A DNA stretch of 64,000 nucleotides. Origin: Escherichia phage mogra. The notes beneath the pieces were generated by a model that was not told where the DNA came from, made no database searches, and saw nothing but the letters and a program-made list of their open reading frames with translations. Shown here piece after piece: positions 1 to 64,000 of the stretch. Every line of letters begins with the position of its first letter. Position 1 is the stretch's first letter. The translations under genes were made by a program, and so were the position numbers. The stretch lies in the sequence record MN850579.1, one strand, 5' to 3'.

Positions 1-1
1 A

Positions 2-232
2 GCTTGTTATGTTACATTAAATCGTGTCAATAATGTTATTTCTAAGATTGGGACTGTAACGCCAAAAGATTTTGGCAAAGTGATGGGATTGACTGTTCAA
101 GATATTCTGGAAGAAACTTCTCGTGAAGGTATTGTATTAACATCATCTGATAATCCGAATCTTGTTAAGAAAGAATTAGTCCGAATGGTGCAAGATGTTC
201 TGCGTCCTGCATGGATTGAATTAGTATCATAA
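2..232 (+). CDS. rnlB: 3' end of an RNA ligase 2 (RnlB)-like gene; 5' part outside window
   Basis: Open frame from window edge to TAA at 230-232 (...KELVRMVQDVLRPAWIELVS*); convergent with gene 24 as in T4 gene order; assignment from memory. Confidence 0.45.
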   Translation, partial: ACYVTLNRVNNVISKIGTVTPKDFGKVMGLTVQDILEETSREGIVLTSSDNPNLVKKELVRMVQDVLRPAWIELVS

Positions 233-266
233 CAAAAAAAAAGGGACCTTACGGTCCCTTTTTTTT
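233..266. terminator. Bidirectional rho-independent terminator between convergent rnlB-like gene and gene 24
   Basis: A9 run, GGGACC-TTAC-GGTCCC hairpin, T8 run; works on both strands. Confidence 0.8.
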
Positions 267-268
267 GT

Positions 269-1552
269 TTATTCATCTATAATAATTTTAGGCAATTTAA
301 CACCGAGTAAAACAGACAAGTCTGAACGTCCTGCCATTTTATCCATGTCCCCGCCATCAATTACTCTCGCTTCTTTTTCATCTTTTGCTACTGTATAAGG
401 ATTTGCTGATAAAGCATATCTAACCAATAAACCTATAGACGGTTGTAAGCTTTCCGGATCAACTACAACTTTAAATGCACCGACATGTTCCGGGTCGTCT
501 AAATCCATTCCTTCAGTGTATGGAGCATAAAAGATGGACCCTACAATCTCTTTTTCGCCGATATTTTCTACAACACCCACAATAACATAATCTAACGGAC
601 TGTTGGTATCGCAGTAAAGAGGTAATCCATTTGCCAAGAATCCATAAGCATTTTGTGAAAGGTACTTATCATCTTCCGGCTTATGTTTTAACCAACCCGA
701 AGCAGCAAGAATAGCAGCCGCACGAGCTGAAGCTACGCAAAACGTTGCAGTATAAGTTGACTCTTTTTGAATGTGTGATACCATTTCACACACCATTCGA
801 TATAACGAACGACCTGCTTCCGGAGCAGACGCATAACTCAAGTCAATAAATCCGGTGTCAGTAATTCCAGTAACTTTATAACGTTTCGATACGGTAATTA
901 AAGACTGAAGAATATCTTTATTAATTTCATCAGCCATTTCAGTAGCAAGCAAATCTTCTAAGAAGTTAGGGGCATCAAATCCATTCGCTTCCAAATCTTG
1001 CGCTAATTCAACCGTGAGGCCGGTTTTAAGTTTACGAGATTTGACTGAAGTTTGCCATTTATTAATCTGGAATCTTGCATCAGAAATTTCGCTACCAGAG
1101 CTTTCAAATTTGCTTGTTACCGCTGCATCTGAAAATAACCGTACCTTTAAATGAACGACCGCAATCTGAAGAGCTAATTCTAGATCACTTTCCTGAATAT
1201 CTGCAAACGGTGTATCTTCTAACACTTTATAGACTATATTATTATATTTGAAAAAATCACCTTTATTTAGTGTGGCTTTTGATTCTTCTGTGAGCTCGGT
1301 AATTTTTTCTCGGTCTACATATCCAGCTTCACCTGCATAAGTAGCACCAGTTTTAAATGTTAATTCGTTGTCTGGGTTAAGATATTTAATACCATAAAAA
1401 GCAGCAACAGGTTGATTAGTTCTTTGTGTTGCCACAATGTCAGAATATATTAATTTAGTCGTAGCGCGAGTCAAAGCAACGAGATTTGGGCGACCGATTG
1501 AGTTGCTAGTAGACGTTGTAGATTCACGCAATAATTTTTGGATTTTACTCAT
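269..1552 (-). CDS. 24: gp24 head vertex protein
   Basis: 427 aa ORF; sequence near-identical to T4 gp24 as remembered (MSKIQKLLRESTT...KLPKIIIDE). Confidence 0.95.
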   Translation of the reverse strand: MSKIQKLLRESTTSTSNSIGRPNLVALTRATTKLIYSDIVATQRTNQPVAAFYGIKYLNPDNELTFKTGATYAGEAGYVDREKITELTEESKATLNKGDFFKYNNIVYKVLEDTPFADIQESDLELALQIAVVHLKVRLFSDAAVTSKFESSGSEISDARFQINKWQTSVKSRKLKTGLTVELAQDLEANGFDAPNFLEDLLATEMADEINKDILQSLITVSKRYKVTGITDTGFIDLSYASAPEAGRSLYRMVCEMVSHIQKESTYTATFCVASARAAAILAASGWLKHKPEDDKYLSQNAYGFLANGLPLYCDTNSPLDYVIVGVVENIGEKEIVGSIFYAPYTEGMDLDDPEHVGAFKVVVDPESLQPSIGLLVRYALSANPYTVAKDEKEARVIDGGDMDKMAGRSDLSVLLGVKLPKIIIDE

Positions 1553-1578
1553 TGCATTTTTCCTTATGTGATATAGAT

Positions 1579-1586
1579 TATTTATA
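1579..1586 (-). promoter_or_regulatory. T4-type late promoter (TATAAATA) for gene 24
   Basis: TATAAATA on minus strand about 27 nt upstream of gene 24 ATG. Confidence 0.7.
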
Positions 1587-1592
1587 AAGATT

Positions 1593-1652
1593 GTTTACAA
1601 CGTATTTGGTATGTGATACTATAGACTTATCAACTACAGAGGAGTAAACAAA
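1593..1652 (+). promoter_or_regulatory. Early sigma70-type promoter cassette (PeSL-like) inside the 23/24 intergenic region
   Basis: GTTTAC -35, about 17-bp spacer, TGnTACTAT -10, GAGGAG SD; 1613-1658 identical to 38451-38496. Confidence 0.6.
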
Positions 1653-1769
1653 ATGACTAAAGCACGTTTCTTACGAGATACTTTAAAAGTTCTGGAAGCT
1701 GAAGCAGTTAAGTTAGTAGAAAATATGGTGCAAAAGTTAATGGTAATGCCTTCAACAAAGTATGGATGA
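1653..1769 (+). CDS. Small hypothetical protein (38 aa) driven by the early promoter cassette
   Basis: ATG 9 nt after GAGGAG SD; MTKARFLRDTLKVLEAEAVKLVENMVQKLMVMPSTKYG; below ORF-track size cutoff. Confidence 0.4.
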   Translation: MTKARFLRDTLKVLEAEAVKLVENMVQKLMVMPSTKYG

Positions 1770-1921
1770 AAGTTGATTCTGAAGCTCGAGCTAAAGGTTA
1801 TTGGGCCACTGATAAACTTGCATCATTCAAAAACAAAGACGGTTCTCCGGCATATGTCCAAGAAGGTATGCCTAATTGGCAAAATATTTTGAAAACTTAC
1901 ATCGAAATTGCACAGAAATAA
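1766..1921 (+). CDS. Small hypothetical protein (51 aa), ATGA-overlapped with the preceding small ORF
   Basis: ATG overlaps upstream TGA (ATGA coupling); MKVDSEARAKGYWATDKLASFKNKDGSPAYVQEGMPNWQNILKTYIEIAQK. Confidence 0.35.
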   Translation: MKVDSEARAKGYWATDKLASFKNKDGSPAYVQEGMPNWQNILKTYIEIAQK

Positions 1922-1949
1922 AACCAAAAATGGGAGACCGAAGTCTCCC
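1922..1949 (-). terminator. Rho-independent terminator downstream of gene 23
   Basis: Minus strand: GGGAGAC-TTCG-GTCTCCC hairpin followed by T-run, right after gp23 stop. Confidence 0.75.
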
Positions 1950-1973
1950 AAAATAAGATTTAATCAATTAAGA

Positions 1974-3542
1974 TTAGATGCCTTTTACATATACACGGCG
2001 GAAGTAAGCGTTCTTACCAAGGCTGTTCAGGATAGACGGCATACCGGACTGGATGCGAGCACCTGGAGCCTGCAGGGAACTTTCAGCAAACGGGTTAACA
2101 CCGATACCGTAACGAGTTTTAAAGCCCATTACCGGCTGGAAGTTCTTAGGATCGGAACCACGCAGTGGGGTAAGTGCAACGTAAGGAGCATAGTAAATAC
2201 CTGCATCCATTTCGTTAGCGCCTTTGTAACCAACGGTGAAGTAATCCTGTTTAGCATACTGGTCGATGTATACGCGGTATTTACCACCAAGTACACCGGC
2301 AAATACAGACTTAGTAGTGTCGGTATTAAAACCGGAAGCCAGACCCTGTGCAGCGTAAGAAATACCAGTATCAACTGAAGCCAGTACGTTAACTACGTTA
2401 CGGGAAGCGATAATGAAGTTACCTTCACCACGACCGGTTTGACGAGCAATTTCAACTGCTTCTTTATCAATCTGGAACAACAGAGATTTAAAGCTTTCAC
2501 CGGCCCAACGAGCACCACGGATATCAATCGGGTCCTGGAAGTCAAATACACCAGCTTTAGAACCTGGAGTCAGGGTCATACCAGATTTACCAACCTGTGC
2601 TGAGTAGTTAATCCAATCAACAACTTCACGGTTGATTTCTAGCATAATTTCTGTAGCCAGAATACCGCTCAGTTCAGCATCAGCATCCATACCGTGTACT
2701 GCACGGAGGTCTTGTGCTAATTCGATAGAGTAAGCAGCTTTCAGCTGGCGAGATTTAGCTTCGATAACTTGTTTATCGATACGGAAGCCCATTTCATTCC
2801 ATGGGTTATCGGTAGAACCGTTGAAACCTTCCTGAAGTTCAGCGATAGAAGTAGCCATACCTTCAGCGATTTCTACCAGTGCACCAGCTTCCATTTGTTT
2901 CTTAACTTCTGCATCTAATTTAGCTGCATCAGTTGCACCAGAATCAAGTGTTACGACAGCAGAAGCTTGCAGATATACAGTACCAGTTTCTTGGAAGAAG
3001 TGAGTATAGATATCACCTACAACAGTAGTAGTGTCAGCAGCCAGAGCTGGGAATTTCTTAGCAGCACCCTGACCAGAGAACATCGCGTCTGGGGCATACA
3101 TCGGATGGAAAGCTTCTTTAGCGCCAGCAGCGATAGGGTCTTTACCATATACTGCACGGAGAGCAAATACCTGGCCGGTCGGGCTGTTCATAGGCTGAAC
3201 ACCACAAATATCAAAAGCGATCAGATTAGGAATAGCACGACGAACCATACCCATAACTGCCGGCCCAATTTGGGTTACTGCACCAGAGGTTTGACCTGCT
3301 GCGATGTTCTGAGCATTATAACCATGGTCACCACCAATTTCAGCTTCGGTCAAGAAAGAACCAAATGCCTGAGCGATTTTCTCGTCTTTATATTCAGGGG
3401 ATACTTCGAAATCTTTTTCCTGGTTTTCGAAGATTTTAGCGATAATAGCCTGCTTGCTATTAGCGATTTCCGGCAGGCCTTCACCTTCCAGCAGTTCTTT
3501 CCATTTGTCTACGAGCTGAGCTTTAGTTTTGATAGTAGTCAT
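1974..3542 (-). CDS. 23: gp23 major capsid protein
   Basis: 522 aa; near-identical to T4 gp23 (MTTIKTKAQLVDKWKELLEGEGLPEIANSKQ...RRVYVKGI). Confidence 0.98.
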   Translation of the reverse strand: MTTIKTKAQLVDKWKELLEGEGLPEIANSKQAIIAKIFENQEKDFEVSPEYKDEKIAQAFGSFLTEAEIGGDHGYNAQNIAAGQTSGAVTQIGPAVMGMVRRAIPNLIAFDICGVQPMNSPTGQVFALRAVYGKDPIAAGAKEAFHPMYAPDAMFSGQGAAKKFPALAADTTTVVGDIYTHFFQETGTVYLQASAVVTLDSGATDAAKLDAEVKKQMEAGALVEIAEGMATSIAELQEGFNGSTDNPWNEMGFRIDKQVIEAKSRQLKAAYSIELAQDLRAVHGMDADAELSGILATEIMLEINREVVDWINYSAQVGKSGMTLTPGSKAGVFDFQDPIDIRGARWAGESFKSLLFQIDKEAVEIARQTGRGEGNFIIASRNVVNVLASVDTGISYAAQGLASGFNTDTTKSVFAGVLGGKYRVYIDQYAKQDYFTVGYKGANEMDAGIYYAPYVALTPLRGSDPKNFQPVMGFKTRYGIGVNPFAESSLQAPGARIQSGMPSILNSLGKNAYFRRVYVKGI

Positions 3543-3559
3543 TTGTGTTAACCTTTAAA

Positions 3560-4372
3560 TTAGAAACGAGATGCGACTTTCGCATATAAACTTACATTAG
3601 AATTCTGTTCTACCTGAGTTGTGGTAGTGTCAACTGCTTCGGCAACAAAATTAAGACCGGCAGCGTCATTGTCAACTGTATTTATACTTTCGGTAATAGC
3701 GGCTTCTTCTTTAGTAGAACCTTTAACCATTTCTACAATAGCAGTTAACTTAGTACCAAATGCGTCAGAATAATCCATACCTTCAACCAGGCCAATAACT
3801 TTTTCTTTCTGAGATTCAGTCAGGTCTTTTACGCTTTCATTAATAGCGGTTTCACGCTGAACGTAATTGATATATGCATCACGTTTGGTAACTTCTTCGA
3901 ACAAACGAGCGGTTTCTTCTTTATGTTCGGCCAGCTCTTCTTCCATTTCTGCTACAACATCTACAGATTCTTCTGGAACAACAACGTTATGTTCAACAAA
4001 CAGTTCTTTCAGACCACCAAGCATGGATTCGAACAAATCAGCTTTAATGCCTTTATCAACTGCGATTTGGTTTTCTGCGAGCCATTCTTTTGCAAGATGG
4101 TCTAGGAATTTAGAAGCTTGTTCAGCCAATTTTTTATCAGCTTTCTCTTCAGCATCTTCTTTAGCCTTTTCAACTTCTTCTTCGGCTTTTTCGGCGATAG
4201 CTTTGATATGAGATTCAGCTAGTTTGACTGCTTCCTGCTTAACGGTGGCTTCGAATACAGTGCTGAAATTAGCTTTAACGTCCGGAGACAGTTCTACTGA
4301 TTCGAAAACACTATTAAGAGCAACTGAAGTCTCGATATTCTGAGCTTCTTTCAAAAGTTGTTCTTTGATCAT
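3560..4372 (-). CDS. 22: gp22 prohead core scaffold protein
   Basis: 270 aa acidic coiled-coil ORF in T4 position upstream of gene 23. Confidence 0.9.
   Translation of the reverse strand: MIKEQLLKEAQNIETSVALNSVFESVELSPDVKANFSTVFEATVKQEAVKLAESHIKAIAEKAEEEVEKAKEDAEEKADKKLAEQASKFLDHLAKEWLAENQIAVDKGIKADLFESMLGGLKELFVEHNVVVPEESVDVVAEMEEELAEHKEETARLFEEVTKRDAYINYVQRETAINESVKDLTESQKEKVIGLVEGMDYSDAFGTKLTAIVEMVKGSTKEEAAITESINTVDNDAAGLNFVAEAVDTTTTQVEQNSNVSLYAKVASRF
3679..3686 (-). promoter_or_regulatory. Late promoter-like TATAAATA inside 3' end of gene 22 (candidate P23)
   Basis: Exact TATAAATA on minus strand 137 nt upstream of gene 23 ATG. Confidence 0.4.
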
Positions 4373-4402
4373 TTTAGTGTCCTGTGGTTTAGATTACATT
4401 AT

Positions 4403-4410
4403 TATTTATA
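4403..4410 (-). promoter_or_regulatory. Late promoter (TATAAATA) for gene 22
   Basis: TATAAATA on minus strand about 31 nt upstream of gene 22 ATG, overlapping gene 21 stop. Confidence 0.65.
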
Positions 4411-5047
4411 ATGCTTTTAAGCTCTCTGCGAGAGCTTTAAATGCTTCATCAGCACTGTTTTTGGTGATTTCCACCGAATTTTCTGATTCTGATATTTGTT
4501 TAGGAGTAACCCAAGCATCTGGAGCAGAAGGTCCCCATACGGCATCTACGCCGACGGTTAATTTAAATCCTTCGTTCACGATACGGTACCCTTTATTGGT
4601 GTCGGTTAAAGAACCAAGACCACGAGAGGAAACACCTGGAATCCAACCAGCTCGTATATTAGCAGCTAATTTATCACCGGGACCATGGTCGCCTTCAATA
4701 ATTCTAGCACGTCCATATACATCGTTTCCTTTCCACCACATATCTTCAATAATGATAGCGGCTTGCATAGGGTCAACATTTGCGCGAGGTGGATGGTTTA
4801 ATTCTCCAAGGGCTTGTTTGGTTGCGACTTGTTCTTTAATATAGTCACTTACTGCTTTTTCCAAAACGCGTTTAGGATATAAACGTTTATTTCGGTTAAC
4901 AACCTCTGCCTGAAGAAAAATACCTTCTATATAAAGCCCTGGTTTTAAGCCAGAATCTTTTCCATCATGAGATTCCAACATTGGAACGCCATCAATAATC
5001 TCACCGGGTTGACCCCAAGTTTCAATAAGTAACTCGGGTTTATTCAT
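4406..5047 (-). CDS. 21: gp21 prohead protease
   Basis: 213 aa; matches T4 gp21 ([31 protein letters not shown]...). Confidence 0.93.
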   Translation of the reverse strand: MNKPELLIETWGQPGEIIDGVPMLESHDGKDSGLKPGLYIEGIFLQAEVVNRNKRLYPKRVLEKAVSDYIKEQVATKQALGELNHPPRANVDPMQAAIIIEDMWWKGNDVYGRARIIEGDHGPGDKLAANIRAGWIPGVSSRGLGSLTDTNKGYRIVNEGFKLTVGVDAVWGPSAPDAWVTPKQISESENSVEITKNSADEAFKALAESLKAL

Positions 5048-5472
5048 TAGCTTAATCCTAATGCTTTACGACGTTTAAGAGCTTTTTTACGCTTACGTAA
5101 GCCTTTAACTTGGCCTGAAGGGTTAGCTTTTTTAGCTTTAACGACCTTACGAGCGATTTGTCTACGTTTTGCTTTAGAAAGACCAGTGGTTTGGAACGCG
5201 TTACGTTCACGAGTTTTACGGTCTTTAGTGCGGGTGACTTCACCGCGAGAAGAAACATGTTTAACGATAAACTCATTTAACTGTTCTTCATTAATAATGG
5301 AAGCCATTGCAACAGCTAAATCCGTTTCAGTTTCAAGCATGTTCTCGATAATAGTATTTATATCGTCAATATCGAGAGCAGAAGACAATGCATCGATTCG
5401 GCCCTGTGCTTCAGGAATAAGTGCTTCGACATTTTCGAGTACCAATTCATAAGATTCAGGGATAAGATACAT
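5047..5472 (-). CDS. 68: gp68 prohead core protein
   Basis: 141 aa, basic C-terminus, between gene 67 and gene 21 as in T4. Confidence 0.85.
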
Positions 5473-5708
5473 TATTCATCGTCCTCATCATCTTCGTCTT
5501 CGTCGTCATCGCCTTCATCAGCGTCGTCTTCCGAAGCTTTAGCTTTCTTTTCTTCTTCAGGTTCTTCGCCTTCAATCAAAAATTGAGAAGCGATTTCTGC
5601 TTTGCGTGCTTCAATCAAACGAACCGTTTTTTCTGCCATTGCACTTTCAAAAAACTTTCGAGTAGCAACGAGGTCGTTTGATTTAATAGCTTGAATTAAA
5701 TCGTCCAT
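5472..5708 (-). CDS. 67: gp67 prohead core protein
   Basis: 78 aa with poly-acidic C-terminus ([11 protein letters not shown]), T4 position. Confidence 0.85.
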
Positions 5709-7279
5709 TAAAAATCCTCTTGTTCTTGGTCGGGGTCTTGGAAACGAGCCTCTTTCGACTCTTCTTCAATTTGCTTAGCCTCTTGTTCAATTTCCTCATC
5801 AGACATCTGAAGAATATCTTTCATAGCTGTTCTGTGAGAAATATATTTACCAATAAATGGTTCGGCCATCTGAAGCATATTAATGCGACGCTCCAGAATC
5901 TCAGCATCCTTTAATTCCGAGAAATAACTATCCCGATGAAATTTTATCTTAATATTATTTATTTCATCATTCCACTCATCTTCTGTAATAATTCCTTTAA
6001 GAATTAAATTAGTTTTAAGCGGGTCTAGGAATATCTCTTCAAATTTATGTTGCAGCTCACGAATAAATTTACCAAATGACAATTCATCTCGTGTAATAGA
6101 AGTACCAGCATCAAACTGTATACCACCTTGGTCACTTGGAATACGGGTAATAGGAATACGTAAAGCCATATAAAGCGCATTACGGAACCAACGTACATCT
6201 TCCATATTTCCGGTATTATCTGCACCTGGTAATGTGTCAACTTCTGTTACTGCTTTACCATCACGTCGTTGTAACCAATAATCTTCGGTCATCGACATAA
6301 TATGCTGTTGGTTTTTAATCTTGCCTGTAGTAGCATCATATGCAATACGGTTTTTCATCGTATTCATAACATGTTGCATATGTTCTGCTGCTTTTCTTGA
6401 AGGCATATTACCTGTATCAACGTACCATACACGACGATCGGGAGCACGAGTAATACGATAAATTACGACGGCATCTTCAAGAAGTTTTAATTGGTTCGCT
6501 GGCTTAATAGCCCGATGCAAATAACCGATGATATTTTTACCACAACAATCAACTAAACCAGAATGGGCGTAAACAATCGCGGCTTTAGGGATTTTTATTT
6601 TTGTGCCCGCTTCATATATGCGACCATCACAAGCATAAGATTCGTGTGATGTGTCATAAATGAAATATTCTTTATAACCCTTGACTATTTTAACACCGGC
6701 TTCAGTGGTTGTAATAACTTCACGGACATATTGAACTTGACGTGGGTCTAAACGACGAAGCTCTTTAATACCTTCTTTAGGGCGTTTAGGGTCAATAATT
6801 TTATGGAAGAAAATTCGAGAATCTACATACCAACGCCTAAAATGGTCTGAACCTTTACGTTGGAAAGATAAATGATTTAACACTTCGTTAAATTCATCCA
6901 ACATCATTGATTTGATATTTGGACTAAATTTTGTGTTGTCTAAATTTATAGAAACGACTTCTGTATCATCTTCATACACGATAGCATCGGAAACTATTTC
7001 AGAGACTGCATTATCCACTTCATAGTTCGTCATCAAATTTCGATACGTATCGATTAATTCACGGGTTGATTTGAGCCCTGGTTCTTGACTACCGAACATT
7101 CTCTGAAACATAGCATTATATGTTTGCTGTGCTTCATTTTCAGATACTTCGTATTCTTTAGCGCCGTCATCTAATTTTGGTGCGGTGATAGATTCTAAAT
7201 TTTCTTTTTCTTGGTCTTTGTAATCACGTTCGTCCATTTTTGCCCATGGAGCAAACAAACTTAAGATATTAAATTTCAT
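5708..7279 (-). CDS. 20: gp20 portal vertex protein
   Basis: 523 aa; T4 gp20-like sequence and position. Confidence 0.95.
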
Positions 7280-7307
7280 TGTATTCTCCGAATGGGAATT
7301 ATAGTTA

Positions 7308-7315
7308 TATTTATA
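7308..7315 (-). promoter_or_regulatory. Late promoter (TATAAATA) for gene 20
   Basis: TATAAATA on minus strand 29 nt upstream of gene 20 ATG. Confidence 0.65.
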
Positions 7316-7363
7316 TGGACTTCTCCGTCATCACGGGAAGCTGGGGATTTCTCCCCAACCAGA

Positions 7364-7855
7364 TTATTCCCACCAATCAAGAGCAAGAGTTACTTCGAAC
7401 GTTTCAATCTCGTTATTCGAATCCCAATCAAGAGATACTTCACCAACGTTAGTAGGCCACAAGCCGACAATTTCAACTTCTTTAGTGACCGTTTTAGCAT
7501 CACGAGCAAATTGACGAACGATAGCAGACTTTTTATATTCAGCAGGTTTACCACCGGTAATTTCATTACCTTGTCCTGCTGCAATACCTTGCCAATCAAC
7601 AAATTTCTGACGAATGCTATGAGCATCATCGTTCATTACTGTAATAGTCCAATCATCGAATGTACGATCACCGGCCACGTTAATTTTACGGTTCATATAA
7701 GAAACAGGAACCTTTTCAACAATCGCAGCAGGAAGAGCCGTAGCACGACACTGGAAGCTAAAGTTTTGCCCAAGATAAGAGATTTCTACTTCGAACAGGT
7801 TAGGGCGAGCGAAATCACCTGATTCGAAGGCACGAGTTACGTCATCTACAAACAT
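7364..7855 (-). CDS. 19: gp19 tail tube protein
   Basis: 163 aa, same length as T4 gp19; T4 position. Confidence 0.95.
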   Translation of the reverse strand: MFVDDVTRAFESGDFARPNLFEVEISYLGQNFSFQCRATALPAAIVEKVPVSYMNRKINVAGDRTFDDWTITVMNDDAHSIRQKFVDWQGIAAGQGNEITGGKPAEYKKSAIVRQFARDAKTVTKEVEIVGLWPTNVGEVSLDWDSNNEIETFEVTLALDWWE

Positions 7856-7927
7856 ATTAGCCTCTGTAGTAATATGGGCTTAGGATTAACCTGATGCCCA
7901 TAGAATTAATTTTTAAACGATATAGTA

Positions 7928-7935
7928 TATTTATA
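7928..7935 (-). promoter_or_regulatory. Late promoter (TATAAATA) for gene 19
   Basis: TATAAATA on minus strand in 18/19 intergenic region, flanked by ATGGGC/GCCCAT hairpins. Confidence 0.6.
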
Positions 7936-7967
7936 TGGGCCACCGAAATAGCCCATCAGGCGTCTTA

Positions 7968-9950
7968 TTAACCACCTACAGCACCAATCAGTTCGTCGAA
8001 ATCGGCACCAGTTGCTGTTGCTACAAAGTTCAACGTAATATAATTTATCGAGCGGGCAGGTTGTAAGTAGAAAGTAGCTACAAATTCATTACGGTCGATA
8101 ACTGCCGGGGTGTTATTGGTAGTATCACAAACAACTTTAAAGTTATATACACCACCGAGAGCTTTAATACCCTGTAGATATTGAGAAGTCTCTGTACGGA
8201 AAGAAGAACGGGTAAATGCGTTGTTCAATTCAAACAGGCGATATTTAGATGCTGAACCAATATTCGTTTTAACCATATTGAACAAACGACGAACGTTAAT
8301 ACGGTCAAATGGCGAAGGAACAGAAGTGGCAGTTTTATCACCGTACAGAACATACCCATCACCACCGGTACCAGTAACAGGGTTAATAGCTTCCTGGTAC
8401 AAACGATCACGCTGCGCTTGGCGAGTTTCAATTGCAAGCTTAATAACGTTAAGAATTTGTCCACGGTTATAACCGGCAGGAGACATCCAAGGCTGAGAAA
8501 TATTGTCTGTGCGAGCACAAAGACCAGCAATATCAGCAGCTAATGGAACCCAACGATTCACATCATTATATTTGTCATATTGATATTTATAGTTACCGTC
8601 AATAGCAGCATAAGTAGAACTTACATTAAAGTTATTATCGGTGTAAGTTCCTGACGCAGTACGCCAATCAACCAGATTATCAACTGCACGATTAACAGGA
8701 ATACCGACTATAGTTGCACGTGGCGGTGAGCAAAGAACCAAGCAATCTTGGCGAGAATCACCAATTGCTACAACATGTTTCTGAACTGTAGAAGCAACTT
8801 CTAAAGATTCACCTGCACAAGAACCGGCAATAAACAACTGCGCATTAACAGATTCGCGGTCAGCAAACAAATCCCAAGCTTCCATTAAATCACCAGCGTC
8901 AACGGTTTCATTAGATGATAAGCCGCCGCCCAGTTTGATTACGCCAGAGAAACCTTTTGGCCAACCTTGTGCAGTAGCGAAAATATAATTGCTTGCGCCT
9001 TTAGCAAAGAAATCATCAATAAAGATATTACTACCATAAATATCGCGTTCACCACGTTTAGTAGAAAGAACCACACTCTGGACTACAGCATCGTTACGAC
9101 GAACGATAATTGCATATTGGTCATCAGTTTGTGGGCCATACCCAAAGATTGCTTTAGCAGTAGATGCACGAGTACCACCATCAGGATAAATTTTTAACTG
9201 GGCTGAAGCACCTTTGTCATAGTCTGCTTTAGATACGATTTCAATTTCGAGCTGGTCGCCAAGTTCACCAGGATAAAGAGCAACTACGCCTGGGACACCA
9301 TATTTTTTAATAGATTCTTGGAAAGTTAGAGAAGTAATAGCTTCTTCGGAAGTTTCAACTTCAGTTAACAGAATACCCGAATCGGTTACGATAGAACCAA
9401 TTGTAATAACGCCAGAGAGACCAGAAGAAGAACTGGCAACTTCGGCGGTCCAGTTAGAACCCAATGCCGGATATTCATTAATTTCTTTTGCACGAGCAAT
9501 AATTTTACCGGTTGGGATATAAATGTTAAGAATTTTACCATCGACATCAACTGAAGTGACATAACCATCTGCTTCAACAGTTTCGGTCAAATACTTAACG
9601 ATAATTTTATCACCAACTGCATAGTTACTACCAGCAGCAGAGATTGTGAATTCAATATTGCCTGCTACAGGAGATGAGTTCTTAGCAGTATCACGATCAA
9701 CTGCGCGTACAACACGAAGGTCATTACCATATTGAAGGAAGTTCATAGCAGACATGAAATAATCTGCTGTATCCGTATTAGGAGTACCAAACATATCAAC
9801 TAATGCAACTTCATCAGTGATTTGTTTAATCTGGAATGCAGGTCCCCATTGGAATTTTCCAGCCAGGGCAGCAGTACCAGTGGAGTTATTAACTACAGTA
9901 CTCTGTACGGTAGTTTCTTTGAGCTCAACGCCCGGAGAGAGAAGTGCCAT
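7968..9950 (-). CDS. 18: gp18 tail sheath protein
   Basis: 660 aa; T4 gp18-like sequence and position. Confidence 0.96.
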   Translation of the reverse strand: MALLSPGVELKETTVQSTVVNNSTGTAALAGKFQWGPAFQIKQITDEVALVDMFGTPNTDTADYFMSAMNFLQYGNDLRVVRAVDRDTAKNSSPVAGNIEFTISAAGSNYAVGDKIIVKYLTETVEADGYVTSVDVDGKILNIYIPTGKIIARAKEINEYPALGSNWTAEVASSSSGLSGVITIGSIVTDSGILLTEVETSEEAITSLTFQESIKKYGVPGVVALYPGELGDQLEIEIVSKADYDKGASAQLKIYPDGGTRASTAKAIFGYGPQTDDQYAIIVRRNDAVVQSVVLSTKRGERDIYGSNIFIDDFFAKGASNYIFATAQGWPKGFSGVIKLGGGLSSNETVDAGDLMEAWDLFADRESVNAQLFIAGSCAGESLEVASTVQKHVVAIGDSRQDCLVLCSPPRATIVGIPVNRAVDNLVDWRTASGTYTDNNFNVSSTYAAIDGNYKYQYDKYNDVNRWVPLAADIAGLCARTDNISQPWMSPAGYNRGQILNVIKLAIETRQAQRDRLYQEAINPVTGTGGDGYVLYGDKTATSVPSPFDRINVRRLFNMVKTNIGSASKYRLFELNNAFTRSSFRTETSQYLQGIKALGGVYNFKVVCDTTNNTPAVIDRNEFVATFYLQPARSINYITLNFVATATGADFDELIGAVGG

Positions 9951-9977
9951 TTTAATTCCTCTTAATTTGCTTTATTT

Positions 9978-12303
<2,326 letters not shown>

Positions 12304-13125
12304 TTATTGTTTTCTAGGACCAGGAGGGGTTGGTGGAGTCGGGATTGGAATATCATGAGTATAAGTTTGTTCAACTTCACCATTCCAATCTTGTGCTTCA
12401 ACGTCTCTCGGTTTAATTTCTGTATCAACTGATTCAAAAACACTGGCGGCTGTTTGAAGGTCTCGTTCATTAGCATGAAAATCAAGATAAGTCGTTTTAA
12501 TAAGGCCTTCAGCTGCGCCTACCGGAGGATACATCCATCCATTTACTTCAAATGTTAATGACCACTCTAAACGTCGACGGGATAAATTATCACCGTCTAT
12601 TTGTTCATCCATTGCTGCTGCCATCCATACGACTTTAATATCCCTTTCAAATGGAATATCCTGCCCATATTGCTCAATCATAGTCGTATTAAAATGCGGC
12701 TGAAAATATGGAATAATTTGCTCAACGATTTGGAACATATCATCTTCATAACGAGTAAAGATGCTCAGTTCAAAAATCATTTTAATTGGTGATGGGTTGT
12801 ATTGGTCTACAATATCCTTAGTCGATTTACTCAAAAGAGAGTTATTCAATATATTCGTTTTAAACGTCGGGTTATAAACGAAATCTACCATTTGGAGATT
12901 TATACGTGGTAGAATAGTTTCGACTTTAGCCACATCTTCTTGTGAGTTTATAGAGGTCCATTTATTAAGTTTCATCATAAAGTGCTCTTTAGATGCATAC
13001 GTAATAGGAACTCTAATTAATTTATTGCCTGTAGACAATTGACGGTTAACTTGGATATTTGAAAACAAATCGCCCATCATTGTGATATATCGCCTGAACG
13101 ACGAGTTGTAAAAATAGCCAAACAT
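12304..13125 (-). CDS. 15: gp15 tail sheath stabiliser / tail terminator
   Basis: About 273 aa; MFGYFYNSSFRRY... matches T4 gp15 N-terminus; second Met chosen as start. Confidence 0.9.
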   Translation of the reverse strand: MFGYFYNSSFRRYITMMGDLFSNIQVNRQLSTGNKLIRVPITYASKEHFMMKLNKWTSINSQEDVAKVETILPRINLQMVDFVYNPTFKTNILNNSLLSKSTKDIVDQYNPSPIKMIFELSIFTRYEDDMFQIVEQIIPYFQPHFNTTMIEQYGQDIPFERDIKVVWMAAAMDEQIDGDNLSRRRLEWSLTFEVNGWMYPPVGAAEGLIKTTYLDFHANERDLQTAASVFESVDTEIKPRDVEAQDWNGEVEQTYTHDIPIPTPPTPPGPRKQ

Positions 13126-13177
13126 CATTTCTCCTAACCGGCCTTTCGACCGGTGTTTGCTTTATCTTATCTATTTA

Positions 13178-13942
13178 TTAATTCATAAACCCGTCGTCAA
13201 ACGGTGAATTTTGTCTACCACGGTTGTTAACTACTACATATGGTTCAACGTATTCACTTGCCTCTGAATTGATTTGCTCAACTTCAGAATATTCATCGAT
13301 ATTAATGTCATGGATACCGTCAAGATTTCTAACAGGGTTAAGTTCCAAGTCACTAAATTCAGGTATATTGATACCTTCATTTTTCTGAAGCACCGGATTG
13401 ATTTCTTCGCCAGAGTAAATAAACTTGCCTGCAGTAATTTTACGAATCGCATTTTTACCTACTTGATAGAATGGGTCATATGGTTCAACCCAGTTAATCT
13501 CAAACAAACTGTTGTCCATTGGGAAGTATATTAAATCACCTTCCTTGGGCTCCTGATTGTTGACCTGGTGTTTGAAAAGACCCGGGTTAATAGATAATGT
13601 AACTTCGTCTTGAACTTGCATTCCGAAGTTGCTGAAGAACGATTTCGCTCCTTCATAACCTTCAAAAGAGTTCAGATATGCAGCAAATTTCCATGCTTTA
13701 GTAAATTTATTTTTAAGGTCCTCGCCAAAGATAAGGTCCACGGCAACATATTCACGTGGAACATAAAAACATTCAATACCGCGCATTTGTATGCTTTCTG
13801 CTACTAACACATCAGCTAGGGTTTGACTATTTTCGTATTTGTTGAAGTTCACGTATTTGTTTAAAATCTCGGTTTCATTAGTTTTAGAATAGCCTTCTCG
13901 GTTTTCTAACTTTGCAAATAAATTTGAATTATACGTCGACAT
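13178..13942 (-). CDS. 14: gp14 neck protein
   Basis: 254 aa in T4 gene 14 position. Confidence 0.88.
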
Positions 13943-14564
13943 AATTCCATCCTGCCCATTTAGGTTTGTTGTTTTTGCATCGGCCTATAACCGCGCTTGA
14001 TGTGATATTAAATTCTTCACCACATTCTTTGCAGGTGTTAAATATTTTACCATTTACACTAACTTTTCGAGCTGCTGGATTTTTTGAACCAGAAAAATCA
14101 GGATGTCTATGTTTGAAATCTTTCCACATTCTTGCTGTAGATTCTTTACGTTTTCTTAACCCTTCTTCAGTCCATTTTCTTGATTTTGCGGCGTCAGACA
14201 TTTTCTTTTTAGATTGGACTGAACGTTTTTGTCCTATAGATGGATTATCTTCTGGGTTAATATACGACCTTCCGCCTGCACCACCTTTAACAAGATTTGC
14301 GCAATTTTCTAAAATGGATAATTCATCTACCAGTAACTCTTCAGCTTCATCCATTAGAGCTTTAGATTCAAATGGCTTAGACCATATAATTTCTTTTATA
14401 CAAGATGGACCGTATTTTCTTTTGGCCCTTCGTATAAAGGTACCAGACCCAGTATAAGGGTCTTTTGAAGGGTCTTCGTAAACTGATTTGTGTTTACCAC
14501 CATAAATCTTTATACCGGTGGATGTTTCAAATGTTGTAATATACAATCTGTAGTATGTTGCCAT
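13929..14564 (-). CDS. GIY-YIG (Seg-like) homing endonuclease inserted between genes 13 and 14
   Basis: 211 aa; N-terminal [24 protein letters not shown] resembles Seg GIY-YIG motif, basic linker, C-terminal Cys-rich CKECG...GRCKNN; T4 has no gene here. Confidence 0.6.
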
Positions 14565-14565
14565 A

Positions 14566-15492
14566 TTAACCTACCAAAATACCTGCAGGAGGGTCTAGTA
14601 AATATAACTCTTCTCGTAAAGCTTCTTTCTCTAAACGAGCTTCTTCAATTAATCGAACACCATCAACAGTGACGCCACCGGGTAACATCATACCTTGATG
14701 TTTAGCAAGAATTTGTCCATTAAGCTCTTTAGCTAATGCAGTTGCATAATCTTTAACCCAGCGGTTGTTATATGCGCCTTGTTTAGTTGCAGGATCTTCA
14801 CCAACTCGTCGTCCGACCAAATTATGGTCTGGATTATCATAACGTTCAGAAATAGACCATGAATCACGAGGACCGACCTGACCGTACCCTACTGTATTTC
14901 CTACCATCTTATGGGTCTCGATATAAGAGCGAACATACGATTCAACGATAATGACATCTTTCTGTCTAAAGTTACCCATTACTTTTAATTGCTCGTTTGC
15001 AGAATTAAACCAAAAATCCGGAATAGGAGCAATCATATCTTGAAGCATACCCATATAAGATACTAATTGAGAATAATACCCGAGGTCAGCGCCAAAAGCG
15101 TTCGGACCGTAGAATTTACCACAATTACTACCCATACCACCTGAAACACCTGCCATTCCTAAAAGGAAATCAGTGAACCATGGATAAGTTGCATTACCAT
15201 CCATTGAAGTAATAGAGCCAACATTTGTTCTTATAATTCTTGTTACAGCAAATACGTTAGAACCACGCATATCAAATACGCCGTGACGATATTTTTCTTC
15301 GTCATCAACAAAAAATACATGGAAACCTTTATTCAACCCGTCAAAATGGTAATCGCCATAAAGTTCTAACGCTCGTGAAATACAATCATAAATTTGGTCC
15401 GTAGTTAATTCAACATTTACAATAGGAGCGCCTAAACGACGTAATATTACGTCCTTTAATTCTTTAGGGTTTTGTGCATTATAACCTGACAT
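14566..15492 (-). CDS. 13: gp13 neck protein
   Basis: 308 aa in T4 gene 13 position. Confidence 0.9.
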
Positions 15493-15503
15493 ATAAATCC
15501 TTT

Positions 15504-15519
15504 AGGGCCCGAAGGCCCT
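15504..15519 (-). other. Stable hairpin between wac and gene 13 (no T-run on coding strand)
   Basis: AGGGCC-CGAA-GGCCCT GC-rich hairpin; T-run only on plus strand. Confidence 0.4.
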
Positions 15520-15524
15520 TTTCA

Positions 15525-16973
15525 TTAAGCTGTAGGAAGTTCAACCCATGCACCATCTTTGCGAACATAGAATTTACCGTCTGAAGGAGCATCTTCAATA
15601 TATCCAGCGTCCTTAAGAGTTTGGATTTCGGCTTCTGCAGCGGCCAAATCAGTTTCAAGAGTAGCAATTCTAGAAGTTAAACTATTAATTGTCGTATCAT
15701 GACTTTTAACTGTAGGCAATATACCGCGTTCTTCAACAGTCGAACCATTTGGGTTGGTGCCATTTATAAGAGTATTTAATGTGTTTACAGAACCCTTAAT
15801 TCCTGTGGAATTAGTCCCAACATCGGTTTGAATGTTCTGAATGTCATTACTCAGCCCACCGATAGTTCCTTCGAGCTCTCGAGTACGATAAAGCAAAGAG
15901 CCGTCTGGTTCCGGTTTCCCACCTGAAGCGTCAACACCAACTACGTTATTTAACCATGACACATTAAAACGCAATCCTGACGAAGAATCAGAGCCGACAA
16001 CAGTGTTCAATGCTCCGATAGCATCAGTATTGAGTTTAATACGTCCTTGGATTGTAGTAGGCAAATCATCAGCGCCAATGGCAGTTTCTACTGTAGTCAA
16101 ACGAGGTTTAATACCACCGGATTGATTGAGCTCAAGATTAATGTCGTTTATTGCTGAACTATTCGCATTAGTTGTAGTAATAATAGAAGTCGTATTAGGA
16201 TACCCAATAGACTGTTTAATGCCATCCAAGTCAGCATTTTGACGCGACAAAGTTAAATCAATACTGGAAAGACGACTAAACACTGGAGTAGTGAAAGAAG
16301 TACGAGGCCCCATTTCTTCGCGCAAGTGTTCGACTTCAATAGTTAAAGAGCCGACGTCAGAATCAGCAAATTTAGTTTCTAAATCAGTTAATCGAACACC
16401 ATGGTCAACAATTACGGAGCTATTAGTCATAATACGGCGTTTCATACCAGTGCTATCATTTCCTGGAGTAGGAACCCCATTAATATCTTGGCCAGTATAT
16501 TGTCCTAATTCGTTTTTAATCCAAAGCAGGTCGTTACGAACCGTTCTATAAACTGAATCTGTTTCCTGATTATAAACACCAATATCATCAGTATTCGCAT
16601 CAATATGTTCATTCAAATCATTCAATTCACTAGCATGGGTTTGAACTGTGACTTTAATGACATCGATATCTTGGGTGTTCTGGCCTATCTGTGCAAGAGC
16701 ATCAACATCACCAGAAACATCTAAAATACCTTGAATAACTTTGATATCTTCATTGGCTGTATTCAAAGAAGATGCTATAGTTTTAATATTAACATCTAAC
16801 GCTTCTACGTTACGTTGAACTTCAACAATAGGACGGTTCATTACACCTTCAGAACCGTATTTTGTGTCAGCACCTGTTATTTCTTCATCGTTTTTAATCC
16901 ATTCAATACGACTCTGACCCGCGTCTGGCGGGCCGTCAACATATGGTAAATCTACCAGAGTTATATCAGCCAT
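15525..16973 (-). CDS. wac: Fibritin (whisker antigen control)
   Basis: 482 aa; N-terminus and C-terminal foldon GYIEDAPSDGKFYVRKDGAWVEL match T4 fibritin. Confidence 0.95.
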   Translation of the reverse strand: MADITLVDLPYVDGPPDAGQSRIEWIKNDEEITGADTKYGSEGVMNRPIVEVQRNVEALDVNIKTIASSLNTANEDIKVIQGILDVSGDVDALAQIGQNTQDIDVIKVTVQTHASELNDLNEHIDANTDDIGVYNQETDSVYRTVRNDLLWIKNELGQYTGQDINGVPTPGNDSTGMKRRIMTNSSVIVDHGVRLTDLETKFADSDVGSLTIEVEHLREEMGPRTSFTTPVFSRLSSIDLTLSRQNADLDGIKQSIGYPNTTSIITTTNANSSAINDINLELNQSGGIKPRLTTVETAIGADDLPTTIQGRIKLNTDAIGALNTVVGSDSSSGLRFNVSWLNNVVGVDASGGKPEPDGSLLYRTRELEGTIGGLSNDIQNIQTDVGTNSTGIKGSVNTLNTLINGTNPNGSTVEERGILPTVKSHDTTINSLTSRIATLETDLAAAEAEIQTLKDAGYIEDAPSDGKFYVRKDGAWVELPTA

Positions 16974-18556
16974 TATTTTACCTTAATGATATAGTTTAAA
17001 GAAATGTTCCACGGACGTGTTTCATTTCCAATTAATTCAGGACGATTTAATGTATATTTGGAATTTCGTTGTGATGCCGGGTCAATTTCATATCCGTCAT
17101 TGGTGAAGTATGAACGGTTATCCCAGTCAAGTCCTTTACGTGTACCAACAAAATTTGATCTACGGGTATTACCGAATGCTCCAGAATCATCATGCTCACC
17201 AAATCCGCCAGCGTGTTTATGATAAGACATCTGTTGTTTTTGCACTTCACCGACATATCCACCAGTACAACCTACACCTAATCTAGGCTTACCAAACTGG
17301 TCATTACCATTAACATTTGGATTTGTTAAGTGAGAGCCACGACCTGAGCCACGAACAAATAATCCACGCATATCAGGCAAGCCCGGGTTAGAAGAACTAC
17401 CGCCATATCGTGTCCCAATTCTGGAAGCATATACCGGACATTCTGAAGCAGAAACGGTCCCACCATGACAGAAGCGCCAATCAGAACTCGGTAAACTATC
17501 TGCAGCCCACATTGTAATAGCGCCAACTGGAAGAATTCGGTCTAATTCGTTTTGAGTCACAATACGATTGCCTTGAATATAACCACCAGTCATATTGACA
17601 TTACCAGTTATATTAGCACCACCAGAACCAACCGTCAACGTATTATTAATGCGAAGCGTGCCATTAATAGTTTGGCCGCCTCGTTGGTGGATAACATCAG
17701 CATTCCAAGCAAGGGCAGAAGAACCATCACCGCCTGATTGGCTACCCACTTGTGTAGTTAAACGAACAACTCCACGTAAAGAAGTTGTAGCACCACGTCC
17801 GTTTAATGTTGCGCCGGTCACTACAACTGAAGAGTTGTTACTATTTACTTCAGTCTGTGTCCCTAGTTTAACGACACCTTTATTACTTTCTGATGCTACT
17901 GAATTCATAAAGGTATAAGGTGAAATTGCATAGCCTTCACGCAGGGTGCCTTGTTGTGCTTGAGCAACTGTAGCCAAACGAACAACACCGGTAATAGATT
18001 CGGTGGCGTCACTATTATTTGGAGCAATTTGTGAAATAAGTTTAATTGCTAATTGTTGTGTTTTTAACGGGGTCATTGCCGTTGTATCATCAGAACCAGC
18101 TAATGCCGCAGCAGAAGTTGAAATTTTAATTACACCATTTGTTGCTTCTGTTGACACTTTTGTCTGAAATACATTGTCTATTTTTTGATTCAATTTAAGC
18201 GGAGTAATTGATGCATCGTCAATAGTTCCTGTTACTGCTTCATCTTCAGTAGCATAACGAGTTAAGCCATATTGAGTTTCGGTCGCATTAGGATATTGTA
18301 GACGAGCATTCAGTGATGCCGGAGTAACAGCTTTACTATTATCTAATCCATCAATAACTTCTTGTGGAGTAGCTATTTGAATAATTCCTGGTGTAGTAGT
18401 TGTCGCTTCCGGTACACCATTAACACCTGAAGGAGAAATAGCAGCTAATGCGGCTTGGACATTAGTGACTGTATCTGGAAAATTCGACCCCGTAGGGTCG
18501 AATTCAACGTAAATGGATTCGTTTGAAACGTGTTGGTATGTATTGTTATTACTCAT
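16973..18556 (-). CDS. 12: gp12 short tail fibre
   Basis: 527 aa, same length as T4 gp12; T4 position. Confidence 0.95.
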
Positions 18557-19212
18557 GAGGCTCTCACAAAGTGGTAGAAAACGGTAGGAGTATCATGGTT
18601 ATCAAGAGTAACCGTTTGGGCACCCAATAAATTCCATGTTCCGTATCCGGATTTTGCTTCAGACAAAATTTCTTGCGAAATTGTTACACCAAACGAAGCA
18701 TATGTTGGCAACACATGACGTTGGTTATCTAAATATGTCACCTGAAGTTTATTACCTTCAGACGGATGGTCTTTATAAGAAGAAATAGCGATTTGATTAG
18801 CAATGGCTTCTTGTAAAGCTATACGAACTTGTGCCGTTAATTCGTTATCAGTCATACCGATTGTTGCTTTAACAGCAAGTCCAAATACATTAATAACGAC
18901 CGGCGTTCCAGGGGCCAAAGTATCGTCGAGAACATCACCAGAAAAAGTCCAATAATCAACTTGTGCTGTACCTTCAGGCGATATGCCTGAAGTGTTTGTG
19001 ACAACAGTACCAATATCGGCTCGTGCCATATTATGGACATCATTTATTGCAGATTCTACGTTAGCGTCATAAAAACCGCGAGCTAACTGAGAAATAGTCA
19101 CGGAACCTACAGCTTGGTTGTTTAAAACATCAATTTGATCTGGATTTTTTCTGTAATTCAAAAAATCAGCATGACGGGAAATAACTCCCGCCTTTGTATT
19201 AAGTACAGTCAT
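18553..19212 (-). CDS. 11: gp11 baseplate wedge / short-fibre attachment protein
   Basis: About 219 aa from internal Met (MTVLNTKAG...); ORF-track start 19230 would overlap gene 10. Confidence 0.85.
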
Positions 19213-21017
19213 TATGCAATCCTTACCCAACGGTATACAGTTATAGATGGCTGAATATTAGTTATAGAACGCGCTGGAACATGAGATCCGTTAGTCTTTG
19301 CATGGTCTTCACGATATTTAGTGTAAATAGGACCTTCTTCATCCGGGTCATATTGGCAACCGCCTATAATTACTGTACCATTATCATCAGAAATAAGAAC
19401 CTTTTCATCGGTTTGTGTAGCCGGTAAATCAGCATTTTCTAATGTGACGGTTGTTACACCAACAGTACCACCTGCGGTATGAGTAGGGTTACCATTGACG
19501 TCAAGGTCATTATTATTTAATGCAAAATTAGGATCCGACGCGTCGTCATTCCAACCTGCTAATACTTTGCCTTGTCCCCAAATTTTCCACGAACCAAAAC
19601 CTAAATAAGTGGCCGGATTATTAGGGTTAACCGCATTTTCGTAAATAGTCCCGACAGGATAAATTGTATCAAATATTGCTGAGATAGTCGAGAATTCACG
19701 TTCATACTTAGGAACAGGTTCTACATTAGGCCATCCAATTTTATCGAAATCGGTTAATGCAACGTCACCAGTAATTTCAATGTTAGACCCTTGAGAAACA
19801 TATTTCTCATCAGCGACATCAAGGATTTCTTCCATTTCAAGAAGAGTTCCTAAATCGTTATTAAACCATGTGATGGTAATAATGTCTTGGTCTTCAAATT
19901 GGCGGTCAAACAGAATTGCGCTAGGGATATTATCAGTATATTCAATCGCATAATCTGTATACGATTGAGTCCATGTCCCACCGAGATTAGCGCATGACTC
20001 TTCAGAATCAGCATCCACACCTTCACAACGGAAAATAGGAGTTCCAACAGTACCAGCTAATTCTTGGAGAATACCATTGAAGCGAACTTCTAATGAATTC
20101 GGGTTAGGTGGTTCTGTAGGATTAATACCAAATGCTGTAAATGGAATAGACCTGAATGTACTCAAATCAGTAACGTAAATACTTCCATCAATAGACTTTT
20201 TAGCAGTTAATTTACTATCTAAAATGCGAACTTGGCGACGAGTATATGAACTACGCCACTGAGAAACACCGTCTAGGAATGTCTCAATTTGTACAGTGTC
20301 CCCAACATTACATGGTTGGCGTAATCTAATATTAAATCCATCAAGTGCAACCAGTTCACCAGGATTAGCGCCTGGAGAACCAAAATCACTATTATCACTG
20401 AATACATCACCATAATACAATTCGTTGCCACGATGTTTTACGCGAATGTTGTTAACGTTATAAGAGGTCCCGTTAAAAACATCCATGAAATCGGTCTGAC
20501 CTTGGGTTTCAACCAGATATTCTCTACGAGCAACATTACTAATGTCAGAGCTAACTATTTTATCAATTTGTTTGTTCTTGATGTATTCCCAACGTCCAGG
20601 AGCACAATAAACTAATTCTAAATCAGAGAACTGAACGTTAATTTCTACCGGAGATGAAGAACCTTTAATCGTATCTCCGTTTGCCGGAATTAAAGTAACA
20701 GGGTTAATGTTCCAAGTTGCAAATACGTCACGAGCACGAATAACTTTATTATAGTCTGCAATTGTCCCTTTAGGAAGATTTACCGAAACTCGCCCAGAAG
20801 TAGTATTAATTGCATAAGATTTACCCCAAGCAGCCTTAAGATTAAGACCATCAGCCGCATCATAAGTCTTCCATGCGCCAGCGGCATAAGGAACTTCACC
20901 ATCACCTAATTCATAATAGATTTCGTCAAAGTTCTCATTTATCTTTTCACCACCTCGACGAAGGTAATCGCCTTGTCCGTCATCAACGACGTTACCAATT
21001 TTAATATTTTGTTTCAT
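19212..21017 (-). CDS. 10: gp10 baseplate wedge protein
   Basis: 601 aa; T4 gp10 size and position. Confidence 0.93.
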
Positions 21018-21889
21018 TATTGAGCGACCCCAATTTTCTGAGTTGAGATAATTTTAACTGCCGAACGTAATCCAATAATATCGGATGTAATCGTCATAGT
21101 AGCAAAGTTGTTAATAATACTAAAGCTAATATTAGCAATCTCGTCGGTTTCATCTACATTACCAACTCGCATTACTGCAAATTCGGTAGAAAGAACTTCT
21201 GAGTTAATTGTATCTATTAGAATATTTATTTCGCATGTTTTTATTTTTCTACCGTCGGCGGATTGACATGTAACAAGCAATTTAGCCATGTTATAATCTG
21301 TGCGATAAAACAGAGGAATAGAAACTGTGTTTCCTGTAAGACTCCAAGTCCCATCAACAGGAGATTCTTTCTGCCCAAACATGCTATCAGTAGAATAATT
21401 CCATACTGAAGTTGGCCCATTAAGTTCAACACAACGAAGAACAACATGGGTATAAGGGGTGGAAATAACAAGATTATTAAGAACACCTTTAATCGAACCA
21501 TCGGTTACTTGGATACTTAAAGGATTGTTAACAGAAATAGACCCATTAGAGTTTATGAATTCTACAGAGTCACCTAATTCAGGACGGTCAATAATAACAA
21601 TCACACCGCCATCAGAAGCATCAATATCATGCATGGTGCCTGGTTTAATAGGAGTTTGATAATCGGCCGCCTTTCCTTTTTGATAATAACCTGTGGCATG
21701 AATAGTTTGACCTGTAGGTCCGGTTCCATCTGCTACAGCCATTTTACGTTGATCGCCAAATGCATTGTAAATAGCGTTGATATCGTCATTTATTTTATTA
21801 CCACCGTCGAATAAGATATCACCTGTTGAGGCATTACCAATTTCGCCGGTATCGATTAATTGTTTAGGAGTTTGCTTAAAAAATGCCAT
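21017..21889 (-). CDS. 9: gp9 baseplate wedge / long-fibre socket
   Basis: 290 aa; T4 gp9 size and position. Confidence 0.92.
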   Translation of the reverse strand: MAFFKQTPKQLIDTGEIGNASTGDILFDGGNKINDDINAIYNAFGDQRKMAVADGTGPTGQTIHATGYYQKGKAADYQTPIKPGTMHDIDASDGGVIVIIDRPELGDSVEFINSNGSISVNNPLSIQVTDGSIKGVLNNLVISTPYTHVVLRCVELNGPTSVWNYSTDSMFGQKESPVDGTWSLTGNTVSIPLFYRTDYNMAKLLVTCQSADGRKIKTCEINILIDTINSEVLSTEFAVMRVGNVDETDEIANISFSIINNFATMTITSDIIGLRSAVKIISTQKIGVAQ

Positions 21890-21922
21890 AATTCTGCCTT
21901 TTGTTGTCCGATATTATATTCT

Positions 21923-21930
21923 ATTTATAG
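21923..21930 (-). promoter_or_regulatory. Late promoter (TATAAATA) for gene 9
   Basis: TATAAATA on minus strand 34 nt upstream of gene 9 ATG. Confidence 0.6.
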
Positions 21931-21932
21931 AT

Positions 21933-21958
21933 ACAAAAATGGGAGCCCGAAGGCTCCC
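21933..21958 (-). terminator. Rho-independent terminator after gene 8
   Basis: Minus strand GGGAGCC-TTCG-GGCTCCC hairpin then ATTTTTGT. Confidence 0.75.
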
Positions 21959-21961
21959 TAA

Positions 21962-22966
21962 TTAAAACATAAACAAAATGTTAATTTCTTCTGTTTGGTC
22001 CATTGCCATAATAACAGGTGGTCGGTTTTCCATATAAATCATTTCACCGGAATGACGTTGCAGGTCTCTAGGGTCGTAATAATCCTTTTCTGCTTTAACA
22101 TTAGGGTCATTTGGATTTTTCTTAGCTTCTAACGGGTTTGCGATAATTGATATCTGTCTAAAACCCTTGTTACCAGGCAAAGCTGCCTCAGGGAAATAAA
22201 CAGAATCAAAATATGCTTTAAACCGCATCGTATTAGCTTTAACACGGTAAATCAAACCGTAGTCATCTTGTTGCCAAGTTAAGTTATTTTCATATCCCCA
22301 ACGGGTGGGGTCTTCTTTAATTTCTTCCGGCCATGGAACTACAAGATATTCGTTAGTGCAACGGTTAATTGACACATCGGCAGGAATCTCATAAAGGTAT
22401 TCCCAAATATATCCATCACCGGTTTCGATAACCCCATTAGCATCGCCCCTGCCTTCAGGAGGAGACATAGAACGAACAGACGGGGTCCATTTACCACCTA
22501 ATTTAAGACATTCATCTTTATTATCTAAAGATTCTATTGAACAGAGCCCTACGTCAGGGACATCTAAACAACGGTAAATTAACCAACCAGCTCCAACTTC
22601 TGTCGCGTTGTACGGAGCAGTATTACATGCGACTATATCGTTAATTCTAAACGTGTAAGGGTCTGGATATCGCACATCTCCCCAATCACGTCTAGGAATA
22701 ACAGAATCTAACATTGAAGGTAAAACTTTAACGGTACCCATCATATGGGTCCACATATCAGTAACACCAAGAACAGAATCTGTAGGATAAGGTGGGGCGA
22801 AGCCCACCTCATTTTCATTTGACGCCCAAGGCTCTGAACGTCCAAACGTAATATAAATGGAGTTCTTATCATCTCCATCCCCAACTGAATTATAAAAATT
22901 CAGCATTTTCTCTGTTCTAAATTTTGATGTAACTATTGCACGATAGATAACACTTGAATCATTCAT
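21962..22966 (-). CDS. 8: gp8 baseplate wedge protein
   Basis: 334 aa, same length as T4 gp8. Confidence 0.93.
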   Translation of the reverse strand: MNDSSVIYRAIVTSKFRTEKMLNFYNSVGDGDDKNSIYITFGRSEPWASNENEVGFAPPYPTDSVLGVTDMWTHMMGTVKVLPSMLDSVIPRRDWGDVRYPDPYTFRINDIVACNTAPYNATEVGAGWLIYRCLDVPDVGLCSIESLDNKDECLKLGGKWTPSVRSMSPPEGRGDANGVIETGDGYIWEYLYEIPADVSINRCTNEYLVVPWPEEIKEDPTRWGYENNLTWQQDDYGLIYRVKANTMRFKAYFDSVYFPEAALPGNKGFRQISIIANPLEAKKNPNDPNVKAEKDYYDPRDLQRHSGEMIYMENRPPVIMAMDQTEEINILFMF

Positions 22967-25900
22967 CTAATTTAACCTGTGGTGGATTCACGGGGTCTCT
23001 TGGATTTCCTACATTATCGATTAACCGTTGTTCAACCAAATCTCTAAATCTAGAGAATGTTGTTCCGGACGCATCAAATAATGGGCTCATCAGTTTACGT
23101 CGTTCCGATGGAAGTTGACCTTGAAATATGGAGTTATTGTTTTCAGCGTTATAATCTTCAGGCAATGGATAATCTTGACCAGCCATAGGGCCTATTTCAT
23201 ATATCGCTTTACCTGTAATAGGGTCAAACTCAACATTTCCTTGTGGGTCTAATTTAGCCACTCGGTCTGCATATTTAGTCGGTAATCCAGAATCCCACTT
23301 ATAGTTTTTGTATTTATTAATAATGGTTTCAACATGTTTAAGTGTTAATCCGGTGTTAATAAACATTGTGAGAAGGGTAATTGCGATAAATCCAAATCCA
23401 ACCGGATGAACAAAACGTAATACGTCTGATTTCCAACGAGATGATGGAAGTTTAGATTTAATCTTCATTACGTAGTATGCTCTACCACGATTTATGTAAT
23501 CGATGTTGTTCTGAGAAAGCTCTTTACCTTTAATACCACGAACAATTTCACCTTCAAAACCAGGGAGTCTTTCAGCTTTAACTTCCTGTCCTTGGATTAA
23601 ACGACCTAAGAGGTTGTGAATTGTTACAGTCCATTGTAATTTACCTTTAGAGTAACTTCTCTCGATATACGTCACATTACAACGTCCTGTCGCGGTGTAT
23701 ATGGTTTGTCCGACCAAATCTTCTGTCAACGAATCAGATTCAATGATGATATCATATTCGGTCCCGGAACTAGATTCAATTTCAATTTCAACATCTTCGT
23801 TATAAAGCACTTTAAACAAGAATTTATATGACGCTTCGGTTCCTTTAGTTGAATAGAAGTCATAACTTCTTGATTCAAAGAAACGAGACACTAAATCGCG
23901 TTTTTCGGCGTTTAAGTAAATGTTTCGTTTATAAATCTCAGACCATAAATATTCCCACGCATGTTCTTCTCGCGGATATTGATTTTTAATAAGATTTAAA
24001 AGGTTGTTATAATGAGTCCCATAACCGTCAGAAAGATACTGAATATAAGCCTCGCAGAATGCTTCGAAGTTTGTATTATCTAAAAGATAAGACTCCGGCA
24101 TCATTGTAGTGAGCAATGGTCGTAAATCTGGGTCTGCAATACCGTTCTCTTCTACAGGAGTCCATGTGGTATCTTTTTCTTGGTTTTGTAACGATGCTGT
24201 TAAGAATATATTAGTAGGCTTCCAAATTATAGAAACATTATCTCTAACACGATAACTAAAATCATAATAAGAAATAATCTCACCTGATGATTTATAGAAA
24301 ATCATGCCGGATGCATATTTTTTAAATCCGGTGAAATCTACGTTAGGCATCACTATTGTACAGTCACCGTCCTTCCAATATTCATGAACTTCACGGTCTG
24401 AAGAACTAAGTGGATGATTCTCAATAACCTTAGTGTAAAGTAAATCAGAATAAATTACAACAGCCTTGTCTGAGTTATTAATCCAACATCGAGTACCGGA
24501 CTTTCTAGAATAACTAAAGAATGGCTCAGCATAGTATTCCATCGGTTGAGGAGTGAACGATTCCCATTGAGAGTCTTCAGTTGAAATAAATGCCATCATA
24601 TGATAATGTTTATCAGCCAACCATTCGCGAGGATACTCATATTTAACAGCACCGATTAAACCGTACTTGATTTGTGTTTTTGGGTCATCAACAATATCCG
24701 ATTCTAGAAATTTAAAATTACTAGATGAAATAGATAACTCAACACCATCAGTAGACATACTGGTGTACCCAGGTTCAATACGACGGCGTTCTTCTTCAGT
24801 ATTACCAAACACACGTTTAAATGTGCCAGCATCATGGTCTAGAACGTAAACGCCCTTATCAGCAGAATCAACAATAGGAGTGGTCCTCGGGTCGTCATTA
24901 AGATTAACAACTTCGCCGATAATCAGTGCAAATATTTTACCGCCAACAGAATCCATTTTATAGCAAACTGCCTTAGGGTTACCTGTGATGTTAAATGTTT
25001 CTTGTTCAAACAAACGTTCGGAATATGTCGGAGATAACGGGTCTGAATCAATAGGGGCATTACTAGTTTTAATAAAACGAACTTTATCTCGAGCAGCAAC
25101 GTATACATAATCGTCGTTGCAAACGATAGCTTCTGCAATACGTGATACGTTAGCAGGTAATGATGCGTAGTTACCAAATATTTCTACATCAAATCCTAAA
25201 TTTAACTGGTCACCAATTTTAGCAAATGTTATATCTTGAGAACTAAATCTCACATCATCAGCAGACCAACGAACGTCAGTTGATTTACGGCCGTAAAATA
25301 ATTTATCATACCCAAGAACATACGTGGTATAACCTGTCTGGTAATACACTGTTCTTGATACAGGGTACCCTACACGGTCATTAAACAATTTAACCGATTT
25401 CCAGGTTTGTCCCTTATCATTAGAGACTTTAACCACAGGCTGATATCGTTCAAACAAATAAAGAATTCCTTCGGATTCCATCAAATAAACACGGTTTATA
25501 TCATGACACACCTGTTGAATCGAACCTTGAATTTCATGATACTCATTTTCGCCAATAATGAAATTTTTAATAGATGAAATATCCGCATAAGCAGGGCTAA
25601 ATTGGAACGATTCATTCATTAGAGCTGCCATTATAGTGTCGTTATTAAAATCGACATAAGACATGTTGTTATTTGTAAATTTTTCTCTAATAAAAGTGTT
25701 AGCCAATTGCATTTCAATCATATGTTGAAATGTATACGCGTTAGTCTGAAATGATTCAAATATTTCGGTATATACCCAATCAGATCTCTCGAAGCCTTCG
25801 GCGGCAGTTGATACACGAATAATATAAGAAGTTAATGGGTCTAAGCTACTTTCGAACCAGCTGCTATTAGGAGTATATCCTAAATTTATCCATCTGTAGC

Positions 25901-26057
25901 TGGCAGGGGGAATTATTTCCCCGTCTGCCGTTTTAGTCTCAGCGATTTCTACGAAATAGTAGAAATTAGCACCAACGTCATCCCAGCGTATTTGAACTTG
26001 GTTAGCGGACAACTTGGATATTCTGAGACTTGTGACTGCTGGCGCTTTTACTGTCAT
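22959..26057 (-). CDS. 7: gp7 baseplate wedge protein
   Basis: 1032 aa, same length as T4 gp7. Confidence 0.95.
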   Translation of the reverse strand: MTVKAPAVTSLRISKLSANQVQIRWDDVGANFYYFVEIAETKTADGEIIPPASYRWINLGYTPNSSWFESSLDPLTSYIIRVSTAAEGFERSDWVYTEIFESFQTNAYTFQHMIEMQLANTFIREKFTNNNMSYVDFNNDTIMAALMNESFQFSPAYADISSIKNFIIGENEYHEIQGSIQQVCHDINRVYLMESEGILYLFERYQPVVKVSNDKGQTWKSVKLFNDRVGYPVSRTVYYQTGYTTYVLGYDKLFYGRKSTDVRWSADDVRFSSQDITFAKIGDQLNLGFDVEIFGNYASLPANVSRIAEAIVCNDDYVYVAARDKVRFIKTSNAPIDSDPLSPTYSERLFEQETFNITGNPKAVCYKMDSVGGKIFALIIGEVVNLNDDPRTTPIVDSADKGVYVLDHDAGTFKRVFGNTEEERRRIEPGYTSMSTDGVELSISSSNFKFLESDIVDDPKTQIKYGLIGAVKYEYPREWLADKHYHMMAFISTEDSQWESFTPQPMEYYAEPFFSYSRKSGTRCWINNSDKAVVIYSDLLYTKVIENHPLSSSDREVHEYWKDGDCTIVMPNVDFTGFKKYASGMIFYKSSGEIISYYDFSYRVRDNVSIIWKPTNIFLTASLQNQEKDTTWTPVEENGIADPDLRPLLTTMMPESYLLDNTNFEAFCEAYIQYLSDGYGTHYNNLLNLIKNQYPREEHAWEYLWSEIYKRNIYLNAEKRDLVSRFFESRSYDFYSTKGTEASYKFLFKVLYNEDVEIEIESSSGTEYDIIIESDSLTEDLVGQTIYTATGRCNVTYIERSYSKGKLQWTVTIHNLLGRLIQGQEVKAERLPGFEGEIVRGIKGKELSQNNIDYINRGRAYYVMKIKSKLPSSRWKSDVLRFVHPVGFGFIAITLLTMFINTGLTLKHVETIINKYKNYKWDSGLPTKYADRVAKLDPQGNVEFDPITGKAIYEIGPMAGQDYPLPEDYNAENNNSIFQGQLPSERRKLMSPLFDASGTTFSRFRDLVEQRLIDNVGNPRDPVNPPQVKLDE

Positions 26058-28027
26058 TGTGAAATAGGCTCCAAATCTATAGTTAAGTACTGAGGACGTA
26101 AGTCATTTTCGAATACGATTAAAGAACCATCCTTTGTAAAAATAATATCATCTGCAGGGTCGGAATAAAGTTCAATTGTTTGAACTTCAAAACGGTCTGA
26201 AGTGAGGTCAATTTTAGCAATGTTCCAATAAATCGAATCGGCAGGATAATTCACTTCACCAATTGAATAGTATTTGTTTCGTCCGTCAGTAACAGTAAGT
26301 TTATTAAAATCATTACCTGTATAAGGTTGTATATTTTCGTTTTCAACAACATCACCGTCCGCAAATGGACCAATAATAACTTGACCTATGCCACGGTCAT
26401 TACGGTCAGAAGATACTATGCGAACACCATATTTAATAGTTTCGTTTGCATTTTCTGGATTAGGTCTGTGCGAATCAAACGAGAATATATTAGATTCCAT
26501 CGATCTATCTTTAATCTGATTATTGTATTTAATACCGGCCTCAGGCGTTTTATAGAAGTTTTGTACTTCGCGAACCATTTGAATAGTAGCTGAAGAACCA
26601 ATAATAGAAATATCTGCATCATCGACATAAGTTAGCATTTTAGATTTTGCAAACGATGAGTTAAAAATTTCTACATCTTCAATATAATATCGGTCAATTT
26701 TATTAATAATTTGCCCTTCAAGATATTGCTCTGATTCTTGAAGTTTATTCAACGCGTATGTAACTTTGATATTCATTTTGATAAACAAATAATCAGGCGA
26801 AATAACAACAGGTGTAATAGTCCCTAAGTTATAATCATTCAAATAGTTTTTGATATCATCACGTTGGACAGAAGTCAAATACAATCCAGATTTAGGCTTA
26901 GCAGCAATATATGCGTACCCTGGTTTAGATGAATCTGTGAATGTTTGAACCGCCTGAATAATAGAACCAAACCGCTCAGAAACGAATGTGTCATAGTCGG
27001 AAGCGGTTACACAACGTTGTTGAGTTTCGCGTTTAATTGTGCCTAATTCGCGGATACGTTCAATATCTTCAGGGTCACCACCGCCGTCGGCCCCAACAAA
27101 GTCTGGGTTATTGCTAGGGTTCTCATTAATATCTATTACCGTGATATTAGCTAATGTATCAGCATAAGAAAATCCTACAGCACCGTTAGCATCTGCGCCA
27201 TTAGTAGAAATATACTCAATTACGATTTTAGAACCCTGAACAGGTTTAAGGCCACCAATATAGTTAGATGTTAACGCACCTTCTGACGTGTTAATAGAGA
27301 TTTCGCCTTCACCAAAATAAAATTCGGTGTTCCCATCAACTGTTTCACGCATATAATAGATTGTTGACGTAGAACCAGCGTGAACCATCGACTTACGAGT
27401 CCAGTTAATCCATTCTGCTCCGTCAACATACAACTTAACCAAATTACGGTCAATATTCTTATCACGAATAATGATAGGTTTTAATCTATCAAATGTTAAT
27501 TCAGTGCGAACAATACGTCCTTGAGCTAATCGAAGACGTGGAAAATATTGGTTATTTTTGTCTTTAACTACAATGACATCTTCAGTAGAAACAAAGTTAT
27601 ACGGGTTAACAGAAGTATCTTTAGCGTATGCTAAGAAACGAGTGCCACGTGGAATGGTGATATAGTTTCTATTTAATGCATCCGTACATGTGAGCATAAT
27701 TTCTGTTTGTGCTGCTGATTTAGATGAAGGCAGATATCCGTTATCTTGAGCCGCTTGTACAACAGAACTACGCAAGTTTGCAGTACGCATAAAACTTTCA
27801 TATACTGCACTATTACTGAACTGTTGGATGTAAAGAGTGTTATATGCTAAAAGGTCACACAATACGTTTAAGCGTGAACCTTCAAAATCATAATCAAGAA
27901 ATTCATTCTGCCCATTGAGCCATTCAATAATGTTCTGTTTGATTTCGGCAAATGTGCCCCCGATAAAAATCTCGGGAATAGCATTCGCTGTTCGGGTTAA
28001 TTGATAATTTACAGGAGTGTTTGCCAT
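26054..28027 (-). CDS. 6: gp6 baseplate wedge protein
   Basis: Start set at internal Met (MANTPVNYQLTRTANAIPEIF...), matching T4 gp6 N-terminus; about 657 aa. Confidence 0.93.
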   Translation of the reverse strand: MANTPVNYQLTRTANAIPEIFIGGTFAEIKQNIIEWLNGQNEFLDYDFEGSRLNVLCDLLAYNTLYIQQFSNSAVYESFMRTANLRSSVVQAAQDNGYLPSSKSAAQTEIMLTCTDALNRNYITIPRGTRFLAYAKDTSVNPYNFVSTEDVIVVKDKNNQYFPRLRLAQGRIVRTELTFDRLKPIIIRDKNIDRNLVKLYVDGAEWINWTRKSMVHAGSTSTIYYMRETVDGNTEFYFGEGEISINTSEGALTSNYIGGLKPVQGSKIVIEYISTNGADANGAVGFSYADTLANITVIDINENPSNNPDFVGADGGGDPEDIERIRELGTIKRETQQRCVTASDYDTFVSERFGSIIQAVQTFTDSSKPGYAYIAAKPKSGLYLTSVQRDDIKNYLNDYNLGTITPVVISPDYLFIKMNIKVTYALNKLQESEQYLEGQIINKIDRYYIEDVEIFNSSFAKSKMLTYVDDADISIIGSSATIQMVREVQNFYKTPEAGIKYNNQIKDRSMESNIFSFDSHRPNPENANETIKYGVRIVSSDRNDRGIGQVIIGPFADGDVVENENIQPYTGNDFNKLTVTDGRNKYYSIGEVNYPADSIYWNIAKIDLTSDRFEVQTIELYSDPADDIIFTKDGSLIVFENDLRPQYLTIDLEPISQ

Positions 28028-28035
28028 TTTAATTC

Positions 28036-28329
28036 CTATTTTATAAAGACTTTTGACGAGGCCTGAGAAACAGTATCCCCGCATGAAATTGGGTCAGCCA
28101 TTTGAACGGCCTTTTTACCGGTGACGTATACTTTAGATGTACGAGGTTCAGTAACACCTCCATGAGTCTCGTATGGTTTTTTAATTTCTGTATGAGGTGT
28201 TATTTGGTCTCCTGCCACAAGAACAGGAATACCGCCGGTGAACACTTTAGATTGGGAAGCATTTATTACAGTAGGAGGCCATGCTTCATGGCCTGTTGTA
28301 ACGCACTTGTCGTAACTTAAGCCAGACAT
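28036..28329 (-). CDS. 5.4: gp5.4 PAAR-like spike tip protein
   Basis: 97 aa from internal Met (MSGLSYDKC...), matching T4 gp5.4 length; between 5.1 and 6. Confidence 0.8.
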
Positions 28330-28331
28330 TT

Positions 28332-28847
28332 TCACGGCCTCACATAAACATAGTTTCGTAATTGTTGAGCCCATTTGCTCCAATTTCCTACTATAGTTTT
28401 TGTATAAACCTTAGTAAGAGTTTTTTGTACTGGAGCCGGTGGAGGTTCTGTACCAGAGTCACTTCTAGAACCGCCTGATGAACTTTCTTCTTGGTAGTTA
28501 TAAATCATTTCAACCGTATAACTAAACACTTTACGAAGATTCTGAGGAGCTCTCCACAAATATAACTGTGTGGATTCATCTTTTGGTAAATCATCCCATG
28601 AAGATGCGGTTTCAAAATCATCATTTAATCGGTATTTCAATGCGTCCGAAGAAAAGCTAAACACACTTTCATATGTTCCATATAAACGATTACCATCTAC
28701 CGTAATGCCTTGTGTCGGTTCATAATCTGTTATATTTATTGACACTAAAGTTTCGGTTGTTTCTAACTGTGGAGTAAAAAGGACGTCAATAGACGCCCCT
28801 TCCATGTCTTCTCCTAAGTCGGTATTTAAAGGAAGTATTTGTGCCAT
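28332..28847 (-). CDS. 5.1: gp5.1-like protein
   Basis: 171 aa ORF immediately downstream of gene 5. Confidence 0.6.
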
Positions 28848-28850
28848 ATA

Positions 28851-30584
28851 TTACCCAATATCAATACGAGATCCGTCAACAGTGTATTGTCCTGAAGCTA
28901 CTGAGCTCATTGTAGACATTGTTTCTGCCCAATCCCCGGCAACAGTCATGTCAACATTACCATTAACAGTCCATTTAACGTTTCCGTTGACGGTGTAATC
29001 ATGATTCCCTTCGACCTGAGTTTTAGCATCACCTTTAACAAGAATATCTGCATTTCCGTCAACAACTATTTTGATATTACCCTTAACGTAAAGAGTTCCA
29101 TCGCCTTCAACAGTTTTAGCTTGGTTACCACGAATAAAGATTGTGTCATTGCCGTCTATTTGATGGAGGCGGTCTGCCATGTTATAATATATTTCATTAG
29201 CACCAACGTTAACAAGCTTATCGCCAGAAATCAAGAAGTTCCCATCACCATTAGTGATGTCAAAAAGGTCTTCTACAGTTTTACGAGTACGACGCCCAGA
29301 CGGAGAAACTTCCTCATATGACCCTGTTGGATGAACTAAGCGATAACGTTCATTACCTGGAGTATCGTCAAATTCTTGGATATGACCACTTTCTGTTTCC
29401 ATAGCATGAACATATGGGTACTCACCACGATAACTTGATTCCGGTTCTTTAAAAAGGATGCGTGAATCTAATGGAACAGGAGGACCAGCCGGGTCTTCTG
29501 AATCGGTATTTCTAGTAACTAAATCGGCACCAACTCCTGGTGAAGGCGGTGTTTTAACAGGAACACCGTATGATTCCATGTTACCAGTTAAAATAATTGT
29601 TGTTACACGTGAAGCGCGTCCTTTAGTCTGTTGGAACCATAATGAATCGCGCCCAGATTTGTATGCAGTTTTCCAATCGCCTTCGGCCATTGCTTTAAGC
29701 ATAGTATTGAATTTTGCTACACCACCAACGCCCATTTGGAAGCACATGTTTTCTAATGCCATTTGGCGAGATCTGTTCATTTTAGCATAAACAGGACCTA
29801 CTTTAGAATTAGAACGAATGTCTTTCTGCATCTTAGCAAGGTCCTTCTCAAATAACGCTGTTGCTTCTTCTAATGTAATAGTTCCGGGATTTCCTGTTAC
29901 TTCACGCCCTACTTGATCAGATAACAATTTATTAATTCGAGACATATCTCGGGTCTTTTCCATTACGATAAGGTGTCCAATACCTACTGTAGGATACCCG
30001 AGATGGTCCCAATACACTTTATCACGAAGACCTTCGTCACGACGTAACATTTCTGTTATTGTAAAATTAGGGTCATCATCTTCTGGAATATTTGCTAAAT
30101 CTGTATCGTCTGGGTTTATACCATAATCCAAGTTGTTATCTTGAATTACGTTAGAGTTCGAATAATAACCAGCTTCACCACCTTGGTTTAATACGTTCGT
30201 ATCATTACCTAAACGTCGCGGATACTGGCCTGTCGGGTCTGAAAAACCTTCAAGTCTATTAGGCTTTTCACGTACAATTCCGCCATATGTACCAAGTACA
30301 ATTCCGTTTGTTTTCCATTTGTCTAAGAAATGACCATATACTCGAGTTCCTTCAACAGGACCTGTAACAGAACCACCAATACCTGACATTGATGCAGACG
30401 TAATAGGTTGAATAACAGTCATCCATGGAAGTTTTTCTGTAGGAATACCCTGCACATCGCCTTGTACTCTCTGTGCGGGATGAAGCCCAACTACTCGCAC
30501 TCGAACTCGCCCTTGTTTTAATGGGTCCATTCTGTCCTCGACAACACCCACGAACCAATTAAGGCTACTGCTAATCATTTCCAT
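28851..30584 (-). CDS. 5: gp5 baseplate hub / tail lysozyme
   Basis: 577 aa; central T4-lysozyme-like domain and C-terminal beta-helix repeats (VKGNIKIVVDGNADILVKGDAKTQVEGN...). Confidence 0.95.
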   Translation of the reverse strand: MEMISSSLNWFVGVVEDRMDPLKQGRVRVRVVGLHPAQRVQGDVQGIPTEKLPWMTVIQPITSASMSGIGGSVTGPVEGTRVYGHFLDKWKTNGIVLGTYGGIVREKPNRLEGFSDPTGQYPRRLGNDTNVLNQGGEAGYYSNSNVIQDNNLDYGINPDDTDLANIPEDDDPNFTITEMLRRDEGLRDKVYWDHLGYPTVGIGHLIVMEKTRDMSRINKLLSDQVGREVTGNPGTITLEEATALFEKDLAKMQKDIRSNSKVGPVYAKMNRSRQMALENMCFQMGVGGVAKFNTMLKAMAEGDWKTAYKSGRDSLWFQQTKGRASRVTTIILTGNMESYGVPVKTPPSPGVGADLVTRNTDSEDPAGPPVPLDSRILFKEPESSYRGEYPYVHAMETESGHIQEFDDTPGNERYRLVHPTGSYEEVSPSGRRTRKTVEDLFDITNGDGNFLISGDKLVNVGANEIYYNMADRLHQIDGNDTIFIRGNQAKTVEGDGTLYVKGNIKIVVDGNADILVKGDAKTQVEGNHDYTVNGNVKWTVNGNVDMTVAGDWAETMSTMSSVASGQYTVDGSRIDIG

Positions 30585-31159
30585 TATGCAATCTCCATCT
30601 CACGAATCAAATCAGTAATAAACGAGTTTATATCTTCTTTTGCAACAATTTTTATTTTACGAAGTTTTTCATTATCTAATACTGCCGCTTCATAAGTATC
30701 TACTGCAGCTAAAGGTCCTTTATATTGCGGATACTTACGAGCTTCATCACCTTTATCATACCAAACTAAAGGCTCGTCTGGATATGAAACTAAATTGTAA
30801 AATTTCTCACGGTTCTCATTAATATGGTAAAGAATTTGGTCTCCACCAGCATTAGCATATTTCTGAATAGAAGCTTGATACGCTGCTTCCTGAGATGTAA
30901 TCCAACCATAATACGGGTCGTAGTTATCGTTGCACATCAAAAGAACCCAGTATAATTGCGGGTTGCCATAAATGATATTCGCTAGTTCTTCAGGACGTGG
31001 AGAGCCTTTAATATAATAAGAACGTAATCTATAATTGGCAGCAACACGCTTAAAGTACTCTTTATAGTTACGAAATATATCTGTCATAGGAATAGTAGGT
31101 GCGTTCTTATTAACTGTTTTAGCACTATATCCTATCGGGTCGAAGAATGTAAATAACAA
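30584..31159 (-). CDS. 53: gp53 baseplate wedge protein
   Basis: 191 aa in T4 gene 53 position upstream of gene 5. Confidence 0.88.
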   Translation of the reverse strand: MLFTFFDPIGYSAKTVNKNAPTIPMTDIFRNYKEYFKRVAANYRLRSYYIKGSPRPEELANIIYGNPQLYWVLLMCNDNYDPYYGWITSQEAAYQASIQKYANAGGDQILYHINENREKFYNLVSYPDEPLVWYDKGDEARKYPQYKGPLAAVDTYEAAVLDNEKLRKIKIVAKEDINSFITDLIREMEIA

Positions 31160-31186
31160 GATAGTCTCCTTCCAATATGAAATTGG

Positions 31187-31194
31187 TATAAATA
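31187..31194 (+). promoter_or_regulatory. Late promoter (TATAAATA) for gene 4
   Basis: Plus-strand TATAAATA 27 nt upstream of gene 4 ATG. Confidence 0.6.
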
Positions 31195-31201
31195 ATAATA
31201 C

Positions 31202-31209
31202 TATTTATA
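31202..31209 (-). promoter_or_regulatory. Late promoter (TATAAATA) for gene 53 operon
   Basis: Minus-strand TATAAATA 43 nt upstream of gene 53 ATG; divergent from gene 4 promoter. Confidence 0.55.
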
Positions 31210-31220
31210 AGGAGGACAAC

Positions 31221-31670
31221 ATGGCCTACTCTGGTAAATGGGTCCCAAAAAATTTAAAAAAATACCGTGGAGACCATACCAAAATAACGTATCGTTCAAA
31301 CTGGGAAAAATTCTTTTTCGAATGGTTGGATAAAAATCCAGAAATTATTGCATGGGGTAGTGAAACAGCAGTAATTCCATATTTTTGTAATGCTGAAGGT
31401 AAGAAACGTCGATACTATATGGACATATGGATGAAAGATGCATCAGGTCAAGAGTTCTTTGTAGAAATAAAACCAAAGAAAGAAACTCAGCCACCTATTA
31501 AACCGGTGAATCTTACAACTGCGGCTAAGAAACGTTATATGAATGAAATCTACACGTGGTCTGTGAACTGTGACAAATGGAAAGCTGCCTCAGCTGTTGC
31601 TGAAAAGAGAAATATAAAATTTCGAGTTCTAACCGAAGATGGTCTTAGAAAACTCGGATACAAGGGGTAA
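31221..31670 (+). CDS. 4: gp4 head completion protein
   Basis: 149 aa; T4 position adjacent to gene 53; strong SD TAAGGAGG. Confidence 0.88.
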
Positions 31671-31672
31671 TT

Positions 31673-32494
31673 ATGAGCATATTCCAAATTATATCTGAAG
31701 GCGTACAAGCCCCTAAGATTGCTCAGTCTATGAATGAAAGAAAATGGATTGAGATAGGATTAGAATACAAGAAAGCTAAAGAGAAAGGAATCACTGCAAA
31801 AGCATTTGCAGAATCAAAAGGAATAAAATACTCGTCGTTTACATCTGCAATGTCTAGATATGCATCATCTATTAAGACTGCACAGAAAATTGAAACGCTT
31901 GAATCTAAACCTAAAAATAAACTCAATAAGCAAGAACGTCAACTTCTGATGATAAACTCGTTTCGCAGTTCAATACGAGAAAAGATTAGAAATGAAGGCG
32001 CAGCAGTAAACAACAAATCATCTAAGTGGTTTGTTGAAACAATTAAGAAAAGTGTAAAAGGTCATAAAGTAGTCAAGCCTACACCAGGCAAAATTTATAC
32101 TTACGTGTATGATGCTAAACATAAAGATACTCTACCGTATTGGGACAGATATCCTTTGATTATTTATTTAGGATTAGGTAAACATAATTTGATGTATGGG
32201 TTAAACTTGCACTACATCCCACCTAAAGCACGACAACAGTTTCTTGAAGAATTGCTGAAGCAATATGCTAGCACAACTACTATTACTAATAACACAAAGT
32301 TGAAGATAGACTGGAGCAAGGTGAAAGGATTTCAAGGTGCTGACAAAATGATTAAAGCATACCTGCCAGGCCACATTAGAGGAACAATAACAGAAATAGC
32401 TCCTAAAGACTGGGCTAACATAATCATGTTACCTACTCAGCAGTTTATGTCAAAAGGAAAACGTTTCTCTGCGAATACTGTTTGGAAATCTTAA
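31673..32494 (+). CDS. 2: gp2 DNA end protector protein
   Basis: 273 aa in T4 gene 2 position. Confidence 0.88.
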
Positions 32495-32588
32495 TTCTAT
32501 TCTCTTCCGTTCTTCTGTTGAACCAGATTAATGGAAGAGACCTAAAACCATTATACTGCATTTTTATTAAAGCGTTTTTGAGGTGCTT

Positions 32589-33173
32589 ATGACTCGTCCA
32601 ACGAGACAGATTTTTAACCAAACAAATATAACAAACTTTGTTGTGGATATCCCAGATAGTACACGAACTTCAGGTTTTGTGCTCAATGCCCAAACGGCTC
32701 CATTGCCAGGTGTGAGAATTCCTGTTGTTGAAACTGTGACAGGCACGATGGGGTTAGGACGTGCAATGCGTGCAGGCACCACATTTGAATACGACCCTTT
32801 TGTTGTACGATTTATAGTTGATGAAGACATGACGTCCTGGATGAACATGTATAAATGGATGCTCAGCACTAATAACTATATAACCGGACATAATACGGCA
32901 CACTCCGATGGTCCTGAGTTTGTTACTTTGCACATTTTAAACAACAATAAGACTGAAGTAGTTTTGACGGCGAATTTCTATAAACCATGGATTTCCGATC
33001 TGAGCGAAATTGAATTTAGTTACACTGAAGATTCTGACCCTGCCGTTACGTGCGTAGCAACTATTCACTACGCGTATATGACGATAGAAAAAGACGGCGA
33101 AGTCATTGTATCTCAACAACCACGTCAGGCGGCCGAATCTAAATCCATTTCTAGACACCCTTCCTTGCGTTAA
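32589..33173 (+). CDS. 3: gp3 tail completion / tail tube terminator
   Basis: ATG after GAGGTG SD (ORF-track start is an upstream GTG); T4 gene 3 position. Confidence 0.85.
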   Translation: MTRPTRQIFNQTNITNFVVDIPDSTRTSGFVLNAQTAPLPGVRIPVVETVTGTMGLGRAMRAGTTFEYDPFVVRFIVDEDMTSWMNMYKWMLSTNNYITGHNTAHSDGPEFVTLHILNNNKTEVVLTANFYKPWISDLSEIEFSYTEDSDPAVTCVATIHYAYMTIEKDGEVIVSQQPRQAAESKSISRHPSLR

Positions 33174-33226
33174 TCGCTTCTAGCTCCGTATGTTATAATC
33201 ACTCATAAATTATATGAGGAAAACCT

Positions 33227-33961
33227 ATGGAGCTAATCTTTTTAAGTGGCATCAAACGTAGTGGTAAAGACACTACTGCTGATTATATCAATTCAAACTT
33301 TAAATCCGTAAAATACCAATTAGCATATCCAATTAAAGACGCTCTAGCAATAGCCTGGGGACGTAGGCATGCTGAAGATCCTGATGTATTCACTGAGTTG
33401 AAATACGAATACTTTGAAGGCATTGGATACGACCGTGAAACACCATTAAATCTCAATAAGTTGGATGTTATTGAATTATTGGAAGAAGCGCTAATTTATT
33501 TGCAAAGCAAATATTTACCAATTAATAATGTTAAAGTATTATCATCGTTAGAAGGTGGATATTCGTATCTAGATATTAAACCATATGAAGCCATGCGTGA
33601 AGCTATAAATAATATCAACGACACATGGTCAATCCGCCGTCTTATGCAAGCCCTCGGTACGGATGTTGTCGTTAATTTATTTGACCGTATGTATTGGGTT
33701 AAGCTTTTTGCATTAAACTATATGGATTATATTGGAAGTGATTTCGATTACTATGTCGTAACCGATACACGTCAAGTCCATGAAATGGAAACCGCTAGAG
33801 CGATGGGTGCTACAGTTATTCATGTGGTTCGCTCTGGTACGGAATCCACCGATAAACATATTACAGAAGCTGGGTTGCCTATTGAAGAAGGCGATTTAGT
33901 TATTACAAACGACGGCTCTTTAGAAGAGCTTTATTCTAAAATTGAAACAATCTTAAGGTAA
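33227..33961 (+). CDS. 1: gp1 dNMP kinase
   Basis: 244 aa; P-loop SGIKRSGKDTTAD matches T4 gp1. Confidence 0.93.
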   Translation: MELIFLSGIKRSGKDTTADYINSNFKSVKYQLAYPIKDALAIAWGRRHAEDPDVFTELKYEYFEGIGYDRETPLNLNKLDVIELLEEALIYLQSKYLPINNVKVLSSLEGGYSYLDIKPYEAMREAINNINDTWSIRRLMQALGTDVVVNLFDRMYWVKLFALNYMDYIGSDFDYYVVTDTRQVHEMETARAMGATVIHVVRSGTESTDKHITEAGLPIEEGDLVITNDGSLEELYSKIETILR

Positions 33962-33965
33962 TAAA

Positions 33966-34651
<686 letters not shown>

Positions 34652-34664
34652 TTTTCACAAAACA

Positions 34665-34730
34665 GTTTACATAAGGATGTTGGTGTGATACTATCATCCT
34701 ATCAAATCACAAACCAAACGGAAAAAACAA
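34665..34730 (+). promoter_or_regulatory. Early promoter cassette (PeSL-like)
   Basis: GTTTAC -35, 17-bp spacer, GATACTAT -10 between GGATG/CATCC arms. Confidence 0.65.
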
Positions 34731-35042
34731 ATGAAAACTTATCAAGAGTTTATCGCTGAAGCTACTAAAGCCGATAAAAATTTTATTATTAACACCACCG
34801 GTCCGTTAGATGATGAATACGCTAATGCTATTATTAAGTCAATTTCTAATCAAGGCGTTGAAGTAACAAATTTCGAATATAAGAAAAATGATACTTATAT
34901 GATAATTAGTATCAAAAAAGGTTCAAAAGCCAAAATTAAATCTGCGTTTGGTGTTATGCGAGTTGACCAAATCGATAACCACGATTTTTCACAAACAGGG
35001 GTCAAACGCCAAAATACCATTTCTTCTAAAGGCATAAAATAA
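34731..35042 (+). CDS. ipI: Internal protein (IPI-like) with capsid-targeting sequence
   Basis: N-terminus MKTYQEFIAEA is the T4 capsid-targeting sequence with gp21 L/I-x-E site; next to 57B as in T4. Confidence 0.75.
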   Translation: MKTYQEFIAEATKADKNFIINTTGPLDDEYANAIIKSISNQGVEVTNFEYKKNDTYMIISIKKGSKAKIKSAFGVMRVDQIDNHDFSQTGVKRQNTISSKGIK

Positions 35043-35103
35043 TTTACAACAAGATAGGACTATGTTATAGTAGTCCTATCAAAACAACCAAACGGAACCT
35101 AAA
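35043..35103 (+). promoter_or_regulatory. Early promoter cassette (PeSL)
   Basis: TTTACA -35, 17-bp spacer, TGT-TATAGT -10 in loop of TAGGACTA/TAGTCCTA 8-bp hairpin. Confidence 0.7.
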
Positions 35104-35367
35104 ATGAAAACTTTCAACGAATTCATCTCAGAATCATCTGGTGTGAAAATTAACAAAGCGGTCAATCAGGTTATTGCTGATATTCTTAATTTGTATAACA
35201 TTGACTTAACTCCGCATATCACGCTTGGTAACAAACGAAACTTTTTCATATTTGACACATCTGAACTTGATGAAAATCGGTTCAATAACATTCAACGTTT
35301 TGCGAATGATAAAGGTCTTCGACACGAGCCTGGTGGCTATAAAAAATACGCAATATATTTGAAATAA
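35104..35367 (+). CDS. Capsid-targeted small protein (CTS-bearing), function unknown
   Basis: N-terminus MKTFNEFISES resembles CTS with I-x-E site. Confidence 0.65.
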   Translation: MKTFNEFISESSGVKINKAVNQVIADILNLYNIDLTPHITLGNKRNFFIFDTSELDENRFNNIQRFANDKGLRHEPGGYKKYAIYLK

Positions 35368-35370
35368 AGG

Positions 35371-35437
35371 TATACAAGCCTATAGGGATATGTTATAGTA
35401 GTCCTATCAAAACAAAATGAGTAAATGGAGAAATAAA
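35371..35437 (+). promoter_or_regulatory. Early promoter cassette (degenerate PeSL)
   Basis: TATACA -35-like, 17-bp spacer, TATAGT -10, conserved leader AAAATGAGTAAATGGAGAAATAAAATG. Confidence 0.5.
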
Positions 35438-35623
35438 ATGAAACGCGCTGAACTGATTCGTAATGTTGCTGTAGTAATTGCTTCAATGGCTTTTAGTTTT
35501 TCGATGTTTGTAGGATTCATTTGTGGACTACTGACAACAACAGAAAATTCTATCTCATTGGTAGTAGCATTTCTAATCGGCTTAATCGCTATCGTTATGG
35601 ATAAAATTGCAAAAGGTGAGTAA
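35438..35623 (+). CDS. Small membrane protein (two predicted TM helices)
   Basis: Second ATG chosen (GGAG SD 10 nt upstream); hydrophobic stretches. Confidence 0.6.
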   Translation: MKRAELIRNVAVVIASMAFSFSMFVGFICGLLTTTENSISLVVAFLIGLIAIVMDKIAKGE

Positions 35624-35624
35624 A

Positions 35625-35987
35625 ATGAAATATCATGTATATGCTGATTTTGAAGCAAATCCTTCTAAAGACCCTGATTGTCGTTTGATACGCAGACCAT
35701 TTGATTCAGCAGCCCAAGCATGGGCTTGGATTAAAACTTGTACTCCTTCTTACACTTTCTTTGAAGTGGTAGATGATAACGGTGTTCTGCATCCAGAACC
35801 TACAGAAACTATTAATTTCCTTCTGTTTGCTGGTTATGACTGTTATCCTCTTGGTGGTATTGACGACCTTGTTGCTATAGGAAAAACTGTTGAAGCTCTT
35901 CGCGAAATTTATAAAAACGCGGAAGAAAATTTTGACTGGTATCATATCGTTGATGCTCATACCTTTGAAATGGTGGAACATTCATGA
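35625..35987 (+). CDS. Hypothetical protein
   Basis: ATG after GGTGAG SD; 120 aa ORF. Confidence 0.6.
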   Translation: MKYHVYADFEANPSKDPDCRLIRRPFDSAAQAWAWIKTCTPSYTFFEVVDDNGVLHPEPTETINFLLFAGYDCYPLGGIDDLVAIGKTVEALREIYKNAEENFDWYHIVDAHTFEMVEHS

Positions 35988-36274
35988 TTCTTTATGCTAA
36001 AGTATCGTCCATTGAGAACGGATATGAAAGCGACCAACGAGCAGCTAAAGCGTTAGTTGATGACTATGGTATTCTGACTATCTTTGAGGTTGAAAAGGTT
36101 TATATCGACCGTTCATCTTCACAAGTTAAATTACTCTGTGAAGACGTTAAATTTAACACAGTTAACTTTGATTTCTTTATTGAAACAGAAAAAGGCCCTC
36201 TTGAATATGATATTTTCAAGAACCCTTTGAAATTACGTTGCATTGAATATAACTACATTAATATGGTACGGTAA
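35984..36274 (+). CDS. Hypothetical protein
   Basis: 96 aa ORF, ATGA overlap with upstream gene. Confidence 0.6.
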   Translation: MILYAKVSSIENGYESDQRAAKALVDDYGILTIFEVEKVYIDRSSSQVKLLCEDVKFNTVNFDFFIETEKGPLEYDIFKNPLKLRCIEYNYINMVR

Positions 36275-36370
36275 AACGTAATTTGCTTTAAGAATTATGT
36301 GTTATTATTAATCTACCCTCTATTACCAAAGGTGCTCCCTCAAGTGCCTTTCATAATAGAAAGTTATTTA

Positions 36371-36445
36371 GGCCCTGTAGCTCAATGGGAGAGCTGTCAG
36401 CTCATAACTGATAGGTAGCTGGATCGAAACCAGCCAGGGCCACCA
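36371..36445 (+). tRNA. tRNA with CAU anticodon (Ile2 with lysidine, or Met)
   Basis: Hand-folded cloverleaf: acceptor GGCCCTG/CAGGGCC, D arm GCTC-AATGGGA-GAGC, anticodon loop CTCATAA, T arm GCTGG/CCAGC, encoded CCA. Confidence 0.8.
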
Positions 36446-36545
36446 ATTCGCGGTGAGTACGCTCTTAGGTAGGTAAGTTGTTCGAATAAGGGTTAAAAGT
36501 AGAACCTACAAACGAGTAACCCTGAAACACCCAAAGCCGCATCAT

Positions 36546-36622
<77 letters not shown>

Positions 36623-36640
36623 ACTTCAAGTGAGGAAAAT

Positions 36641-36985
36641 ATGAAAGGCAATATTTATTTGGTAGTTCATGATTTAACGTTTTATTTTAACGAACAGGAT
36701 ACAGTTATTTCCGACCGGTTGATTAATTCGTTATATCAACACGCTGATTACGTTTATTTTAAAAATGAATTAGGACATTGGAAGTTTCTTAAAAACCGTT
36801 CCGGGTTAACTAGTTTTGAATACTTTGACCGTAAAGACCTTTTAAACGAAATTCCATTACAACATCGGTTCCAGAAACGCGAATCACTATACTATTGTCG
36901 CCATATACCAAATGCTGAATGTGTTTATGAAGCGATTAATCTATGGCGTCGACGTCGAGAGCAAATTGATGATATGCCAAAATAA
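36641..36985 (+). CDS. Hypothetical protein
   Basis: ATG after GAGGAAAA SD just 3' of tRNA-Arg; ORF-track start 36593 would overlap the tRNA. Confidence 0.6.
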   Translation: MKGNIYLVVHDLTFYFNEQDTVISDRLINSLYQHADYVYFKNELGHWKFLKNRSGLTSFEYFDRKDLLNEIPLQHRFQKRESLYYCRHIPNAECVYEAINLWRRRREQIDDMPK

Positions 36986-36989
36986 GAAG

Positions 36990-37260
36990 CCGGGTCGCTA
37001 CCGGCAAGTCGTCGGACTGATGTTCCCTGAGTAAGGACTGGTCTTAATAAATCTTTATGTTTTGTTAATATCCCCTTACATCACAGCAGAAACGGCGCAC
37101 CGAATTATCGATTCGAGGAAATATCTTTGCCGTAAGCCGAGTAGCGTTTTTGACGGAACGTTCGGATATGGTCGAGATATGGCCTTTTAAAAATATTGAG
37201 TAGCGTCAACTACTTAATAACCGGGTTCGAGTCCCGGCGTTTCGTACAAACACTTGCCTT
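36990..37260 (+). ncRNA. Candidate structured small stable RNA(s) downstream of the tRNAs
   Basis: About 300 nt with no ORF, several hairpins (GCCGG-TCGCTA-CCGGC; T-arm-like CCGGGTTCGAGTCCCGG), ending in a terminator; T4 has stable RNAs C/D next to its tRNAs. Confidence 0.35.
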
Positions 37261-37267
37261 AGCAGGT

Positions 37268-37297
37268 GGAACCCCGACAAGGTTGGGGCTTTTTTTG
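37268..37297 (+). terminator. Rho-independent terminator
   Basis: AACCCC...GGTTGGGGC hairpin followed by T7. Confidence 0.75.
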
Positions 37298-37340
37298 CAT
37301 AATAATAAATAGATAAGTTAATTAACTTAGGAAAAGCAAC

Positions 37341-37805
37341 ATGAAATCATACGCTGAATTTTTGACTGAACAATCTAGTTCAGATGTAAAAGCCGCTGCG
37401 ATTGCAGCAATTCAAGCAGGTAAATATTCTTACAAAGACGCCTCTGATGAAGAACGTTTCCGTTTTATTAGAGATTTTAAAGCCGAAGGTTTTACTAATG
37501 CTAATACTGTTAGCCGAGTTTTTAAAAGCCTAGCTGCATCAGGTGAATTGTTCCAGAAAGCTACAGGTAAAGCACCTGCACCAAAAGCGGACCCTAAAGC
37601 CGCTCAAGAAAAAAATATCGCCAAAGGAATTATTTCTAAGTATGAAGCAATTCTTAAAGAGCTTTTAGTAATCAAAACAGAAGGCCAGAAACTGGCACGA
37701 GCACATAGCTTCAAAGATAATCCTCACGCTCATAGCCTTGAGTATGTTGAAGATATCCAAAAACTTATTAAAGACCGTATCTGGTCTGCTAAACAAATTA
37801 AATAA
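37341..37805 (+). CDS. Capsid-targeted protein (CTS-bearing), function unknown
   Basis: 154 aa; N-terminus MKSYAEFLTEQ resembles CTS with L-x-E site. Confidence 0.65.
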   Translation: MKSYAEFLTEQSSSDVKAAAIAAIQAGKYSYKDASDEERFRFIRDFKAEGFTNANTVSRVFKSLAASGELFQKATGKAPAPKADPKAAQEKNIAKGIISKYEAILKELLVIKTEGQKLARAHSFKDNPHAHSLEYVEDIQKLIKDRIWSAKQIK

Positions 37806-37811
37806 TAGAAT

Positions 37812-37838
37812 GCCCCTTCCTTACGGTTGGGGCTTTTT
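37812..37838 (+). terminator. Rho-independent terminator
   Basis: GCCCC...GGGGC hairpin + T5. Confidence 0.7.
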
Positions 37839-37871
37839 GGTATCTAGGGCATAAAAATATTTCATAAAGAT

Positions 37872-37928
37872 GTTTACTTCTTCCCTAGATGTGTTACTAT
37901 AGACCTATCAAAACATGGGGAGAATATT
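37872..37928 (+). promoter_or_regulatory. Early promoter cassette (PeSL-like)
   Basis: GTTTAC -35, GTTACTATAG -10 region, SD GGGGAG. Confidence 0.65.
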
Positions 37929-38432
37929 ATGAGTCTTTACACTGAACTGAATAAAAAATCTGAAGAATCTGCTGAAACTATTTTTAAAAACGTGCAAAAG
38001 CGTATTTTAGAAAAGATGTATAACGCTGCAGCTAAAGGTGAAAAATCTTGCCGGTTTCCGATTAGGTGTTCTTCAGATTTATGCGCAAATACTATTGAAT
38101 GGCTGGAAAGTGAAGGTCTTACGGTAGAGAAAAACCCGGCGACTTCTATTGATAGCGAATCATATATTAGTATTTCTTGGGATAAATCAAGGGTAGAAGA
38201 GAAAGATGGTGATTGGGTTGTAGATGTTAAAACTTCTGATGGTGGACGTTCTGTTGAAGTTTCAGCTGTAGTTAAAGGTACCCACGAACAAAGGACTTGG
38301 GGTTGGGGTGGTGAAGAAAAAGAAATTGTTCTTAGTGTGATTGCCAGGTCAACTAGTAATAAAATTGCACAAAGCATCATTGACGCTGCAATTGCTGAAG
38401 CAGAAAAAATTTGCAAAATTAAAAATAAATGA
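37929..38432 (+). CDS. Hypothetical protein
   Basis: 167 aa ORF after promoter cassette. Confidence 0.65.
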   Translation: MSLYTELNKKSEESAETIFKNVQKRILEKMYNAAAKGEKSCRFPIRCSSDLCANTIEWLESEGLTVEKNPATSIDSESYISISWDKSRVEEKDGDWVVDVKTSDGGRSVEVSAVVKGTHEQRTWGWGGEEKEIVLSVIARSTSNKIAQSIIDAAIAEAEKICKIKNK

Positions 38433-38491
38433 TGTACAAGCACCAAGGATGGTGATACTATAGACTTATCAACTACAGAGGAGTAAACAAA
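38433..38491 (+). promoter_or_regulatory. Early promoter cassette; 46-nt identical to copy at 1613-1658
   Basis: TGTACA -35-like, CACCAAGGATGGTG palindrome, GATACTATAG -10, GAGGAG SD. Confidence 0.65.
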
Positions 38492-38656
38492 ATGACTACT
38501 TTAATTATTTGGTTCGATGAAAATGAAGAAACATACTGTGTGAATATTGGTGAAAGTCCAATGCCTGAATTTGAATCCTCAGATAAAAACTCTGTTGTAT
38601 CTTGGGCTGAAGGTTATAAAGCAGCTAAAGGTGACGTTGAAATAATTTACATCTAA
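38492..38656 (+). CDS. Small hypothetical protein (54 aa)
   Basis: ATG 9 nt after GAGGAG; MTTLIIWFDENEETYCVNIGESP... Confidence 0.5.
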   Translation: MTTLIIWFDENEETYCVNIGESPMPEFESSDKNSVVSWAEGYKAAKGDVEIIYI

Positions 38657-38702
38657 GTAAGTTTATGTTATAGTAGTCCTATCAAATCAAGAGGAAAACA
38701 AA
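38646..38702 (+). promoter_or_regulatory. Early promoter cassette (PeSL)
   Basis: TTTACA -35 inside end of preceding ORF, 17-bp spacer, TATAGT -10, TAGTCCTATCAAA box. Confidence 0.55.
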
Positions 38703-38930
38703 ATGGCTAAAGTTAGTATTGATGTCGTTGATTATGAATACACTGAAGAAGTTATTCGCAACCGTCACCCTGAAGTTCGTATCGATTCAGTCCAAGATTC
38801 CAAGTTCTGGACAACTGAGCTTAATCTGAGTGGTCCTTATGAAGCCGTTAAGAAGTTCATGGTTGAAGAATACTGTGAAGGCATGCACCCGGAAGACGCC
38901 AAGTTTTATGTCAATTTGATTAAAAAATAA
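38703..38930 (+). CDS. Hypothetical protein
   Basis: 75 aa ORF, SD AGAGGAAAA. Confidence 0.6.
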   Translation: MAKVSIDVVDYEYTEEVIRNRHPEVRIDSVQDSKFWTTELNLSGPYEAVKKFMVEEYCEGMHPEDAKFYVNLIKK

Positions 38931-39000
38931 TTTACAAACTCTTGAGAGCAGAGTATAATGCTCTCATTGGATAATAAACCACCAATTGAAAGGTAATAAT
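38931..39000 (+). promoter_or_regulatory. Early promoter in stem-loop
   Basis: TTTACA -35, 17-bp spacer, TATAAT -10 in loop of TGAGAGC/GCTCTCA hairpin. Confidence 0.7.
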
Positions 39001-39594
39001 ATGAACACACTGAAGAAACTTGTTGAATTCATCCGCACTAAACTGGGTACTGCTATGGCTAAAAATCTGACTGTCGAAGAACAGTATAACGCAGCTGCAG
39101 ATAAGTTGATTACCCAAATCAAAGAACTAAAAACGGCTTCTGTTAAATCTATTAATGAAGAAAAACGTATTCGCGAACTTGTTAATGAAAAGAACAAGCA
39201 AGCCGCTTCTAAGGAACTTGAAATTCGTAAGCTCCTGGCTGAAGGACAAGATGTTACTATGCATGCTAAGCTTGGTCTTCTGTATCGTCGAACTGCCGAA
39301 CAACTTAATACAAAAGCTGACGGGTATGCCGCTATGCGAATTGAAATTGCTCGTAAGGTGGTTGAACTTGACGATGCTCGTCAGAACCTGGCAATCAAAC
39401 TCGAATACATTCGTGAAACTCGAGCAGCCAATGCCCTTGGTATCTCTACGGCCGATGATGTAATTGAAATCGCTGCACTGACTAAGGTTGATATCGAAGA
39501 CACTCTGACTCGTGTTGAAACGTTCAATGGCACTCCAGCCGGCGTCGAAACCACTTCTGCTGATGTACAAGAATATATTAACTCTTTGAAATAA
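39001..39594 (+). CDS. Coiled-coil protein with PspA/IM30-like character
   Basis: 197 aa, heptad-rich; loose resemblance to PspA family by eye. Confidence 0.5.
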
Positions 39595-39602
39595 AATAAT
39601 AC

Positions 39603-39624
39603 GGAGGACTCCGGTCCTCCTTTT
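39603..39624 (+). terminator. Rho-independent terminator
   Basis: GGAGGAC-TCCG-GTCCTCC + TTTT. Confidence 0.8.
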
Positions 39625-39643
39625 GGATAATAAAGGAGTTAAC

Positions 39644-40246
39644 ATGCGAAACCAAAATAATGATATTGACTCAATGTTCGAAGAGTTCCGAGATAAGGTA
39701 AATCCACCTACGTCTTTAGTTGATTCATTACGATATGTTGCAACTGGACGTAAATGGTACTGGTCGTCTTCTTATGAGACCACCGAGAAAACGGCTAGCC
39801 ATAGCAGAAAATCTTTATTAGCCCCAGGTATTATGATTCATGATATCGGAGCTATTGCTAAACTAGTTGCAGACCATGATATTAGATTCACTGATTTCGT
39901 TGCTCCTACGTGGTCTGTTTGTTGTTTAAACACTGAATGGGAATATATCAGCGAACGCTCTGAAGATTATTATGGCTTTAGAGATAAGCTTCTGAGGTCT
40001 AATATGTTTTATATCGATACAGAAGTTCTAGTCGATAATAAAAAATATTACTTTACGTTAATCATCGATTCTGAAACTATGTATGAAGGCAAGCCTTTGC
40101 TTAAGAGAGTTGATGCTTTAAGTGCTATTGATGCGCTTTATGAAACTATGGTTGTTAGTCCTAATTTCACTAATAATTTAATCCTTGAGCAATTTATTAT
40201 GGAATGTAGAGAATATGTCAAAGCCAACCCTATACATGCCAAGTAA
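39644..40246 (+). CDS. Hypothetical protein
   Basis: ATG after AAGGAG SD; about 200 aa; C-terminal ...QFIMECREYV. Confidence 0.65.
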   Translation: MRNQNNDIDSMFEEFRDKVNPPTSLVDSLRYVATGRKWYWSSSYETTEKTASHSRKSLLAPGIMIHDIGAIAKLVADHDIRFTDFVAPTWSVCCLNTEWEYISERSEDYYGFRDKLLRSNMFYIDTEVLVDNKKYYFTLIIDSETMYEGKPLLKRVDALSAIDALYETMVVSPNFTNNLILEQFIMECREYVKANPIHAK

Positions 40247-40610
40247 GCCCTGGGCGTATGAATACAAGCGTAAATTAATCCCAAATGAAGTATTATTTGG
40301 CCCTATTTTAGCTTTAGCATTTTTAATCTTTATGATTATAGGAGCTGTTTTAGATTCTAGTGAAGTTATATCGTCTGATGCAGCATTTTCATTAATGTTC
40401 GTCGCACCACTTATTGTACCGTTTTTATTAATGCCTATTAATTGGGTAGGATATTGGCACCAAGGCCGTCATCACAGAGCCCGATTAAGAGAATGGAAAG
40501 TTCAGTGCGCAAAAGCCCAAGCTCAGTATGATGAAGCTGTTAAAAAGTATGAATATGAAGAAGCTATGGAATTCGTTAAGGAAATAAGATGCAAAAGCCT
40601 CAACTCTTAA
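40215..40610 (+). CDS. Small membrane protein
   Basis: About 131 aa; two hydrophobic helices; start overlaps upstream gene. Confidence 0.55.
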   Translation: MSKPTLYMPSKPWAYEYKRKLIPNEVLFGPILALAFLIFMIIGAVLDSSEVISSDAAFSLMFVAPLIVPFLLMPINWVGYWHQGRHHRARLREWKVQCAKAQAQYDEAVKKYEYEEAMEFVKEIRCKSLNS

Positions 40611-40948
40611 CCGTATGGCCTTCTCTTGGTGAGAACATTCTAATTTTTATTATGAGTATTGGCATGGGATTTGCCTTTGGATTAGTTGGATTTCTTATTG
40701 ACGGCGTTGTGTTAGGATTTATAGGGAACACTGGTGGATTCACAGACCAATGGCAGGACTTACGGTATACCCAAGCCTTTGCATCCATCGCATCATTTTG
40801 TACTGTAGTCTATTTTTACTACGATTTTATAAACCATAACAAGAAAAATAAAAAGATTTACGCTTCTCAAATGATTAGTTATAATGAACTTCTAGCTAAA
40901 CGTGAAAATGAAACAATCGAAAACTTTATTAAGGAATGTAGAAAATGA
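40589..40948 (+). CDS. Small membrane protein, C-terminal NFIKECRK
   Basis: 119 aa; TM helices; C-terminal FIKECR motif shared with 43098 and 44091 genes. Confidence 0.65.
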   Translation: MQKPQLLTVWPSLGENILIFIMSIGMGFAFGLVGFLIDGVVLGFIGNTGGFTDQWQDLRYTQAFASIASFCTVVYFYYDFINHNKKNKKIYASQMISYNELLAKRENETIENFIKECRK

Positions 40949-41250
40949 GTAAGATTATTGAAATTAAAGTACCAGAGTTTAATGATGCCAAATCCGCTTC
41001 AGATGCAATTTATAAACTTCTGAATCAAGCTGAACGTATCGAAGAAGAAGCAACAAAGATCGCAGACCAATATGCCGTGTCATTTTCTGTAGGTGATTAT
41101 GGTAGCGGTCGTACTTATTATCCTAAGGGTGAAATCGTATCCCAGTGGATGAAAGATGAAATTGAAAATAATGGTGGCGATGTTAAGCGTGAAGGTAATG
41201 GTTACGTTATTACTGAAGGTGCTTGGGTTTCGTCTTCTGCGTTGTGCTAA
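40945..41250 (+). CDS. Small protein, paralog family member 1 (C-terminal GAWVSSSALC)
   Basis: 101 aa; ATGA overlap with upstream gene. Confidence 0.65.
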   Translation: MSKIIEIKVPEFNDAKSASDAIYKLLNQAERIEEEATKIADQYAVSFSVGDYGSGRTYYPKGEIVSQWMKDEIENNGGDVKREGNGYVITEGAWVSSSALC

Positions 41251-41259
41251 GGAATCATT

Positions 41260-41532
41260 ATGTCTAAAGAACAAACCGAACTGGCTGAAGCTGTAGCAAA
41301 AATCTATGCAGCTATTGAGGCTGCCAAAGAAATTGCTGATAAACAAAACACAACATTCAACTTGTACCCAGCTTATGGTATGGGTGGAACCTATCATTCA
41401 CCCAGACATCTTAAAGCCGATCTTGAACGTTGTACAAAAAACGGCTATGCTGAATGGGCTGACGTTTACCAATACGACTACAACCTGAGCCTCGAAACCG
41501 GTGGTTGGGTTGCATCTTCTCACACTTGCTAA
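41260..41532 (+). CDS. Small protein, paralog family member 2 (C-terminal GGWVASSHTC)
   Basis: 90 aa; SD TAAGGAA. Confidence 0.65.
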   Translation: MSKEQTELAEAVAKIYAAIEAAKEIADKQNTTFNLYPAYGMGGTYHSPRHLKADLERCTKNGYAEWADVYQYDYNLSLETGGWVASSHTC

Positions 41533-41541
41533 GGAAACAAT

Positions 41542-41739
41542 ATGTCTCGTGAATTAGATTGTGCTGTACGTACGGCAGTAGCTGCTCTGGAAAACCTGTT
41601 CCAAATTGCAACAGAAGAACGCGAAGAAGTTACATTATGGATTGAAGATAACGCAGGTCTGAATCTCCAGGACGCGATCTCATTATCCCACAATAGTATC
41701 ACTGTTCAAGGCTGGGTATCATCTAGTTATTCTTGCTAA
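41542..41739 (+). CDS. Small protein, paralog family member 3 (C-terminal QGWVSSSYSC)
   Basis: 65 aa; SD TAAGGAAA. Confidence 0.6.
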   Translation: MSRELDCAVRTAVAALENLFQIATEEREEVTLWIEDNAGLNLQDAISLSHNSITVQGWVSSSYSC

Positions 41740-41744
41740 AACAG

Positions 41745-41802
41745 TTTACAACAAGATAGGGCTATGTTATAGTAGTCCTATCAAAAACAAATGGAGTCCA
41801 CA
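41745..41802 (+). promoter_or_regulatory. Early promoter cassette (PeSL)
   Basis: TTTACA -35, TATAGT -10 in TAGGGCTA/TAGTCCTA hairpin, leader AAATGGAG. Confidence 0.7.
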
Positions 41803-42042
41803 ATGATTTATTACGAAAGTATCGGAACCAAAGTGGTTGGTAAAACCATTACTCGTGAAAAGTTTGCAAAGATATTCGATATGCGTTATAAAAAATCTGA
41901 ACACAAAGGCATCCGATTCGAAGATGCGCACTGTACAATTTGCCCTTATAATGAAGACATAAACGGTACAATCGTTCCATTGGTAGAGGCTTCACACGAT
42001 GACCTCTGGGACGAATATAATATCGCATGTCGTGAAATTTAA
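41803..42042 (+). CDS. Hypothetical protein
   Basis: 79 aa from second ATG (GGAG SD). Confidence 0.55.
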   Translation: MIYYESIGTKVVGKTITREKFAKIFDMRYKKSEHKGIRFEDAHCTICPYNEDINGTIVPLVEASHDDLWDEYNIACREI

Positions 42043-42070
42043 GTTAATGAATTAATCCGAGGAAAATATT

Positions 42071-43027
42071 ATGATGTTAGTTATTGGTTCTCGTGCACTT
42101 CACTATCACGGTCTTATTGATTCTAGCGCTATCAAAAATAGCGATTGGGACTTTATTGCGGACCAAGGTTCTTGGAATGCATTCAAAAATCAAATGATGG
42201 GTGTATATGTTCACCAAGATAACCCTGATGTCCAAGTTTTCAAATGCTTCCATAATGGACGCGAAACTCATTTTGAAGCATATATTGTTCCGGCAATCAC
42301 TAATGTCCGTGAATTAGTCGGTGAACTCACTCCTGAAGATTTCACGTCTTCTTATGACCTTTTAAAATACGCCAAGAAAAATTTGACTAAAGACCGTTTG
42401 AACGGGTTTTACTGGGCAACTCCTGAGATATGTCTTGCAATTAAGATGTCTCATCGTTTCAAGAAAAATAATCCATTCTTTTTAAAGACTATGAACCATA
42501 TTCAGTATCTTCGTGGTAAAGGTGTTACACTGAACGATGAACTTACTGAAATTATGCTGAAACGCCAGAAAGAAACCTTGAACTATGCTCACCCGGTTCT
42601 TGACACTTCTAAAAGTGCGTTCTTTAAAGATGACATCTATACATATGACCATGATACTATTCATGAAGCCATTGCACTAACAGACCGTCCGGCTTATACA
42701 TTTTATATGAAAGACGGTTCTGAAGTCATGACCTCACGCGAGAAGTTCGAATCGTTACCAGAAATGGTCAAATTGGCCGGTGTATATGAAGAATCATGTG
42801 TACTAGCATTAGAACGTTCTCAGATTCCTAATGACTTTAAAATTAACCCTGAAGCCAGTTTCATGATGGCATTAGAAAAAGTCTGCACAAGCATCACCTC
42901 CGGTTGGTTCCGTGAATACGCCTGGGAAAACTACAGCAAAGTAGTAAGTATGTACCAAAGCTTAGGACATAACGATTACGTCAAACGTTTCAAACAAAAT
43001 TTCCATATGGTAAAACCTTTCAAATAA
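42071..43027 (+). CDS. Nucleotidyltransferase-fold protein (pol-beta superfamily, AbiEii/DUF1814-like motif)
   Basis: 318 aa; N-terminal VIGSRALHYHGL...SDWDF fits hG[GS]...[DE]h[DE] NTase motif. Confidence 0.5.
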   Translation: MMLVIGSRALHYHGLIDSSAIKNSDWDFIADQGSWNAFKNQMMGVYVHQDNPDVQVFKCFHNGRETHFEAYIVPAITNVRELVGELTPEDFTSSYDLLKYAKKNLTKDRLNGFYWATPEICLAIKMSHRFKKNNPFFLKTMNHIQYLRGKGVTLNDELTEIMLKRQKETLNYAHPVLDTSKSAFFKDDIYTYDHDTIHEAIALTDRPAYTFYMKDGSEVMTSREKFESLPEMVKLAGVYEESCVLALERSQIPNDFKINPEASFMMALEKVCTSITSGWFREYAWENYSKVVSMYQSLGHNDYVKRFKQNFHMVKPFK

Positions 43028-43040
43028 TTTCGCAAAACTG

Positions 43041-43097
43041 TTTACACAATTATAGGACTATGTTATAGTAGTCCTACCAAAACATGAGGAGAATATT
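43041..43097 (+). promoter_or_regulatory. Early promoter cassette (PeSL)
   Basis: TTTACA -35, TATAGT -10 in TAGGACTA/TAGTCCTA hairpin. Confidence 0.7.
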
Positions 43098-43403
43098 ATG
43101 AAATTAGGCGAAACCAACCGAATTGGTCTTTTAACAATATTTGCATCACTTTTTTACGCAACTCTTTCTGTTGCAGTATTACAAAAGGCTTACAGTATGG
43201 ATGGTGTGCCTGGTTGTATATTCTTATCACCGTTTTTATTATTCGTCGGAGCTTTGTTATTATATGCCACGACTAGTTTCGACCATAATGTCTGGGTCAA
43301 TTATAAACGTAAATTGACCGAAGAAGAACACGCAGAAGCTCGTAAAAAAGCTATTGAATCTACCAATCTAGAAAATTTCATTAAAGAATGTCGAGGAAAA
43401 TAA
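43098..43403 (+). CDS. Small membrane protein, C-terminal NFIKECRGK
   Basis: 101 aa; two TM helices; FIKECR C-terminal motif. Confidence 0.65.
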   Translation: MKLGETNRIGLLTIFASLFYATLSVAVLQKAYSMDGVPGCIFLSPFLLFVGALLLYATTSFDHNVWVNYKRKLTEEEHAEARKKAIESTNLENFIKECRGK

Positions 43404-43404
43404 T

Positions 43405-44091
43405 ATGAATAGTTCTAAAGTGTTTAATAGTCAAGCTCGTGCAATAGGTGGTTTTGCTCATGCGATTAAAAACGACCAGATTAAAAACGAGCCTATGTTC
43501 TTTAACTGCGATTTGAATTTTGCTTTTGATAATGGCGGCCCAATTACTCGTAGCTTTATCCAAAATCTCCCTGACGATTGGAAAGACTCGGATGTAGTAT
43601 TTGATTCACGAGTCCACATGCTGATGCCTGGTTGGTACCCTGCTATTCCTGGATATCACCATGACGATGTTCCACGCCCTGATATTCCAGTTGGTCAACA
43701 TTTTATTACTGCAGGACAACCTGATTATGACAATCCTCGCTATTTGTCTGAACATATTCTTGGTCTTGTTAACGCTGATGTGTGTCCTACTCATTTTGCA
43801 ACAGGAACTGCAGAGTTCAGTCAGATTCCTGATGGCGAACTTATCTATCGCCAGTGGCACAAAGAAGTCCTCGAAAAAATCGAAAAAGGCGAACTAGAGA
43901 AATGGGAAGCTCCAGACCGTACTCTTCTTCAGTTTGATTGGCAAACATGGCACACTGGTTCTCGTGCAATTAGTAATGGATGGCGTTGGTTCGGACGTGT
44001 ATCTCGTAATACAGACCGAGTTAAAAAGATTACCAATGAAATTCGTGTCAATGCCCAAGTTTATCTGGAATTCCCTATGGAAGGTTGGTAA
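43405..44091 (+). CDS. Hypothetical protein (contains PGYHHDD motif)
   Basis: 228 aa ORF, translationally coupled. Confidence 0.65.
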   Translation: MNSSKVFNSQARAIGGFAHAIKNDQIKNEPMFFNCDLNFAFDNGGPITRSFIQNLPDDWKDSDVVFDSRVHMLMPGWYPAIPGYHHDDVPRPDIPVGQHFITAGQPDYDNPRYLSEHILGLVNADVCPTHFATGTAEFSQIPDGELIYRQWHKEVLEKIEKGELEKWEAPDRTLLQFDWQTWHTGSRAISNGWRWFGRVSRNTDRVKKITNEIRVNAQVYLEFPMEGW

Positions 44092-44582
44092 TGATTAACA
44101 AAACATATTGGTCTAATATAGACGATGGCAACGAAGGTATTTCGTATTATTCGGTAGATTGGACAGGATGTCCATCCTACTTAGTGAAACATATTTGCCA
44201 AGAATTTAAAATCTACCAGCCAGCAGGTATTATTGTGAACAGATACATTAATGGATATCAACCTATCGATGAAGTAATACGAACAACTCAAGCTGAGCTT
44301 GAAAAGTTTTTCAATAAGTGCCAATGGATAACAGGATGGATTATATTTGTACCGTCTATATGGTTTTTTAGTACTAAAGTAAGTGCCTTTGCTGTACTAG
44401 ATATTATCGCTATCTTATTAGCATCTACTATCGTAAGTATTATTGGTGGTATTATTGGTGGAGGTATTGTAGGCATCATTATTAATCTTATTAAAAGTAG
44501 TTTACAAGAACATAAAGACAAGATAAAAGCCAAGAATAATGAAGTTGAACGTTTTATTACCGAATGCAGGAATTTGAGATGA
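44091..44582 (+). CDS. Membrane protein with Gly-rich TM segment, C-terminal RFITECRNLR
   Basis: 163 aa; TAATG overlap with upstream stop; IIGGIIGGGIVGIII hydrophobic segment. Confidence 0.65.
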   Translation: MINKTYWSNIDDGNEGISYYSVDWTGCPSYLVKHICQEFKIYQPAGIIVNRYINGYQPIDEVIRTTQAELEKFFNKCQWITGWIIFVPSIWFFSTKVSAFAVLDIIAILLASTIVSIIGGIIGGGIVGIIINLIKSSLQEHKDKIKAKNNEVERFITECRNLR

Positions 44583-44815
44583 GTATAGCAATTTACATTA
44601 AATCAGAATCATGTGATAGTTATCTGTACACATACGATAAAGATGTGTCAGAAGAAAAAATCAAAGACGATCTTAATATGGACCTTGATATGTTCTGTCC
44701 TATTGCAGATTACAAACTTGCGGTCTCTAATAGTGAAAGTCCATCTAAAGAAACGCGCATCGAAGAATTTATGTCCGAATTAATGGCCAAATCATGGGAC
44801 CGAGATGATGAGTAA
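44579..44815 (+). CDS. Hypothetical acidic protein
   Basis: 78 aa; ATGA overlap with upstream gene. Confidence 0.55.
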   Translation: MSIAIYIKSESCDSYLYTYDKDVSEEKIKDDLNMDLDMFCPIADYKLAVSNSESPSKETRIEEFMSELMAKSWDRDDE

Positions 44816-45263
44816 GAAAAATAAAGTGAAAGAACTATCAGCCGGTATTATTTTCCTTACCGAAGATAAAGAATTATTCATGGGGCGTGTAACTGGTTCT
44901 TGTCCTAAAGGTTCTTTAGCTCATAGGTGGGATATTCCTAAAGGCCGTGTCGAACCTGGCGAATCTTCTATTGAAGCCGCTATTCGTGAATGCGAAGAAG
45001 AAACTGGGTTTACACAATATGACCCTGCCTTCCTGAAAGACCTAGGTGAACATCGTTACTCAGACAATAAGAATATTCATCTGTTCCTATATGCCATCCC
45101 TGTAGAGCACGAGCAATTCAGAAACAGTGTTTGTAATTCCTATCATACATTCCCAGACGGACGACAGATTCCTGAATTTGATGCATTCGCTTTAATTAAA
45201 CCTTCTCAATGGGAATATGTGATGGGCAAATCATTATATAAGGTGCTCACTACCCTCCTATAA
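44805..45263 (+). CDS. nudE: Nudix hydrolase (NudE / e.1-like)
   Basis: 152 aa; Nudix box GRVEPGESSIEAAIRECEEETG; immediately upstream of endolysin as in T4. Confidence 0.88.
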   Translation: MMSKKNKVKELSAGIIFLTEDKELFMGRVTGSCPKGSLAHRWDIPKGRVEPGESSIEAAIRECEEETGFTQYDPAFLKDLGEHRYSDNKNIHLFLYAIPVEHEQFRNSVCNSYHTFPDGRQIPEFDAFALIKPSQWEYVMGKSLYKVLTTLL

Positions 45264-45297
45264 GTAATAAATACCTCCTATAAACGTGGGAGGTATT
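45251..45297 (+). promoter_or_regulatory. Endolysin leader: RBS-sequestering hairpin with late-promoter-like loop
   Basis: ATACCTCC-TATAAACGTG-GGAGGTAT hairpin containing the SD; TATAAACG and upstream TATAAGTA resemble TATAAATA. Confidence 0.5.
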
Positions 45298-45786
45298 ATG
45301 AATATATTTGAAATGCTTCGTAATGACGAAGGTCTTAGACTGACTTTATACAAAGACACTGAAGGCTTTTGGACGATTGGCATAGGCCATTTAGTAACAA
45401 AGAACCCGTCTTTAGCCGTAGCTAAAGCTGAACTTGACAGAATGATCGGTCGTAAATGCAACGGTACAATTACCCTTGATGAGGCTGAAAAGCTATTTAA
45501 TGAAGACGTTGATAAAGCCGTTCGCGGAATCTTGGGTAATGCTAAACTTAAACCGGTGTATGATTCTTTAGACGCGGTTCGTCGATGTGCATTGGTCAAT
45601 ATGGTCTTCCAAATGGGTGTAGCAGGCGTCGCTGGTTTTACTAATTCTCTTCGTATGCTTCAACAGAAACGTTGGGACGAAGCGGCAGTAAATCTAGCCC
45701 AATCTAAATGGTATCGTCAGACACCTAATCGCGCGAAACGCGTAATCTCAACATTTAAAACAGGAACTTGGAAAGCGTATATATGA
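45298..45786 (+). CDS. e: Endolysin (T4 lysozyme)
   Basis: 162 aa; [32 protein letters not shown]... near-identical to T4 lysozyme. Confidence 0.97.
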
Positions 45787-46064
45787 AAACATACAATGAA
45801 TTTTTATCAGAATCTATTCTTAACGAAGCTACTGACACATTTGCAACTAAGCTAGGTGCAGCTTTGGTTGAAGCCGAAAGTCTATTAGCACGTATTTCTG
45901 AACTTGCTAGTAAGATAGATACTCGCAAATTTGAACGTACCAGCGATATCGTTAAGCTCGAAGCCTTGTTGCGTATGTGCGATAAACCGGAAGAAATCGC
46001 TAAGAACGGCTCGCTGATGAAACAACGTCTTGAAAAATATATTTCAGGCGCTTCAGAAAAATAG
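45783..46064 (+). CDS. Capsid-targeted protein (CTS-bearing), function unknown
   Basis: 93 aa; N-terminus [11 protein letters not shown]; ATGA overlap with e stop. Confidence 0.6.
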
Positions 46065-46065
46065 T

Positions 46066-46122
46066 GTTTACTTCCTCCAAGGACTTTGATACTATACATC
46101 TATCAACTACTTGGAGGAAATT
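46066..46122 (+). promoter_or_regulatory. Early promoter cassette (PeSL-like)
   Basis: GTTTAC -35, GATACTATAC -10 between TTCCTCCAAG/CTTGGAGGAA arms. Confidence 0.65.
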
Positions 46123-46536
46123 ATGACTCGTATCAATTTGACACTTGTTTCTGAACTGACCGACCAACATCTTATGGCTGAGTATCGTGAATTACCACGC
46201 GTATTTGGTGCAGTCCGTAAACATGTTCAAAACGGTAAACGTGTAAAGGATTTTAAAATCTCTCCAACATTTATCTTAGGCACAGGTCACGTAACATTCT
46301 TTTACGACAAACTCGAATTTTTACGTTTACGACAAATCGAGCTAATCGCTGAATGCTTGAAACGTGGTTTCAAAATCAAGGACACGACAGTCCAGGATAT
46401 TTCCGACATCCCTGCCGAATTTCGTAATAATTATGTCCCGTCTGAAGCGTCCATTGCGATAAGTCAAGCACGCTTAGATGAAAAAATTGCTCAACGTCCG
46501 ACTTGGTACAAATACTATGGTAAATCAATTTACTAA
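46123..46536 (+). CDS. denV: Endonuclease V (pyrimidine dimer DNA glycosylase)
   Basis: 137 aa; [34 protein letters not shown]... near-identical to T4 DenV. Confidence 0.96.
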
Positions 46537-46542
46537 GGAAAA

Positions 46543-46803
46543 ATGAAAATGTATCAAGAATTTATCGCTGAAGCAGATGCCAAAGGTCCTAAATTTAAAG
46601 TTAAAGCTTTCATTGGTGATGCCGAAGACTTTGGCTCATTAAAACGTAATGGGTATTCTTTCTTAGGTGGCGATGGTAAAGAAATCAACACCTATGCAAA
46701 ACGTAGTGAAATTGCTTATGTTGTAGCAAGTCCTAAAGTAGATGTTGACGATATTGGATACGATTTTAACAACTTCGGAATTATTTCTGGCGGTAAAGCT
46801 TAA
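46543..46803 (+). CDS. Capsid-targeted protein (CTS-bearing), function unknown
   Basis: 86 aa; N-terminus MKMYQEFIAEA. Confidence 0.65.
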   Translation: MKMYQEFIAEADAKGPKFKVKAFIGDAEDFGSLKRNGYSFLGGDGKEINTYAKRSEIAYVVASPKVDVDDIGYDFNNFGIISGGKA

Positions 46804-46805
46804 AC

Positions 46806-46866
46806 GGTTTACGCTTAAGTATTAATATGGTATAATTACTCTATCAAAACAAACAAGGAAACAAAA
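46806..46866 (+). promoter_or_regulatory. Early promoter
   Basis: GTTTAC -35, TGGTATAAT extended -10, CTATCAAAAC box. Confidence 0.65.
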
Positions 46867-47445
46867 ATGAAAACGTATAAAGAATTTATCGCCGAGGCCT
46901 TTGCAGGAAAAGCTCAAGGCATTAATAAGGACGAGTGGAATTATCGTGGCGGAAACGGCTTTGACCCTAAAACTGCTCCACTTGAACGATATCTGGCCAC
47001 AAAAGCTTCTGATTTTAAAGCCTTCGCTTGGGAAGGACTACGCTGGCGTAACGATCTAAATATTGAAGTTGACGGACTTAAATTTGCTCATATTGAAGAT
47101 GTTGTTGCTAGTAACTTAGACGCAGCTTTTGTTAAAGCCGACAGTGACCTTCGTCGCTGGAATTTAAAACTGTTCTCTAAACAAAAAGGCCCGAAGTTTG
47201 TGCCTAAAGCAGGTAAATGGGTCATTGATAATAAATTAGCTAAAGCTGTCAACTACGCCGGTCTTGAATTTGCCAAGCATAAATCATCATGGAAAGGTCT
47301 TGATGCAATGGCTTTCCGTAAAGAATTTGCCGATGTTATGGCTAAAGGCGGCTTTAAGGCAGAAATAGATACAACTAAGGGCACGTTTAAAGACGCTAAT
47401 GTTCAGTACGCTTACGCCGTTGCTAATGCAGCCCGTAATTCCTAA
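46867..47445 (+). CDS. Internal protein (IPIII-like size) with capsid-targeting sequence
   Basis: 192 aa; N-terminus MKTYKEFIAEA; size close to T4 IPIII. Confidence 0.7.
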   Translation: MKTYKEFIAEAFAGKAQGINKDEWNYRGGNGFDPKTAPLERYLATKASDFKAFAWEGLRWRNDLNIEVDGLKFAHIEDVVASNLDAAFVKADSDLRRWNLKLFSKQKGPKFVPKAGKWVIDNKLAKAVNYAGLEFAKHKSSWKGLDAMAFRKEFADVMAKGGFKAEIDTTKGTFKDANVQYAYAVANAARNS

Positions 47446-47486
47446 TAAAGCTAATACTCAGACCTATTTACATTTAAAGGAAACAT

Positions 47487-47789
47487 ATGAAAACATATCA
47501 AGAATTTATTACTGAAGCGCGAGTGAGTGCAGGTAAATTAGAAGCCGCTATAAATAAAAAGGCCCATTCATTTCATGATTTGTCCGATAAAGACCGTAAG
47601 AAACTTGTAAGCCTTTATATTGACAAAGAGCGTATTCTCGCTCTTCCTGGCGCTAATGAAGGTAAACAGGCCAAGCCTTTGAATGCTGTCGAAAAGAAAA
47701 TTGATAACTTTGCTTCTAAATTCGGTATGTCTATGGATGACCTTCAGCAAGCGGCTATCGAAGCAGCTAAAGTAATTAAAGGTAAATAA
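47487..47789 (+). CDS. Internal protein (IPII-like size) with capsid-targeting sequence
   Basis: 100 aa; N-terminus MKTYQEFITEA. Confidence 0.7.
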   Translation: MKTYQEFITEARVSAGKLEAAINKKAHSFHDLSDKDRKKLVSLYIDKERILALPGANEGKQAKPLNAVEKKIDNFASKFGMSMDDLQQAAIEAAKVIKGK

Positions 47790-47791
47790 CA

Positions 47792-47853
47792 GTTTACTTT
47801 CTCCTAGAATTGTGATAGTATATTCATAATTACTTGGAGGGGTAAATACAGAA
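47792..47853 (+). promoter_or_regulatory. Early promoter cassette (PeSL-like)
   Basis: GTTTAC -35, GATAGTAT -10 region, TCTCC/GGAGG arms. Confidence 0.55.
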
Positions 47854-47902
47854 ATGGACAATTCATGCGCCACGGAATGGCCCAACCTAAAAGAGAAACT
47901 AA

Positions 47903-48442
47903 ATGAGAACATTTTTAACTGGTCCTTATCTATCCCTGATGAATGCTTTTACACACCATTCTGATGCTAGAGTAGAAGAAATTTGTAAGAATGGTTATGT
48001 CCCACCATTTGAAGACGTACTCAAGCAGTACTGTACACTTCGTTTAGACGGTGGCAGACAATCAGGTAAATCGTCCGCAGTAACTAATTTTGCTGTTAAT
48101 TGGCTATACGATGGTGGAACAGTTATTGTTCTTTCTAATACTTCAGCTTATGCTAAAATTTCTGCTGGCAACATTAAAAAAGAATTTTCTCGTTATTCTA
48201 GCGATGATATTCGATTCCGTTTATTTACTGATTCTGTTCGTAGTTTTATTGGCAATGAAGGTTCTAAATTCCGTGGATTAACGCTTTCTCGTATTCTGTA
48301 TATAATTGACGAGCCTATTAAAGCTCCTGATATGGATAAGATTTACAATGTCCACATTAAAACAGTACAGCACTGCTGCAAAAGCAAATATTGCATCGGC
48401 GGTAATGCTCGTCCTCAATTTTTTGTGATTGGAATGCAATGA
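47903..48442 (+). CDS. P-loop NTPase-like hypothetical protein
   Basis: 179 aa; Walker A-like GGRQSGKS and Walker B-like LYIIDEP; weak SD. Confidence 0.55.
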   Translation: MRTFLTGPYLSLMNAFTHHSDARVEEICKNGYVPPFEDVLKQYCTLRLDGGRQSGKSSAVTNFAVNWLYDGGTVIVLSNTSAYAKISAGNIKKEFSRYSSDDIRFRLFTDSVRSFIGNEGSKFRGLTLSRILYIIDEPIKAPDMDKIYNVHIKTVQHCCKSKYCIGGNARPQFFVIGMQ

Positions 48443-48747
48443 TGACCACTATTGAAGTTTTTGAGTATTGTTATAACAGCCCAGTATGCAATAAAAGGGC
48501 TCTTGTAGAAAATTACGAGATTTACCATTTTAAACCTAAACGATATCGTTTGACTAAAGGTCCGTTCGCAGGGCAGCAGGTTCTTTGTACTGCTCCTAAT
48601 GCACGGTTGATGACTAGTATTCCACATTTCAAAATGGAATTTATTGATGGGCCATTTAAGGGATTAATCACTCAAAGTTTAATGGCGTTTAATTCCGACC
48701 CATTTTTGATTAAAGAAAAATCTTGGATAAATTTATTTTCTAATTGA
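48439..48747 (+). CDS. Hypothetical protein
   Basis: 102 aa; ATGA overlap. Confidence 0.6.
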   Translation: MMTTIEVFEYCYNSPVCNKRALVENYEIYHFKPKRYRLTKGPFAGQQVLCTAPNARLMTSIPHFKMEFIDGPFKGLITQSLMAFNSDPFLIKEKSWINLFSN

Positions 48748-48753
48748 GGTTAT

Positions 48754-49116
48754 ATGAAAGCATATCAAATTCTTGAAGGTACACATAAAGGCACTATTTA
48801 TTTTGAAGACGGTACTCAAGCCCGGATTATCGTCTCTAAGACTTTTAAAGAAGACTCTATTGTAGACCCGGAAATTTTCTACGGTTTGCATGCCCGTGAA
48901 ATTGAAATTGAACATCAACCTAAAGTTAAAATTGAAGGTGGTCAACATCTGAACGTTAACGTTCTGCGTCGTGAAACTCTGGAAGATGCAGTTAAGCATC
49001 CGGAAAAATATCCGCAGCTGACCATCCGTGTATCCGGTTATGCAGTTCGCTTTAACTCTCTGACTCCGGAACAGCAGCGCGACGTTATCGCTCGTACCTT
49101 TACTGAGAGTCTATAA
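48754..49116 (+). CDS. Autonomous glycyl-radical cofactor (GrcA/YfiD-like; T4 Y06I-type)
   Basis: 120 aa; glycyl radical motif RVSGYAVRF; C-terminal half appears near-identical to E. coli GrcA from memory. Confidence 0.88.
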
Positions 49117-49340
49117 TGGCTAAATTGATTATAGAAGGGTCTGAAGATGTTTTAAAATGTTTTGCCGCCTGGTTTAGTTGCTCAGGCGAGCAATCATTCA
49201 TTGAAGCATTTAGAACGGGTGATATTACTGGAAACTATCCGACAACTGATATCACTGTACGTGGATATGGTATTAATGAGCCTATCCAATTGGTCGAATA
49301 TGACCTTGCCACCGATGAGGAAATTCCTTATGTCGATTGA
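49116..49340 (+). CDS. Hypothetical protein
   Basis: 74 aa, ATGA overlap with upstream gene. Confidence 0.55.
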   Translation: MAKLIIEGSEDVLKCFAAWFSCSGEQSFIEAFRTGDITGNYPTTDITVRGYGINEPIQLVEYDLATDEEIPYVD

Positions 49341-49596
49341 AGACATCAAAGGCTACAAGCCACATACCGACGATAAAATCAGTAAAGTGAACGCTATTAA
49401 AGATGCAGAAGTCCGTCTTGGATTGATGTTTGATGCTCTGATTGAAGAAGCATATATCTTTAAAGAAAATGAAACAGAGCAACAAACCAAAGAAGATATG
49501 GATGCAGTGCAGGCTCTTAAGTATGCTAAGCAACATCTAAAAGAAGCCAGCATGTGGGCATGTCGTGCAGTATTTCGACCTGAGGAAAAATACTAA
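49330..49596 (+). CDS. Hypothetical protein
   Basis: 88 aa from internal Met of ORF-track 49162 ORF. Confidence 0.55.
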
Positions 49597-49895
49597 TGGC
49601 TCAAATCCTATCAGGCTTTGGAACTCATTATGAAGCATCTAGACGCATAACTGAAAGCAATCCTTTTGGCCTTGTTCCGAAGCACAAGAAAATTCAAAGC
49701 CTTGATGACTTTGAGAACCGCCTATGGGCCCTCTTTAATGAGTACAAGGCATATCTGAAAGAAGACGCTGACTATTGTCTTGAAGAAGATGAGATTGCGT
49801 ATTACGAACAACGCCTTGAACAGCTCAAGAACTTCCGTCAGGTTCGTGACGAAGTATCTAAAGCAGTTAAAAAGTTAATTCCTTTCAAAGAGTAG
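49596..49895 (+). CDS. Hypothetical protein
   Basis: 99 aa; ATGG overlap. Confidence 0.6.
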
Positions 49896-49951
49896 TTTAC
49901 TTCTCCTCTAGTTGTGTTACTATAGACTTGTCAACTAGAGGAGAAATCAAA
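49895..49951 (+). promoter_or_regulatory. Early promoter cassette (PeSL-like) for regB
   Basis: GTTTAC -35, GTTACTATAG -10 in loop of TTCTCCTCTAGTTG/CAACTAGAGGAGAA hairpin that also contains the SD. Confidence 0.7.
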
Positions 49952-50410
49952 ATGACTATCAATTCGGAAGTTTTTATCCGCCGTAATAAACTCCGTCGAA
50001 TCTTTGAAACGGAGTTCCGCAAAATAAATGCCGGTATAAAAGATGCTGCAAAGTCTCTTGGACTACCAGGCTTTCATATCAAGTATTCTCAACATCTCTT
50101 AGATCGTGCCATCCAGAGAGAAATAGATGAGAATTACGTTTTTGAATTATTTCATAAAGTAAAAAATCATGTTAAAGAAGTTGCAGAATTTTTATCAATG
50201 CCGGCACGTCCGGATGTTGATGAAGATTTTGTCGAAGGTGTCGAATATCGCCCAGGCCGTTTAGAAATAACTGATGGAAATCTTTGGTTAGGACTTACAG
50301 TTTGTCGCGAAAATCCAGCATTCAAAATGAAGACTCTTCAATGCAGAATGGCTATTATTAACAGTAAACGACTACCAGGAAAAGCTTCTAAAGCAGTGAT
50401 TAAAATCTAG
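49952..50410 (+). CDS. regB: RegB endoribonuclease
   Basis: 152 aa; MTINSEVFIRRNKLRR...LQCRMAIINSKRLPGKASKAVIK close to T4 RegB. Confidence 0.93.
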   Translation: MTINSEVFIRRNKLRRIFETEFRKINAGIKDAAKSLGLPGFHIKYSQHLLDRAIQREIDENYVFELFHKVKNHVKEVAEFLSMPARPDVDEDFVEGVEYRPGRLEITDGNLWLGLTVCRENPAFKMKTLQCRMAIINSKRLPGKASKAVIKI

Positions 50411-50418
50411 AGGTAAAC

Positions 50419-50961
50419 ATGAGAAAAGCACTACTCGCTGGTCTATTTGCTCTTTCGTTATCAGCACATAGCTCCGAGCATACTTTTAGTAATGTCCAAC
50501 TCGATAACTTGAATTATGCTTATCAGTTTGGGGAACAGTTTTCTAAGGATGGAAAATTTAAAACGCATGAAAATATGCATAAGAAAGGACTTGGATACAT
50601 AATGGCCGCAATACTATGGCAAGAATCATCTGCCGGTATTAATCTTAAAGATAAGAAAGGTCACCATGCGTATGGAATGTTCCAAAACTATCTACCAACA
50701 ATGAGGGCAAGAATTAACCAGCTTGGGTATAATATGACTGATGCCCAAATTAAGAAAATGCTATCTAAGCGGTCTAATTCAACCAGATGGGCTTATATCG
50801 AATTTTCTTATTGGTTAAATATACATAACGGGGATATAAGAAAAGCTATATCCTCATATAATGCTGGATGGAAGACAAGTGCTGGAAGTAAATATGCTTC
50901 TGAAGTCCTAGAAAAGGCTAATTACCTTAAATCAAATAAACTACTGGAAATAAAAGAATGA
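50419..50961 (+). CDS. Secreted soluble lytic transglycosylase (SLT domain)
   Basis: 180 aa; signal peptide MRKALLAGLFALSLSAHS; SLT motifs E-S (WQESSAG), GMFQ, SYNAG. Confidence 0.7.
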   Translation: MRKALLAGLFALSLSAHSSEHTFSNVQLDNLNYAYQFGEQFSKDGKFKTHENMHKKGLGYIMAAILWQESSAGINLKDKKGHHAYGMFQNYLPTMRARINQLGYNMTDAQIKKMLSKRSNSTRWAYIEFSYWLNIHNGDIRKAISSYNAGWKTSAGSKYASEVLEKANYLKSNKLLEIKE

Positions 50962-51305
50962 CCAAAATGTTGGCTTTAATAGTTGGCTTGGTTTCATTTA
51001 ACGCTCTTGCTAATACTACATATACTGATGTAACGGAGTATACAAACAGAACGGCGTCTGATTATTGTGGTAAAAGTCAAGAGTGTAAAGTAGATTTTTC
51101 ACAAAAATTGTTATACGCTTATAAAGACGGAGAAAAAGATGGGGCGTCTAGTAGGTTCAAGGCGTCTACCTTAATTAAAAGATACTATAAAAAATGGCAA
51201 ATATTAGAATGCTCGGTGGCGGAACCTAAAGATAAGGCAGCATGCAATTCTATGGTGGACCGTCTAGTTGACTCTTATAATAGAGGACTTGCAGCAAGTG
51301 ATTAA
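50958..51305 (+). CDS. Secreted hypothetical protein
   Basis: 115 aa; signal peptide MTKMLALIVGLVSFNALA; four Cys. Confidence 0.6.
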   Translation: MTKMLALIVGLVSFNALANTTYTDVTEYTNRTASDYCGKSQECKVDFSQKLLYAYKDGEKDGASSRFKASTLIKRYYKKWQILECSVAEPKDKAACNSMVDRLVDSYNRGLAASD

Positions 51306-51765
51306 AAACTATATCAAGGGCGATATTGTCGCCCTGTTTTCTAAAGGTAATAATATTGCTCATGGGTGTAATTGTTTTCATACAATGGGCGCTGGTGTGG
51401 CAGGGCAATTAGCAAAGGCTTATCCAAAAATTCTGGAAGCCGATAAACTTCAAACCGAATTCGGAGACAAGTCTAAACTCGGGACTTATTCGGTTTATGA
51501 AAAATATTTTAAGACCCATAAAGCTTATTGCTTTAATCTTTATACACAGTTTGAGCCGGGACCTAATTTTGAGTACTCTGCTTTAATGAATTGTATAATA
51601 GAATTAAATAAATTCGGAAAGAATAAGATAACAAAGCCTGTAATTTATATGCCAAGAATTGGTGCAGGTATTGGTGGTGGAAACTGGGATGTCATCGAAG
51701 AGATTTTAGATACGTATTCCACTAAACTAGAAATTGTGATTGTTGATTGGGAACCGTTATTATGA
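51298..51765 (+). CDS. Macro-domain protein (ADP-ribose binding / hydrolase fold)
   Basis: GTG start overlapping upstream stop (no in-frame ATG); GDIVALFSKGNNIAHGCNCFHTMGAGVAGQ and IGAGIGGGNWDVI resemble macro glycine loops. Confidence 0.55.
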   Translation: MIKNYIKGDIVALFSKGNNIAHGCNCFHTMGAGVAGQLAKAYPKILEADKLQTEFGDKSKLGTYSVYEKYFKTHKAYCFNLYTQFEPGPNFEYSALMNCIIELNKFGKNKITKPVIYMPRIGAGIGGGNWDVIEEILDTYSTKLEIVIVDWEPLL

Positions 51766-51974
51766 ATATACATTATCCACATCCATATGATCCAAAGAAT
51801 AAGGCAGTAATTATTCGTCAATGGGAACGCATTTGTCGTACCAAATGTCCAATTAATAGTCCACATGATGTAGATAAAGACTACATCGGAACATTCGTTG
51901 AATATACCTTTATTGATAAGAAAGGCCGTAAACAACATGTAGAAGAATATTGCTTAAAGGTGACATGGCTATGA
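51762..51974 (+). CDS. Hypothetical protein
   Basis: 70 aa; ATGA overlap. Confidence 0.5.
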   Translation: MNIHYPHPYDPKNKAVIIRQWERICRTKCPINSPHDVDKDYIGTFVEYTFIDKKGRKQHVEEYCLKVTWL

Positions 51975-52177
51975 GTCAAACAAAAATTCTTACAGGTGCT
52001 AAATGCGAAAAATGCGAATGGCCTGTAGTTTTTGCTTTATGCAATGACGAAATGGCTTGTGATTTTGATTATTGGTGTTACTGTTCGAACAAAGGTTGTA
52101 GCAATCATAAAGGTGAAGGGTTTTACTCAGGATTTTACCCTTACCCAGATTTCGTTAAAGAAGGTGAACCTAAATGA
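51965..52177 (+). CDS. Cys-rich small protein
   Basis: 70 aa; CEKCEW...CNDEMACDFDYWCYCSNKGC, eight Cys. Confidence 0.5.
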   Translation: MAMSQTKILTGAKCEKCEWPVVFALCNDEMACDFDYWCYCSNKGCSNHKGEGFYSGFYPYPDFVKEGEPK

Positions 52178-52356
52178 AATTAACTAAAGAAGAGAAAGCT
52201 AAACTGTTCGAACTTATCCATGACCTATTGGATGAGCAAGCAGCCACCAATGCGTATGATGAATATGCTCCTTTGACGGACGAAGAATATCAAGCATTGT
52301 TGGAATCATTTGACAGGAAAGAACAAGAACTCATTGACTACGTGAATTCACTATAA
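52174..52356 (+). CDS. Hypothetical small acidic protein
   Basis: 60 aa, ATGA overlap. Confidence 0.5.
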   Translation: MKLTKEEKAKLFELIHDLLDEQAATNAYDEYAPLTDEEYQALLESFDRKEQELIDYVNSL

Positions 52357-52365
52357 GGGACTCTT

Positions 52366-52947
52366 ATGGCTAGTTTAATTTTTACCTATGCCGCTATGAA
52401 CGCTGGTAAGTCTGCTTCATTACTTACTGCCGCACATAACTATAAAGAACGTGGCATGGGTGTATTAGTTCTTAAACCGGCTATTGATACTCGCGATTCA
52501 AAAGGTGAAATAGTCTCTCGTATTGGTATTCGTCAGGACGCCAATATAATTACAAAAGACATGGATATCTTTGAATTCTATAAATGGGCTGCAGCACAAA
52601 AGGATATTCACTGCGTATTTGTTGACGAAGCTCAGTTCTTAACTACTGAAAAGGTGTATCAACTTAGTCGTATTGTTGACGTATACAATGTGCCGGTAAT
52701 GGCATATGGACTACGAACAGATTTTAAAGGTAATCTATTTGAAGGTTCTCAAGCATTAATGGCTATTGCCGATAAGCTTGTTGAACTTAAAGGGGTCTGT
52801 CATTGCGGTAAAAAGGCCACAATGGTAGCTAGAGTCACGGAAGACGGACTTCCAATTACAGATGGCAGTCAAATTGAAATTGGTGATACTGATAGATATG
52901 TGTCATTATGCCGGAAGCATTGGAACGATTTGACAGGGTTGTTATAA
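52366..52947 (+). CDS. tk: Thymidine kinase
   Basis: 193 aa; P-loop MNAGKSASL, C-terminal Zn ribbon CHCGKKA...LCRKHW; T4 Tk-like. Confidence 0.93.
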   Translation: MASLIFTYAAMNAGKSASLLTAAHNYKERGMGVLVLKPAIDTRDSKGEIVSRIGIRQDANIITKDMDIFEFYKWAAAQKDIHCVFVDEAQFLTTEKVYQLSRIVDVYNVPVMAYGLRTDFKGNLFEGSQALMAIADKLVELKGVCHCGKKATMVARVTEDGLPITDGSQIEIGDTDRYVSLCRKHWNDLTGLL

Positions 52948-52974
52948 ATACTAATATCTAACCAAGAGGTATAT

Positions 52975-53187
52975 ATGCAGCAATTAAACGAAAGACAACT
53001 TCGTAATCTTACTGTAACCCAATTGGATGAAATCCGAAGAGAATTAGGACATTCTATTTCTCATTTAAACGAGGATATCCGTCAAACTGGTTCTAAAGCT
53101 GATTATACACGCAAGCGCAAGCTGGAAAAATACCTCGCAGATGTTAAGGCCGTCCAAAGGCGAAAAATAAATACTGGCCAAAATTAA
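52975..53187 (+). CDS. Hypothetical protein (rI.1 position)
   Basis: 70 aa between tk and rI. Confidence 0.6.
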
Positions 53188-53199
53188 CAGGAGGCCTAT

Positions 53200-53502
53200 A
53201 TGGCCTTAAGAGCGATAGCTGTCATGGCGATGCTGGGGTTTTTTGCAGCAACAACTCCTATCGTTGGTACTGCATATATCGACCCATATTTTGATAACTT
53301 TATGGAATCAGGGATTAAAAACGTATATACTTTGTTTGAAATTCAAAATGTCGAGAATTCTGAAAAATTCTATAAGTATATGGCAAAGCATTACAAAAAT
53401 AGTCCCTGTGATGATGCATTTGAATGTCATGAACAAGGCATAAAAACTGCCAGACAATTTGCCGAGTTCATGAAAATAAAATTAGAGCCTACATCTATCT
53501 AA
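53200..53502 (+). CDS. rI: rI lysis-inhibition regulator (antiholin)
   Basis: 100 aa; signal anchor plus DPYFDNFMESGIKNVYTLFE...SPCDDAFEC matches T4 RI. Confidence 0.88.
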   Translation: MALRAIAVMAMLGFFAATTPIVGTAYIDPYFDNFMESGIKNVYTLFEIQNVENSEKFYKYMAKHYKNSPCDDAFECHEQGIKTARQFAEFMKIKLEPTSI

Positions 53503-53508
53503 TTTACT

Positions 53509-53536
53509 AGCCCCTTCCGAAAGGTCGGGGCTTTTT
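53509..53536 (+). terminator. Rho-independent terminator after rI
   Basis: AGCCCC...GGGGCT hairpin + T5. Confidence 0.7.
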
Positions 53537-53547
53537 GGCATCTATCA

Positions 53548-53603
53548 GTTTACTTCTCCTCAGGTTGTGTTATAGTAAACCTTACTTACTAGAGGAGAAC
53601 GTT
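53548..53603 (+). promoter_or_regulatory. Early promoter cassette (PeSL-like)
   Basis: GTTTAC -35, TATAGT -10, TTCTCCTC/GAGGAGAA arms. Confidence 0.65.
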
Positions 53604-53783
53604 ATGTCACGTAAAGAAAAAATTTCTAAGTTAATGTTTTTGATTGAAGAGTACGCTAATGCGGTATCTGATTGGGAAAATGCTCATGGTTGCGAAGATG
53701 GAGACATCGACATTAACAGAGCTATGAAAAAGATGGCCGACGCCCACACCGAATTGCAAATGTATGTTAACGAGATTATGTGA
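53604..53783 (+). CDS. Hypothetical protein
   Basis: 59 aa; ATG after GAGGAGAA SD. Confidence 0.5.
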   Translation: MSRKEKISKLMFLIEEYANAVSDWENAHGCEDGDIDINRAMKKMADAHTELQMYVNEIM

Positions 53784-53790
53784 GGATATT

Positions 53791-54000
53791 ATGCTTTACG
53801 ATTATACTGGAAAATCTGAAGACGGTGTACTTGAACTTTTACCTGAAAGCGCTGAAGATGACGATATGGCGACGGTGATGTTTTGTAAAAATGGTCCCGG
53901 GGATAAGGGATGGATTTATCTTCGCCAAGAAAATGACCTAATTGTTTTAGACCCTAAACAAGTTGAAGAACTTTATCAACATTTAAAACACAATCGGTAG
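53791..54000 (+). CDS. Hypothetical protein
   Basis: 69 aa; GAGGA SD. Confidence 0.5.
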   Translation: MLYDYTGKSEDGVLELLPESAEDDDMATVMFCKNGPGDKGWIYLRQENDLIVLDPKQVEELYQHLKHNR

Positions 54001-54057
54001 TTTACATCTTGGTAGGACTATGTTATAGTAGTCCTATCAAAACGAACGGAGAACAAA
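54001..54057 (+). promoter_or_regulatory. Early promoter cassette (PeSL)
   Basis: TTTACA -35, 17-bp spacer, TATAGT -10 in TAGGACTA/TAGTCCTA hairpin. Confidence 0.7.
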
Positions 54058-54168
54058 ATGAAACTTTTGCTTATCGCTTATGTTGTAGTACAATACAATT
54101 ATCCGATGTTTACTTATAACATGGTAAACGGCATAGTGAATCTTATTGAAACGAGTATGGTAAAATGA
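54058..54168 (+). CDS. Small hydrophobic peptide (36 aa)
   Basis: MKLLLIAYVVVQYNYPMF...; below ORF-track cutoff. Confidence 0.4.
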   Translation: MKLLLIAYVVVQYNYPMFTYNMVNGIVNLIETSMVK

Positions 54169-54344
54169 CCCGTGAACAAGCTAATAAATTGATGGACCTT
54201 ATCCGTGACCTACGTGAAGCCGATTCAGATTTGAATGATGTAGCTTATCATGCGGTAAATGATAACGGAGACTTTTATGAAAATCAGGTTGACGCTTGTC
54301 AGAAGGCTTTGGTGAATTTTGTTGAAACTTTAATTGGTGAATAA
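54165..54344 (+). CDS. Small hypothetical protein (59 aa)
   Basis: ATGA-coupled; MTREQANKLMDLIRDLREADSDLND... Confidence 0.45.
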   Translation: MTREQANKLMDLIRDLREADSDLNDVAYHAVNDNGDFYENQVDACQKALVNFVETLIGE

Positions 54345-54345
54345 T

Positions 54346-54876
54346 ATGAAAACTGTAATTGAAACAACCGAGTTGTTTGGCGATTTATGTATCGAAAAAC
54401 GTGGTTATGCTTACGTTCTGACACAAGAAGATGATGCTGTTACTATTCTTCCTATGGAACTGGACAAGATTTTGAAACTCAATCCGCCCGGCCATGCATC
54501 TGTAATTAACATTGATGAAGACCTTCAAGTTCGTTTTTATCACGGTCTTTATAGTGGGGTTAATATCGAAACAGAAGATGAATGCCTTTCTATCAATAAT
54601 TGGAAAACATTCGTCTCTAAGGTGAAAGAATTCATAGAATCTGAAACTGCCAAAAAGGCCAAACTTCAATGGGCTAAATGCCGTAATGCTTTTATTACAA
54701 ATCAGGACCGCCCTGACTATACAACAGTCCTAGGCGTTAATCCTTCTTATGAAGACGGTGATGTCGTAGTTATTCGCCAAACTGATGACCTTCGTCAACA
54801 TATCATTACATTAGACAAAGATGAAGCAGTTGCTCTTAAAGCTTATCTCGATTCTATTATCCCAACTTTGAAATAA
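54346..54876 (+). CDS. Hypothetical protein
   Basis: 176 aa from ATG 54346 (ORF-track start 54334 is upstream alt start). Confidence 0.65.
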   Translation: MKTVIETTELFGDLCIEKRGYAYVLTQEDDAVTILPMELDKILKLNPPGHASVINIDEDLQVRFYHGLYSGVNIETEDECLSINNWKTFVSKVKEFIESETAKKAKLQWAKCRNAFITNQDRPDYTTVLGVNPSYEDGDVVVIRQTDDLRQHIITLDKDEAVALKAYLDSIIPTLK

Positions 54877-54885
54877 GGAATTATT

Positions 54886-55359
54886 ATGATTATCAATGAA
54901 AACTCTTGGCACTTTAAAATTTATGCCGCGTTCAATAGTACATGGAATCGCCCGAAAACGTTGTGTGCTTATTTTTGGAAAACGTTAATCCCGGTATTGG
55001 CTGTTTCAATTATTGGATTTGCGATTTTAGCAGCAGTCACAATCATTGGCCAGGAAATTTTAACTAAATTCTTTGTTTTTAGCAGTCTATGGACATTAGT
55101 TCCGGCCTCAATTGGTGTAGGCATTTTAATTGTAGCAGTCATGGCTTTTATTGCTACAGGGTTAGTAATTGGTCCGTCTTGGCTGTTAGACAAATATAAC
55201 GACAGAAAATATTATAAAGAAATTGAGCTCATTGCGCAAAACCAAGAACGAATTAAAAATGGACTTGAGCCTATTGAACGTAAGAAATCATTAATAGGCG
55301 AATACCTTAAAGCTCGTAAAGAAAAAGTCTGTCCTACTCTTGAATATAAGGCTAAATGA
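54886..55359 (+). CDS. Membrane protein (multi-TM)
   Basis: 157 aa; three hydrophobic helices; basic C-terminal tail. Confidence 0.65.
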   Translation: MIINENSWHFKIYAAFNSTWNRPKTLCAYFWKTLIPVLAVSIIGFAILAAVTIIGQEILTKFFVFSSLWTLVPASIGVGILIVAVMAFIATGLVIGPSWLLDKYNDRKYYKEIELIAQNQERIKNGLEPIERKKSLIGEYLKARKEKVCPTLEYKAK

Positions 55360-56345
55360 TGAAAACAATTATGAAAGGCTACTTTGGTAGCCACCTTTAT
55401 GGAACGTCTACTCCTGAATCTGACGTCGATTTTAAAGAAATTTATGTCCCTCATGCTCGTGATATCTTGACCGGTAACGTTAAAGAACACATGAGCAAGA
55501 ACACGAATAACACATCTTCTAAGAACACAAAAGACGACGTGGACCATGAGTTGTATAGTCTCAAATATTTCTTTAAACTAGCTGCGGATGGTGAAACTGT
55601 CGCATTAGATATGCTTCACACTCCACAAAGTCTAGTAGTTAAATCTGATTTGCCTGATGTATGGAAGTATATTCAAGATAACAGGTCTCGTTTCTATACC
55701 ACTAACATGAAATCTTATTTAGGGTATGTCCGTAAGCAAGCTTCTAAATACGGTGTCAAGGGTTCTCGACTGGCTGTTCTTCGTCAAGCCCTTAAACGTT
55801 CTAATGAATGGGGACAATACTTTGATAATGGCGCAGTAATTCGTTTATCACATATGAAGAATGTTCTGCCTGTAGGTGAATTTGCTTCGTGGGTTGAAAC
55901 TGAAAACGAGAAAACAGGTAAGCAAACATTCTATAATCTGTTGGACCGTAAATTCCAAGACACATTAACCAATAAAGAGTTCAATGCCATCCTGGTTAAA
56001 CTAGAAGAGAACTATGGCGAACGTGCTCGTAAGGCAGAAGCTAACGAAGGTATTGACTGGAAAGCATTGAGTCATGCATGTCGTGGTGGACTTCAATTAT
56101 TGGAAATTTACAAAACCGGCGACCTGGTTTACCCACTTCAGGATGCTCCATTTATTCTCGATGTTAAGCTTGGTAAACATACGTTTAAAACTGTACAAGA
56201 ATTCCTAGAAGATATTGTTGACCAAGTTGAACAAGCATCAGAAAAAGCCGCTAAGAACGGTATGCAACAAAAAGTAGATATGAGTTTCTGGGACGACTTC
56301 CTTGAACAAGTCTATCTCGAAAATCATAATTCTTACTATAAATAA
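55356..56345 (+). CDS. Nucleotidyltransferase-fold protein (pol-beta superfamily)
   Basis: 329 aa; N-terminal GYFGSHLYGTSTPESDVDFKEIYV fits GS...DxD NTase motif. Confidence 0.55.
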   Translation: MMKTIMKGYFGSHLYGTSTPESDVDFKEIYVPHARDILTGNVKEHMSKNTNNTSSKNTKDDVDHELYSLKYFFKLAADGETVALDMLHTPQSLVVKSDLPDVWKYIQDNRSRFYTTNMKSYLGYVRKQASKYGVKGSRLAVLRQALKRSNEWGQYFDNGAVIRLSHMKNVLPVGEFASWVETENEKTGKQTFYNLLDRKFQDTLTNKEFNAILVKLEENYGERARKAEANEGIDWKALSHACRGGLQLLEIYKTGDLVYPLQDAPFILDVKLGKHTFKTVQEFLEDIVDQVEQASEKAAKNGMQQKVDMSFWDDFLEQVYLENHNSYYK

Positions 56346-56376
56346 ATAGATAAATAACCATTAACTTGAGGTAAAT

Positions 56377-56658
56377 ATGAAAAAATTAGTAATTGGTTTA
56401 TTCGCAGTAATGATGGCATTCTCTGTTGGTGCTACCACAGGTGCAACCGGCGGTAGTGCAGGAGCTGGTGGTAACCAGTCTTCTGGGCCTTCCAATGGTT
56501 CGGTAAATGCATCACATTCTCAGGGTATTGAGAATATCAGATCAAGCTATATTAATAGCACGGCCGGACAAGCAACTGAAGCATGGTCAAAGGGCCGAGT
56601 AGTTACTCGCTCCGTATTCTGTGATATGCCTAATTATGTTGCTAAGTGCGATAAGTAA
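56377..56658 (+). CDS. Secreted Gly/Ser-rich small protein
   Basis: 93 aa; signal peptide MKKLVIGLFAVMMAFSVGA; two C-terminal Cys. Confidence 0.6.
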   Translation: MKKLVIGLFAVMMAFSVGATTGATGGSAGAGGNQSSGPSNGSVNASHSQGIENIRSSYINSTAGQATEAWSKGRVVTRSVFCDMPNYVAKCDK

Positions 56659-56663
56659 ATGTG

Positions 56664-56683
56664 GGGACCTTCGGGTCCCTTTA
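56664..56683 (+). terminator. Terminator-like hairpin
   Basis: GGGACC-TTCG-GGTCCC followed by TTTAGGG (weak T-run). Confidence 0.5.
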
Positions 56684-56710
56684 GGGGGTTAAAATATTTT
56701 TAAAAAGTAG

Positions 56711-56776
56711 TGTACATGCTTTTAGGATATGTTATTATAGACCTATCGAAACGAAATGAGTAAATTGGAGAATAAA
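56711..56776 (+). promoter_or_regulatory. Early promoter cassette (PeSL-like)
   Basis: TGTACA -35-like, 17-bp spacer, TATTAT -10, leader AAATGAGTAAATTGGAGAATAAAATG. Confidence 0.6.
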
Positions 56777-57757
56777 ATGTTCAACGTTCAAATCAAAAAA
56801 GGTATCTATCGTAATAACGAAATCTCTGGTTCTTATGTTGCCACAAAGACCTGGTTCCCGGCAAAGCTTAATCCTGAATGTTCCCACTTAGGTGATGGTA
56901 AAATTTTCGTTATGATTGATGGTTCTGAACGTGGAGTATGGGTCTTCAAATCAGACATCGTAATGGAAGGAGTTGAGACGTCACCAGTTGCAGTTATTGA
57001 AAGCACTGAAGATATGAAAACTCGTATCAACAAACGCTTTAAAGTAATGAACATGATGACGAATGGCATTATCGATGGCAAAATTCGTTCACTCATTATT
57101 TCAGGTGCAGCTGGTATTGGTAAGACGTATTCTCTGGATAAAGCACTTAATAATGCTAATGATAACGGTTTCATCAAATACAAAAGCATTAATGGTAAAA
57201 TCTCCGGTATTGGCCTTTACGAACAACTTTGGCTCAACCGTGATGCAGACAGCGTTCTCTTAATCGACGACGTTGACGTATTCTCAGATATGGACATCTT
57301 GAACCTTCTTAAAGCAGCATTAGATACCGGCGATAAACGCAAAGTTTGTTGGAGCACTGCGTCATCTTATCTCGAGGATAAGGGTATTGATAAAGAATTT
57401 GAGTTTGAAGGTACTATCGTTTTCATTACAAACGTTGATATCGATAAAGAGTTAGAACGGGGTTCGAAACTTGCTCCACACCTTCAAGCTTTAGTATCTC
57501 GTTCAGTGTATCTCGACCTTGGAGTACACTCTAATGAAGAGATTATGGTTCGAGTTGAAGATGTAATATTATCTACTGACATGATGCAGAAACGTGGCCT
57601 GACGGATGCAGAAACGTACAAAGCATTGTCCTGGATGAAGGCTAATGTATCTCGTCTTCGCAATGTATCATTACGTACCGCTCTTTATGTAGCAGATTTT
57701 ATTTCAACTGATAAAGATGGTTGGGAGGAAATCTCTGAAGTAACTTTACTGAAATAA
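56777..57757 (+). CDS. AAA+ family ATPase
   Basis: About 326 aa from second ATG; Walker A ISGAAGIGKT, Walker B VLLIDDVD, sensor-1-like IVFITN. Confidence 0.7.
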   Translation: MFNVQIKKGIYRNNEISGSYVATKTWFPAKLNPECSHLGDGKIFVMIDGSERGVWVFKSDIVMEGVETSPVAVIESTEDMKTRINKRFKVMNMMTNGIIDGKIRSLIISGAAGIGKTYSLDKALNNANDNGFIKYKSINGKISGIGLYEQLWLNRDADSVLLIDDVDVFSDMDILNLLKAALDTGDKRKVCWSTASSYLEDKGIDKEFEFEGTIVFITNVDIDKELERGSKLAPHLQALVSRSVYLDLGVHSNEEIMVRVEDVILSTDMMQKRGLTDAETYKALSWMKANVSRLRNVSLRTALYVADFISTDKDGWEEISEVTLLK

Positions 57758-57773
57758 GCTTATAGGAAGTTCT

Positions 57774-57823
57774 GAGGTAACAAAAGCCATAAAGATGAAT
57801 AATCATATGGCTTACCTCAAAGA
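57774..57823 (+). other. Bipartite stem-loop downstream of the ATPase gene
   Basis: GAGGTAA...GCCAT / ATGGC-TTACCTC nested inverted repeat, no T-run. Confidence 0.4.
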
Positions 57824-57894
57824 AGGACACCAGGAACCTACTGAGGGCATAGAAATATTTAAAATAATGATGTACAAATCAAAGAGGATATGTT

Positions 57895-58182
57895 ATGGAT
57901 TTTATGCAAAAAATTAAAGCCGCAGTCGAACTGTATGCTCATCGTATGGTTAGTTCTACGATGCAATATAGCGAGGAGGTTCGCCAGGACTCTTCCTTGA
58001 AAGGAAAAACTAAAGCCTTAATTACCTTAGATCGTTTGCAAAAGAATGCCATAGAGATGCTCCAGTACGACAAGGGTGTATATAAGAAAGAACAGGAAGA
58101 GAAACTTAAATCTGAAAAATTACAAAAAATCCCGAAGTCTGTTTGGTTCAGTGGAAAAAATACCGAAAAAAGTTTCTTTTAG
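57895..58182 (+). CDS. Hypothetical protein
   Basis: 95 aa. Confidence 0.55.
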   Translation: MDFMQKIKAAVELYAHRMVSSTMQYSEEVRQDSSLKGKTKALITLDRLQKNAIEMLQYDKGVYKKEQEEKLKSEKLQKIPKSVWFSGKNTEKSFF

Positions 58183-58184
58183 TT

Positions 58185-58240
58185 GTTTACAAGGTCTATG
58201 GTTATGTTATTATAGACCTATCAACTACTGGAGGTAAAAC
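58185..58240 (+). promoter_or_regulatory. Early promoter cassette (PeSL-like)
   Basis: GTTTAC -35, 17-bp spacer, TATTAT -10 in loop of AGGTCTAT/ATAGACCT hairpin. Confidence 0.7.
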
Positions 58241-58768
58241 ATGAACGCTAAAGATATTTTCAACCTGGTAAATTATAACGACGGTAAATTTAAATCTGAA
58301 GCACAAAGTAAGTTCTTTAATGACATTGCTTATGGTAACGAGATTACCGTGGACGGAGGTCAGATTTTCAAATCTCGCTGGAATTGGATTGTTATCATCG
58401 ATTCAGTTGGAATTGTGGAAGTCTACAAAAACACTAACAAAAAACGTACATTATTCTGGTCTCGTGAAACTAACGAGAAGTACAAAAAGGATAAAGCATC
58501 TCGTTTATCCAAAGTAACCCAGGAAGATATCGAGTTTATCAAGAAAGATATCGAGATGTACGAAAATTTAATCGCTGAAGACCAGGCAGTACTCGATAAG
58601 TTTGATGAAATTAAAGCTTCTCTTGAAATCCCTGACTTCATGAAAGAAACAGTAAACGAACGATACGCTCTCACTTCAGAACGTATTGCAAACTATACAA
58701 AACAGAAAGCAGAACGTATTAGTACTCTTCGGAAATTTGAAGAACGTTTAAAGACGGTTCACGCATAA
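58241..58768 (+). CDS. Hypothetical protein
   Basis: 175 aa; SD TGGAGGT. Confidence 0.65.
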   Translation: MNAKDIFNLVNYNDGKFKSEAQSKFFNDIAYGNEITVDGGQIFKSRWNWIVIIDSVGIVEVYKNTNKKRTLFWSRETNEKYKKDKASRLSKVTQEDIEFIKKDIEMYENLIAEDQAVLDKFDEIKASLEIPDFMKETVNERYALTSERIANYTKQKAERISTLRKFEERLKTVHA

Positions 58769-58830
58769 ACGCTTTACCCAAGGACGGGTTATAATGGTTT
58801 TGAGTTCCAATTCAATCTGAGGAAATAGTT

Positions 58831-59826
58831 ATGAGCATTACATCTGATGCGGTAAAACATGAAATTAATGGTTTATGTGCTTCACAGATTAAAGTGTGGT
58901 TTAAAGACCATAACGATCGCAGAGCACTTAATTATGAGCAAATTGCTATCCAAGTTCATCAATTACTGGTTAGTAAATTTGATTTTCATATGCCGTCTGA
59001 AATCTATACTAATCTGCCGCGAGCACTTATTAAAGCGTGTAAAGGTTATGGAAAATCAATGGCTGATGGAATCTTCAGCGCGCTGAATAAACTTAACGTT
59101 CTGTCGATGATTAACTCTAACAACATCCTGAGTAATCTAGGACGTACTGATTTGTTCGGACGTGAACAGTGTAAAATGCCTTTGAAATGGATTGTTGCTC
59201 ATCTTAACGAGAACCAAACACGTTTTATGGCCGTAACAGCACGTTTACAAATGGGCCTAGATCGTCAGATGAACTTTAAAACTCATCCACGTTATTCAGG
59301 TTCAACTGACTTTTATAAATGTGAGCTTCAAAAGGTTGGTGGCAAAACTGTCTTAGTAGTTCGTGTAACGTTTGAAGGACGTCGTCAAGGATATTTTGAC
59401 ATAATCGGCTCTGGACTTAAACATTGTGGATTTATCGACGAAGTTGATATCAAGCGAGACGGCATTGGATACCGTATTGGGTATGTTTGTACTCTTAAAG
59501 AAGAGATTTCAGGACCAGCTCCAGGACTAAAAGACGTTAGATATAAAGACGAGCTCGTTGAAGAAATAAAAGAAGTTGAATATGATATCAACCAAGAAGA
59601 TGCTCTTAAAGACCTTATTGATGAACTGAACCAAGACGTTATTCCGGTTCAGAAATTTGAATCAAAACATGCTGAGCAAATCAAATACTTTGAAGCTTTG
59701 ATTAACGAACTTAATGTAACTATTCAACAGACTGACGATGAAATCTCACGATTAGCAGGCTTAAACGGTAAAAATAAAACAGAACGAGCTAATCTTATTC
59801 AAGTAGTAAAACTTCTTAAGGAATGA
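58831..59826 (+). CDS. Hypothetical protein with C-terminal coiled coil
   Basis: 331 aa. Confidence 0.65.
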   Translation: MSITSDAVKHEINGLCASQIKVWFKDHNDRRALNYEQIAIQVHQLLVSKFDFHMPSEIYTNLPRALIKACKGYGKSMADGIFSALNKLNVLSMINSNNILSNLGRTDLFGREQCKMPLKWIVAHLNENQTRFMAVTARLQMGLDRQMNFKTHPRYSGSTDFYKCELQKVGGKTVLVVRVTFEGRRQGYFDIIGSGLKHCGFIDEVDIKRDGIGYRIGYVCTLKEEISGPAPGLKDVRYKDELVEEIKEVEYDINQEDALKDLIDELNQDVIPVQKFESKHAEQIKYFEALINELNVTIQQTDDEISRLAGLNGKNKTERANLIQVVKLLKE

Positions 59827-59881
59827 TGTACAACCAAGGATGGTTGGAGTATAATAAATTTTTCAACATGAGGAATATAAA
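59827..59881 (+). promoter_or_regulatory. Early promoter cassette (CAACCAAGGATGGTTGG type)
   Basis: TGTACA -35-like, 17-bp spacer, TATAAT -10; upstream core shared with 60822 copy. Confidence 0.65.
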
Positions 59882-60817
59882 ATGGCTTTTATTACACGTA
59901 GAGAACTTATCAAAGAATTTACCTCGAACGCATATACTCCAGGACCTAATCCTATCCGTATGCCTGTAAAGACTCCTGAAGAGATTGAGGAAGTCTGTTC
60001 ATATTATGGGATTACTTCTCGTAAGTTTACTCAATTTGAATGCGTTACTAACACACCCGTTAAAGAGTTCATTAAAAATGGTGAGTTCAGCCGTTTATTA
60101 GCCAAACAGAAACTTCGTAATTTTTGTATTGGTGGTGAAGGACAATATTTCGCTAAGCAGTTCCGGAATAACCTTAACAATCTGATGGCCATTGCTTCTC
60201 GTATTCGTCCTCAAGCAATTAACATGAAACATTTGAAATATACTTACGATAAGTTAGAAATCATGGTTATCAGTGAGAATGAGTTCACTCTTACGTATAA
60301 ACCTAAGAATGATAACGTTGCTCGTGTATTCCACCAAGCGTTGGAAGTTTTAGGTGATAATATCCACCAGATTAAAGCAATTTATTCTCGTGAGCTTAAT
60401 ATTATCGACCCTATCAAGAATAAGGGCCATATCGCTATCCAGGCTCGTGTATCTATTGGTAAAAAGGTTCCTGCGCCATGGTGGCACAAAGACTCTGAAT
60501 ACTATCAAAATCTTAAAAAGGAAAATGCAACGTTCGAAGCGTCAATTACTGCAACCCCAATTGGCCATGCTGAAGTTCTAGGTGCATATTCTACTGCTCC
60601 ATCTATACACATTTCACCGTCGACTAAACTGGAAATCTCTAACGGTCTTCTTCCTGCCGAAGATTACCATTATAATCAAATCAAGGCCACTGTAGACCAA
60701 CTATCCGTTGAACTTGACAAAGCACAAGCTAAGCTTCGTGATGCTCAACAAGTAGTTACCAAGCTCCAGTTGCAGTACTCTAAACTTTTTAACGCAATGA
60801 ATGCATTAAAATCATAA
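59882..60817 (+). CDS. Hypothetical protein with C-terminal coiled coil
   Basis: 311 aa. Confidence 0.65.
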   Translation: MAFITRRELIKEFTSNAYTPGPNPIRMPVKTPEEIEEVCSYYGITSRKFTQFECVTNTPVKEFIKNGEFSRLLAKQKLRNFCIGGEGQYFAKQFRNNLNNLMAIASRIRPQAINMKHLKYTYDKLEIMVISENEFTLTYKPKNDNVARVFHQALEVLGDNIHQIKAIYSRELNIIDPIKNKGHIAIQARVSIGKKVPAPWWHKDSEYYQNLKKENATFEASITATPIGHAEVLGAYSTAPSIHISPSTKLEISNGLLPAEDYHYNQIKATVDQLSVELDKAQAKLRDAQQVVTKLQLQYSKLFNAMNALKS

Positions 60818-60821
60818 ATCA

Positions 60822-60881
60822 GTTTACAACCAAGGATGGTTGGAGTATAATGAGAACCTATCTTAACGAGAGGAAAATATT
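60822..60881 (+). promoter_or_regulatory. Early promoter cassette (CAACCAAGGATGGTTGG type)
   Basis: GTTTAC -35, TATAAT -10; promoter core duplicated from 59827 copy. Confidence 0.7.
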
Positions 60882-61832
60882 ATGACACGTTCACATTACA
60901 TTGAATACTTTGCCGGTCTTATCGCTAACGTTCATGCCCAACGTGCTTCTGGTTCATTAGGATTTGATGTTCCACACCGAGATGTAGTAAGTGGTATTCT
61001 TCGCGATTTTGGTACATACACAGGCCAAGAAAATCATATCTGTAAAGATACTCAAAATGCATATTCTCATTCACTAGGGACGCTGCTTCAATGGTTCAAA
61101 CGTTCTCGTTTATTATCTTCTACTGTAGCTCGCGATAACATTAAAAACTTTATGAAACCGAGCTTTATTAAATCTGTGACATCTAAAACCGATTTGGTTG
61201 AATTCACTATTGTTAATGATGTTAAAAAGACTCATTTGGCTGATTGGTTATCTACCATTCCTGAAACTAAATTTGCTGATAAATTTGCTTGTGAATTCAA
61301 TAAACAAGTGAATATGCTTTTTAAACATTCTCGTAAATTATTCACTGGCGGTGATGGCCGTACAAATAAAGTTCATGTTAAAGATTGGGTTACTGCAGTA
61401 TTCAAACCAACTGGTAATGGTAACGCATCATTATCAATTGATATCCAGGTTCCTTATTACTACTCACGTAATCTCGGCACCATGAAAGCCGAAGAAATTA
61501 ATAAGCACAACAAAACTATTCGTTCGTTGTCTTATAAACTTATTACATTGTTAGAGACTATGGATGTTGTTGAAACGTTCGACGAATCCGAAGATAACGG
61601 TTCAATGTTATATAGTTCTCGTACCCGAATTAAGTTGAAGAACCCTAACGAGTATAAACTTAAGACTATTAAAGAACCTAAAGTAGAAAAAGTTGACAAC
61701 TTGAGCGAAGAACGTGAGTACCTCAAATCTCGTCTGAAAGAAGTCGAAGCCCAGATTGCAGAACAAACTAAATCGTTAAAAGCTCTGAATGCGAAAGCGG
61801 ATGGTTTACGAAATGCCATTGAGGTGTTATAA
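60882..61832 (+). CDS. Hypothetical protein with C-terminal coiled coil
   Basis: 316 aa. Confidence 0.65.
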   Translation: MTRSHYIEYFAGLIANVHAQRASGSLGFDVPHRDVVSGILRDFGTYTGQENHICKDTQNAYSHSLGTLLQWFKRSRLLSSTVARDNIKNFMKPSFIKSVTSKTDLVEFTIVNDVKKTHLADWLSTIPETKFADKFACEFNKQVNMLFKHSRKLFTGGDGRTNKVHVKDWVTAVFKPTGNGNASLSIDIQVPYYYSRNLGTMKAEEINKHNKTIRSLSYKLITLLETMDVVETFDESEDNGSMLYSSRTRIKLKNPNEYKLKTIKEPKVEKVDNLSEEREYLKSRLKEVEAQIAEQTKSLKALNAKADGLRNAIEVL

Positions 61833-62137
61833 TGAAACTACGTCTTTTAGAGGATATTGATATGAGCACTAATCATGGCTTGGTTAAGTTTATTGATGAT
61901 AGTTCAAAGATTGAATTTGTTCAGCGAGATAAAATCCACGGTGAAGAAAAGTTCGTTCCTCCGGCATGGAACGAAATAATGAAAATGGTTGAACGACGTG
62001 AAAATGCTGCCAAATCGGCAGCAAAACATCCATGTCCGGAATGTGGAACTATCCAAGTCCAACTGGTTAACTGGGCCAGTGATAACTTGAAATTGAAATG
62101 CCGTAAATGCTTCCACAAATTTGAGAGAACATTATAA
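61832..62137 (+). CDS. Zinc-ribbon small protein
   Basis: 101 aa; CPECG...CRKC. Confidence 0.6.
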   Translation: MKLRLLEDIDMSTNHGLVKFIDDSSKIEFVQRDKIHGEEKFVPPAWNEIMKMVERRENAAKSAAKHPCPECGTIQVQLVNWASDNLKLKCRKCFHKFERTL

Positions 62138-62544
62138 TGAGATATAGCCTTCGTTGTTTTATCGCAGCTTTAGTTTTTGCTATTATTCCATTCATTTGGA
62201 ACAGCCAGAATACTTACATGGAAACTAAAGTAATTCCTGTGGAGGTAGTGGAATTAATCTCAGGCCAATCTACAGGAAAATATTCTAAATTAGAATTTAT
62301 TGCAGTCTATAAAGATGAGCAAGGACGAGTTTTTGACAGGCGTGTATCACCTTCGTTTTATACGCTTCTGAATAAAGGTGATACGATAGCTATAGAAATT
62401 CGTGAGATGGATATCAAACAAACTACTAAAGATAACTTGATTTGGTTCTTTGGTACAGTGTTGTTGGTTTCTATCTGTATCACAGGTTTTATTACATGTA
62501 TTGTATTTGGCATTGCATATTTAATCGATGAAAGGAAAAAATAA
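62137..62544 (+). CDS. Membrane protein
   Basis: 135 aa; N- and C-terminal TM helices. Confidence 0.6.
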   Translation: MRYSLRCFIAALVFAIIPFIWNSQNTYMETKVIPVEVVELISGQSTGKYSKLEFIAVYKDEQGRVFDRRVSPSFYTLLNKGDTIAIEIREMDIKQTTKDNLIWFFGTVLLVSICITGFITCIVFGIAYLIDERKK

Positions 62545-62807
62545 TGTTTAAAGTGTACGGGTATGACTCTACTATTCATAAATGCATTTATTGTGATAAT
62601 GCGAAACGATTGCTGACTGTTAAGAAACAGCCGTTCGAATTCATTAATGTTATGCCAGAAAAAGGTGTATTCGATGAAGAAAAAATTGCTGAGCTTCTGG
62701 CTAAGCTTGGACGTGAAACACATGTTGGATTGACGATGCCTCAGGTGTTTGCTCCTGATGGAACTTCGATCGGTGGCTTTGATCAACTGCGAGAATATTT
62801 TAAATGA
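62544..62807 (+). CDS. nrdC: Thioredoxin/glutaredoxin NrdC
   Basis: 87 aa; MFKVYGYDSTIHKCIYCDNAKRLL...GGFDQLREYFK near-identical to T4 NrdC; CxxC present. Confidence 0.95.
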   Translation: MFKVYGYDSTIHKCIYCDNAKRLLTVKKQPFEFINVMPEKGVFDEEKIAELLAKLGRETHVGLTMPQVFAPDGTSIGGFDQLREYFK

Positions 62808-63160
62808 CATATTCATTAAATCTTAAAGATTTCCAAGATGTATACGAAGTTTGTGCCAATGAACTTGGTCCTGATGCTCCAACTATTATTGAAGTTTTAA
62901 ATGTGCTCCCTTCATCATTAGCTTACGAAGCCAAATCATGGGGTTGGAACGACACTGTCGTTCGTGATGACCTTTACGTCCTGATGAACGATATGATGGT
63001 TAAAAAGGCAGAACCGGTTGCACCAATGGTTACCATTACCGTTGAAGAATATAATCGCCTGCAAGCCATTGAAGAGCTTCTGTGGAACATTGAATGTGAC
63101 CTGCCGTCAGGGCTAGAATCCTGGATTGATTATGAAGAGCTCAATAAACTCCGGGGTTAA
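62804..63160 (+). CDS. Hypothetical protein
   Basis: 118 aa, ATGA overlap with nrdC. Confidence 0.6.
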   Translation: MTYSLNLKDFQDVYEVCANELGPDAPTIIEVLNVLPSSLAYEAKSWGWNDTVVRDDLYVLMNDMMVKKAEPVAPMVTITVEEYNRLQAIEELLWNIECDLPSGLESWIDYEELNKLRG

Positions 63161-63299
63161 GCCATGGTATTCGGCTCGATGGGAAACTGTCGAGCCAGAC
63201 GTCGAAACAGTTTACAACGACGAAGAAACGTGTTATGATGAACCTACAGTAAACGATATGATTGATTTGGAAATGGGAAGAGATTATTATGCAAGTTAA
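63132..63299 (+). CDS. Small acidic hypothetical protein (55 aa), overlapping
   Basis: +1-frame ATG inside end of upstream gene; below ORF-track cutoff. Confidence 0.3.
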   Translation: MKSSINSGVKPWYSARWETVEPDVETVYNDEETCYDEPTVNDMIDLEMGRDYYAS

Positions 63300-63459
63300 A
63301 TTATTGTACCGTTTATTAAAAAATGGCAAGCATGATTGGTATTTGCTTATTAAAACCGATCCGAATTTTTTCTCCGGACGACCATTTACGGTTCGACCAA
63401 CTAAACGTCAGCTTCGCAAAGCGAAACGCACGCATCGCAACTTTTATAGAGGATATTGA
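63289..63459 (+). CDS. Small highly basic protein (56 aa)
   Basis: MQVKLLYRLLKNGKHDWYLL...RQLRKAKRTHRNFYRGY. Confidence 0.45.
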   Translation: MQVKLLYRLLKNGKHDWYLLIKTDPNFFSGRPFTVRPTKRQLRKAKRTHRNFYRGY

Positions 63460-63460
63460 T

Positions 63461-63886
63461 ATGAATATTTCTGACACACATGGTAAATGGTTCAAGATTG
63501 TTAAAGAAGATGAAGAACTACAAGTCAAGTTTCCTGAATTAAAGAAAGATACAATCATCAAGGTAATTGGTACTACGACCGAAGATGGTTATGGCGACCA
63601 TGGCATTATTGAAGTGATGTTGAACACTGGTGAGAAACTTTGCATCTATGACCGTGATACTTCTCTTTGGTGCTTCTGGGAATCACATTCAATAGATGAA
63701 CTCGAAGAAATTGATTCGGCTGATATTGCGGGTGTGCTAGGTAGTAAACTTGGCGAATTCGAAGGTGAACGAATTTCTTATGCATTAGCTAAATTAGCCG
63801 GACAAGAAAATAACGACGGCTATGAAGGTAACCTGATGCAAGCAGCCGCAGAATACATTGAATATTTAGAAAGACGTTTAAGTTAA
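63461..63886 (+). CDS. Hypothetical protein
   Basis: 141 aa from ATG 63461 (ORF-track 63323 start rejected). Confidence 0.6.
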   Translation: MNISDTHGKWFKIVKEDEELQVKFPELKKDTIIKVIGTTTEDGYGDHGIIEVMLNTGEKLCIYDRDTSLWCFWESHSIDELEEIDSADIAGVLGSKLGEFEGERISYALAKLAGQENNDGYEGNLMQAAAEYIEYLERRLS

Positions 63887-63891
63887 TAAAT

Positions 63892-63916
63892 ACCCTTATC
63901 TATTTAAGGTAAGGGT
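63892..63916 (+). terminator. Terminator-like hairpin
   Basis: ACCCTTA...TAAGGGT 7-bp stem then TTTAT. Confidence 0.4.
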
Positions 63917-63921
63917 TTATC

Positions 63922-64000
63922 ATGTTATTATCAGGCGCAAAATATAAAGAAGAAAAACAAAAATTTTATGATGCACAGAACGGTAAGTGTCCTATTTGCC
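63922..64000 (+). CDS. 49: Endonuclease VII (gene 49) N-terminus; continues beyond window
   Basis: MLLSGAKYKEEKQKFYDAQNGKCPIC matches the T4 endo VII N-terminus including the first Zn-binding Cys pair. Confidence 0.85.
   Translation, partial: MLLSGAKYKEEKQKFYDAQNGKCPIC

Follow-up and report, generated by a model that had tools for sequence, protein, structure and literature searches.

A mosaic grcA homolog in T-even phages, with a glycyl-radical domain tract of apparent host origin and a parallel in Klebsiella phages

The stretch of Escherichia phage mogra DNA analyzed here (MN850579.1; 64,000 nucleotides, hereafter the window) carries a GrcA-like open reading frame on the plus strand at positions 48754–49116, which encodes 120 amino acids followed by a stop codon. 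The gene starts with an ATG, is preceded by a GAGG Shine-Dalgarno sequence 6 nt upstream, and ends in a TAA that overlaps the start codon of the next ORF (TAATG), a vs.5-like gene located at 49116–49340. A scan for promoters and terminators around the gene found none above shuffled expectation. The gene order is that of T4, namely, denV, internal-protein-like ORFs, vs.8-like, vs.7-like, the GrcA-like ORF, vs.5-like, regB, vs.1, and vs. The T4 counterpart, vs.6, is annotated as "autonomous glycyl radical cofactor GrcA" and is identical to the window gene at 115 of 120 residues (96%) and 341 of 363 nt, the five substitutions being T21I, I36F, H54P, K57T, and R73H. This high identity, together with a conserved location in the early region from denV to regB, flanked by vs.7 and vs.5, identifies the ORF as the ortholog of T4 vs.6 (Y06I). 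The closest record was Escherichia phage vB_Eco_F27, a Mosigvirus, with 99.4% identity across the gene.

As in GrcA/YfiD proteins described by TIGR04365 and IPR011140, the product is a small stand-alone protein (~14 kDa class) whose C-terminal ~60 residues form a glycyl-radical domain bearing an RVSGY motif. The Pfam Gly_radical family (PF01228) matches residues 59–101 (E = 2e-18), residues 57–120 align to the C-terminus of PFL (residues 696–759, E = 3e-26), and a phmmer alignment to the GrcA NMR structure (PDB 6owr, E = 1e-42) extends over residues 21–120. The RVSGY motif (aa 92–96; 49027–49041, plus strand) was placed by sequence and by alignment to GrcA and PFL structures, and its radical glycine, Gly95, corresponds to GrcA Gly102 and is encoded on the same strand by the GGT codon at 49036–49038. 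The whole-protein score against TIGR04365, the NCBIfam GrcA equivalog, was 158 bits (residues 18–120) versus 233.9 for E. coli GrcA, and falls just below the curated cut-off of 170 because the N-terminal half is diverged. According to the account of Wagner 2001 given in PMC8683613, T4 Y06I, like YfiD, restores the activity of oxygen-cleaved PFL. By orthology, the window protein would acquire its Gly95 radical from the host PFL-activating enzyme and stand in for the C-terminal domain of host PflB after its cleavage by oxygen. Both the gene and its family are annotated and the biochemistry is known, and the interest of the locus is therefore evolutionary.

Compared with E. coli GrcA (YfiD), the phage protein has the same RVSGY site, the same two-part architecture, and a homologous N-terminal half, but it is 7 amino acids shorter, is weakly similar over its N-terminal 60 residues, and is encoded in an AT-rich lytic early region where it is translationally coupled to its neighbours. 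The gene can be divided on the plus strand into an AT-rich, phage-type 5' segment (aa 1–60; 48754–48933), a putative host-derived conversion tract encoding the glycyl-radical domain (aa 61–118; 48934–49107), and a phage-type 3' end comprising AGT CTA TAA and the TAATG overlap (49108–49118). In a codon alignment, the last 60 residues were 100% identical to those of E. coli GrcA; the preliminary description, which had called the C-terminal ~60 residues with RVSGY near-identical to that protein, is confirmed, and the sequence it quoted was exact. At the nucleotide level, phage nt 181–354 (the tract) correspond to E. coli grcA nt 202–375 with only 2 mismatches in 174 nt (172 identical), which sets the 5' breakpoint at phage nt 181. 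The mismatches are located at 48948 (CAT in the phage, CAC in E. coli) and 49107 (GAG, GAA), and the longest exact match, 158 nt, spans 48949–49106. Immediately 5' of the tract, 14 of 39 nt are mismatched (phage nt 142–180; 36%) versus ~1% inside it (Fisher p = 4.8e-10), and beyond these 39 nt the 5' segment aligns with grcA at the protein level only, with gaps. Codon usage changes along with identity, GC3 being 0.25 in the 5' 180 nt (0.24–0.39 in flanking phage genes) and 0.414, the E. coli value, in the tract.

The last 183 nt of the gene matched all 5,426 complete E. coli genomes (5,426/5,426) at 96.7–97.8% identity. When the entire 64-kb window was compared with the same genomes by megablast, the tract was the only match, besides its own weak match to the paralogous pflB. 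The preliminary description had pointed out that a nucleotide identity no higher than protein conservation requires would argue against a host origin. We found the opposite in a control set covering grcA in 80 other species, from which K. pneumoniae is absent. Twelve of the other bacterial grcA genes encode the identical 58-amino-acid tract, and they differ from E. coli by 2 nt (Escherichia sp.) or otherwise by 13–28 of 174 nt, the latter including genes of Citrobacter, Trabulsiella, Edwardsiella, Serratia, and Pectobacterium. Since homologs encoding the same protein in other genera differ at 13–28 nt, protein conservation does not explain the identity between phage and E. coli. Salmonella grcA showed 33 differences from the phage over the last 183 nt. 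Judged by nucleotide identity, the tract is specifically E. coli grcA sequence, far above the expectation from protein conservation or chance.

The tract is also sharply delimited. Its 5' edge coincides with the start of strong nucleotide homology between phage and host, at the GAAGG of the EGGQHLNV codons. At the other end, the last 10 nt of the gene, GAGAGTCTATAATG, are phage-type and common to the unconverted Pseudotevenvirus and Slopekvirus genes, with which the phage shares the 3' end GAGAGTCTATAATGGC where E. coli has GAAAGCCTGTAA; this phage-type end places the 3' edge of the tract inside the gene. Both edges are consequently intragenic, the 3' one lying immediately ahead of the TAATG overlap, and host flanking DNA was not imported with the tract. 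Intragenic edges that exclude host flanks are the mark that homologous recombination leaves when it replaces a patch in a homolog already present.

The N-terminal half has a different history. It had been described as 55 distinct residues, and this holds in the sense of strong divergence but not of unrelatedness. Alignment of phage N-termini to host GrcA N-termini with hhalign gave a probability of 92.7% (E = 4e-7, 42 columns, 33% identity), phmmer likewise aligned the protein to 6owr from residue 21 to residue 120, and intermediate phage forms bridge the phage-type and host-type N-termini. Fusion of the radical domain to an unrelated N-terminal domain is ruled out by the hhalign, TIGR04365, and 6owr alignments, which give homology from about residue 18–21. 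Furthermore, the 5' half is common to phages only. T4-like Klebsiella, Enterobacter, and Citrobacter phages lacking an E. coli-like 3' part have the phage-type N-terminus as well (52–93% amino acid identity), and the tails of the Pseudotevenvirus, Slopekvirus, Karamvirus, and Krischvirus genes, compared with each sampled host, show 25–43 differences in 174 nt (28–47 in the last 183). The presence of the same N-terminus in phages without an E. coli-like 3' part indicates an old, full-length phage grcA homolog in which the tract is derived. A likeness of the MKAYQIL start to MK(T/M)YQEFI, the leader found in neighbouring internal-protein-like ORFs, was judged coincidental; MKAYQIL aligns with MITGIQIT of host GrcA and is also present in T5.

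The E. coli-type tract is widespread among T-even phages. T4, F27, and six T-even contigs from IMG/VR carry it with 1–4 differences in 174 nt (2–6 in the last 183) and the same 5' edge, and a 41-mer from the tract matched ~640 phage records at ≥95%, with T-evens labelled "Yersinia", "Citrobacter", and "Serratia" also bearing the E. coli tract. The 5' halves of the T-evens with this tract fall into two types, a T4 type and a Mosigvirus type. T4 vs.6, which has the same neighbours, E. coli-identical 3' tract, and 5' boundary as the window gene, differs from it at 17 of 180 nt in the 5' half and at only 3 of 174 in the tract (p = 0.002), and the flanks are 76% identical. These fewer differences in the tract than in the 5' half and flanks indicate that the tract is younger than the phage genera. 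In a neighbour-joining tree of the tract, Escherichia grcA and the T-even phages formed a clade with 97.6% bootstrap support and the phages were monophyletic in 0% of replicates; the few sites that separate each phage from E. coli are mostly private to it. The two parts of the gene are phylogenetically incongruent, the tract grouping with the host and the 5' half with phages.

One common E. coli polymorphism lies within the tract, at grcA position 240, where T and C are each found in roughly half of the genomes sampled (strains 1190 and W3110). The same site is polymorphic in phages, with the exact T 41-mer present in 431 records and the exact C 41-mer in 76, and the C allele is found in the Mosigvirus F27 as well as in L096, a contig with a T4-type 5' half. 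Some E. coli phages have accumulated more changes, a15, Ozark, and VIPECOMC06 showing 6–7 synonymous differences over 174 nt. In VIPECOMC06, four of the six differences are GC-to-AT (270, 282, 303, and 336), as would be expected if a host tract were decaying within an AT-rich genome.

A parallel tract was found in phages of Klebsiella. The K. pneumoniae and K. aerogenes grcA sequences were taken from chromosomes mislabelled as plasmids in PLSDB, and the K. pneumoniae query matched 106 phage records at 95.9–98.2% identity, from grcA nt 202 (199 in one record) to nt 369–374. Most of these records are Klebsiella phages of ~166 kb, those fetched being Jiaodavirus, and one phage labelled "Salmonella" also bears the Klebsiella tract. 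Its 5' boundary is that of the E. coli phages. Over grcA nt 202–359, mismatches to K. pneumoniae numbered 1 in KPV15, which carries K. pneumoniae-specific synonymous variants, 3 in Nispero, in which likeness to the host extends a few codons further 3' than in KPV15, 7 in Phi_KR8, and 14 in PKO111, the last compared with a host sample without K. oxytoca. Bootstrap support for the K. pneumoniae-Jiaodavirus clade as defined was low (8–29%) because the Jiaodavirus tracts differ in age, and the case for conversion in Klebsiella phages consequently rests on raw identities. Klebsiella phages also carry LLDAVEH, with two Klebsiella-type residues, in place of LEDAVKH, and this includes the Slopekvirus phiKp_11, whose tract was not recently converted. 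These residues hint that a radical domain matched to the host may be of importance, but could equally be the trace of an older conversion.

Conversion is not a general property of phages with a GrcA-like gene. Such genes in T5-like phages, Krischvirus, Pseudotevenvirus, Karamvirus, and ~350-kb contigs encode the same kind of small stand-alone protein with ...RVSGYAVRF, but their last 183 nt differ at 28–51 positions from the sampled hosts, indicating no recent host conversion; the gene of Entb43 has AT-rich codons with a GC3 of 0.21. The E. coli-infecting phages among them, i.e., Krischvirus, Pseudotevenvirus-like (RB43/RB16-like), and T5, have unconverted tails by this measure against every sampled host, as does Karamvirus. 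Among the phages queried, none carried a Salmonella enterica-type tract (best match 83.8%) or an Enterobacter asburiae-type tract (best match 88.7%). A general tracking of the host by all GrcA-carrying phages is therefore unsupported, and conversion is not automatic. In JS98 (Dhakavirus), the gene is absent at the syntenic site, which indicates that a vs.6-type gene is dispensable.

The direction of transfer follows from three observations: the tract has host GC3, it lies within E. coli allelic diversity, and the grcA genes of E. coli and K. pneumoniae are taxonomy-consistent, all of which indicate movement from host to phage. The K. pneumoniae-type tract in Klebsiella phages implies at least two independent, host-specific conversions. 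On the strength of these sequence comparisons, we show that the gene is mosaic, that transfer ran from host to phage, that the donor depended on the host, and that this happened independently at least twice. It is very probable that an old phage grcA homolog had its ~174-nt radical-domain 3' part overwritten from host chromosomal grcA, and that this happened independently again in Klebsiella phages. A phage-adapted, full-length grcA homolog would have been present first. Its ~174-nt patch would then have been exchanged for the sequence of the infected host's grcA through homologous recombination (gene conversion), presumably from host DNA fragments made during infection and by UvsX-type recombination as in T4. 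After conversion, the tract would drift by synonymous changes, several of them GC-to-AT, and relatives that infect Klebsiella would have undergone the same replacement, K. pneumoniae grcA being the donor. T4 recombination through UvsX/UvsY/gp46-47 is very active, and markers are readily rescued from short homologous segments. T-even phages also degrade host DNA early in infection and modify their own DNA, and this early degradation counts against recombination between phage and chromosome.

The preliminary description had left the choice between a recent host-to-phage transfer and ongoing conversion. Transfer from the host is borne out by the E. coli GC3 and allelic range of the tract and extends to at least two events, whereas the T/C polymorphism common to phages and host and the differing 3' ends do no more than suggest that conversion continues. 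Repeated rounds of conversion with subsequent drift would fit the T/C alleles, the 3' ends, and the spread of mismatches in Jiaodavirus. We tentatively consider, at somewhat less than even confidence, that the radical-domain half of vs.6 may evolve in concert with the grcA of the current host, the same ~170-nt patch being overwritten recurrently and possibly frequently during lytic infection, with E. coli alleles in Tequatrovirus and Mosigvirus and K. pneumoniae alleles in Jiaodavirus. The recombination mechanism, its present rate, and any benefit of a host-matched radical domain are inferred here. Selection, rather than a limit of homology, could account for the 5' boundary that the E. coli and Klebsiella phages have in common.

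The main competitor to repeated conversion is a single recent transfer per host group that subsequently spread from phage to phage with no continuing exchange with the host, which we regard as rather unlikely but worth serious consideration. The E. coli T-evens examined have one 5' boundary, their mutations, mostly private, radiate star-like from the E. coli sequence, the flanks of the gene provide homology for phage-phage exchange, and Krischvirus, Pseudotevenvirus, and T5 are unconverted on the same host. The tract of Tequatrovirus and Mosigvirus could stem from one host event and later recombination between phages. However, both grcA 240 alleles are found in phages with either the T4-type or the Mosigvirus-type 5' half, the 3' endpoints differ among phages, and the 1, 3, 7, and 14 mismatches in Jiaodavirus fit events of different ages or donors. 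The shared T/C polymorphism is a single synonymous transition and could have arisen by recurrent mutation. Capture of the whole gene from E. coli, followed by replacement or rapid divergence of its 5' half, would account for the alignment of the N-terminal half with GrcA, but appears very improbable: the same N-terminal type in Klebsiella, Enterobacter, and Citrobacter T4-like phages without an E. coli-like 3' part must be older than the tract, mismatches rise from ~1% to 36% at phage nt 142–180, and the last 10 nt are of the phage type common to unconverted genera.

Readings that dispense with a host-to-phage transfer altogether fare worse. The protein sequence of the radical domain is extremely conserved, and grcA combines high expression with preferred codons, so that purifying selection on the protein combined with selection for the same optimal codons might be thought to yield a similar sequence. 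The probability of this is negligible, as other enterobacterial genera with the identical 58 residues and similar codon preferences diverge to the extent given above, related phage genes encoding an identical tail (Margaery and phi5) differ at 26–29 of 174 nt, and the 5' half of the very same gene has AT-rich phage codons. Host-specific synonymous variants refute it directly, Klebsiella phages bearing those of K. pneumoniae. Equally negligible is a transfer in the reverse direction, from phage to E. coli or Klebsiella, or an artefact of assembly or contamination, for which the data offered no specific supporting point. It is refuted by the taxonomy-consistent tracts of E. coli and K. pneumoniae grcA and their host GC3, by the finding that all 5,426 E. 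coli genomes have the tract in grcA, with ung and eamB on either side, and by its occurrence in ~640 independent phage records that include reference T4.

The preferred reading, replacement of a patch of an old phage homolog by host grcA, has a precedent in cyanophage psbA/psbD, in which intragenic recombination between host and phage was described for auxiliary metabolic genes (Sullivan et al. 2006, PMC1484495). As in psbA, a lytic T4-like phage carries a gene for the repair or replacement of a host metabolic component, patches are exchanged, and the genes are mosaic and cluster by host; the identity to the host is confined to a segment with intragenic breakpoints, and each lineage carries the allele of its own host. 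Unlike in psbA, the vs.6 patch is a single defined block of ~170 nt that is essentially host-identical (as the long exact run attests), the remainder of the gene is far more diverged, and the phages are enterobacterial T-evens, in which host DNA is degraded and phage DNA modified. The vs.6 mosaic can be seen as the enterobacterial counterpart of psbA. No description of the vs.6 nucleotide mosaic or of the parallel Klebsiella tract was found in the literature searched, although an earlier mention elsewhere is possible.

Taken together, the E. coli and Klebsiella tracts indicate that strictly lytic T-evens exchanged DNA with the host chromosome recently and at least twice, and vs.6/grcA would provide a simple, testable system for host-to-phage recombination in the best-studied phage. 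The tract is also a possible sequence marker of the recent host species of a phage, and annotators and contamination filters should treat the host-identical segment in these phage genomes as genuine. If vs.6 does evolve in concert with host grcA, nature itself would supply evidence that strictly lytic phages go on sampling the chromosome of their host even though they degrade its DNA. The tract could in that case record the recent host, and a matching radical domain might confer an advantage in recognition by host PflA/PflB.

Just beyond the tract, the 3' ends vary from phage to phage, reading GAG AGT CTA in the window, GAA AGT TTG in T4, and GAG AGC TTG in contig L097. It may be speculated that the phage-type last codons serve as a Shine-Dalgarno sequence for the downstream ORF, which is plausible for Jiaodavirus (GAGG) and for the window (GAGAG), but T4 has GAAAG.

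Comparison of the whole window (positions 1-64000) with 5,426 complete E. coli genomes by megablast returned a single matching segment, 48932-49124, corresponding to the grcA tract, that is, the host-derived 3′ part of vs.6 (the GrcA-like glycyl-radical cofactor gene, 48754-49116, + strand). Against the same genomes, zero matches were obtained with either 1-20000 or 20001-40000. When 47840-50500 was aligned with T4, identity reached 94% in vs.6 and only 76%, with many gaps, over the approximately 2.7 kb around it. The unconverted 5′ half of the gene was itself 90.6% identical to T4, above the level of the neighbouring DNA. Dhakavirus JS98 carries vs.4, a vs.5-like ORF, vs.7, and vs.8 in order, and tblastn of the 45 kb covering NC_010105 45000-90000 found no vs.6 homolog. 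Some E. coli T-evens therefore can do without this gene or have lost it.

The tracts of three other E. coli T-evens, namely, a15, Ozark, and VIPECOMC06, each showed 6-7 synonymous differences relative to E. coli. In grcA nucleotide numbering, 213G, 225A, and 240C were common to a15 and Ozark, with 225A also present in one Escherichia sp. genome. Four of the six differences in VIPECOMC06 were GC-to-AT changes. These differences possibly reflect other Escherichia donors or, alternatively, older tracts undergoing decay. Tract type and host label also disagreed in some phage records: the E. coli tract was found in Yersinia, Citrobacter rodentium, and Serratia T-evens, and the K. pneumoniae tract in "Salmonella phage PSE-D1." The tract may be a better reporter of the evolutionary host than the isolation host is.

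In the record of Klebsiella phage KPV15 (KY000080.1), a frameshift lies within the 5′ half of vs.6, so that the annotation covers just the 3′ 51 codons, labelled "pyruvate formate-lyase"; this frameshift could be a sequencing error or mark a pseudogene. Klebsiella phage vB_Kpn_AM_K4 (PP355766.1; 288,685 bp) contains a Jiaodavirus-type vs.6 adjoining tRNA genes and opposite-strand ORFs instead of the usual vs.7/vs.5 context, and this 288-kb record may have arisen by chimeric or concatenated assembly. The 19-kb "viral" contig IMGVR_UViG_2706794630_000006 encodes a full-length, bacterial-type grcA (N-terminus MITGIQITKA...) whose last 183 nt differ from those of Yersinia artesiana at 16 positions, and is probably host DNA, not a phage gene. 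Among bacterial sources, PLSDB "plasmids" (CP125156.1 and LR134122.1) include partial or whole chromosomes, as exemplified by the 5.37-Mb K. pneumoniae "plasmid unnamed2," and in K. aerogenes NCTC10006 a 1-nt insertion in an A-run accounts for the annotation of grcA as truncated.

Downstream of denV, three consecutive + strand ORFs (46543-46803, 46867-47445, and 47487-47789) share an N-terminus starting MK(M/T)YQEFI(A/T)EA, which resembles the capsid-targeting leader cleaved from internal proteins of T4 (ipII/ipIII region). The MKAYQIL start of vs.6 bears a superficial likeness to this N-terminus but aligns with MITGIQIT of host GrcA.

What the first reader, a model, noticed from the sequence alone, without database searches (positions are those of the whole stretch)
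51298..51765. Macro-domain protein with a GTG start in the vs/tk region
Seen in sequence: GDIVALFSKGNNIAHGCNCFHTMGAGVAGQ and a second glycine loop IGAGIGGGNWDVI resemble the two ADP-ribose-binding loops of macro domains. There is no in-frame ATG, so GTG at 51298, overlapping the upstream stop, is the likely start. Established knowledge: T-even phages ADP-ribosylate host proteins (Alt, ModA, ModB), and macro domains reverse ADP-ribosylation or cleave ADP-ribose-derived signals. Inference: it could regulate phage-driven ADP-ribosylation or counter host ADP-ribose-based defences.
Basis: inference. Interest (0 to 1): 0.6.

Follow-up and report, generated by a model that had tools for sequence, protein, structure and literature searches.

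The report
T4 Tk.4/AdfM macrodomain ortholog, GTG start

Summary
Window 51298..51765 (+) encodes a 155-aa protein with both quoted glycine loops. It passes Pfam Macro, and its AlphaFold2 model (pLDDT 95.6) hits only macrodomains in the PDB: TARG1, Poa1p, DarG, BT1257 and SCO6735. The GTG start is correct. T4 has ATG at the same position with a stop just upstream, 30 of 34 related loci use ATG there, and RB69's record uses the same GTG.

The window is a Mosigvirus (RB69-like T-even phage), and the gene is the syntenic ortholog of T4 tk.4 (84% identity, dN/dS 0.07). T4 tk.4 has long been annotated "A1pp phosphatase motif". A November 2025 preprint showed that deleting it sensitises T4 to DarTG2 and renamed it adfM.

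One detail I did not find in the papers I read. The catalytic lysine of DarG and TARG1 is replaced here by a glutamine. That glutamine is invariant in the window protein and its 120 best database homologs. SCO6735 has the same arrangement, needs that Gln, and cleaves thymidine-linked ADP-ribose from DNA. PhiKZ "AdfM" is a separate, DarG-like lineage.

The enzymatic mechanism is inferred, not shown for this protein. Novelty: already known. Interest: low.

The parts
51298..51765 (+). Coding sequence of the Tk.4/AdfM ortholog: a 155-aa stand-alone macrodomain with GTG start and TGA stop
   Evidence: sequence. Pfam Macro 28.8 bits. AF2 pLDDT 95.6 with macrodomain hits; 84% identity to T4 Tk.4; 150/155 identical to RB69 Tk.4, which also starts with GTG.
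51282..51287 (+). Shine-Dalgarno-like AGAGGA inside the end of vs; 11 nt separate the GAGG from the GTG
   Evidence: Read directly from the sequence. T4 has the same CGAGGA arrangement upstream of its ATG. Function is inferred.
51298..51305 (+). 8-nt overlap GTGATTAA: macro start codon plus vs stop codon, consistent with translational coupling
   Evidence: RB69 has the same 8-nt overlap. Coupling is inferred.
51361..51396 (+). ADP-ribose-binding loop 1, residues H22-G33 (HGCNCFHTMGAG). N25 aligns with DarG N22 and PhiKZ AdfM N23; H22 and N25 align with SCO6735 H24 and N27.
   Evidence: Among the window protein plus its 120 best homologs, H22 is kept in 118, N25 in 119 and G33 in all 121.
51547..51549 (+). 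Codon for Gln84 (in NLYTQ), the position of the catalytic Lys of TARG1 (K84) and DarG (K80) and of Gln85 in SCO6735
   Evidence: invariant in 121/121. PMC9411070 reports that SCO6735 Q85A is inactive.
51652..51687 (+). ADP-ribose-binding (diphosphate) loop 2, residues P119-W130 (PRIGAGIGGGNW). Gly126 occupies the position of TARG1 Asp125.
51762..51765 (+). ATGA overlap between the macro stop codon and the start of tk.3 (DUF7202)
51317..51335 (+). Terminator-like RNA hairpin (AGGGCGAT-ATT-GTCGCCCT followed by GTTTTCT) inside codons 7-13. Whether it belongs functionally to the gene is unknown.
   Evidence: pattern scan.: -13 kcal/mol, identical stem in T4, kept in the 44%-identical L027 with a T.G to T.A change; one record annotates it as a terminator.

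Best explanation
The ORF is the Mosigvirus (RB69-group) ortholog of phage T4 gene tk.4, recently renamed adfM. It encodes a stand-alone macrodomain of the ALC1/TARG1-like class and sits in the regB-vs.1-vs-tk.4-tk.3-tk.2-tk.1-tk gene run, where the overlapping stop and start codons suggest translational coupling to vs and tk.3.

Its most likely job is counter-defence. The host DarTG2 toxin DarT2 ADP-ribosylates thymidines in single-stranded phage DNA (TNTC motifs) and blocks replication. The phage macrodomain binds the ADP-ribose through its two glycine-rich loops and hydrolyses the thymidine-ADP-ribose bond, acting as an orphan antitoxin.

The chemistry is probably SCO6735-like rather than DarG-like. 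The position of the DarG/TARG1 catalytic lysine holds an invariant glutamine (Q84), which in SCO6735 positions the distal ribose for attack by an activated water.

What is shown here: the ORF, the start codon, the fold, orthology, synteny, purifying selection and the residue pattern. What is shown elsewhere, for T4 only and in a preprint: the gene is required to resist DarTG2. [quoted passage not shown]
For: Identity and orthology. The protein is 84% identical over all 155 residues to T4 Tk.4 and 150/155 identical to RB69 Tk.4. It occupies the same position directly after vs in T4, RB69 and the window. dN/dS against T4 is 0.07.

Fold. Pfam Macro scores above the gathering cut-off. The AF2 model has pLDDT 95.6 and pTM 0.91. 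Foldseek PDB hits are TARG1 (1.4e-10), Poa1p, T. aquaticus and M. tuberculosis DarG macrodomains, BT1257 and SCO6735, all at probability 1.00. The only PADLOC and NCBIfam hits are DarG, over the macro part only.

Function of the ortholog. In a T4 transposon screen, tk.4 was the single significant hit on a DarTG2 host, and a clean knockout sensitised T4 to DarTG2 (10.1101/2025.11.20.689424). T4 lacking adfA and adfN had already been found to stay DarTG2-resistant, which predicted a further factor (PMC11825919).

Mechanism by analogy. Q84 is invariant in 121/121 sequences and aligns with SCO6735 Q85, TARG1 K84 and DarG K80. SCO6735 cleaves thymidine-linked ADP-ribose on DNA and rescues DarT toxicity, and its Q85A mutant is dead (PMC9411070). 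A different phage macrodomain, PhiKZ gp104, removes DarT2-made ADP-ribose from DNA in vitro (PMC13309987).

Expression. Tk.4 protein was detected in the T2 infection proteome (10.64898/2026.06.19.733364).
Against: No biochemical assay has been reported for T4 Tk.4 or for any Mosigvirus ortholog in the papers I could search. The T4 authors say only that enzymatic removal 'seems likely'.

The genetic evidence is a preprint, on T4, with one DarTG2 system under special conditions (M9 glucose, 30 C).

The window protein lacks three features: the DarG/TARG1 catalytic Lys, the SCO6735 Lys34 equivalent (Ala32), and the long Lys-rich mobile loop that SCO6735 is proposed to use for DNA binding. However, TARG1 and PhiKZ AdfM also have Ala at the Lys34 position.

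I could not find whether RB69-group phages resist DarTG2; the LeRoux 2022 paper is not held.
Confidence: 0.75

Rival explanations
1. Non-catalytic or only partly catalytic neutralisation. The macrodomain blocks DarT2 by binding the toxin or its ADP-ribosylated DNA product, rather than by hydrolysis.
For: Catalytically dead SCO6735 (Q85A), DarG (K80A) and TARG1 (K84A) all still inhibit DarT in vitro, with SCO6735 the strongest (PMC9411070). The phage factors AdfA and AdfB act by blocking DarT, not by hydrolysis (PMC11825919; PMC11481870). The window protein lacks a catalytic Lys.
Against: Every residue that lines the ADP-ribose site is under strict conservation, including N25 and Q84 (121/121 for Q84). 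That pattern is what an enzyme would show. The protein has no counterpart of DarG's C-terminal DarT-binding domain, being 155 aa of macro domain only.
Confidence: 0.1
2. A small-molecule ADP-ribose derivative enzyme. Candidates are a Poa1p-like ADP-ribose-1''-phosphate phosphatase, an O-acetyl-ADP-ribose deacetylase, or a degrader of ADPr-based immune signals. On this view the DarTG2 phenotype is secondary.
For: RefSeq and PHROG call the family 'phosphatase' (A1pp motif). Poa1p is among the best sequence and fold matches, and its H23 aligns with the nearly invariant H22. [quoted passage not shown]
Against: The annotation is homology-derived and untested. The position matching Poa1p S30 is variable in the family (T 75, L 12, V 9, S 6 ...). 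In the T4 screen tk.4 was dispensable on plain K-12 and was the single hit on DarTG2, which points to DNA-linked ADP-ribose as the relevant substrate.
Confidence: 0.1
3. An eraser or regulator of the phage's own ADP-ribosylation (Alt, ModA, ModB marks on host RNA polymerase, S1, EF-Tu, or ModB RNAylation).
For: There is only circumstantial support: T-even phages encode three ADP-ribosyltransferases (PMC8120803) and also this macrodomain.
Against: From established knowledge rather than anything tested here: Alt, ModA and ModB modify arginine, and Arg-ADPr is reversed by DraG/ARH-type enzymes, not by known macrodomains. Nothing I retrieved links tk.4 to Alt/Mod targets. Homologs are also found in Klebsiella, Salmonella, Pseudomonas, Vibrio and Acinetobacter phage records, including rV5-like and Felixounavirus phages outside the T-even group; I did not check whether those phages encode Alt/Mod genes.
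Confidence: 0.05

Closest known systems
Phage T4 Tk.4 (NP_049723), renamed AdfM, 'anti-DarT factor Macrodomain' (bioRxiv 10.1101/2025.11.20.689424); also RB69 Tk.4 (NP_861803)
   Same: Same length of 155 aa. 84% identical to T4 and 97% identical to RB69. Same position directly downstream of vs. Same conserved loops and Q84. RB69 uses the same GTG start.
   Different: T4 uses ATG with a 4-nt overlap with vs, whereas the window and RB69 use GTG with an 8-nt overlap. There are 25 substitutions against T4, including S32 to A and K127 to G in the two binding loops. The anti-DarTG2 phenotype was tested only in T4.
Streptomyces coelicolor SCO6735 (PDB 5E3B) and Bacteroides BT1257 (PDB 2FG1/2AFC): ALC1-like macrodomains with Gln at the catalytic position
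   Same: BT1257 is the best PDB sequence match to the family profile (E=1e-17) and SCO6735 scores 9e-14. They share the H-x-C-N, N-x-x-x-Q and PRIG-x-G-x-[AG]-GG-x-W motifs. SCO6735 hydrolyses thymidine-linked ADP-ribose on DNA and protects against DarT (PMC9411070).
   Different: Only about 25-28% identity. The window protein lacks SCO6735 Lys34 (it has Ala32) and the 5-residue-longer mobile loop carrying Lys89 and Lys93. It has Gly23 where SCO6735 has Val25. It is a phage gene rather than a chromosomal DNA-damage-inducible gene.
DarG antitoxin macrodomain of DarTG2 (T. aquaticus 5M31/5M3E, M. tuberculosis 5M3I)
   Same: Same fold (Foldseek E about 2e-8 to 5e-8, TM about 0.74). Same presumed substrate, DarT2-modified thymidine. 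The conserved Asn of loop 1 is shared.
   Different: About 20% identity. Catalytic Lys80 is replaced by Gln84. There is no C-terminal DarT-binding domain and no adjacent darT gene. The NCBIfam DarG equivalog scores 31 bits against a cut-off of 250.
PhiKZ gp104 'AdfM' (chimallivirus DarG2-like antitoxin, PMC13309987)
   Same: It is a phage stand-alone macrodomain that counters DarTG2, and it carries the same name.
   Different: It belongs to a different lineage. PhiKZ gp104 matches M. tuberculosis DarG at E=9e-25 and keeps the FPTK lysine. Against the window protein it gives only a 23-residue local BLAST match. This suggests two independent recruitments of macrodomains against DarT2. PhiKZ gp104 has in vitro proof of activity; Tk.4 does not.
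Human TARG1/OARD1 (PDB 4J5R) and yeast Poa1p (PDB 6LFQ)
   Same: They are the top Foldseek hits and share the same ALC1-like macrodomain class.
   Different: The TARG1 Lys84/Asp125 dyad is Gln84/Gly126 here. The Poa1p Ser30 position is not conserved in the phage family.

Membership tests
Macro domain superfamily (Pfam PF01661) | Sequence match to the family model above the curated threshold | tested here: met
   28.8 bits against a gathering cut-off of 22, E=1.3e-6, covering profile positions 2-117 of 118.
Macro domain superfamily (Pfam PF01661) | Three-layer alpha/beta/alpha fold with a central mixed beta-sheet | tested here: met
   The AF2 model has pLDDT 95.6 and pTM 0.91, with 6 strands and 5 helices. 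The 50 best listed Foldseek PDB hits are macrodomains or designed enzymes built on a macrodomain scaffold, at probability 1.00.
Macro domain superfamily (Pfam PF01661) | Two glycine-rich ADP-ribose-binding loops (GxG after strand 2; G-x-G-x-x-G diphosphate loop) | tested here: met
   MGAG at residues 30-33 and IGAGIGGG at residues 121-128. G33, G122 and G124 are invariant or nearly so in the family and are shared with TARG1, DarG and SCO6735.
Macro domain superfamily (Pfam PF01661) | Binds ADP-ribose | not testable with these tools
   Needs ITC, a thermal-shift assay or a co-crystal structure.
T-even Tk.4 / AdfM orthologous group | Full-length high identity to T4 Tk.4 | tested here: met
   130/155 identical (84%), no gaps, E=3e-104. 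150/155 identical to RB69 Tk.4.
T-even Tk.4 / AdfM orthologous group | Conserved position directly downstream of vs, upstream of the small tk.x genes and tk | tested here: met
   Window order is vs.1-vs-macro-DUF7202-Zn-binding-60 aa-tk. T4 and RB69 have the same order.
T-even Tk.4 / AdfM orthologous group | Required for growth on DarTG2-expressing hosts | not testable with these tools
   Shown only for T4, in a preprint. Needs a deletion mutant of this phage.
DarG antitoxin (NCBIfam NF048014 equivalog; PADLOC DarG) | Score above the equivalog cut-off and two-domain architecture (macro plus C-terminal DarT-binding domain) | tested here: not met
   31.3 bits against a cut-off of 250. The match covers only profile positions 4-146 of 338, and the protein is 155 aa.
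DarG antitoxin (NCBIfam NF048014 equivalog; PADLOC DarG) | Catalytic lysine (T. aquaticus K80, in the FPTK motif) | tested here: not met
   That position aligns with Gln84 (NLYTQ), which is invariant in 121/121 family members.
DarG antitoxin (NCBIfam NF048014 equivalog; PADLOC DarG) | Encoded next to a darT toxin gene | tested here: not met
   The neighbours are vs and tk.3 (DUF7202). No ADP-ribosyltransferase gene lies in the neighbouring ORFs, going by record annotation (regB to rI) and Pfam scans of the four nearest ORFs.
SCO6735/BT1257-type Gln macrodomains (ALC1-like class) | Glutamine at the TARG1-K84/DarG-K80 position, plus the H-x-C-N loop | tested here: met
   Q84, H22 and N25 align with SCO6735 Q85, H24 and N27. 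The chain-to-native numbering offset was checked.
SCO6735/BT1257-type Gln macrodomains (ALC1-like class) | Lys34 and the extended Lys-rich mobile loop (Lys89/Lys93) proposed for DNA binding | tested here: not met
   Ala32 sits at the Lys34 position. The loop after Q84 is FEPGPNFEY, five residues shorter and without Lys.
TARG1/OARD1 | Lys84/Asp125 catalytic dyad | tested here: not met
   The corresponding residues here are Gln84 and Gly126.
Poa1p-like ADP-ribose-1''-phosphate phosphatase | Residues probed by mutation in the Poa1p crystal structures (His23, Ser30) are conserved | tested here: inconclusive
   H22 is conserved in 118/121. The Ser30-equivalent position 29 is Thr here but variable in the family (T/L/V/S/Q/A). 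Activity cannot be tested here.

The most novel reading that the evidence does not exclude
Tk.4-type AdfM may be a mechanistically distinct, independently recruited anti-DarT2 enzyme. On this reading it is a lysine-free, Gln-dependent macrodomain, like SCO6735 but without that protein's DNA-binding lysines. Its substrate range might extend beyond dT-ADPr DNA, for example to RNA-linked or other base-linked ADP-ribose made by further defence systems. Its dose might be set post-transcriptionally by the weak GTG start, translational coupling to vs, and a conserved terminator-like hairpin in codons 7-13 that could also be the Hfq/sRNA contact reported for T2 tk.4 mRNA.
Probability: 0.2. Interest if true: 0.5.

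Novelty: already known. Interest (0 to 1): 0.15.

Why it matters
The gene adds one more RB69-group copy to a counter-defence gene that is already annotated in hundreds of T-even genomes and was functionally assigned in T4 in 2025, so finding it in this window changes little.

Three by-products may be useful.

- The GTG start causes some public records to truncate the gene to Met30, which would delete the catalytic loop. Annotation pipelines should anchor on the T4 and RB69 start.
- The family carries Gln, not Lys, at the catalytic position. Assays and inactive-mutant designs should therefore copy SCO6735 (Q85A), not DarG (K80A).
- The name AdfM now covers two unrelated macrodomain lineages, T4 Tk.4 and PhiKZ gp104. 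This implies convergent recruitment against DarT2 and could confuse transfer of annotation.

Tried and rejected
- **DarG membership.** The only PADLOC and NCBIfam hit is DarG, but I rejected membership. The score is far below the cut-off, there is no second domain, no catalytic Lys and no darT neighbour.
- **'Phosphatase' as a function.** The label derives from the A1pp motif only, and the Poa1p Ser30 position is not conserved.
- **Upstream TTG starts at 51268 and 51289.** Rejected because orthologs have in-frame stops there.
- **Met30 as the start, as annotated in MH243438.** Rejected because it removes conserved residues 1-29, including H22 and N25.
- **Equating the window protein with PhiKZ AdfM.** Rejected; BLAST finds only a 23-residue local match.
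- **LeRoux et al. 2022 (10.1038/s41564-022-01153-5).** I wanted to learn whether RB69 resists DarTG2, but the paper is not held.
- **Promoter scan.** It gave no more sites than shuffled sequence (10 found against 12.7 expected), so no promoter claim is made.
- **hmmalign register.** hmmalign placed the PhiKZ FPTK motif two columns out of register. I relied on MAFFT alignment A2 for that protein.
- **Searches not run.** I did not run the large representative-protein search or a second structure job, because the answer was already clear.

Full report
**Observation**

Window 51298..51765 (+) is 468 nt long. It begins with GTG, ends with TGA, and translates to a 155-aa protein that contains both quoted motifs exactly. 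The GTG overlaps the stop of the upstream 115-aa ORF (GTGATTAA). The TGA overlaps the ATG of the next ORF (ATGA).

There are ATG codons at codons 30, 97 and 118, but none upstream of the conserved N-terminus. The mechanical ORF list starts the frame at a TTG at 51268, so the start codon had to be settled by comparison with orthologs.

**Start codon**

- T4 tk.4 has ATG at the homologous codon with an in-frame TAG immediately upstream.
- In 34 IMG/VR loci whose match begins at residue 1, 30 have ATG and 4 have GTG at this codon. All read M-I-x-x.
- Two loci that are 97% identical to the window have TAG one codon upstream of the GTG, which excludes the TTGs.
- RB69 Tk.4 (NP_861803) starts with the same GTGATTAAAAAC and is 150/155 identical. 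APCEc01 (RefSeq) and mobillu annotate the same 468-nt CDS.
- An AGAGGA lies inside the end of vs, with 11 nt between its GAGG and the GTG, as in T4.
- One record (MH243438) instead starts the CDS at Met30 and labels the intervening hairpin a terminator. That call would delete strand 1 and the H-G-C-N-C loop.

**What the window is**

The 1.5 kb around the ORF is 99.5% identical to Escherichia phage vB_Eco_F27 and about 99% identical to many other records. The three of these I opened (mobillu, APCEc01 and NBG1) are classified as Mosigvirus. Several records already label the gene 'macro domain protein', 'phosphatase' or 'Poa1p_like'.

The gene order in the window is regB, vs.1 (weak SLT match), vs, this ORF, DUF7202 (tk.3), a phage zinc-binding domain protein (tk.2), a 60-aa ORF (tk.1), then tk. 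T4 has the same order and names the gene tk.4, 'phosphatase; contains A1pp phosphatase motif'. The window protein is 84% identical to T4 Tk.4 without gaps. dN/dS is 0.07 at dS 1.29, so the gene is under strong purifying selection.

**Fold**

Pfam Macro scores 28.8 bits against a gathering cut-off of 22, and PHROG 335 gives E=1.6e-66.

Sequence matches to solved structures, single sequence then family profile:

| Structure | Single sequence E | Family profile E |
|---|---|---|
| BT1257 | 1.4e-10 | 1e-17 |
| Poa1p | about 1e-8 | 4e-13 |
| TARG1 | 1e-3 | 6e-16 |
| SCO6735 | 8e-5 | 9e-14 |
| DarG | 2e-3 | 2e-12 |

An AlphaFold2 model built from a 53-sequence alignment has mean pLDDT 95.6 and pTM 0.91. 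Its Foldseek PDB hits are TARG1 (1.4e-10), Poa1p, T. aquaticus and M. tuberculosis DarG, BT1257, SCO6735 and then viral macrodomains, all at probability 1.00.

**Distribution**

tblastn finds relatives in 2798 phage records. Hosts include Escherichia, Klebsiella, Salmonella, Pseudomonas, Vibrio and Acinetobacter, and the phages include rV5-like and Felixounavirus types. The protein database returns 391 clusters.

**Function in the literature**

A November 2025 preprint (10.1101/2025.11.20.689424) ran a T4 transposon library on a DarTG2-expressing host. It found tk.4 as the single significant hit and showed that a clean knockout sensitises T4 to DarTG2. The authors renamed the gene adfM and stated that enzymatic removal of ADP-ribose from DNA 'seems likely'.

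This fits an earlier prediction. T4 lacking adfA and adfN stays DarTG2-resistant, so it must encode a further factor (PMC11825919).

Independently, PhiKZ gp104, also named AdfM, was shown in vitro to remove DarT2-made ADP-ribose from a TNTC oligonucleotide and to rescue DarT2 toxicity (PMC13309987).

Tk.4 protein was detected in T2-infected cells, and its mRNA was captured on Hfq with ArcZ and other sRNAs (10.64898/2026.06.19.733364).

**Mechanistic detail from the alignments**

The catalytic lysine of TARG1 (K84) and DarG (K80, motif FPTK) aligns with Gln84 (NLYTQ) of the window protein. That Gln is invariant in the window protein and all 120 listed homologs. TARG1 Asp125 corresponds to Gly126.

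The same Gln occurs in BT1257 and in SCO6735 (Q85). I checked the chain-to-native numbering from the 5E3B sequence. For SCO6735, PMC9411070 reports three relevant results: it cleaves thymidine-linked ADP-ribose on DNA, it rescues DarT toxicity, and Q85A or Q85E abolishes activity. The authors propose a mechanism using an activated water.

The window protein also shares H22 and N25 with SCO6735 H24 and N27, and the PRIG-x-G-x-x-GG-x-W loop. It lacks SCO6735 Lys34 (Ala32 here, as in TARG1 and PhiKZ AdfM) and the longer Lys-rich mobile loop.

PhiKZ AdfM, by contrast, is DarG-like. It matches M. tuberculosis DarG at E=9e-25 and keeps FPTK, while showing only a 23-residue local match to the window protein. 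The two 'AdfM' proteins are therefore different macrodomain lineages, which suggests convergent recruitment. I did not find this point in the papers I read. It is my inference from the alignments.

**Best explanation and rivals**

The most likely function is an orphan-antitoxin-like hydrolase that removes DarT2-made ADP-ribose from thymidines in phage single-stranded DNA, using Gln84-assisted chemistry (confidence about 0.75).

- **Inhibition of DarT2 by binding rather than hydrolysis (about 0.1).** Inactive SCO6735, DarG and TARG1 still inhibit DarT in vitro.
- **A small-molecule ADPr enzyme of the Poa1p or MacroD kind (about 0.1).** The 'phosphatase' label is untested, and the Poa1p Ser30 position is variable in this family.
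- **Erasing the phage's own Alt/Mod marks (about 0.05).** Nothing supports this. Arg-ADPr is not a known macrodomain substrate; that statement rests on established knowledge, not on a test here.

**Comparison and novelty**

The gene is a member of the Tk.4/AdfM orthologous group, as tested by identity and synteny. It is not a DarG, because four defining features were tested and not met. It is not TARG1, because it lacks the catalytic dyad.

It resembles SCO6735/BT1257 in catalytic residues but not in the DNA-binding loop. Because the gene is annotated at about 99% identity in GenBank, and its T4 ortholog has an assigned function, the finding is already known.

**Side observation: a hairpin in codons 7-13**

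A terminator-like hairpin (51317-51335, -13 kcal/mol, followed by GTTTTCT) sits in codons 7-13. Its stem is identical in T4 even though synonymous sites are near saturation (dS 1.29). It is kept in a 44%-identical relative (L027) with a T.G to T.A change, but it is absent from relatives at 50-60% identity. Whether it attenuates transcription after vs, or is the Hfq contact seen in T2, is untested.

Noticed in passing
window 51317-51335 (+), tail to 51345: A terminator-like hairpin, AGGGCGAT-ATT-GTCGCCCT followed by GTTTTCT (-13 kcal/mol), lies inside codons 7-13 of the macro ORF. Its stem is identical in T4 despite dS 1.29. It is kept in the 44%-identical L027 with a T.G to T.A change and is absent in relatives at 50-60% identity. 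MH243438 annotates it as a terminator. T2 tk.4 mRNA was caught on Hfq with ArcZ (10.64898/2026.06.19.733364), and a hairpin plus U-tract is a typical Hfq site. Any link between the two is untested.
   Followed up: partly
window 50958-51305 (+) (vs) and 50419-50961 (+) (vs.1): The 'valyl-tRNA synthetase modifier' Vs begins MTKMLALIVGLVSFNALA/N, which looks like a Sec signal peptide and is odd for a protein said to act on a cytoplasmic synthetase. The upstream vs.1 product also has a signal-like N-terminus and a weak SLT transglycosylase match (19.4 bits, below the cut-off of 21.3). The HIDEN-SEQ preprint reports vs as the most depleted T4 gene in minimal medium.
   Followed up: no
L027 (IMGVR_UViG_2974573495_000001), locus 1501-1950: A 44%-identical homolog reads NLYTKF. 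It has Lys where the window protein and its 120 best database homologs have Gln84, so it is a natural revertant to the TARG1/DarG-type residue.
   Followed up: no
PhiKZ gp104 (PMC13309987) versus window 51298-51765 / T4 tk.4: There is a name collision. 'AdfM' was given independently to T4 Tk.4 and to PhiKZ gp104, which are different macrodomain lineages (Gln-type versus DarG-like Lys-type) sharing only a 23-residue local BLAST match.
   Followed up: yes
Public records MH243438 (L052 686-1066), MN850622 (L001), NC_000866 (L003); T2 preprint 10.64898/2026.06.19.733364: Several annotation errors surround this locus. MH243438 truncates tk.4 to Met30. MN850622 calls tk.3 'putative ABC transporter ATP-binding protein' and labels several unrelated small ORFs 'endoribonuclease'. 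T4 RefSeq calls mobD.4 a 'molybdopterin-guanine dinucleotide biosynthesis protein'. The T2 RIL-seq preprint describes tk.4 as 'putative thymidine kinase'.
   Followed up: partly
L053 (RB69 NC_004928 56000-64000) versus window 51762-52356: RB69 has only one small ORF (annotated tk.2) between tk.4 and tk. The window and T4 carry three: tk.3/DUF7202, tk.2/zinc-binding, and tk.1. The small-gene cassette downstream of the macrodomain is therefore variable within Mosigvirus.
   Followed up: no

Follow-up and report, generated by a model that had tools for sequence, protein, structure and literature searches.

The protein family PF10127 carries the name RlaP ('RNA repair pathway DNA polymerase beta family'), which PMC12776372 credits to Burroughs and Aravind and which refers to the RNA-ligase operons in which certain members are encoded; only 'some' of the family are described as having an RNA ligase next to them (PMC12776372). 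Two Pseudomonas enzymes, PfRlaP and PaRlaP, were characterised in a December 2025 preprint by Carruthers, Fatma and Huang (PMC12776372). They add 1–2 NMPs (or dNMPs) to an RNA 3′-OH and do not modify DNA or protein, and have a preference for Mn2+ and for the 5′ half of nicked tRNA (PMC12776372). They also partly rescue the aminoacylation of repaired tRNA from which one nucleotide is missing (PMC12776372).

Phage members of the family were predicted by Iyer et al. in 2021 to replace nucleotides lost from RNA ends before ligation, the example of such loss being the wobble base removed by RloC, and were reported to co-distribute with RNA ligases in jumbo phages (PMC7824862). The orthologues of phage T4 nrdC.11 were assigned to the COG3541 nucleotidyltransferases by Nolan et al. 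in 2006 (PMC1524935). In the SSN of the preprint T4 NrdC.11 falls in cluster 5, apart from bacterial RlaP in cluster 1a, and is marked as an RlaP without an assigned function (PMC12776372). The T4 block from nrdC.11 to mobD.3 can be deleted (PMC9825161).

The nrdC.11 locus of an RB69-like phage

The window analysed here is a stretch of 64,000 nucleotides from Escherichia phage mogra (MN850579.1). It belongs to an RB69-like relative of T4: the 3-kb region described below shares 98.5% identity with Escherichia phage vB_EcoM_G2469 and with ~150 other RB69-like phages, and the two relatives whose records were examined are both Mosigvirus (Straboviridae). The region contains the following features.

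54886..55359, + strand: 157-aa membrane protein (phrog_944), upstream context gene
55356..56345, + strand: nrdC.11 orthologue, a 329-aa RlaP-family (PF10127) Pol-beta nucleotidyltransferase, hereafter the NTase
56337..56344, + strand: TATAAATA, a match to the T4 late-promoter consensus, in overlap with the NTase stop codon; the 93-aa ORF begins 33 nt further on
56377..56658, + strand: 93-aa ORF with a signal peptide and a Gly/Ser-rich composition (phrog_2243, function unknown), identified as an ORF with a PHROG match
56663..56680, + strand: GC hairpin GGGGACC-UUCG-GGUCCCU, with a 7-bp stem and a UUCG loop, after the 93-aa ORF
56756..57757, + strand: NrdC.10 orthologue, a P-loop AAA-type ATPase (phrog_1250), downstream of the NTase

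The NTase is 78% identical to T4 NrdC.11 (NP_049709, annotated 'nucleotidyltransferase') over its full length (335 columns). Both genes lie in the same tk–rI–mobD–nrdC early-gene block and both have NrdC.10 downstream. The order on the + strand is regB, vs, tk, rI.1, rI, mobD.x homologues, y05I/MobD.1-like, the membrane protein, the NTase, the 93-aa ORF, NrdC.10, NrdC.9 and NrdC.8, within which the succession tk–rI–mobD.x–nrdC.11–nrdC.10–nrdC.9–nrdC.8 is conserved with T4. Full-length similarity and genomic position together place the NTase in the T4 NrdC.11 orthologous group, and the gene is almost certainly both an NrdC.11 orthologue and an RlaP-family NTase. The preliminary description of this DNA was right to read the protein as an NTase and overlooked this T4 identity.

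The two phages differ on either side of the gene. In T4 the homing endonuclease mobD is directly upstream of nrdC.11, whereas the 157-aa membrane protein takes that place here, and in T4 nrdC.11 and nrdC.10 are not separated by a 93-aa secreted ORF. The proteins themselves diverge strongly in a central segment (residues about 145–215).

The gene is already known. The DNA of the region is matched by 702 phage records, and a protein 100% identical to the NTase is present in NCBI. As a discovery the gene therefore carries little weight, since it is an annotated and widely conserved T4-family gene, found in hundreds of sequenced T4-like phages, that encodes a member of a described enzyme family. 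In many database entries the protein is 328 aa long, having been annotated from the second ATG of the ORF, at 55359. The TGA stop codon of the membrane-protein gene overlaps the NTase ATG (ATGATG, 55356–55359), an arrangement that suggests translational coupling of the two genes.

Catalytic core and C-terminal half of the NTase

The NTase matches the Pfam RlaP profile with 49.2 bits (cutoff 23, E = 7.3e-13). The match runs from residue 7 to residue 137 and covers model positions 23–144 of 249, thus only an N-terminal 122 positions of the profile, to which the canonical 258-aa RlaP that we used for comparison itself scores 3.9e-80. The profile phrog_388 ('nucleotidyltransferase') matches the NTase over its full length (4.5e-126). 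RlaP membership is established for the N-terminal NTase core. In a search of 1.84 billion cluster representatives, 3270 clusters at 50% identity are related to the NTase at E ≤ 1e-3 and 748 at E ≤ 1e-30; the best 150 of the 3270 align across the full length. A precomputed PF10127 label is present on all 120 of the close homologues listed for the NTase.

The following elements of the protein are referred to below.

55386..55430, + strand: NTase signature G11-S12 ... D23-x-D25, in which GS opens helix 12–15 and DxD opens strand 24–31
55524..55550, + strand: third-carboxylate strand N57 ... D61-V-D63-H-E65 (KNT..DVDxE), from conservation, model strand 62–68 and the RlaP alignment
55764..55970, + strand: variable segment, residues 137–205, with a three-stranded beta insertion (177–201), from conservation, the T4 comparison and the model
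56055..56084, + strand: D234-W-K236-A-x-S239-H240-A-x-R243, the most conserved helix, in the C-terminal helical (HEPN/KNTase_C-like) domain

The signature is contained in GYFGSHLYGTSTPESDVDF (residues 8–26), and DDVDHE occupies residues 60–65. A short GS...DxD motif is weak evidence when taken alone, because the pattern G[SG]-x(6-16)-D-x-[DE] occurs nine times in the open frames of at least 80 aa in the window, mostly in structural genes. The profile and structure evidence for the NTase ORF, on the other hand, is far beyond chance.

Conservation was counted in an alignment of 113 representatives with 34–53% identity. Seven residues are invariant (G11, S12, N57, Y132, K236, R243 and G273). D23, D25 and D63 are each present in 112 of the 113 sequences, D61 in 109 and E65 in 81. 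When the NTase profile is compared with the canonical 258-aa RlaP using hhalign, the GS, DxD and KN..DxD elements align with GS, DFD and KN..DLD, respectively (E = 2e-5).

A structure model obtained with AlphaFold2 from the 113-sequence alignment has a pLDDT of 94.2 and a pTM of 0.85; a single-sequence prediction reached a pLDDT of 39, and the alignment-based model is used throughout. Its N-terminal elements are strand 3–10, the GS helix (12–15) and strands 24–31, 45–49 and 62–68, with strand 24–31 starting at the DxD and strand 62–68 at D63. The GS and the three aspartates fall on the canonical beta-alpha-beta core of the model, which continues with helices, the three-stranded insertion and a C-terminal helical bundle. 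The NTase is thus confidently predicted to consist of two domains, a Pol-beta NTase core and a C-terminal helical bundle, and it has an intact two-metal catalytic triad (D23/D25/D63) behind the G11–S12 helix. At E ≤ 1e-3 the model matches 34 predicted viral 'nucleotidyltransferase' structures. Searches of the sequences of solved structures with the NTase and with the 113-sequence profile returned spurious matches only (E > 0.1).

These results agree closely with what had been proposed from the letters of the DNA. The 329-aa ORF, its GS...DVD motif and the DDVDHE patch have exactly the coordinates and residues given in the preliminary description. The NTase fold proposed there, for which profile and structure comparison had been suggested as the check, is supported by Pfam RlaP, phrog_388 and the Pol-beta core of the AlphaFold2 model. 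DDVDHE had been put forward as a possible source of the third carboxylate, and D63 fills that role, being kept in 112 of 113 sequences, located on a predicted beta-strand and aligned with the DLD of canonical RlaP.

The NTase and the bacterial RlaPs PfRlaP and PaRlaP share the GS / DxD / KN..DxD core, an above-threshold match to PF10127 and, going by the model, the layout of an N-terminal NTase domain followed by a C-terminal helical domain. Unlike those proteins, the NTase has a C-terminal half without detectable sequence similarity to canonical RlaP (no significant similarity by hhalign, probability 1.2%). It is also ~70–80 aa longer than canonical RlaPs and carries a variable beta insertion, and its substrate could therefore differ from theirs.

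Residues 137–205, which separate the NTase core from the conserved C-terminal helices, are less conserved across the family than any other segment, with a mean top-residue frequency of 0.29–0.34 compared with 0.57–0.66 in the conserved blocks, and they are also where the NTase departs most from T4 NrdC.11. This segment may be a module for specificity or for an arms race. The residues of the D234–R243 helix are candidates for binding NTP or RNA. Tyr132 (window 55749–55751), which is found in all 113 sequences, is located in a K-Y-G-x-K-G-S-R loop that is modelled with lower confidence.

Neighbouring genes and the loci of relatives

The 93-aa ORF starts with a signal-like segment, MKKLVIGLFAVMMAFSVGA, and continues with a Gly/Ser-rich stretch. 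Its match to a YbgS-like Pfam family is sub-threshold (E = 0.0058). The protein has two C-terminal cysteines, and its Gly-rich part varies in length among phages. No more than 102 phage records contain such an ORF, and nearly all of these are from Escherichia/Shigella phages, which are Mosigvirus where the taxonomy was checked.

The late-promoter consensus is matched 15 times in the window against 8.4 expected, and five of the 15 matches are on the + strand. In the relative OL960576 (~98% identical) a late promoter is annotated at the TATAAATA site, which here is a consensus match only. With TATAAATA upstream, expression of the 93-aa ORF may be late and separate from that of the early/middle NTase. 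The site of the hairpin is a rho-independent terminator in the OL960576 annotation; the hairpin has a short U-tract and a folding energy that is unexceptional relative to shuffled sequences (z = -1.0). It is probably a terminator or an RNA-stabilising hairpin that ends the unit.

The signal-peptide, Gly-rich ORF and the GC hairpin are thus present downstream of the NTase as first described. A functional link between the NTase and the secreted peptide is not supported: the peptide is absent from T4 and from a locus (L007) whose NTase is 97% identical, it is found in 102 records compared with 702 for the region, and it has its own late-promoter-like TATAAATA. The 93-aa ORF is a lineage-restricted (Mosigvirus) insert that is unrelated to NTase function.

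Clustering of 1920 neighbouring ORFs from 83 NTase loci recovered T4-like synteny only (rI, tk, the membrane protein and NrdC.10), and RNA-repair genes were not found among the clusters. Neither the window nor any of the 83 loci has an RNA ligase within ±5 kb of the NTase. The gene is therefore not beside RtcB or another RNA ligase, unlike the RlaPs of RNA-ligase operons; pnk and RNA ligase A are ~80 kb from the NTase gene in a ~98% identical relative genome. A homologue of the membrane protein is found upstream of the NTase in 50 of the 83 loci and NrdC.10 downstream in 39, every one of the latter with T4-like synteny. Because this co-occurrence is all within T4-like synteny, we claim no functional link between the NTase and either neighbour. 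The NrdC.10 orthologue shows weak AAA_22/AAA_16/nSTAND matches and a weak C-terminal HTH_37-like match, and in several T4-like lineages it is better conserved than the NTase, being 57–82% identical where the NTase is 50–70% identical.

Three further arrangements were seen among the relatives. In a metagenomic contig (L091, 80–1866) a canonical 258-aa RlaP lies directly upstream of, and overlaps, a 337-aa paralogue of the T4-type clade, and canonical and T4-type RlaP can therefore coexist in tandem. In a distant phage-like contig (L088, 8001–14980; also L089) a T4-type RlaP is immediately followed by a 334-aa 'AcrVA2-like' protein (PF26125, precomputed), and a PolyA_pol+HD (CCA-adding-type) gene is found ~5 kb beyond the pair. 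We considered whether NrdC.10 corresponds to this AcrVA2-like protein and rejected the idea, as the two have no similarity. In a locus whose neighbourhood is unlike that of T4 (L005, 3368–6284), the genes after the RlaP encode a small metallophosphoesterase and a DEAD/ResIII helicase that has a zinc ribbon.

A proposed role in RNA repair and its alternatives

We consider it probable, at moderate confidence, that the NTase takes part in RNA repair together with the phage Pnk and RNA ligase 1. By analogy with the biochemistry of two bacterial RlaPs (PMC12776372), the NTase would bind NTP with Mn2+/Mg2+ and move 1–2 NMPs, without a template, onto an RNA 3′-OH, with a preference for broken tRNA-like substrates. 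Early in infection it would restore the nucleotides trimmed from cleaved tRNA by RloC-type host anticodon nucleases. The phage polynucleotide kinase/phosphatase and RNA ligase 1, ~80 kb away, would then reseal a functional tRNA, and the NTase would be a dispensable counter-defence accessory. If the NTase does restore the nucleotides that RloC removes, it would complete the classic T4 Pnk/Rnl1 tRNA-repair story; a repair role, if true, would also explain how phages answer 'smart' anticodon nucleases, a defence that has been thought repair-proof. Of practical value are the dispensability of nrdC.11, the genetic tractability of the phage and the intact active site.

The chemistry of the RlaP family would be the same if the NTase acted on RNA 3′ ends for a purpose other than the repair of breaks, by repairing or altering the tRNA 3′-CCA or by tailing host or phage RNAs for stability. 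The lack of RNA-ligase adjacency in the 83 loci is consistent with such a role, and the T4-type-clade RlaP that lies ~5 kb from a PolyA_pol+HD gene in the distant contig suggests tRNA-end maintenance modules. We nevertheless regard it as unlikely. The NTase has no Pfam match to a CCA-adding or poly(A) polymerase family (PF01743 is absent from its Pfam matches at E ≤ 1), and the RlaPs that have been characterised do not go beyond 1–2 additions, discriminate little among NTPs and act on the 5′ half of nicked tRNA in preference to the acceptor end. Improbable in our view is an activity like that of KNTase/ANT or MntA, with a protein or small molecule as the acceptor of the nucleotide, for example an AMPylation that neutralises a host HEPN-type toxin. 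Kanamycin nucleotidyltransferase/ANT(4′) and LinB, enzymes that modify antibiotics, are the top Foldseek PDB matches and combine an NTase core with a helical substrate-binding domain, as is the case here, but these are fold-level matches only, with TM-scores of 0.26–0.33 and ~10% identity (9–11%), and nothing seen in the phage points to an antibiotic substrate. The minimal NTase and MntA antitoxin profiles score well short of their thresholds (NTP_transf_2, PF01909, 13.4 bits against 21; NCBIfam NF047752, 12.9 against 60), and bacterial RlaPs do not label E. coli proteins (PMC12776372).

The best structural match of the NTase is Hailong HalB (PDB 9dbh), a host-defence protein that carries out protein-primed synthesis of poly/oligo-dA and has the HalA channel as its partner. 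A tyrosine is the reported priming residue of HalB, and the NTase has the invariant Tyr132 in a flexible loop. The phage protein might be a HalB-like template-independent oligonucleotide synthase whose oligo(d)N product imitates or tops up a host guard signal, for example the Hailong oligo-dA, and the guard oligonucleotide would keep an abortive-infection effector off. The two proteins are, however, only 16% identical and differ in length (217 aa against 329 aa), the NTase has neither a sequence-family (Pfam) nor a PADLOC match to HalB, and no HalA partner accompanies it, and we judge this activity very improbable. That the T4-type RlaP clade, with its clade-specific variable beta insertion, consists of HalB-like, possibly Tyr132-primed oligonucleotide synthases with an anti-Hailong-type counter-defence function, rather than simple RNA-repair helpers, seems exceedingly improbable; nothing specific speaks in its favour. 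The preliminary description had suggested nucleotide-based signalling or tRNA-end chemistry, and of these the second, RNA-directed half points to the right general area. An enzyme of the CD-NTase/cGAS-like type, producing cyclic (oligo)nucleotide signals, would account for the generic GS...DxD motif and would sit in a window with anti-CBASS genes (Acb1 and Acb2/Tad1-like) elsewhere; the NTase has no Pfam or PADLOC match to the CD-NTases, and no cGAS/DncV-like structure is among the top 50–60 fold matches of its model. We give this possibility almost no credence, and at the family level it is effectively refuted. The kinship with CD-NTase, CCA-adding and MNT enzymes that had been read from the signature was tested for each in turn and found no backing in Pfam, NCBIfam, PADLOC or the fold matches.

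The gene had also been presented as one of two divergent NTases that made nucleotide chemistry a recurring theme of this phage. We searched + strand ORFs of at least 120 aa between 31 and 64 kb with Pfam (~35 ORFs) or PHROGs (~15 ORFs), scanned the open frames of at least 80 aa with the motif pattern, and compared two unannotated ORFs with the PDB using phmmer. None of these searches revealed a second Pol-beta-type NTase, and the recurring theme is accordingly without basis in the ORFs scanned. The real nucleotide-signalling content of the window is made up of counter-defence genes of a different sort.

34196–34651: Acb1 (PF23474), anti-CBASS, 1.3e-58
44805–45263: Nudix hydrolase
49162–49596: Acb2/Tad1-hairpin-domain protein (PF24729), anti-CBASS, 2.9e-17
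51268–51765: macro-domain protein

The window also contains two phage tRNA genes, tRNA-Met(CAT) at 36371–36445 and tRNA-Arg(TCT) at 36546–36622.
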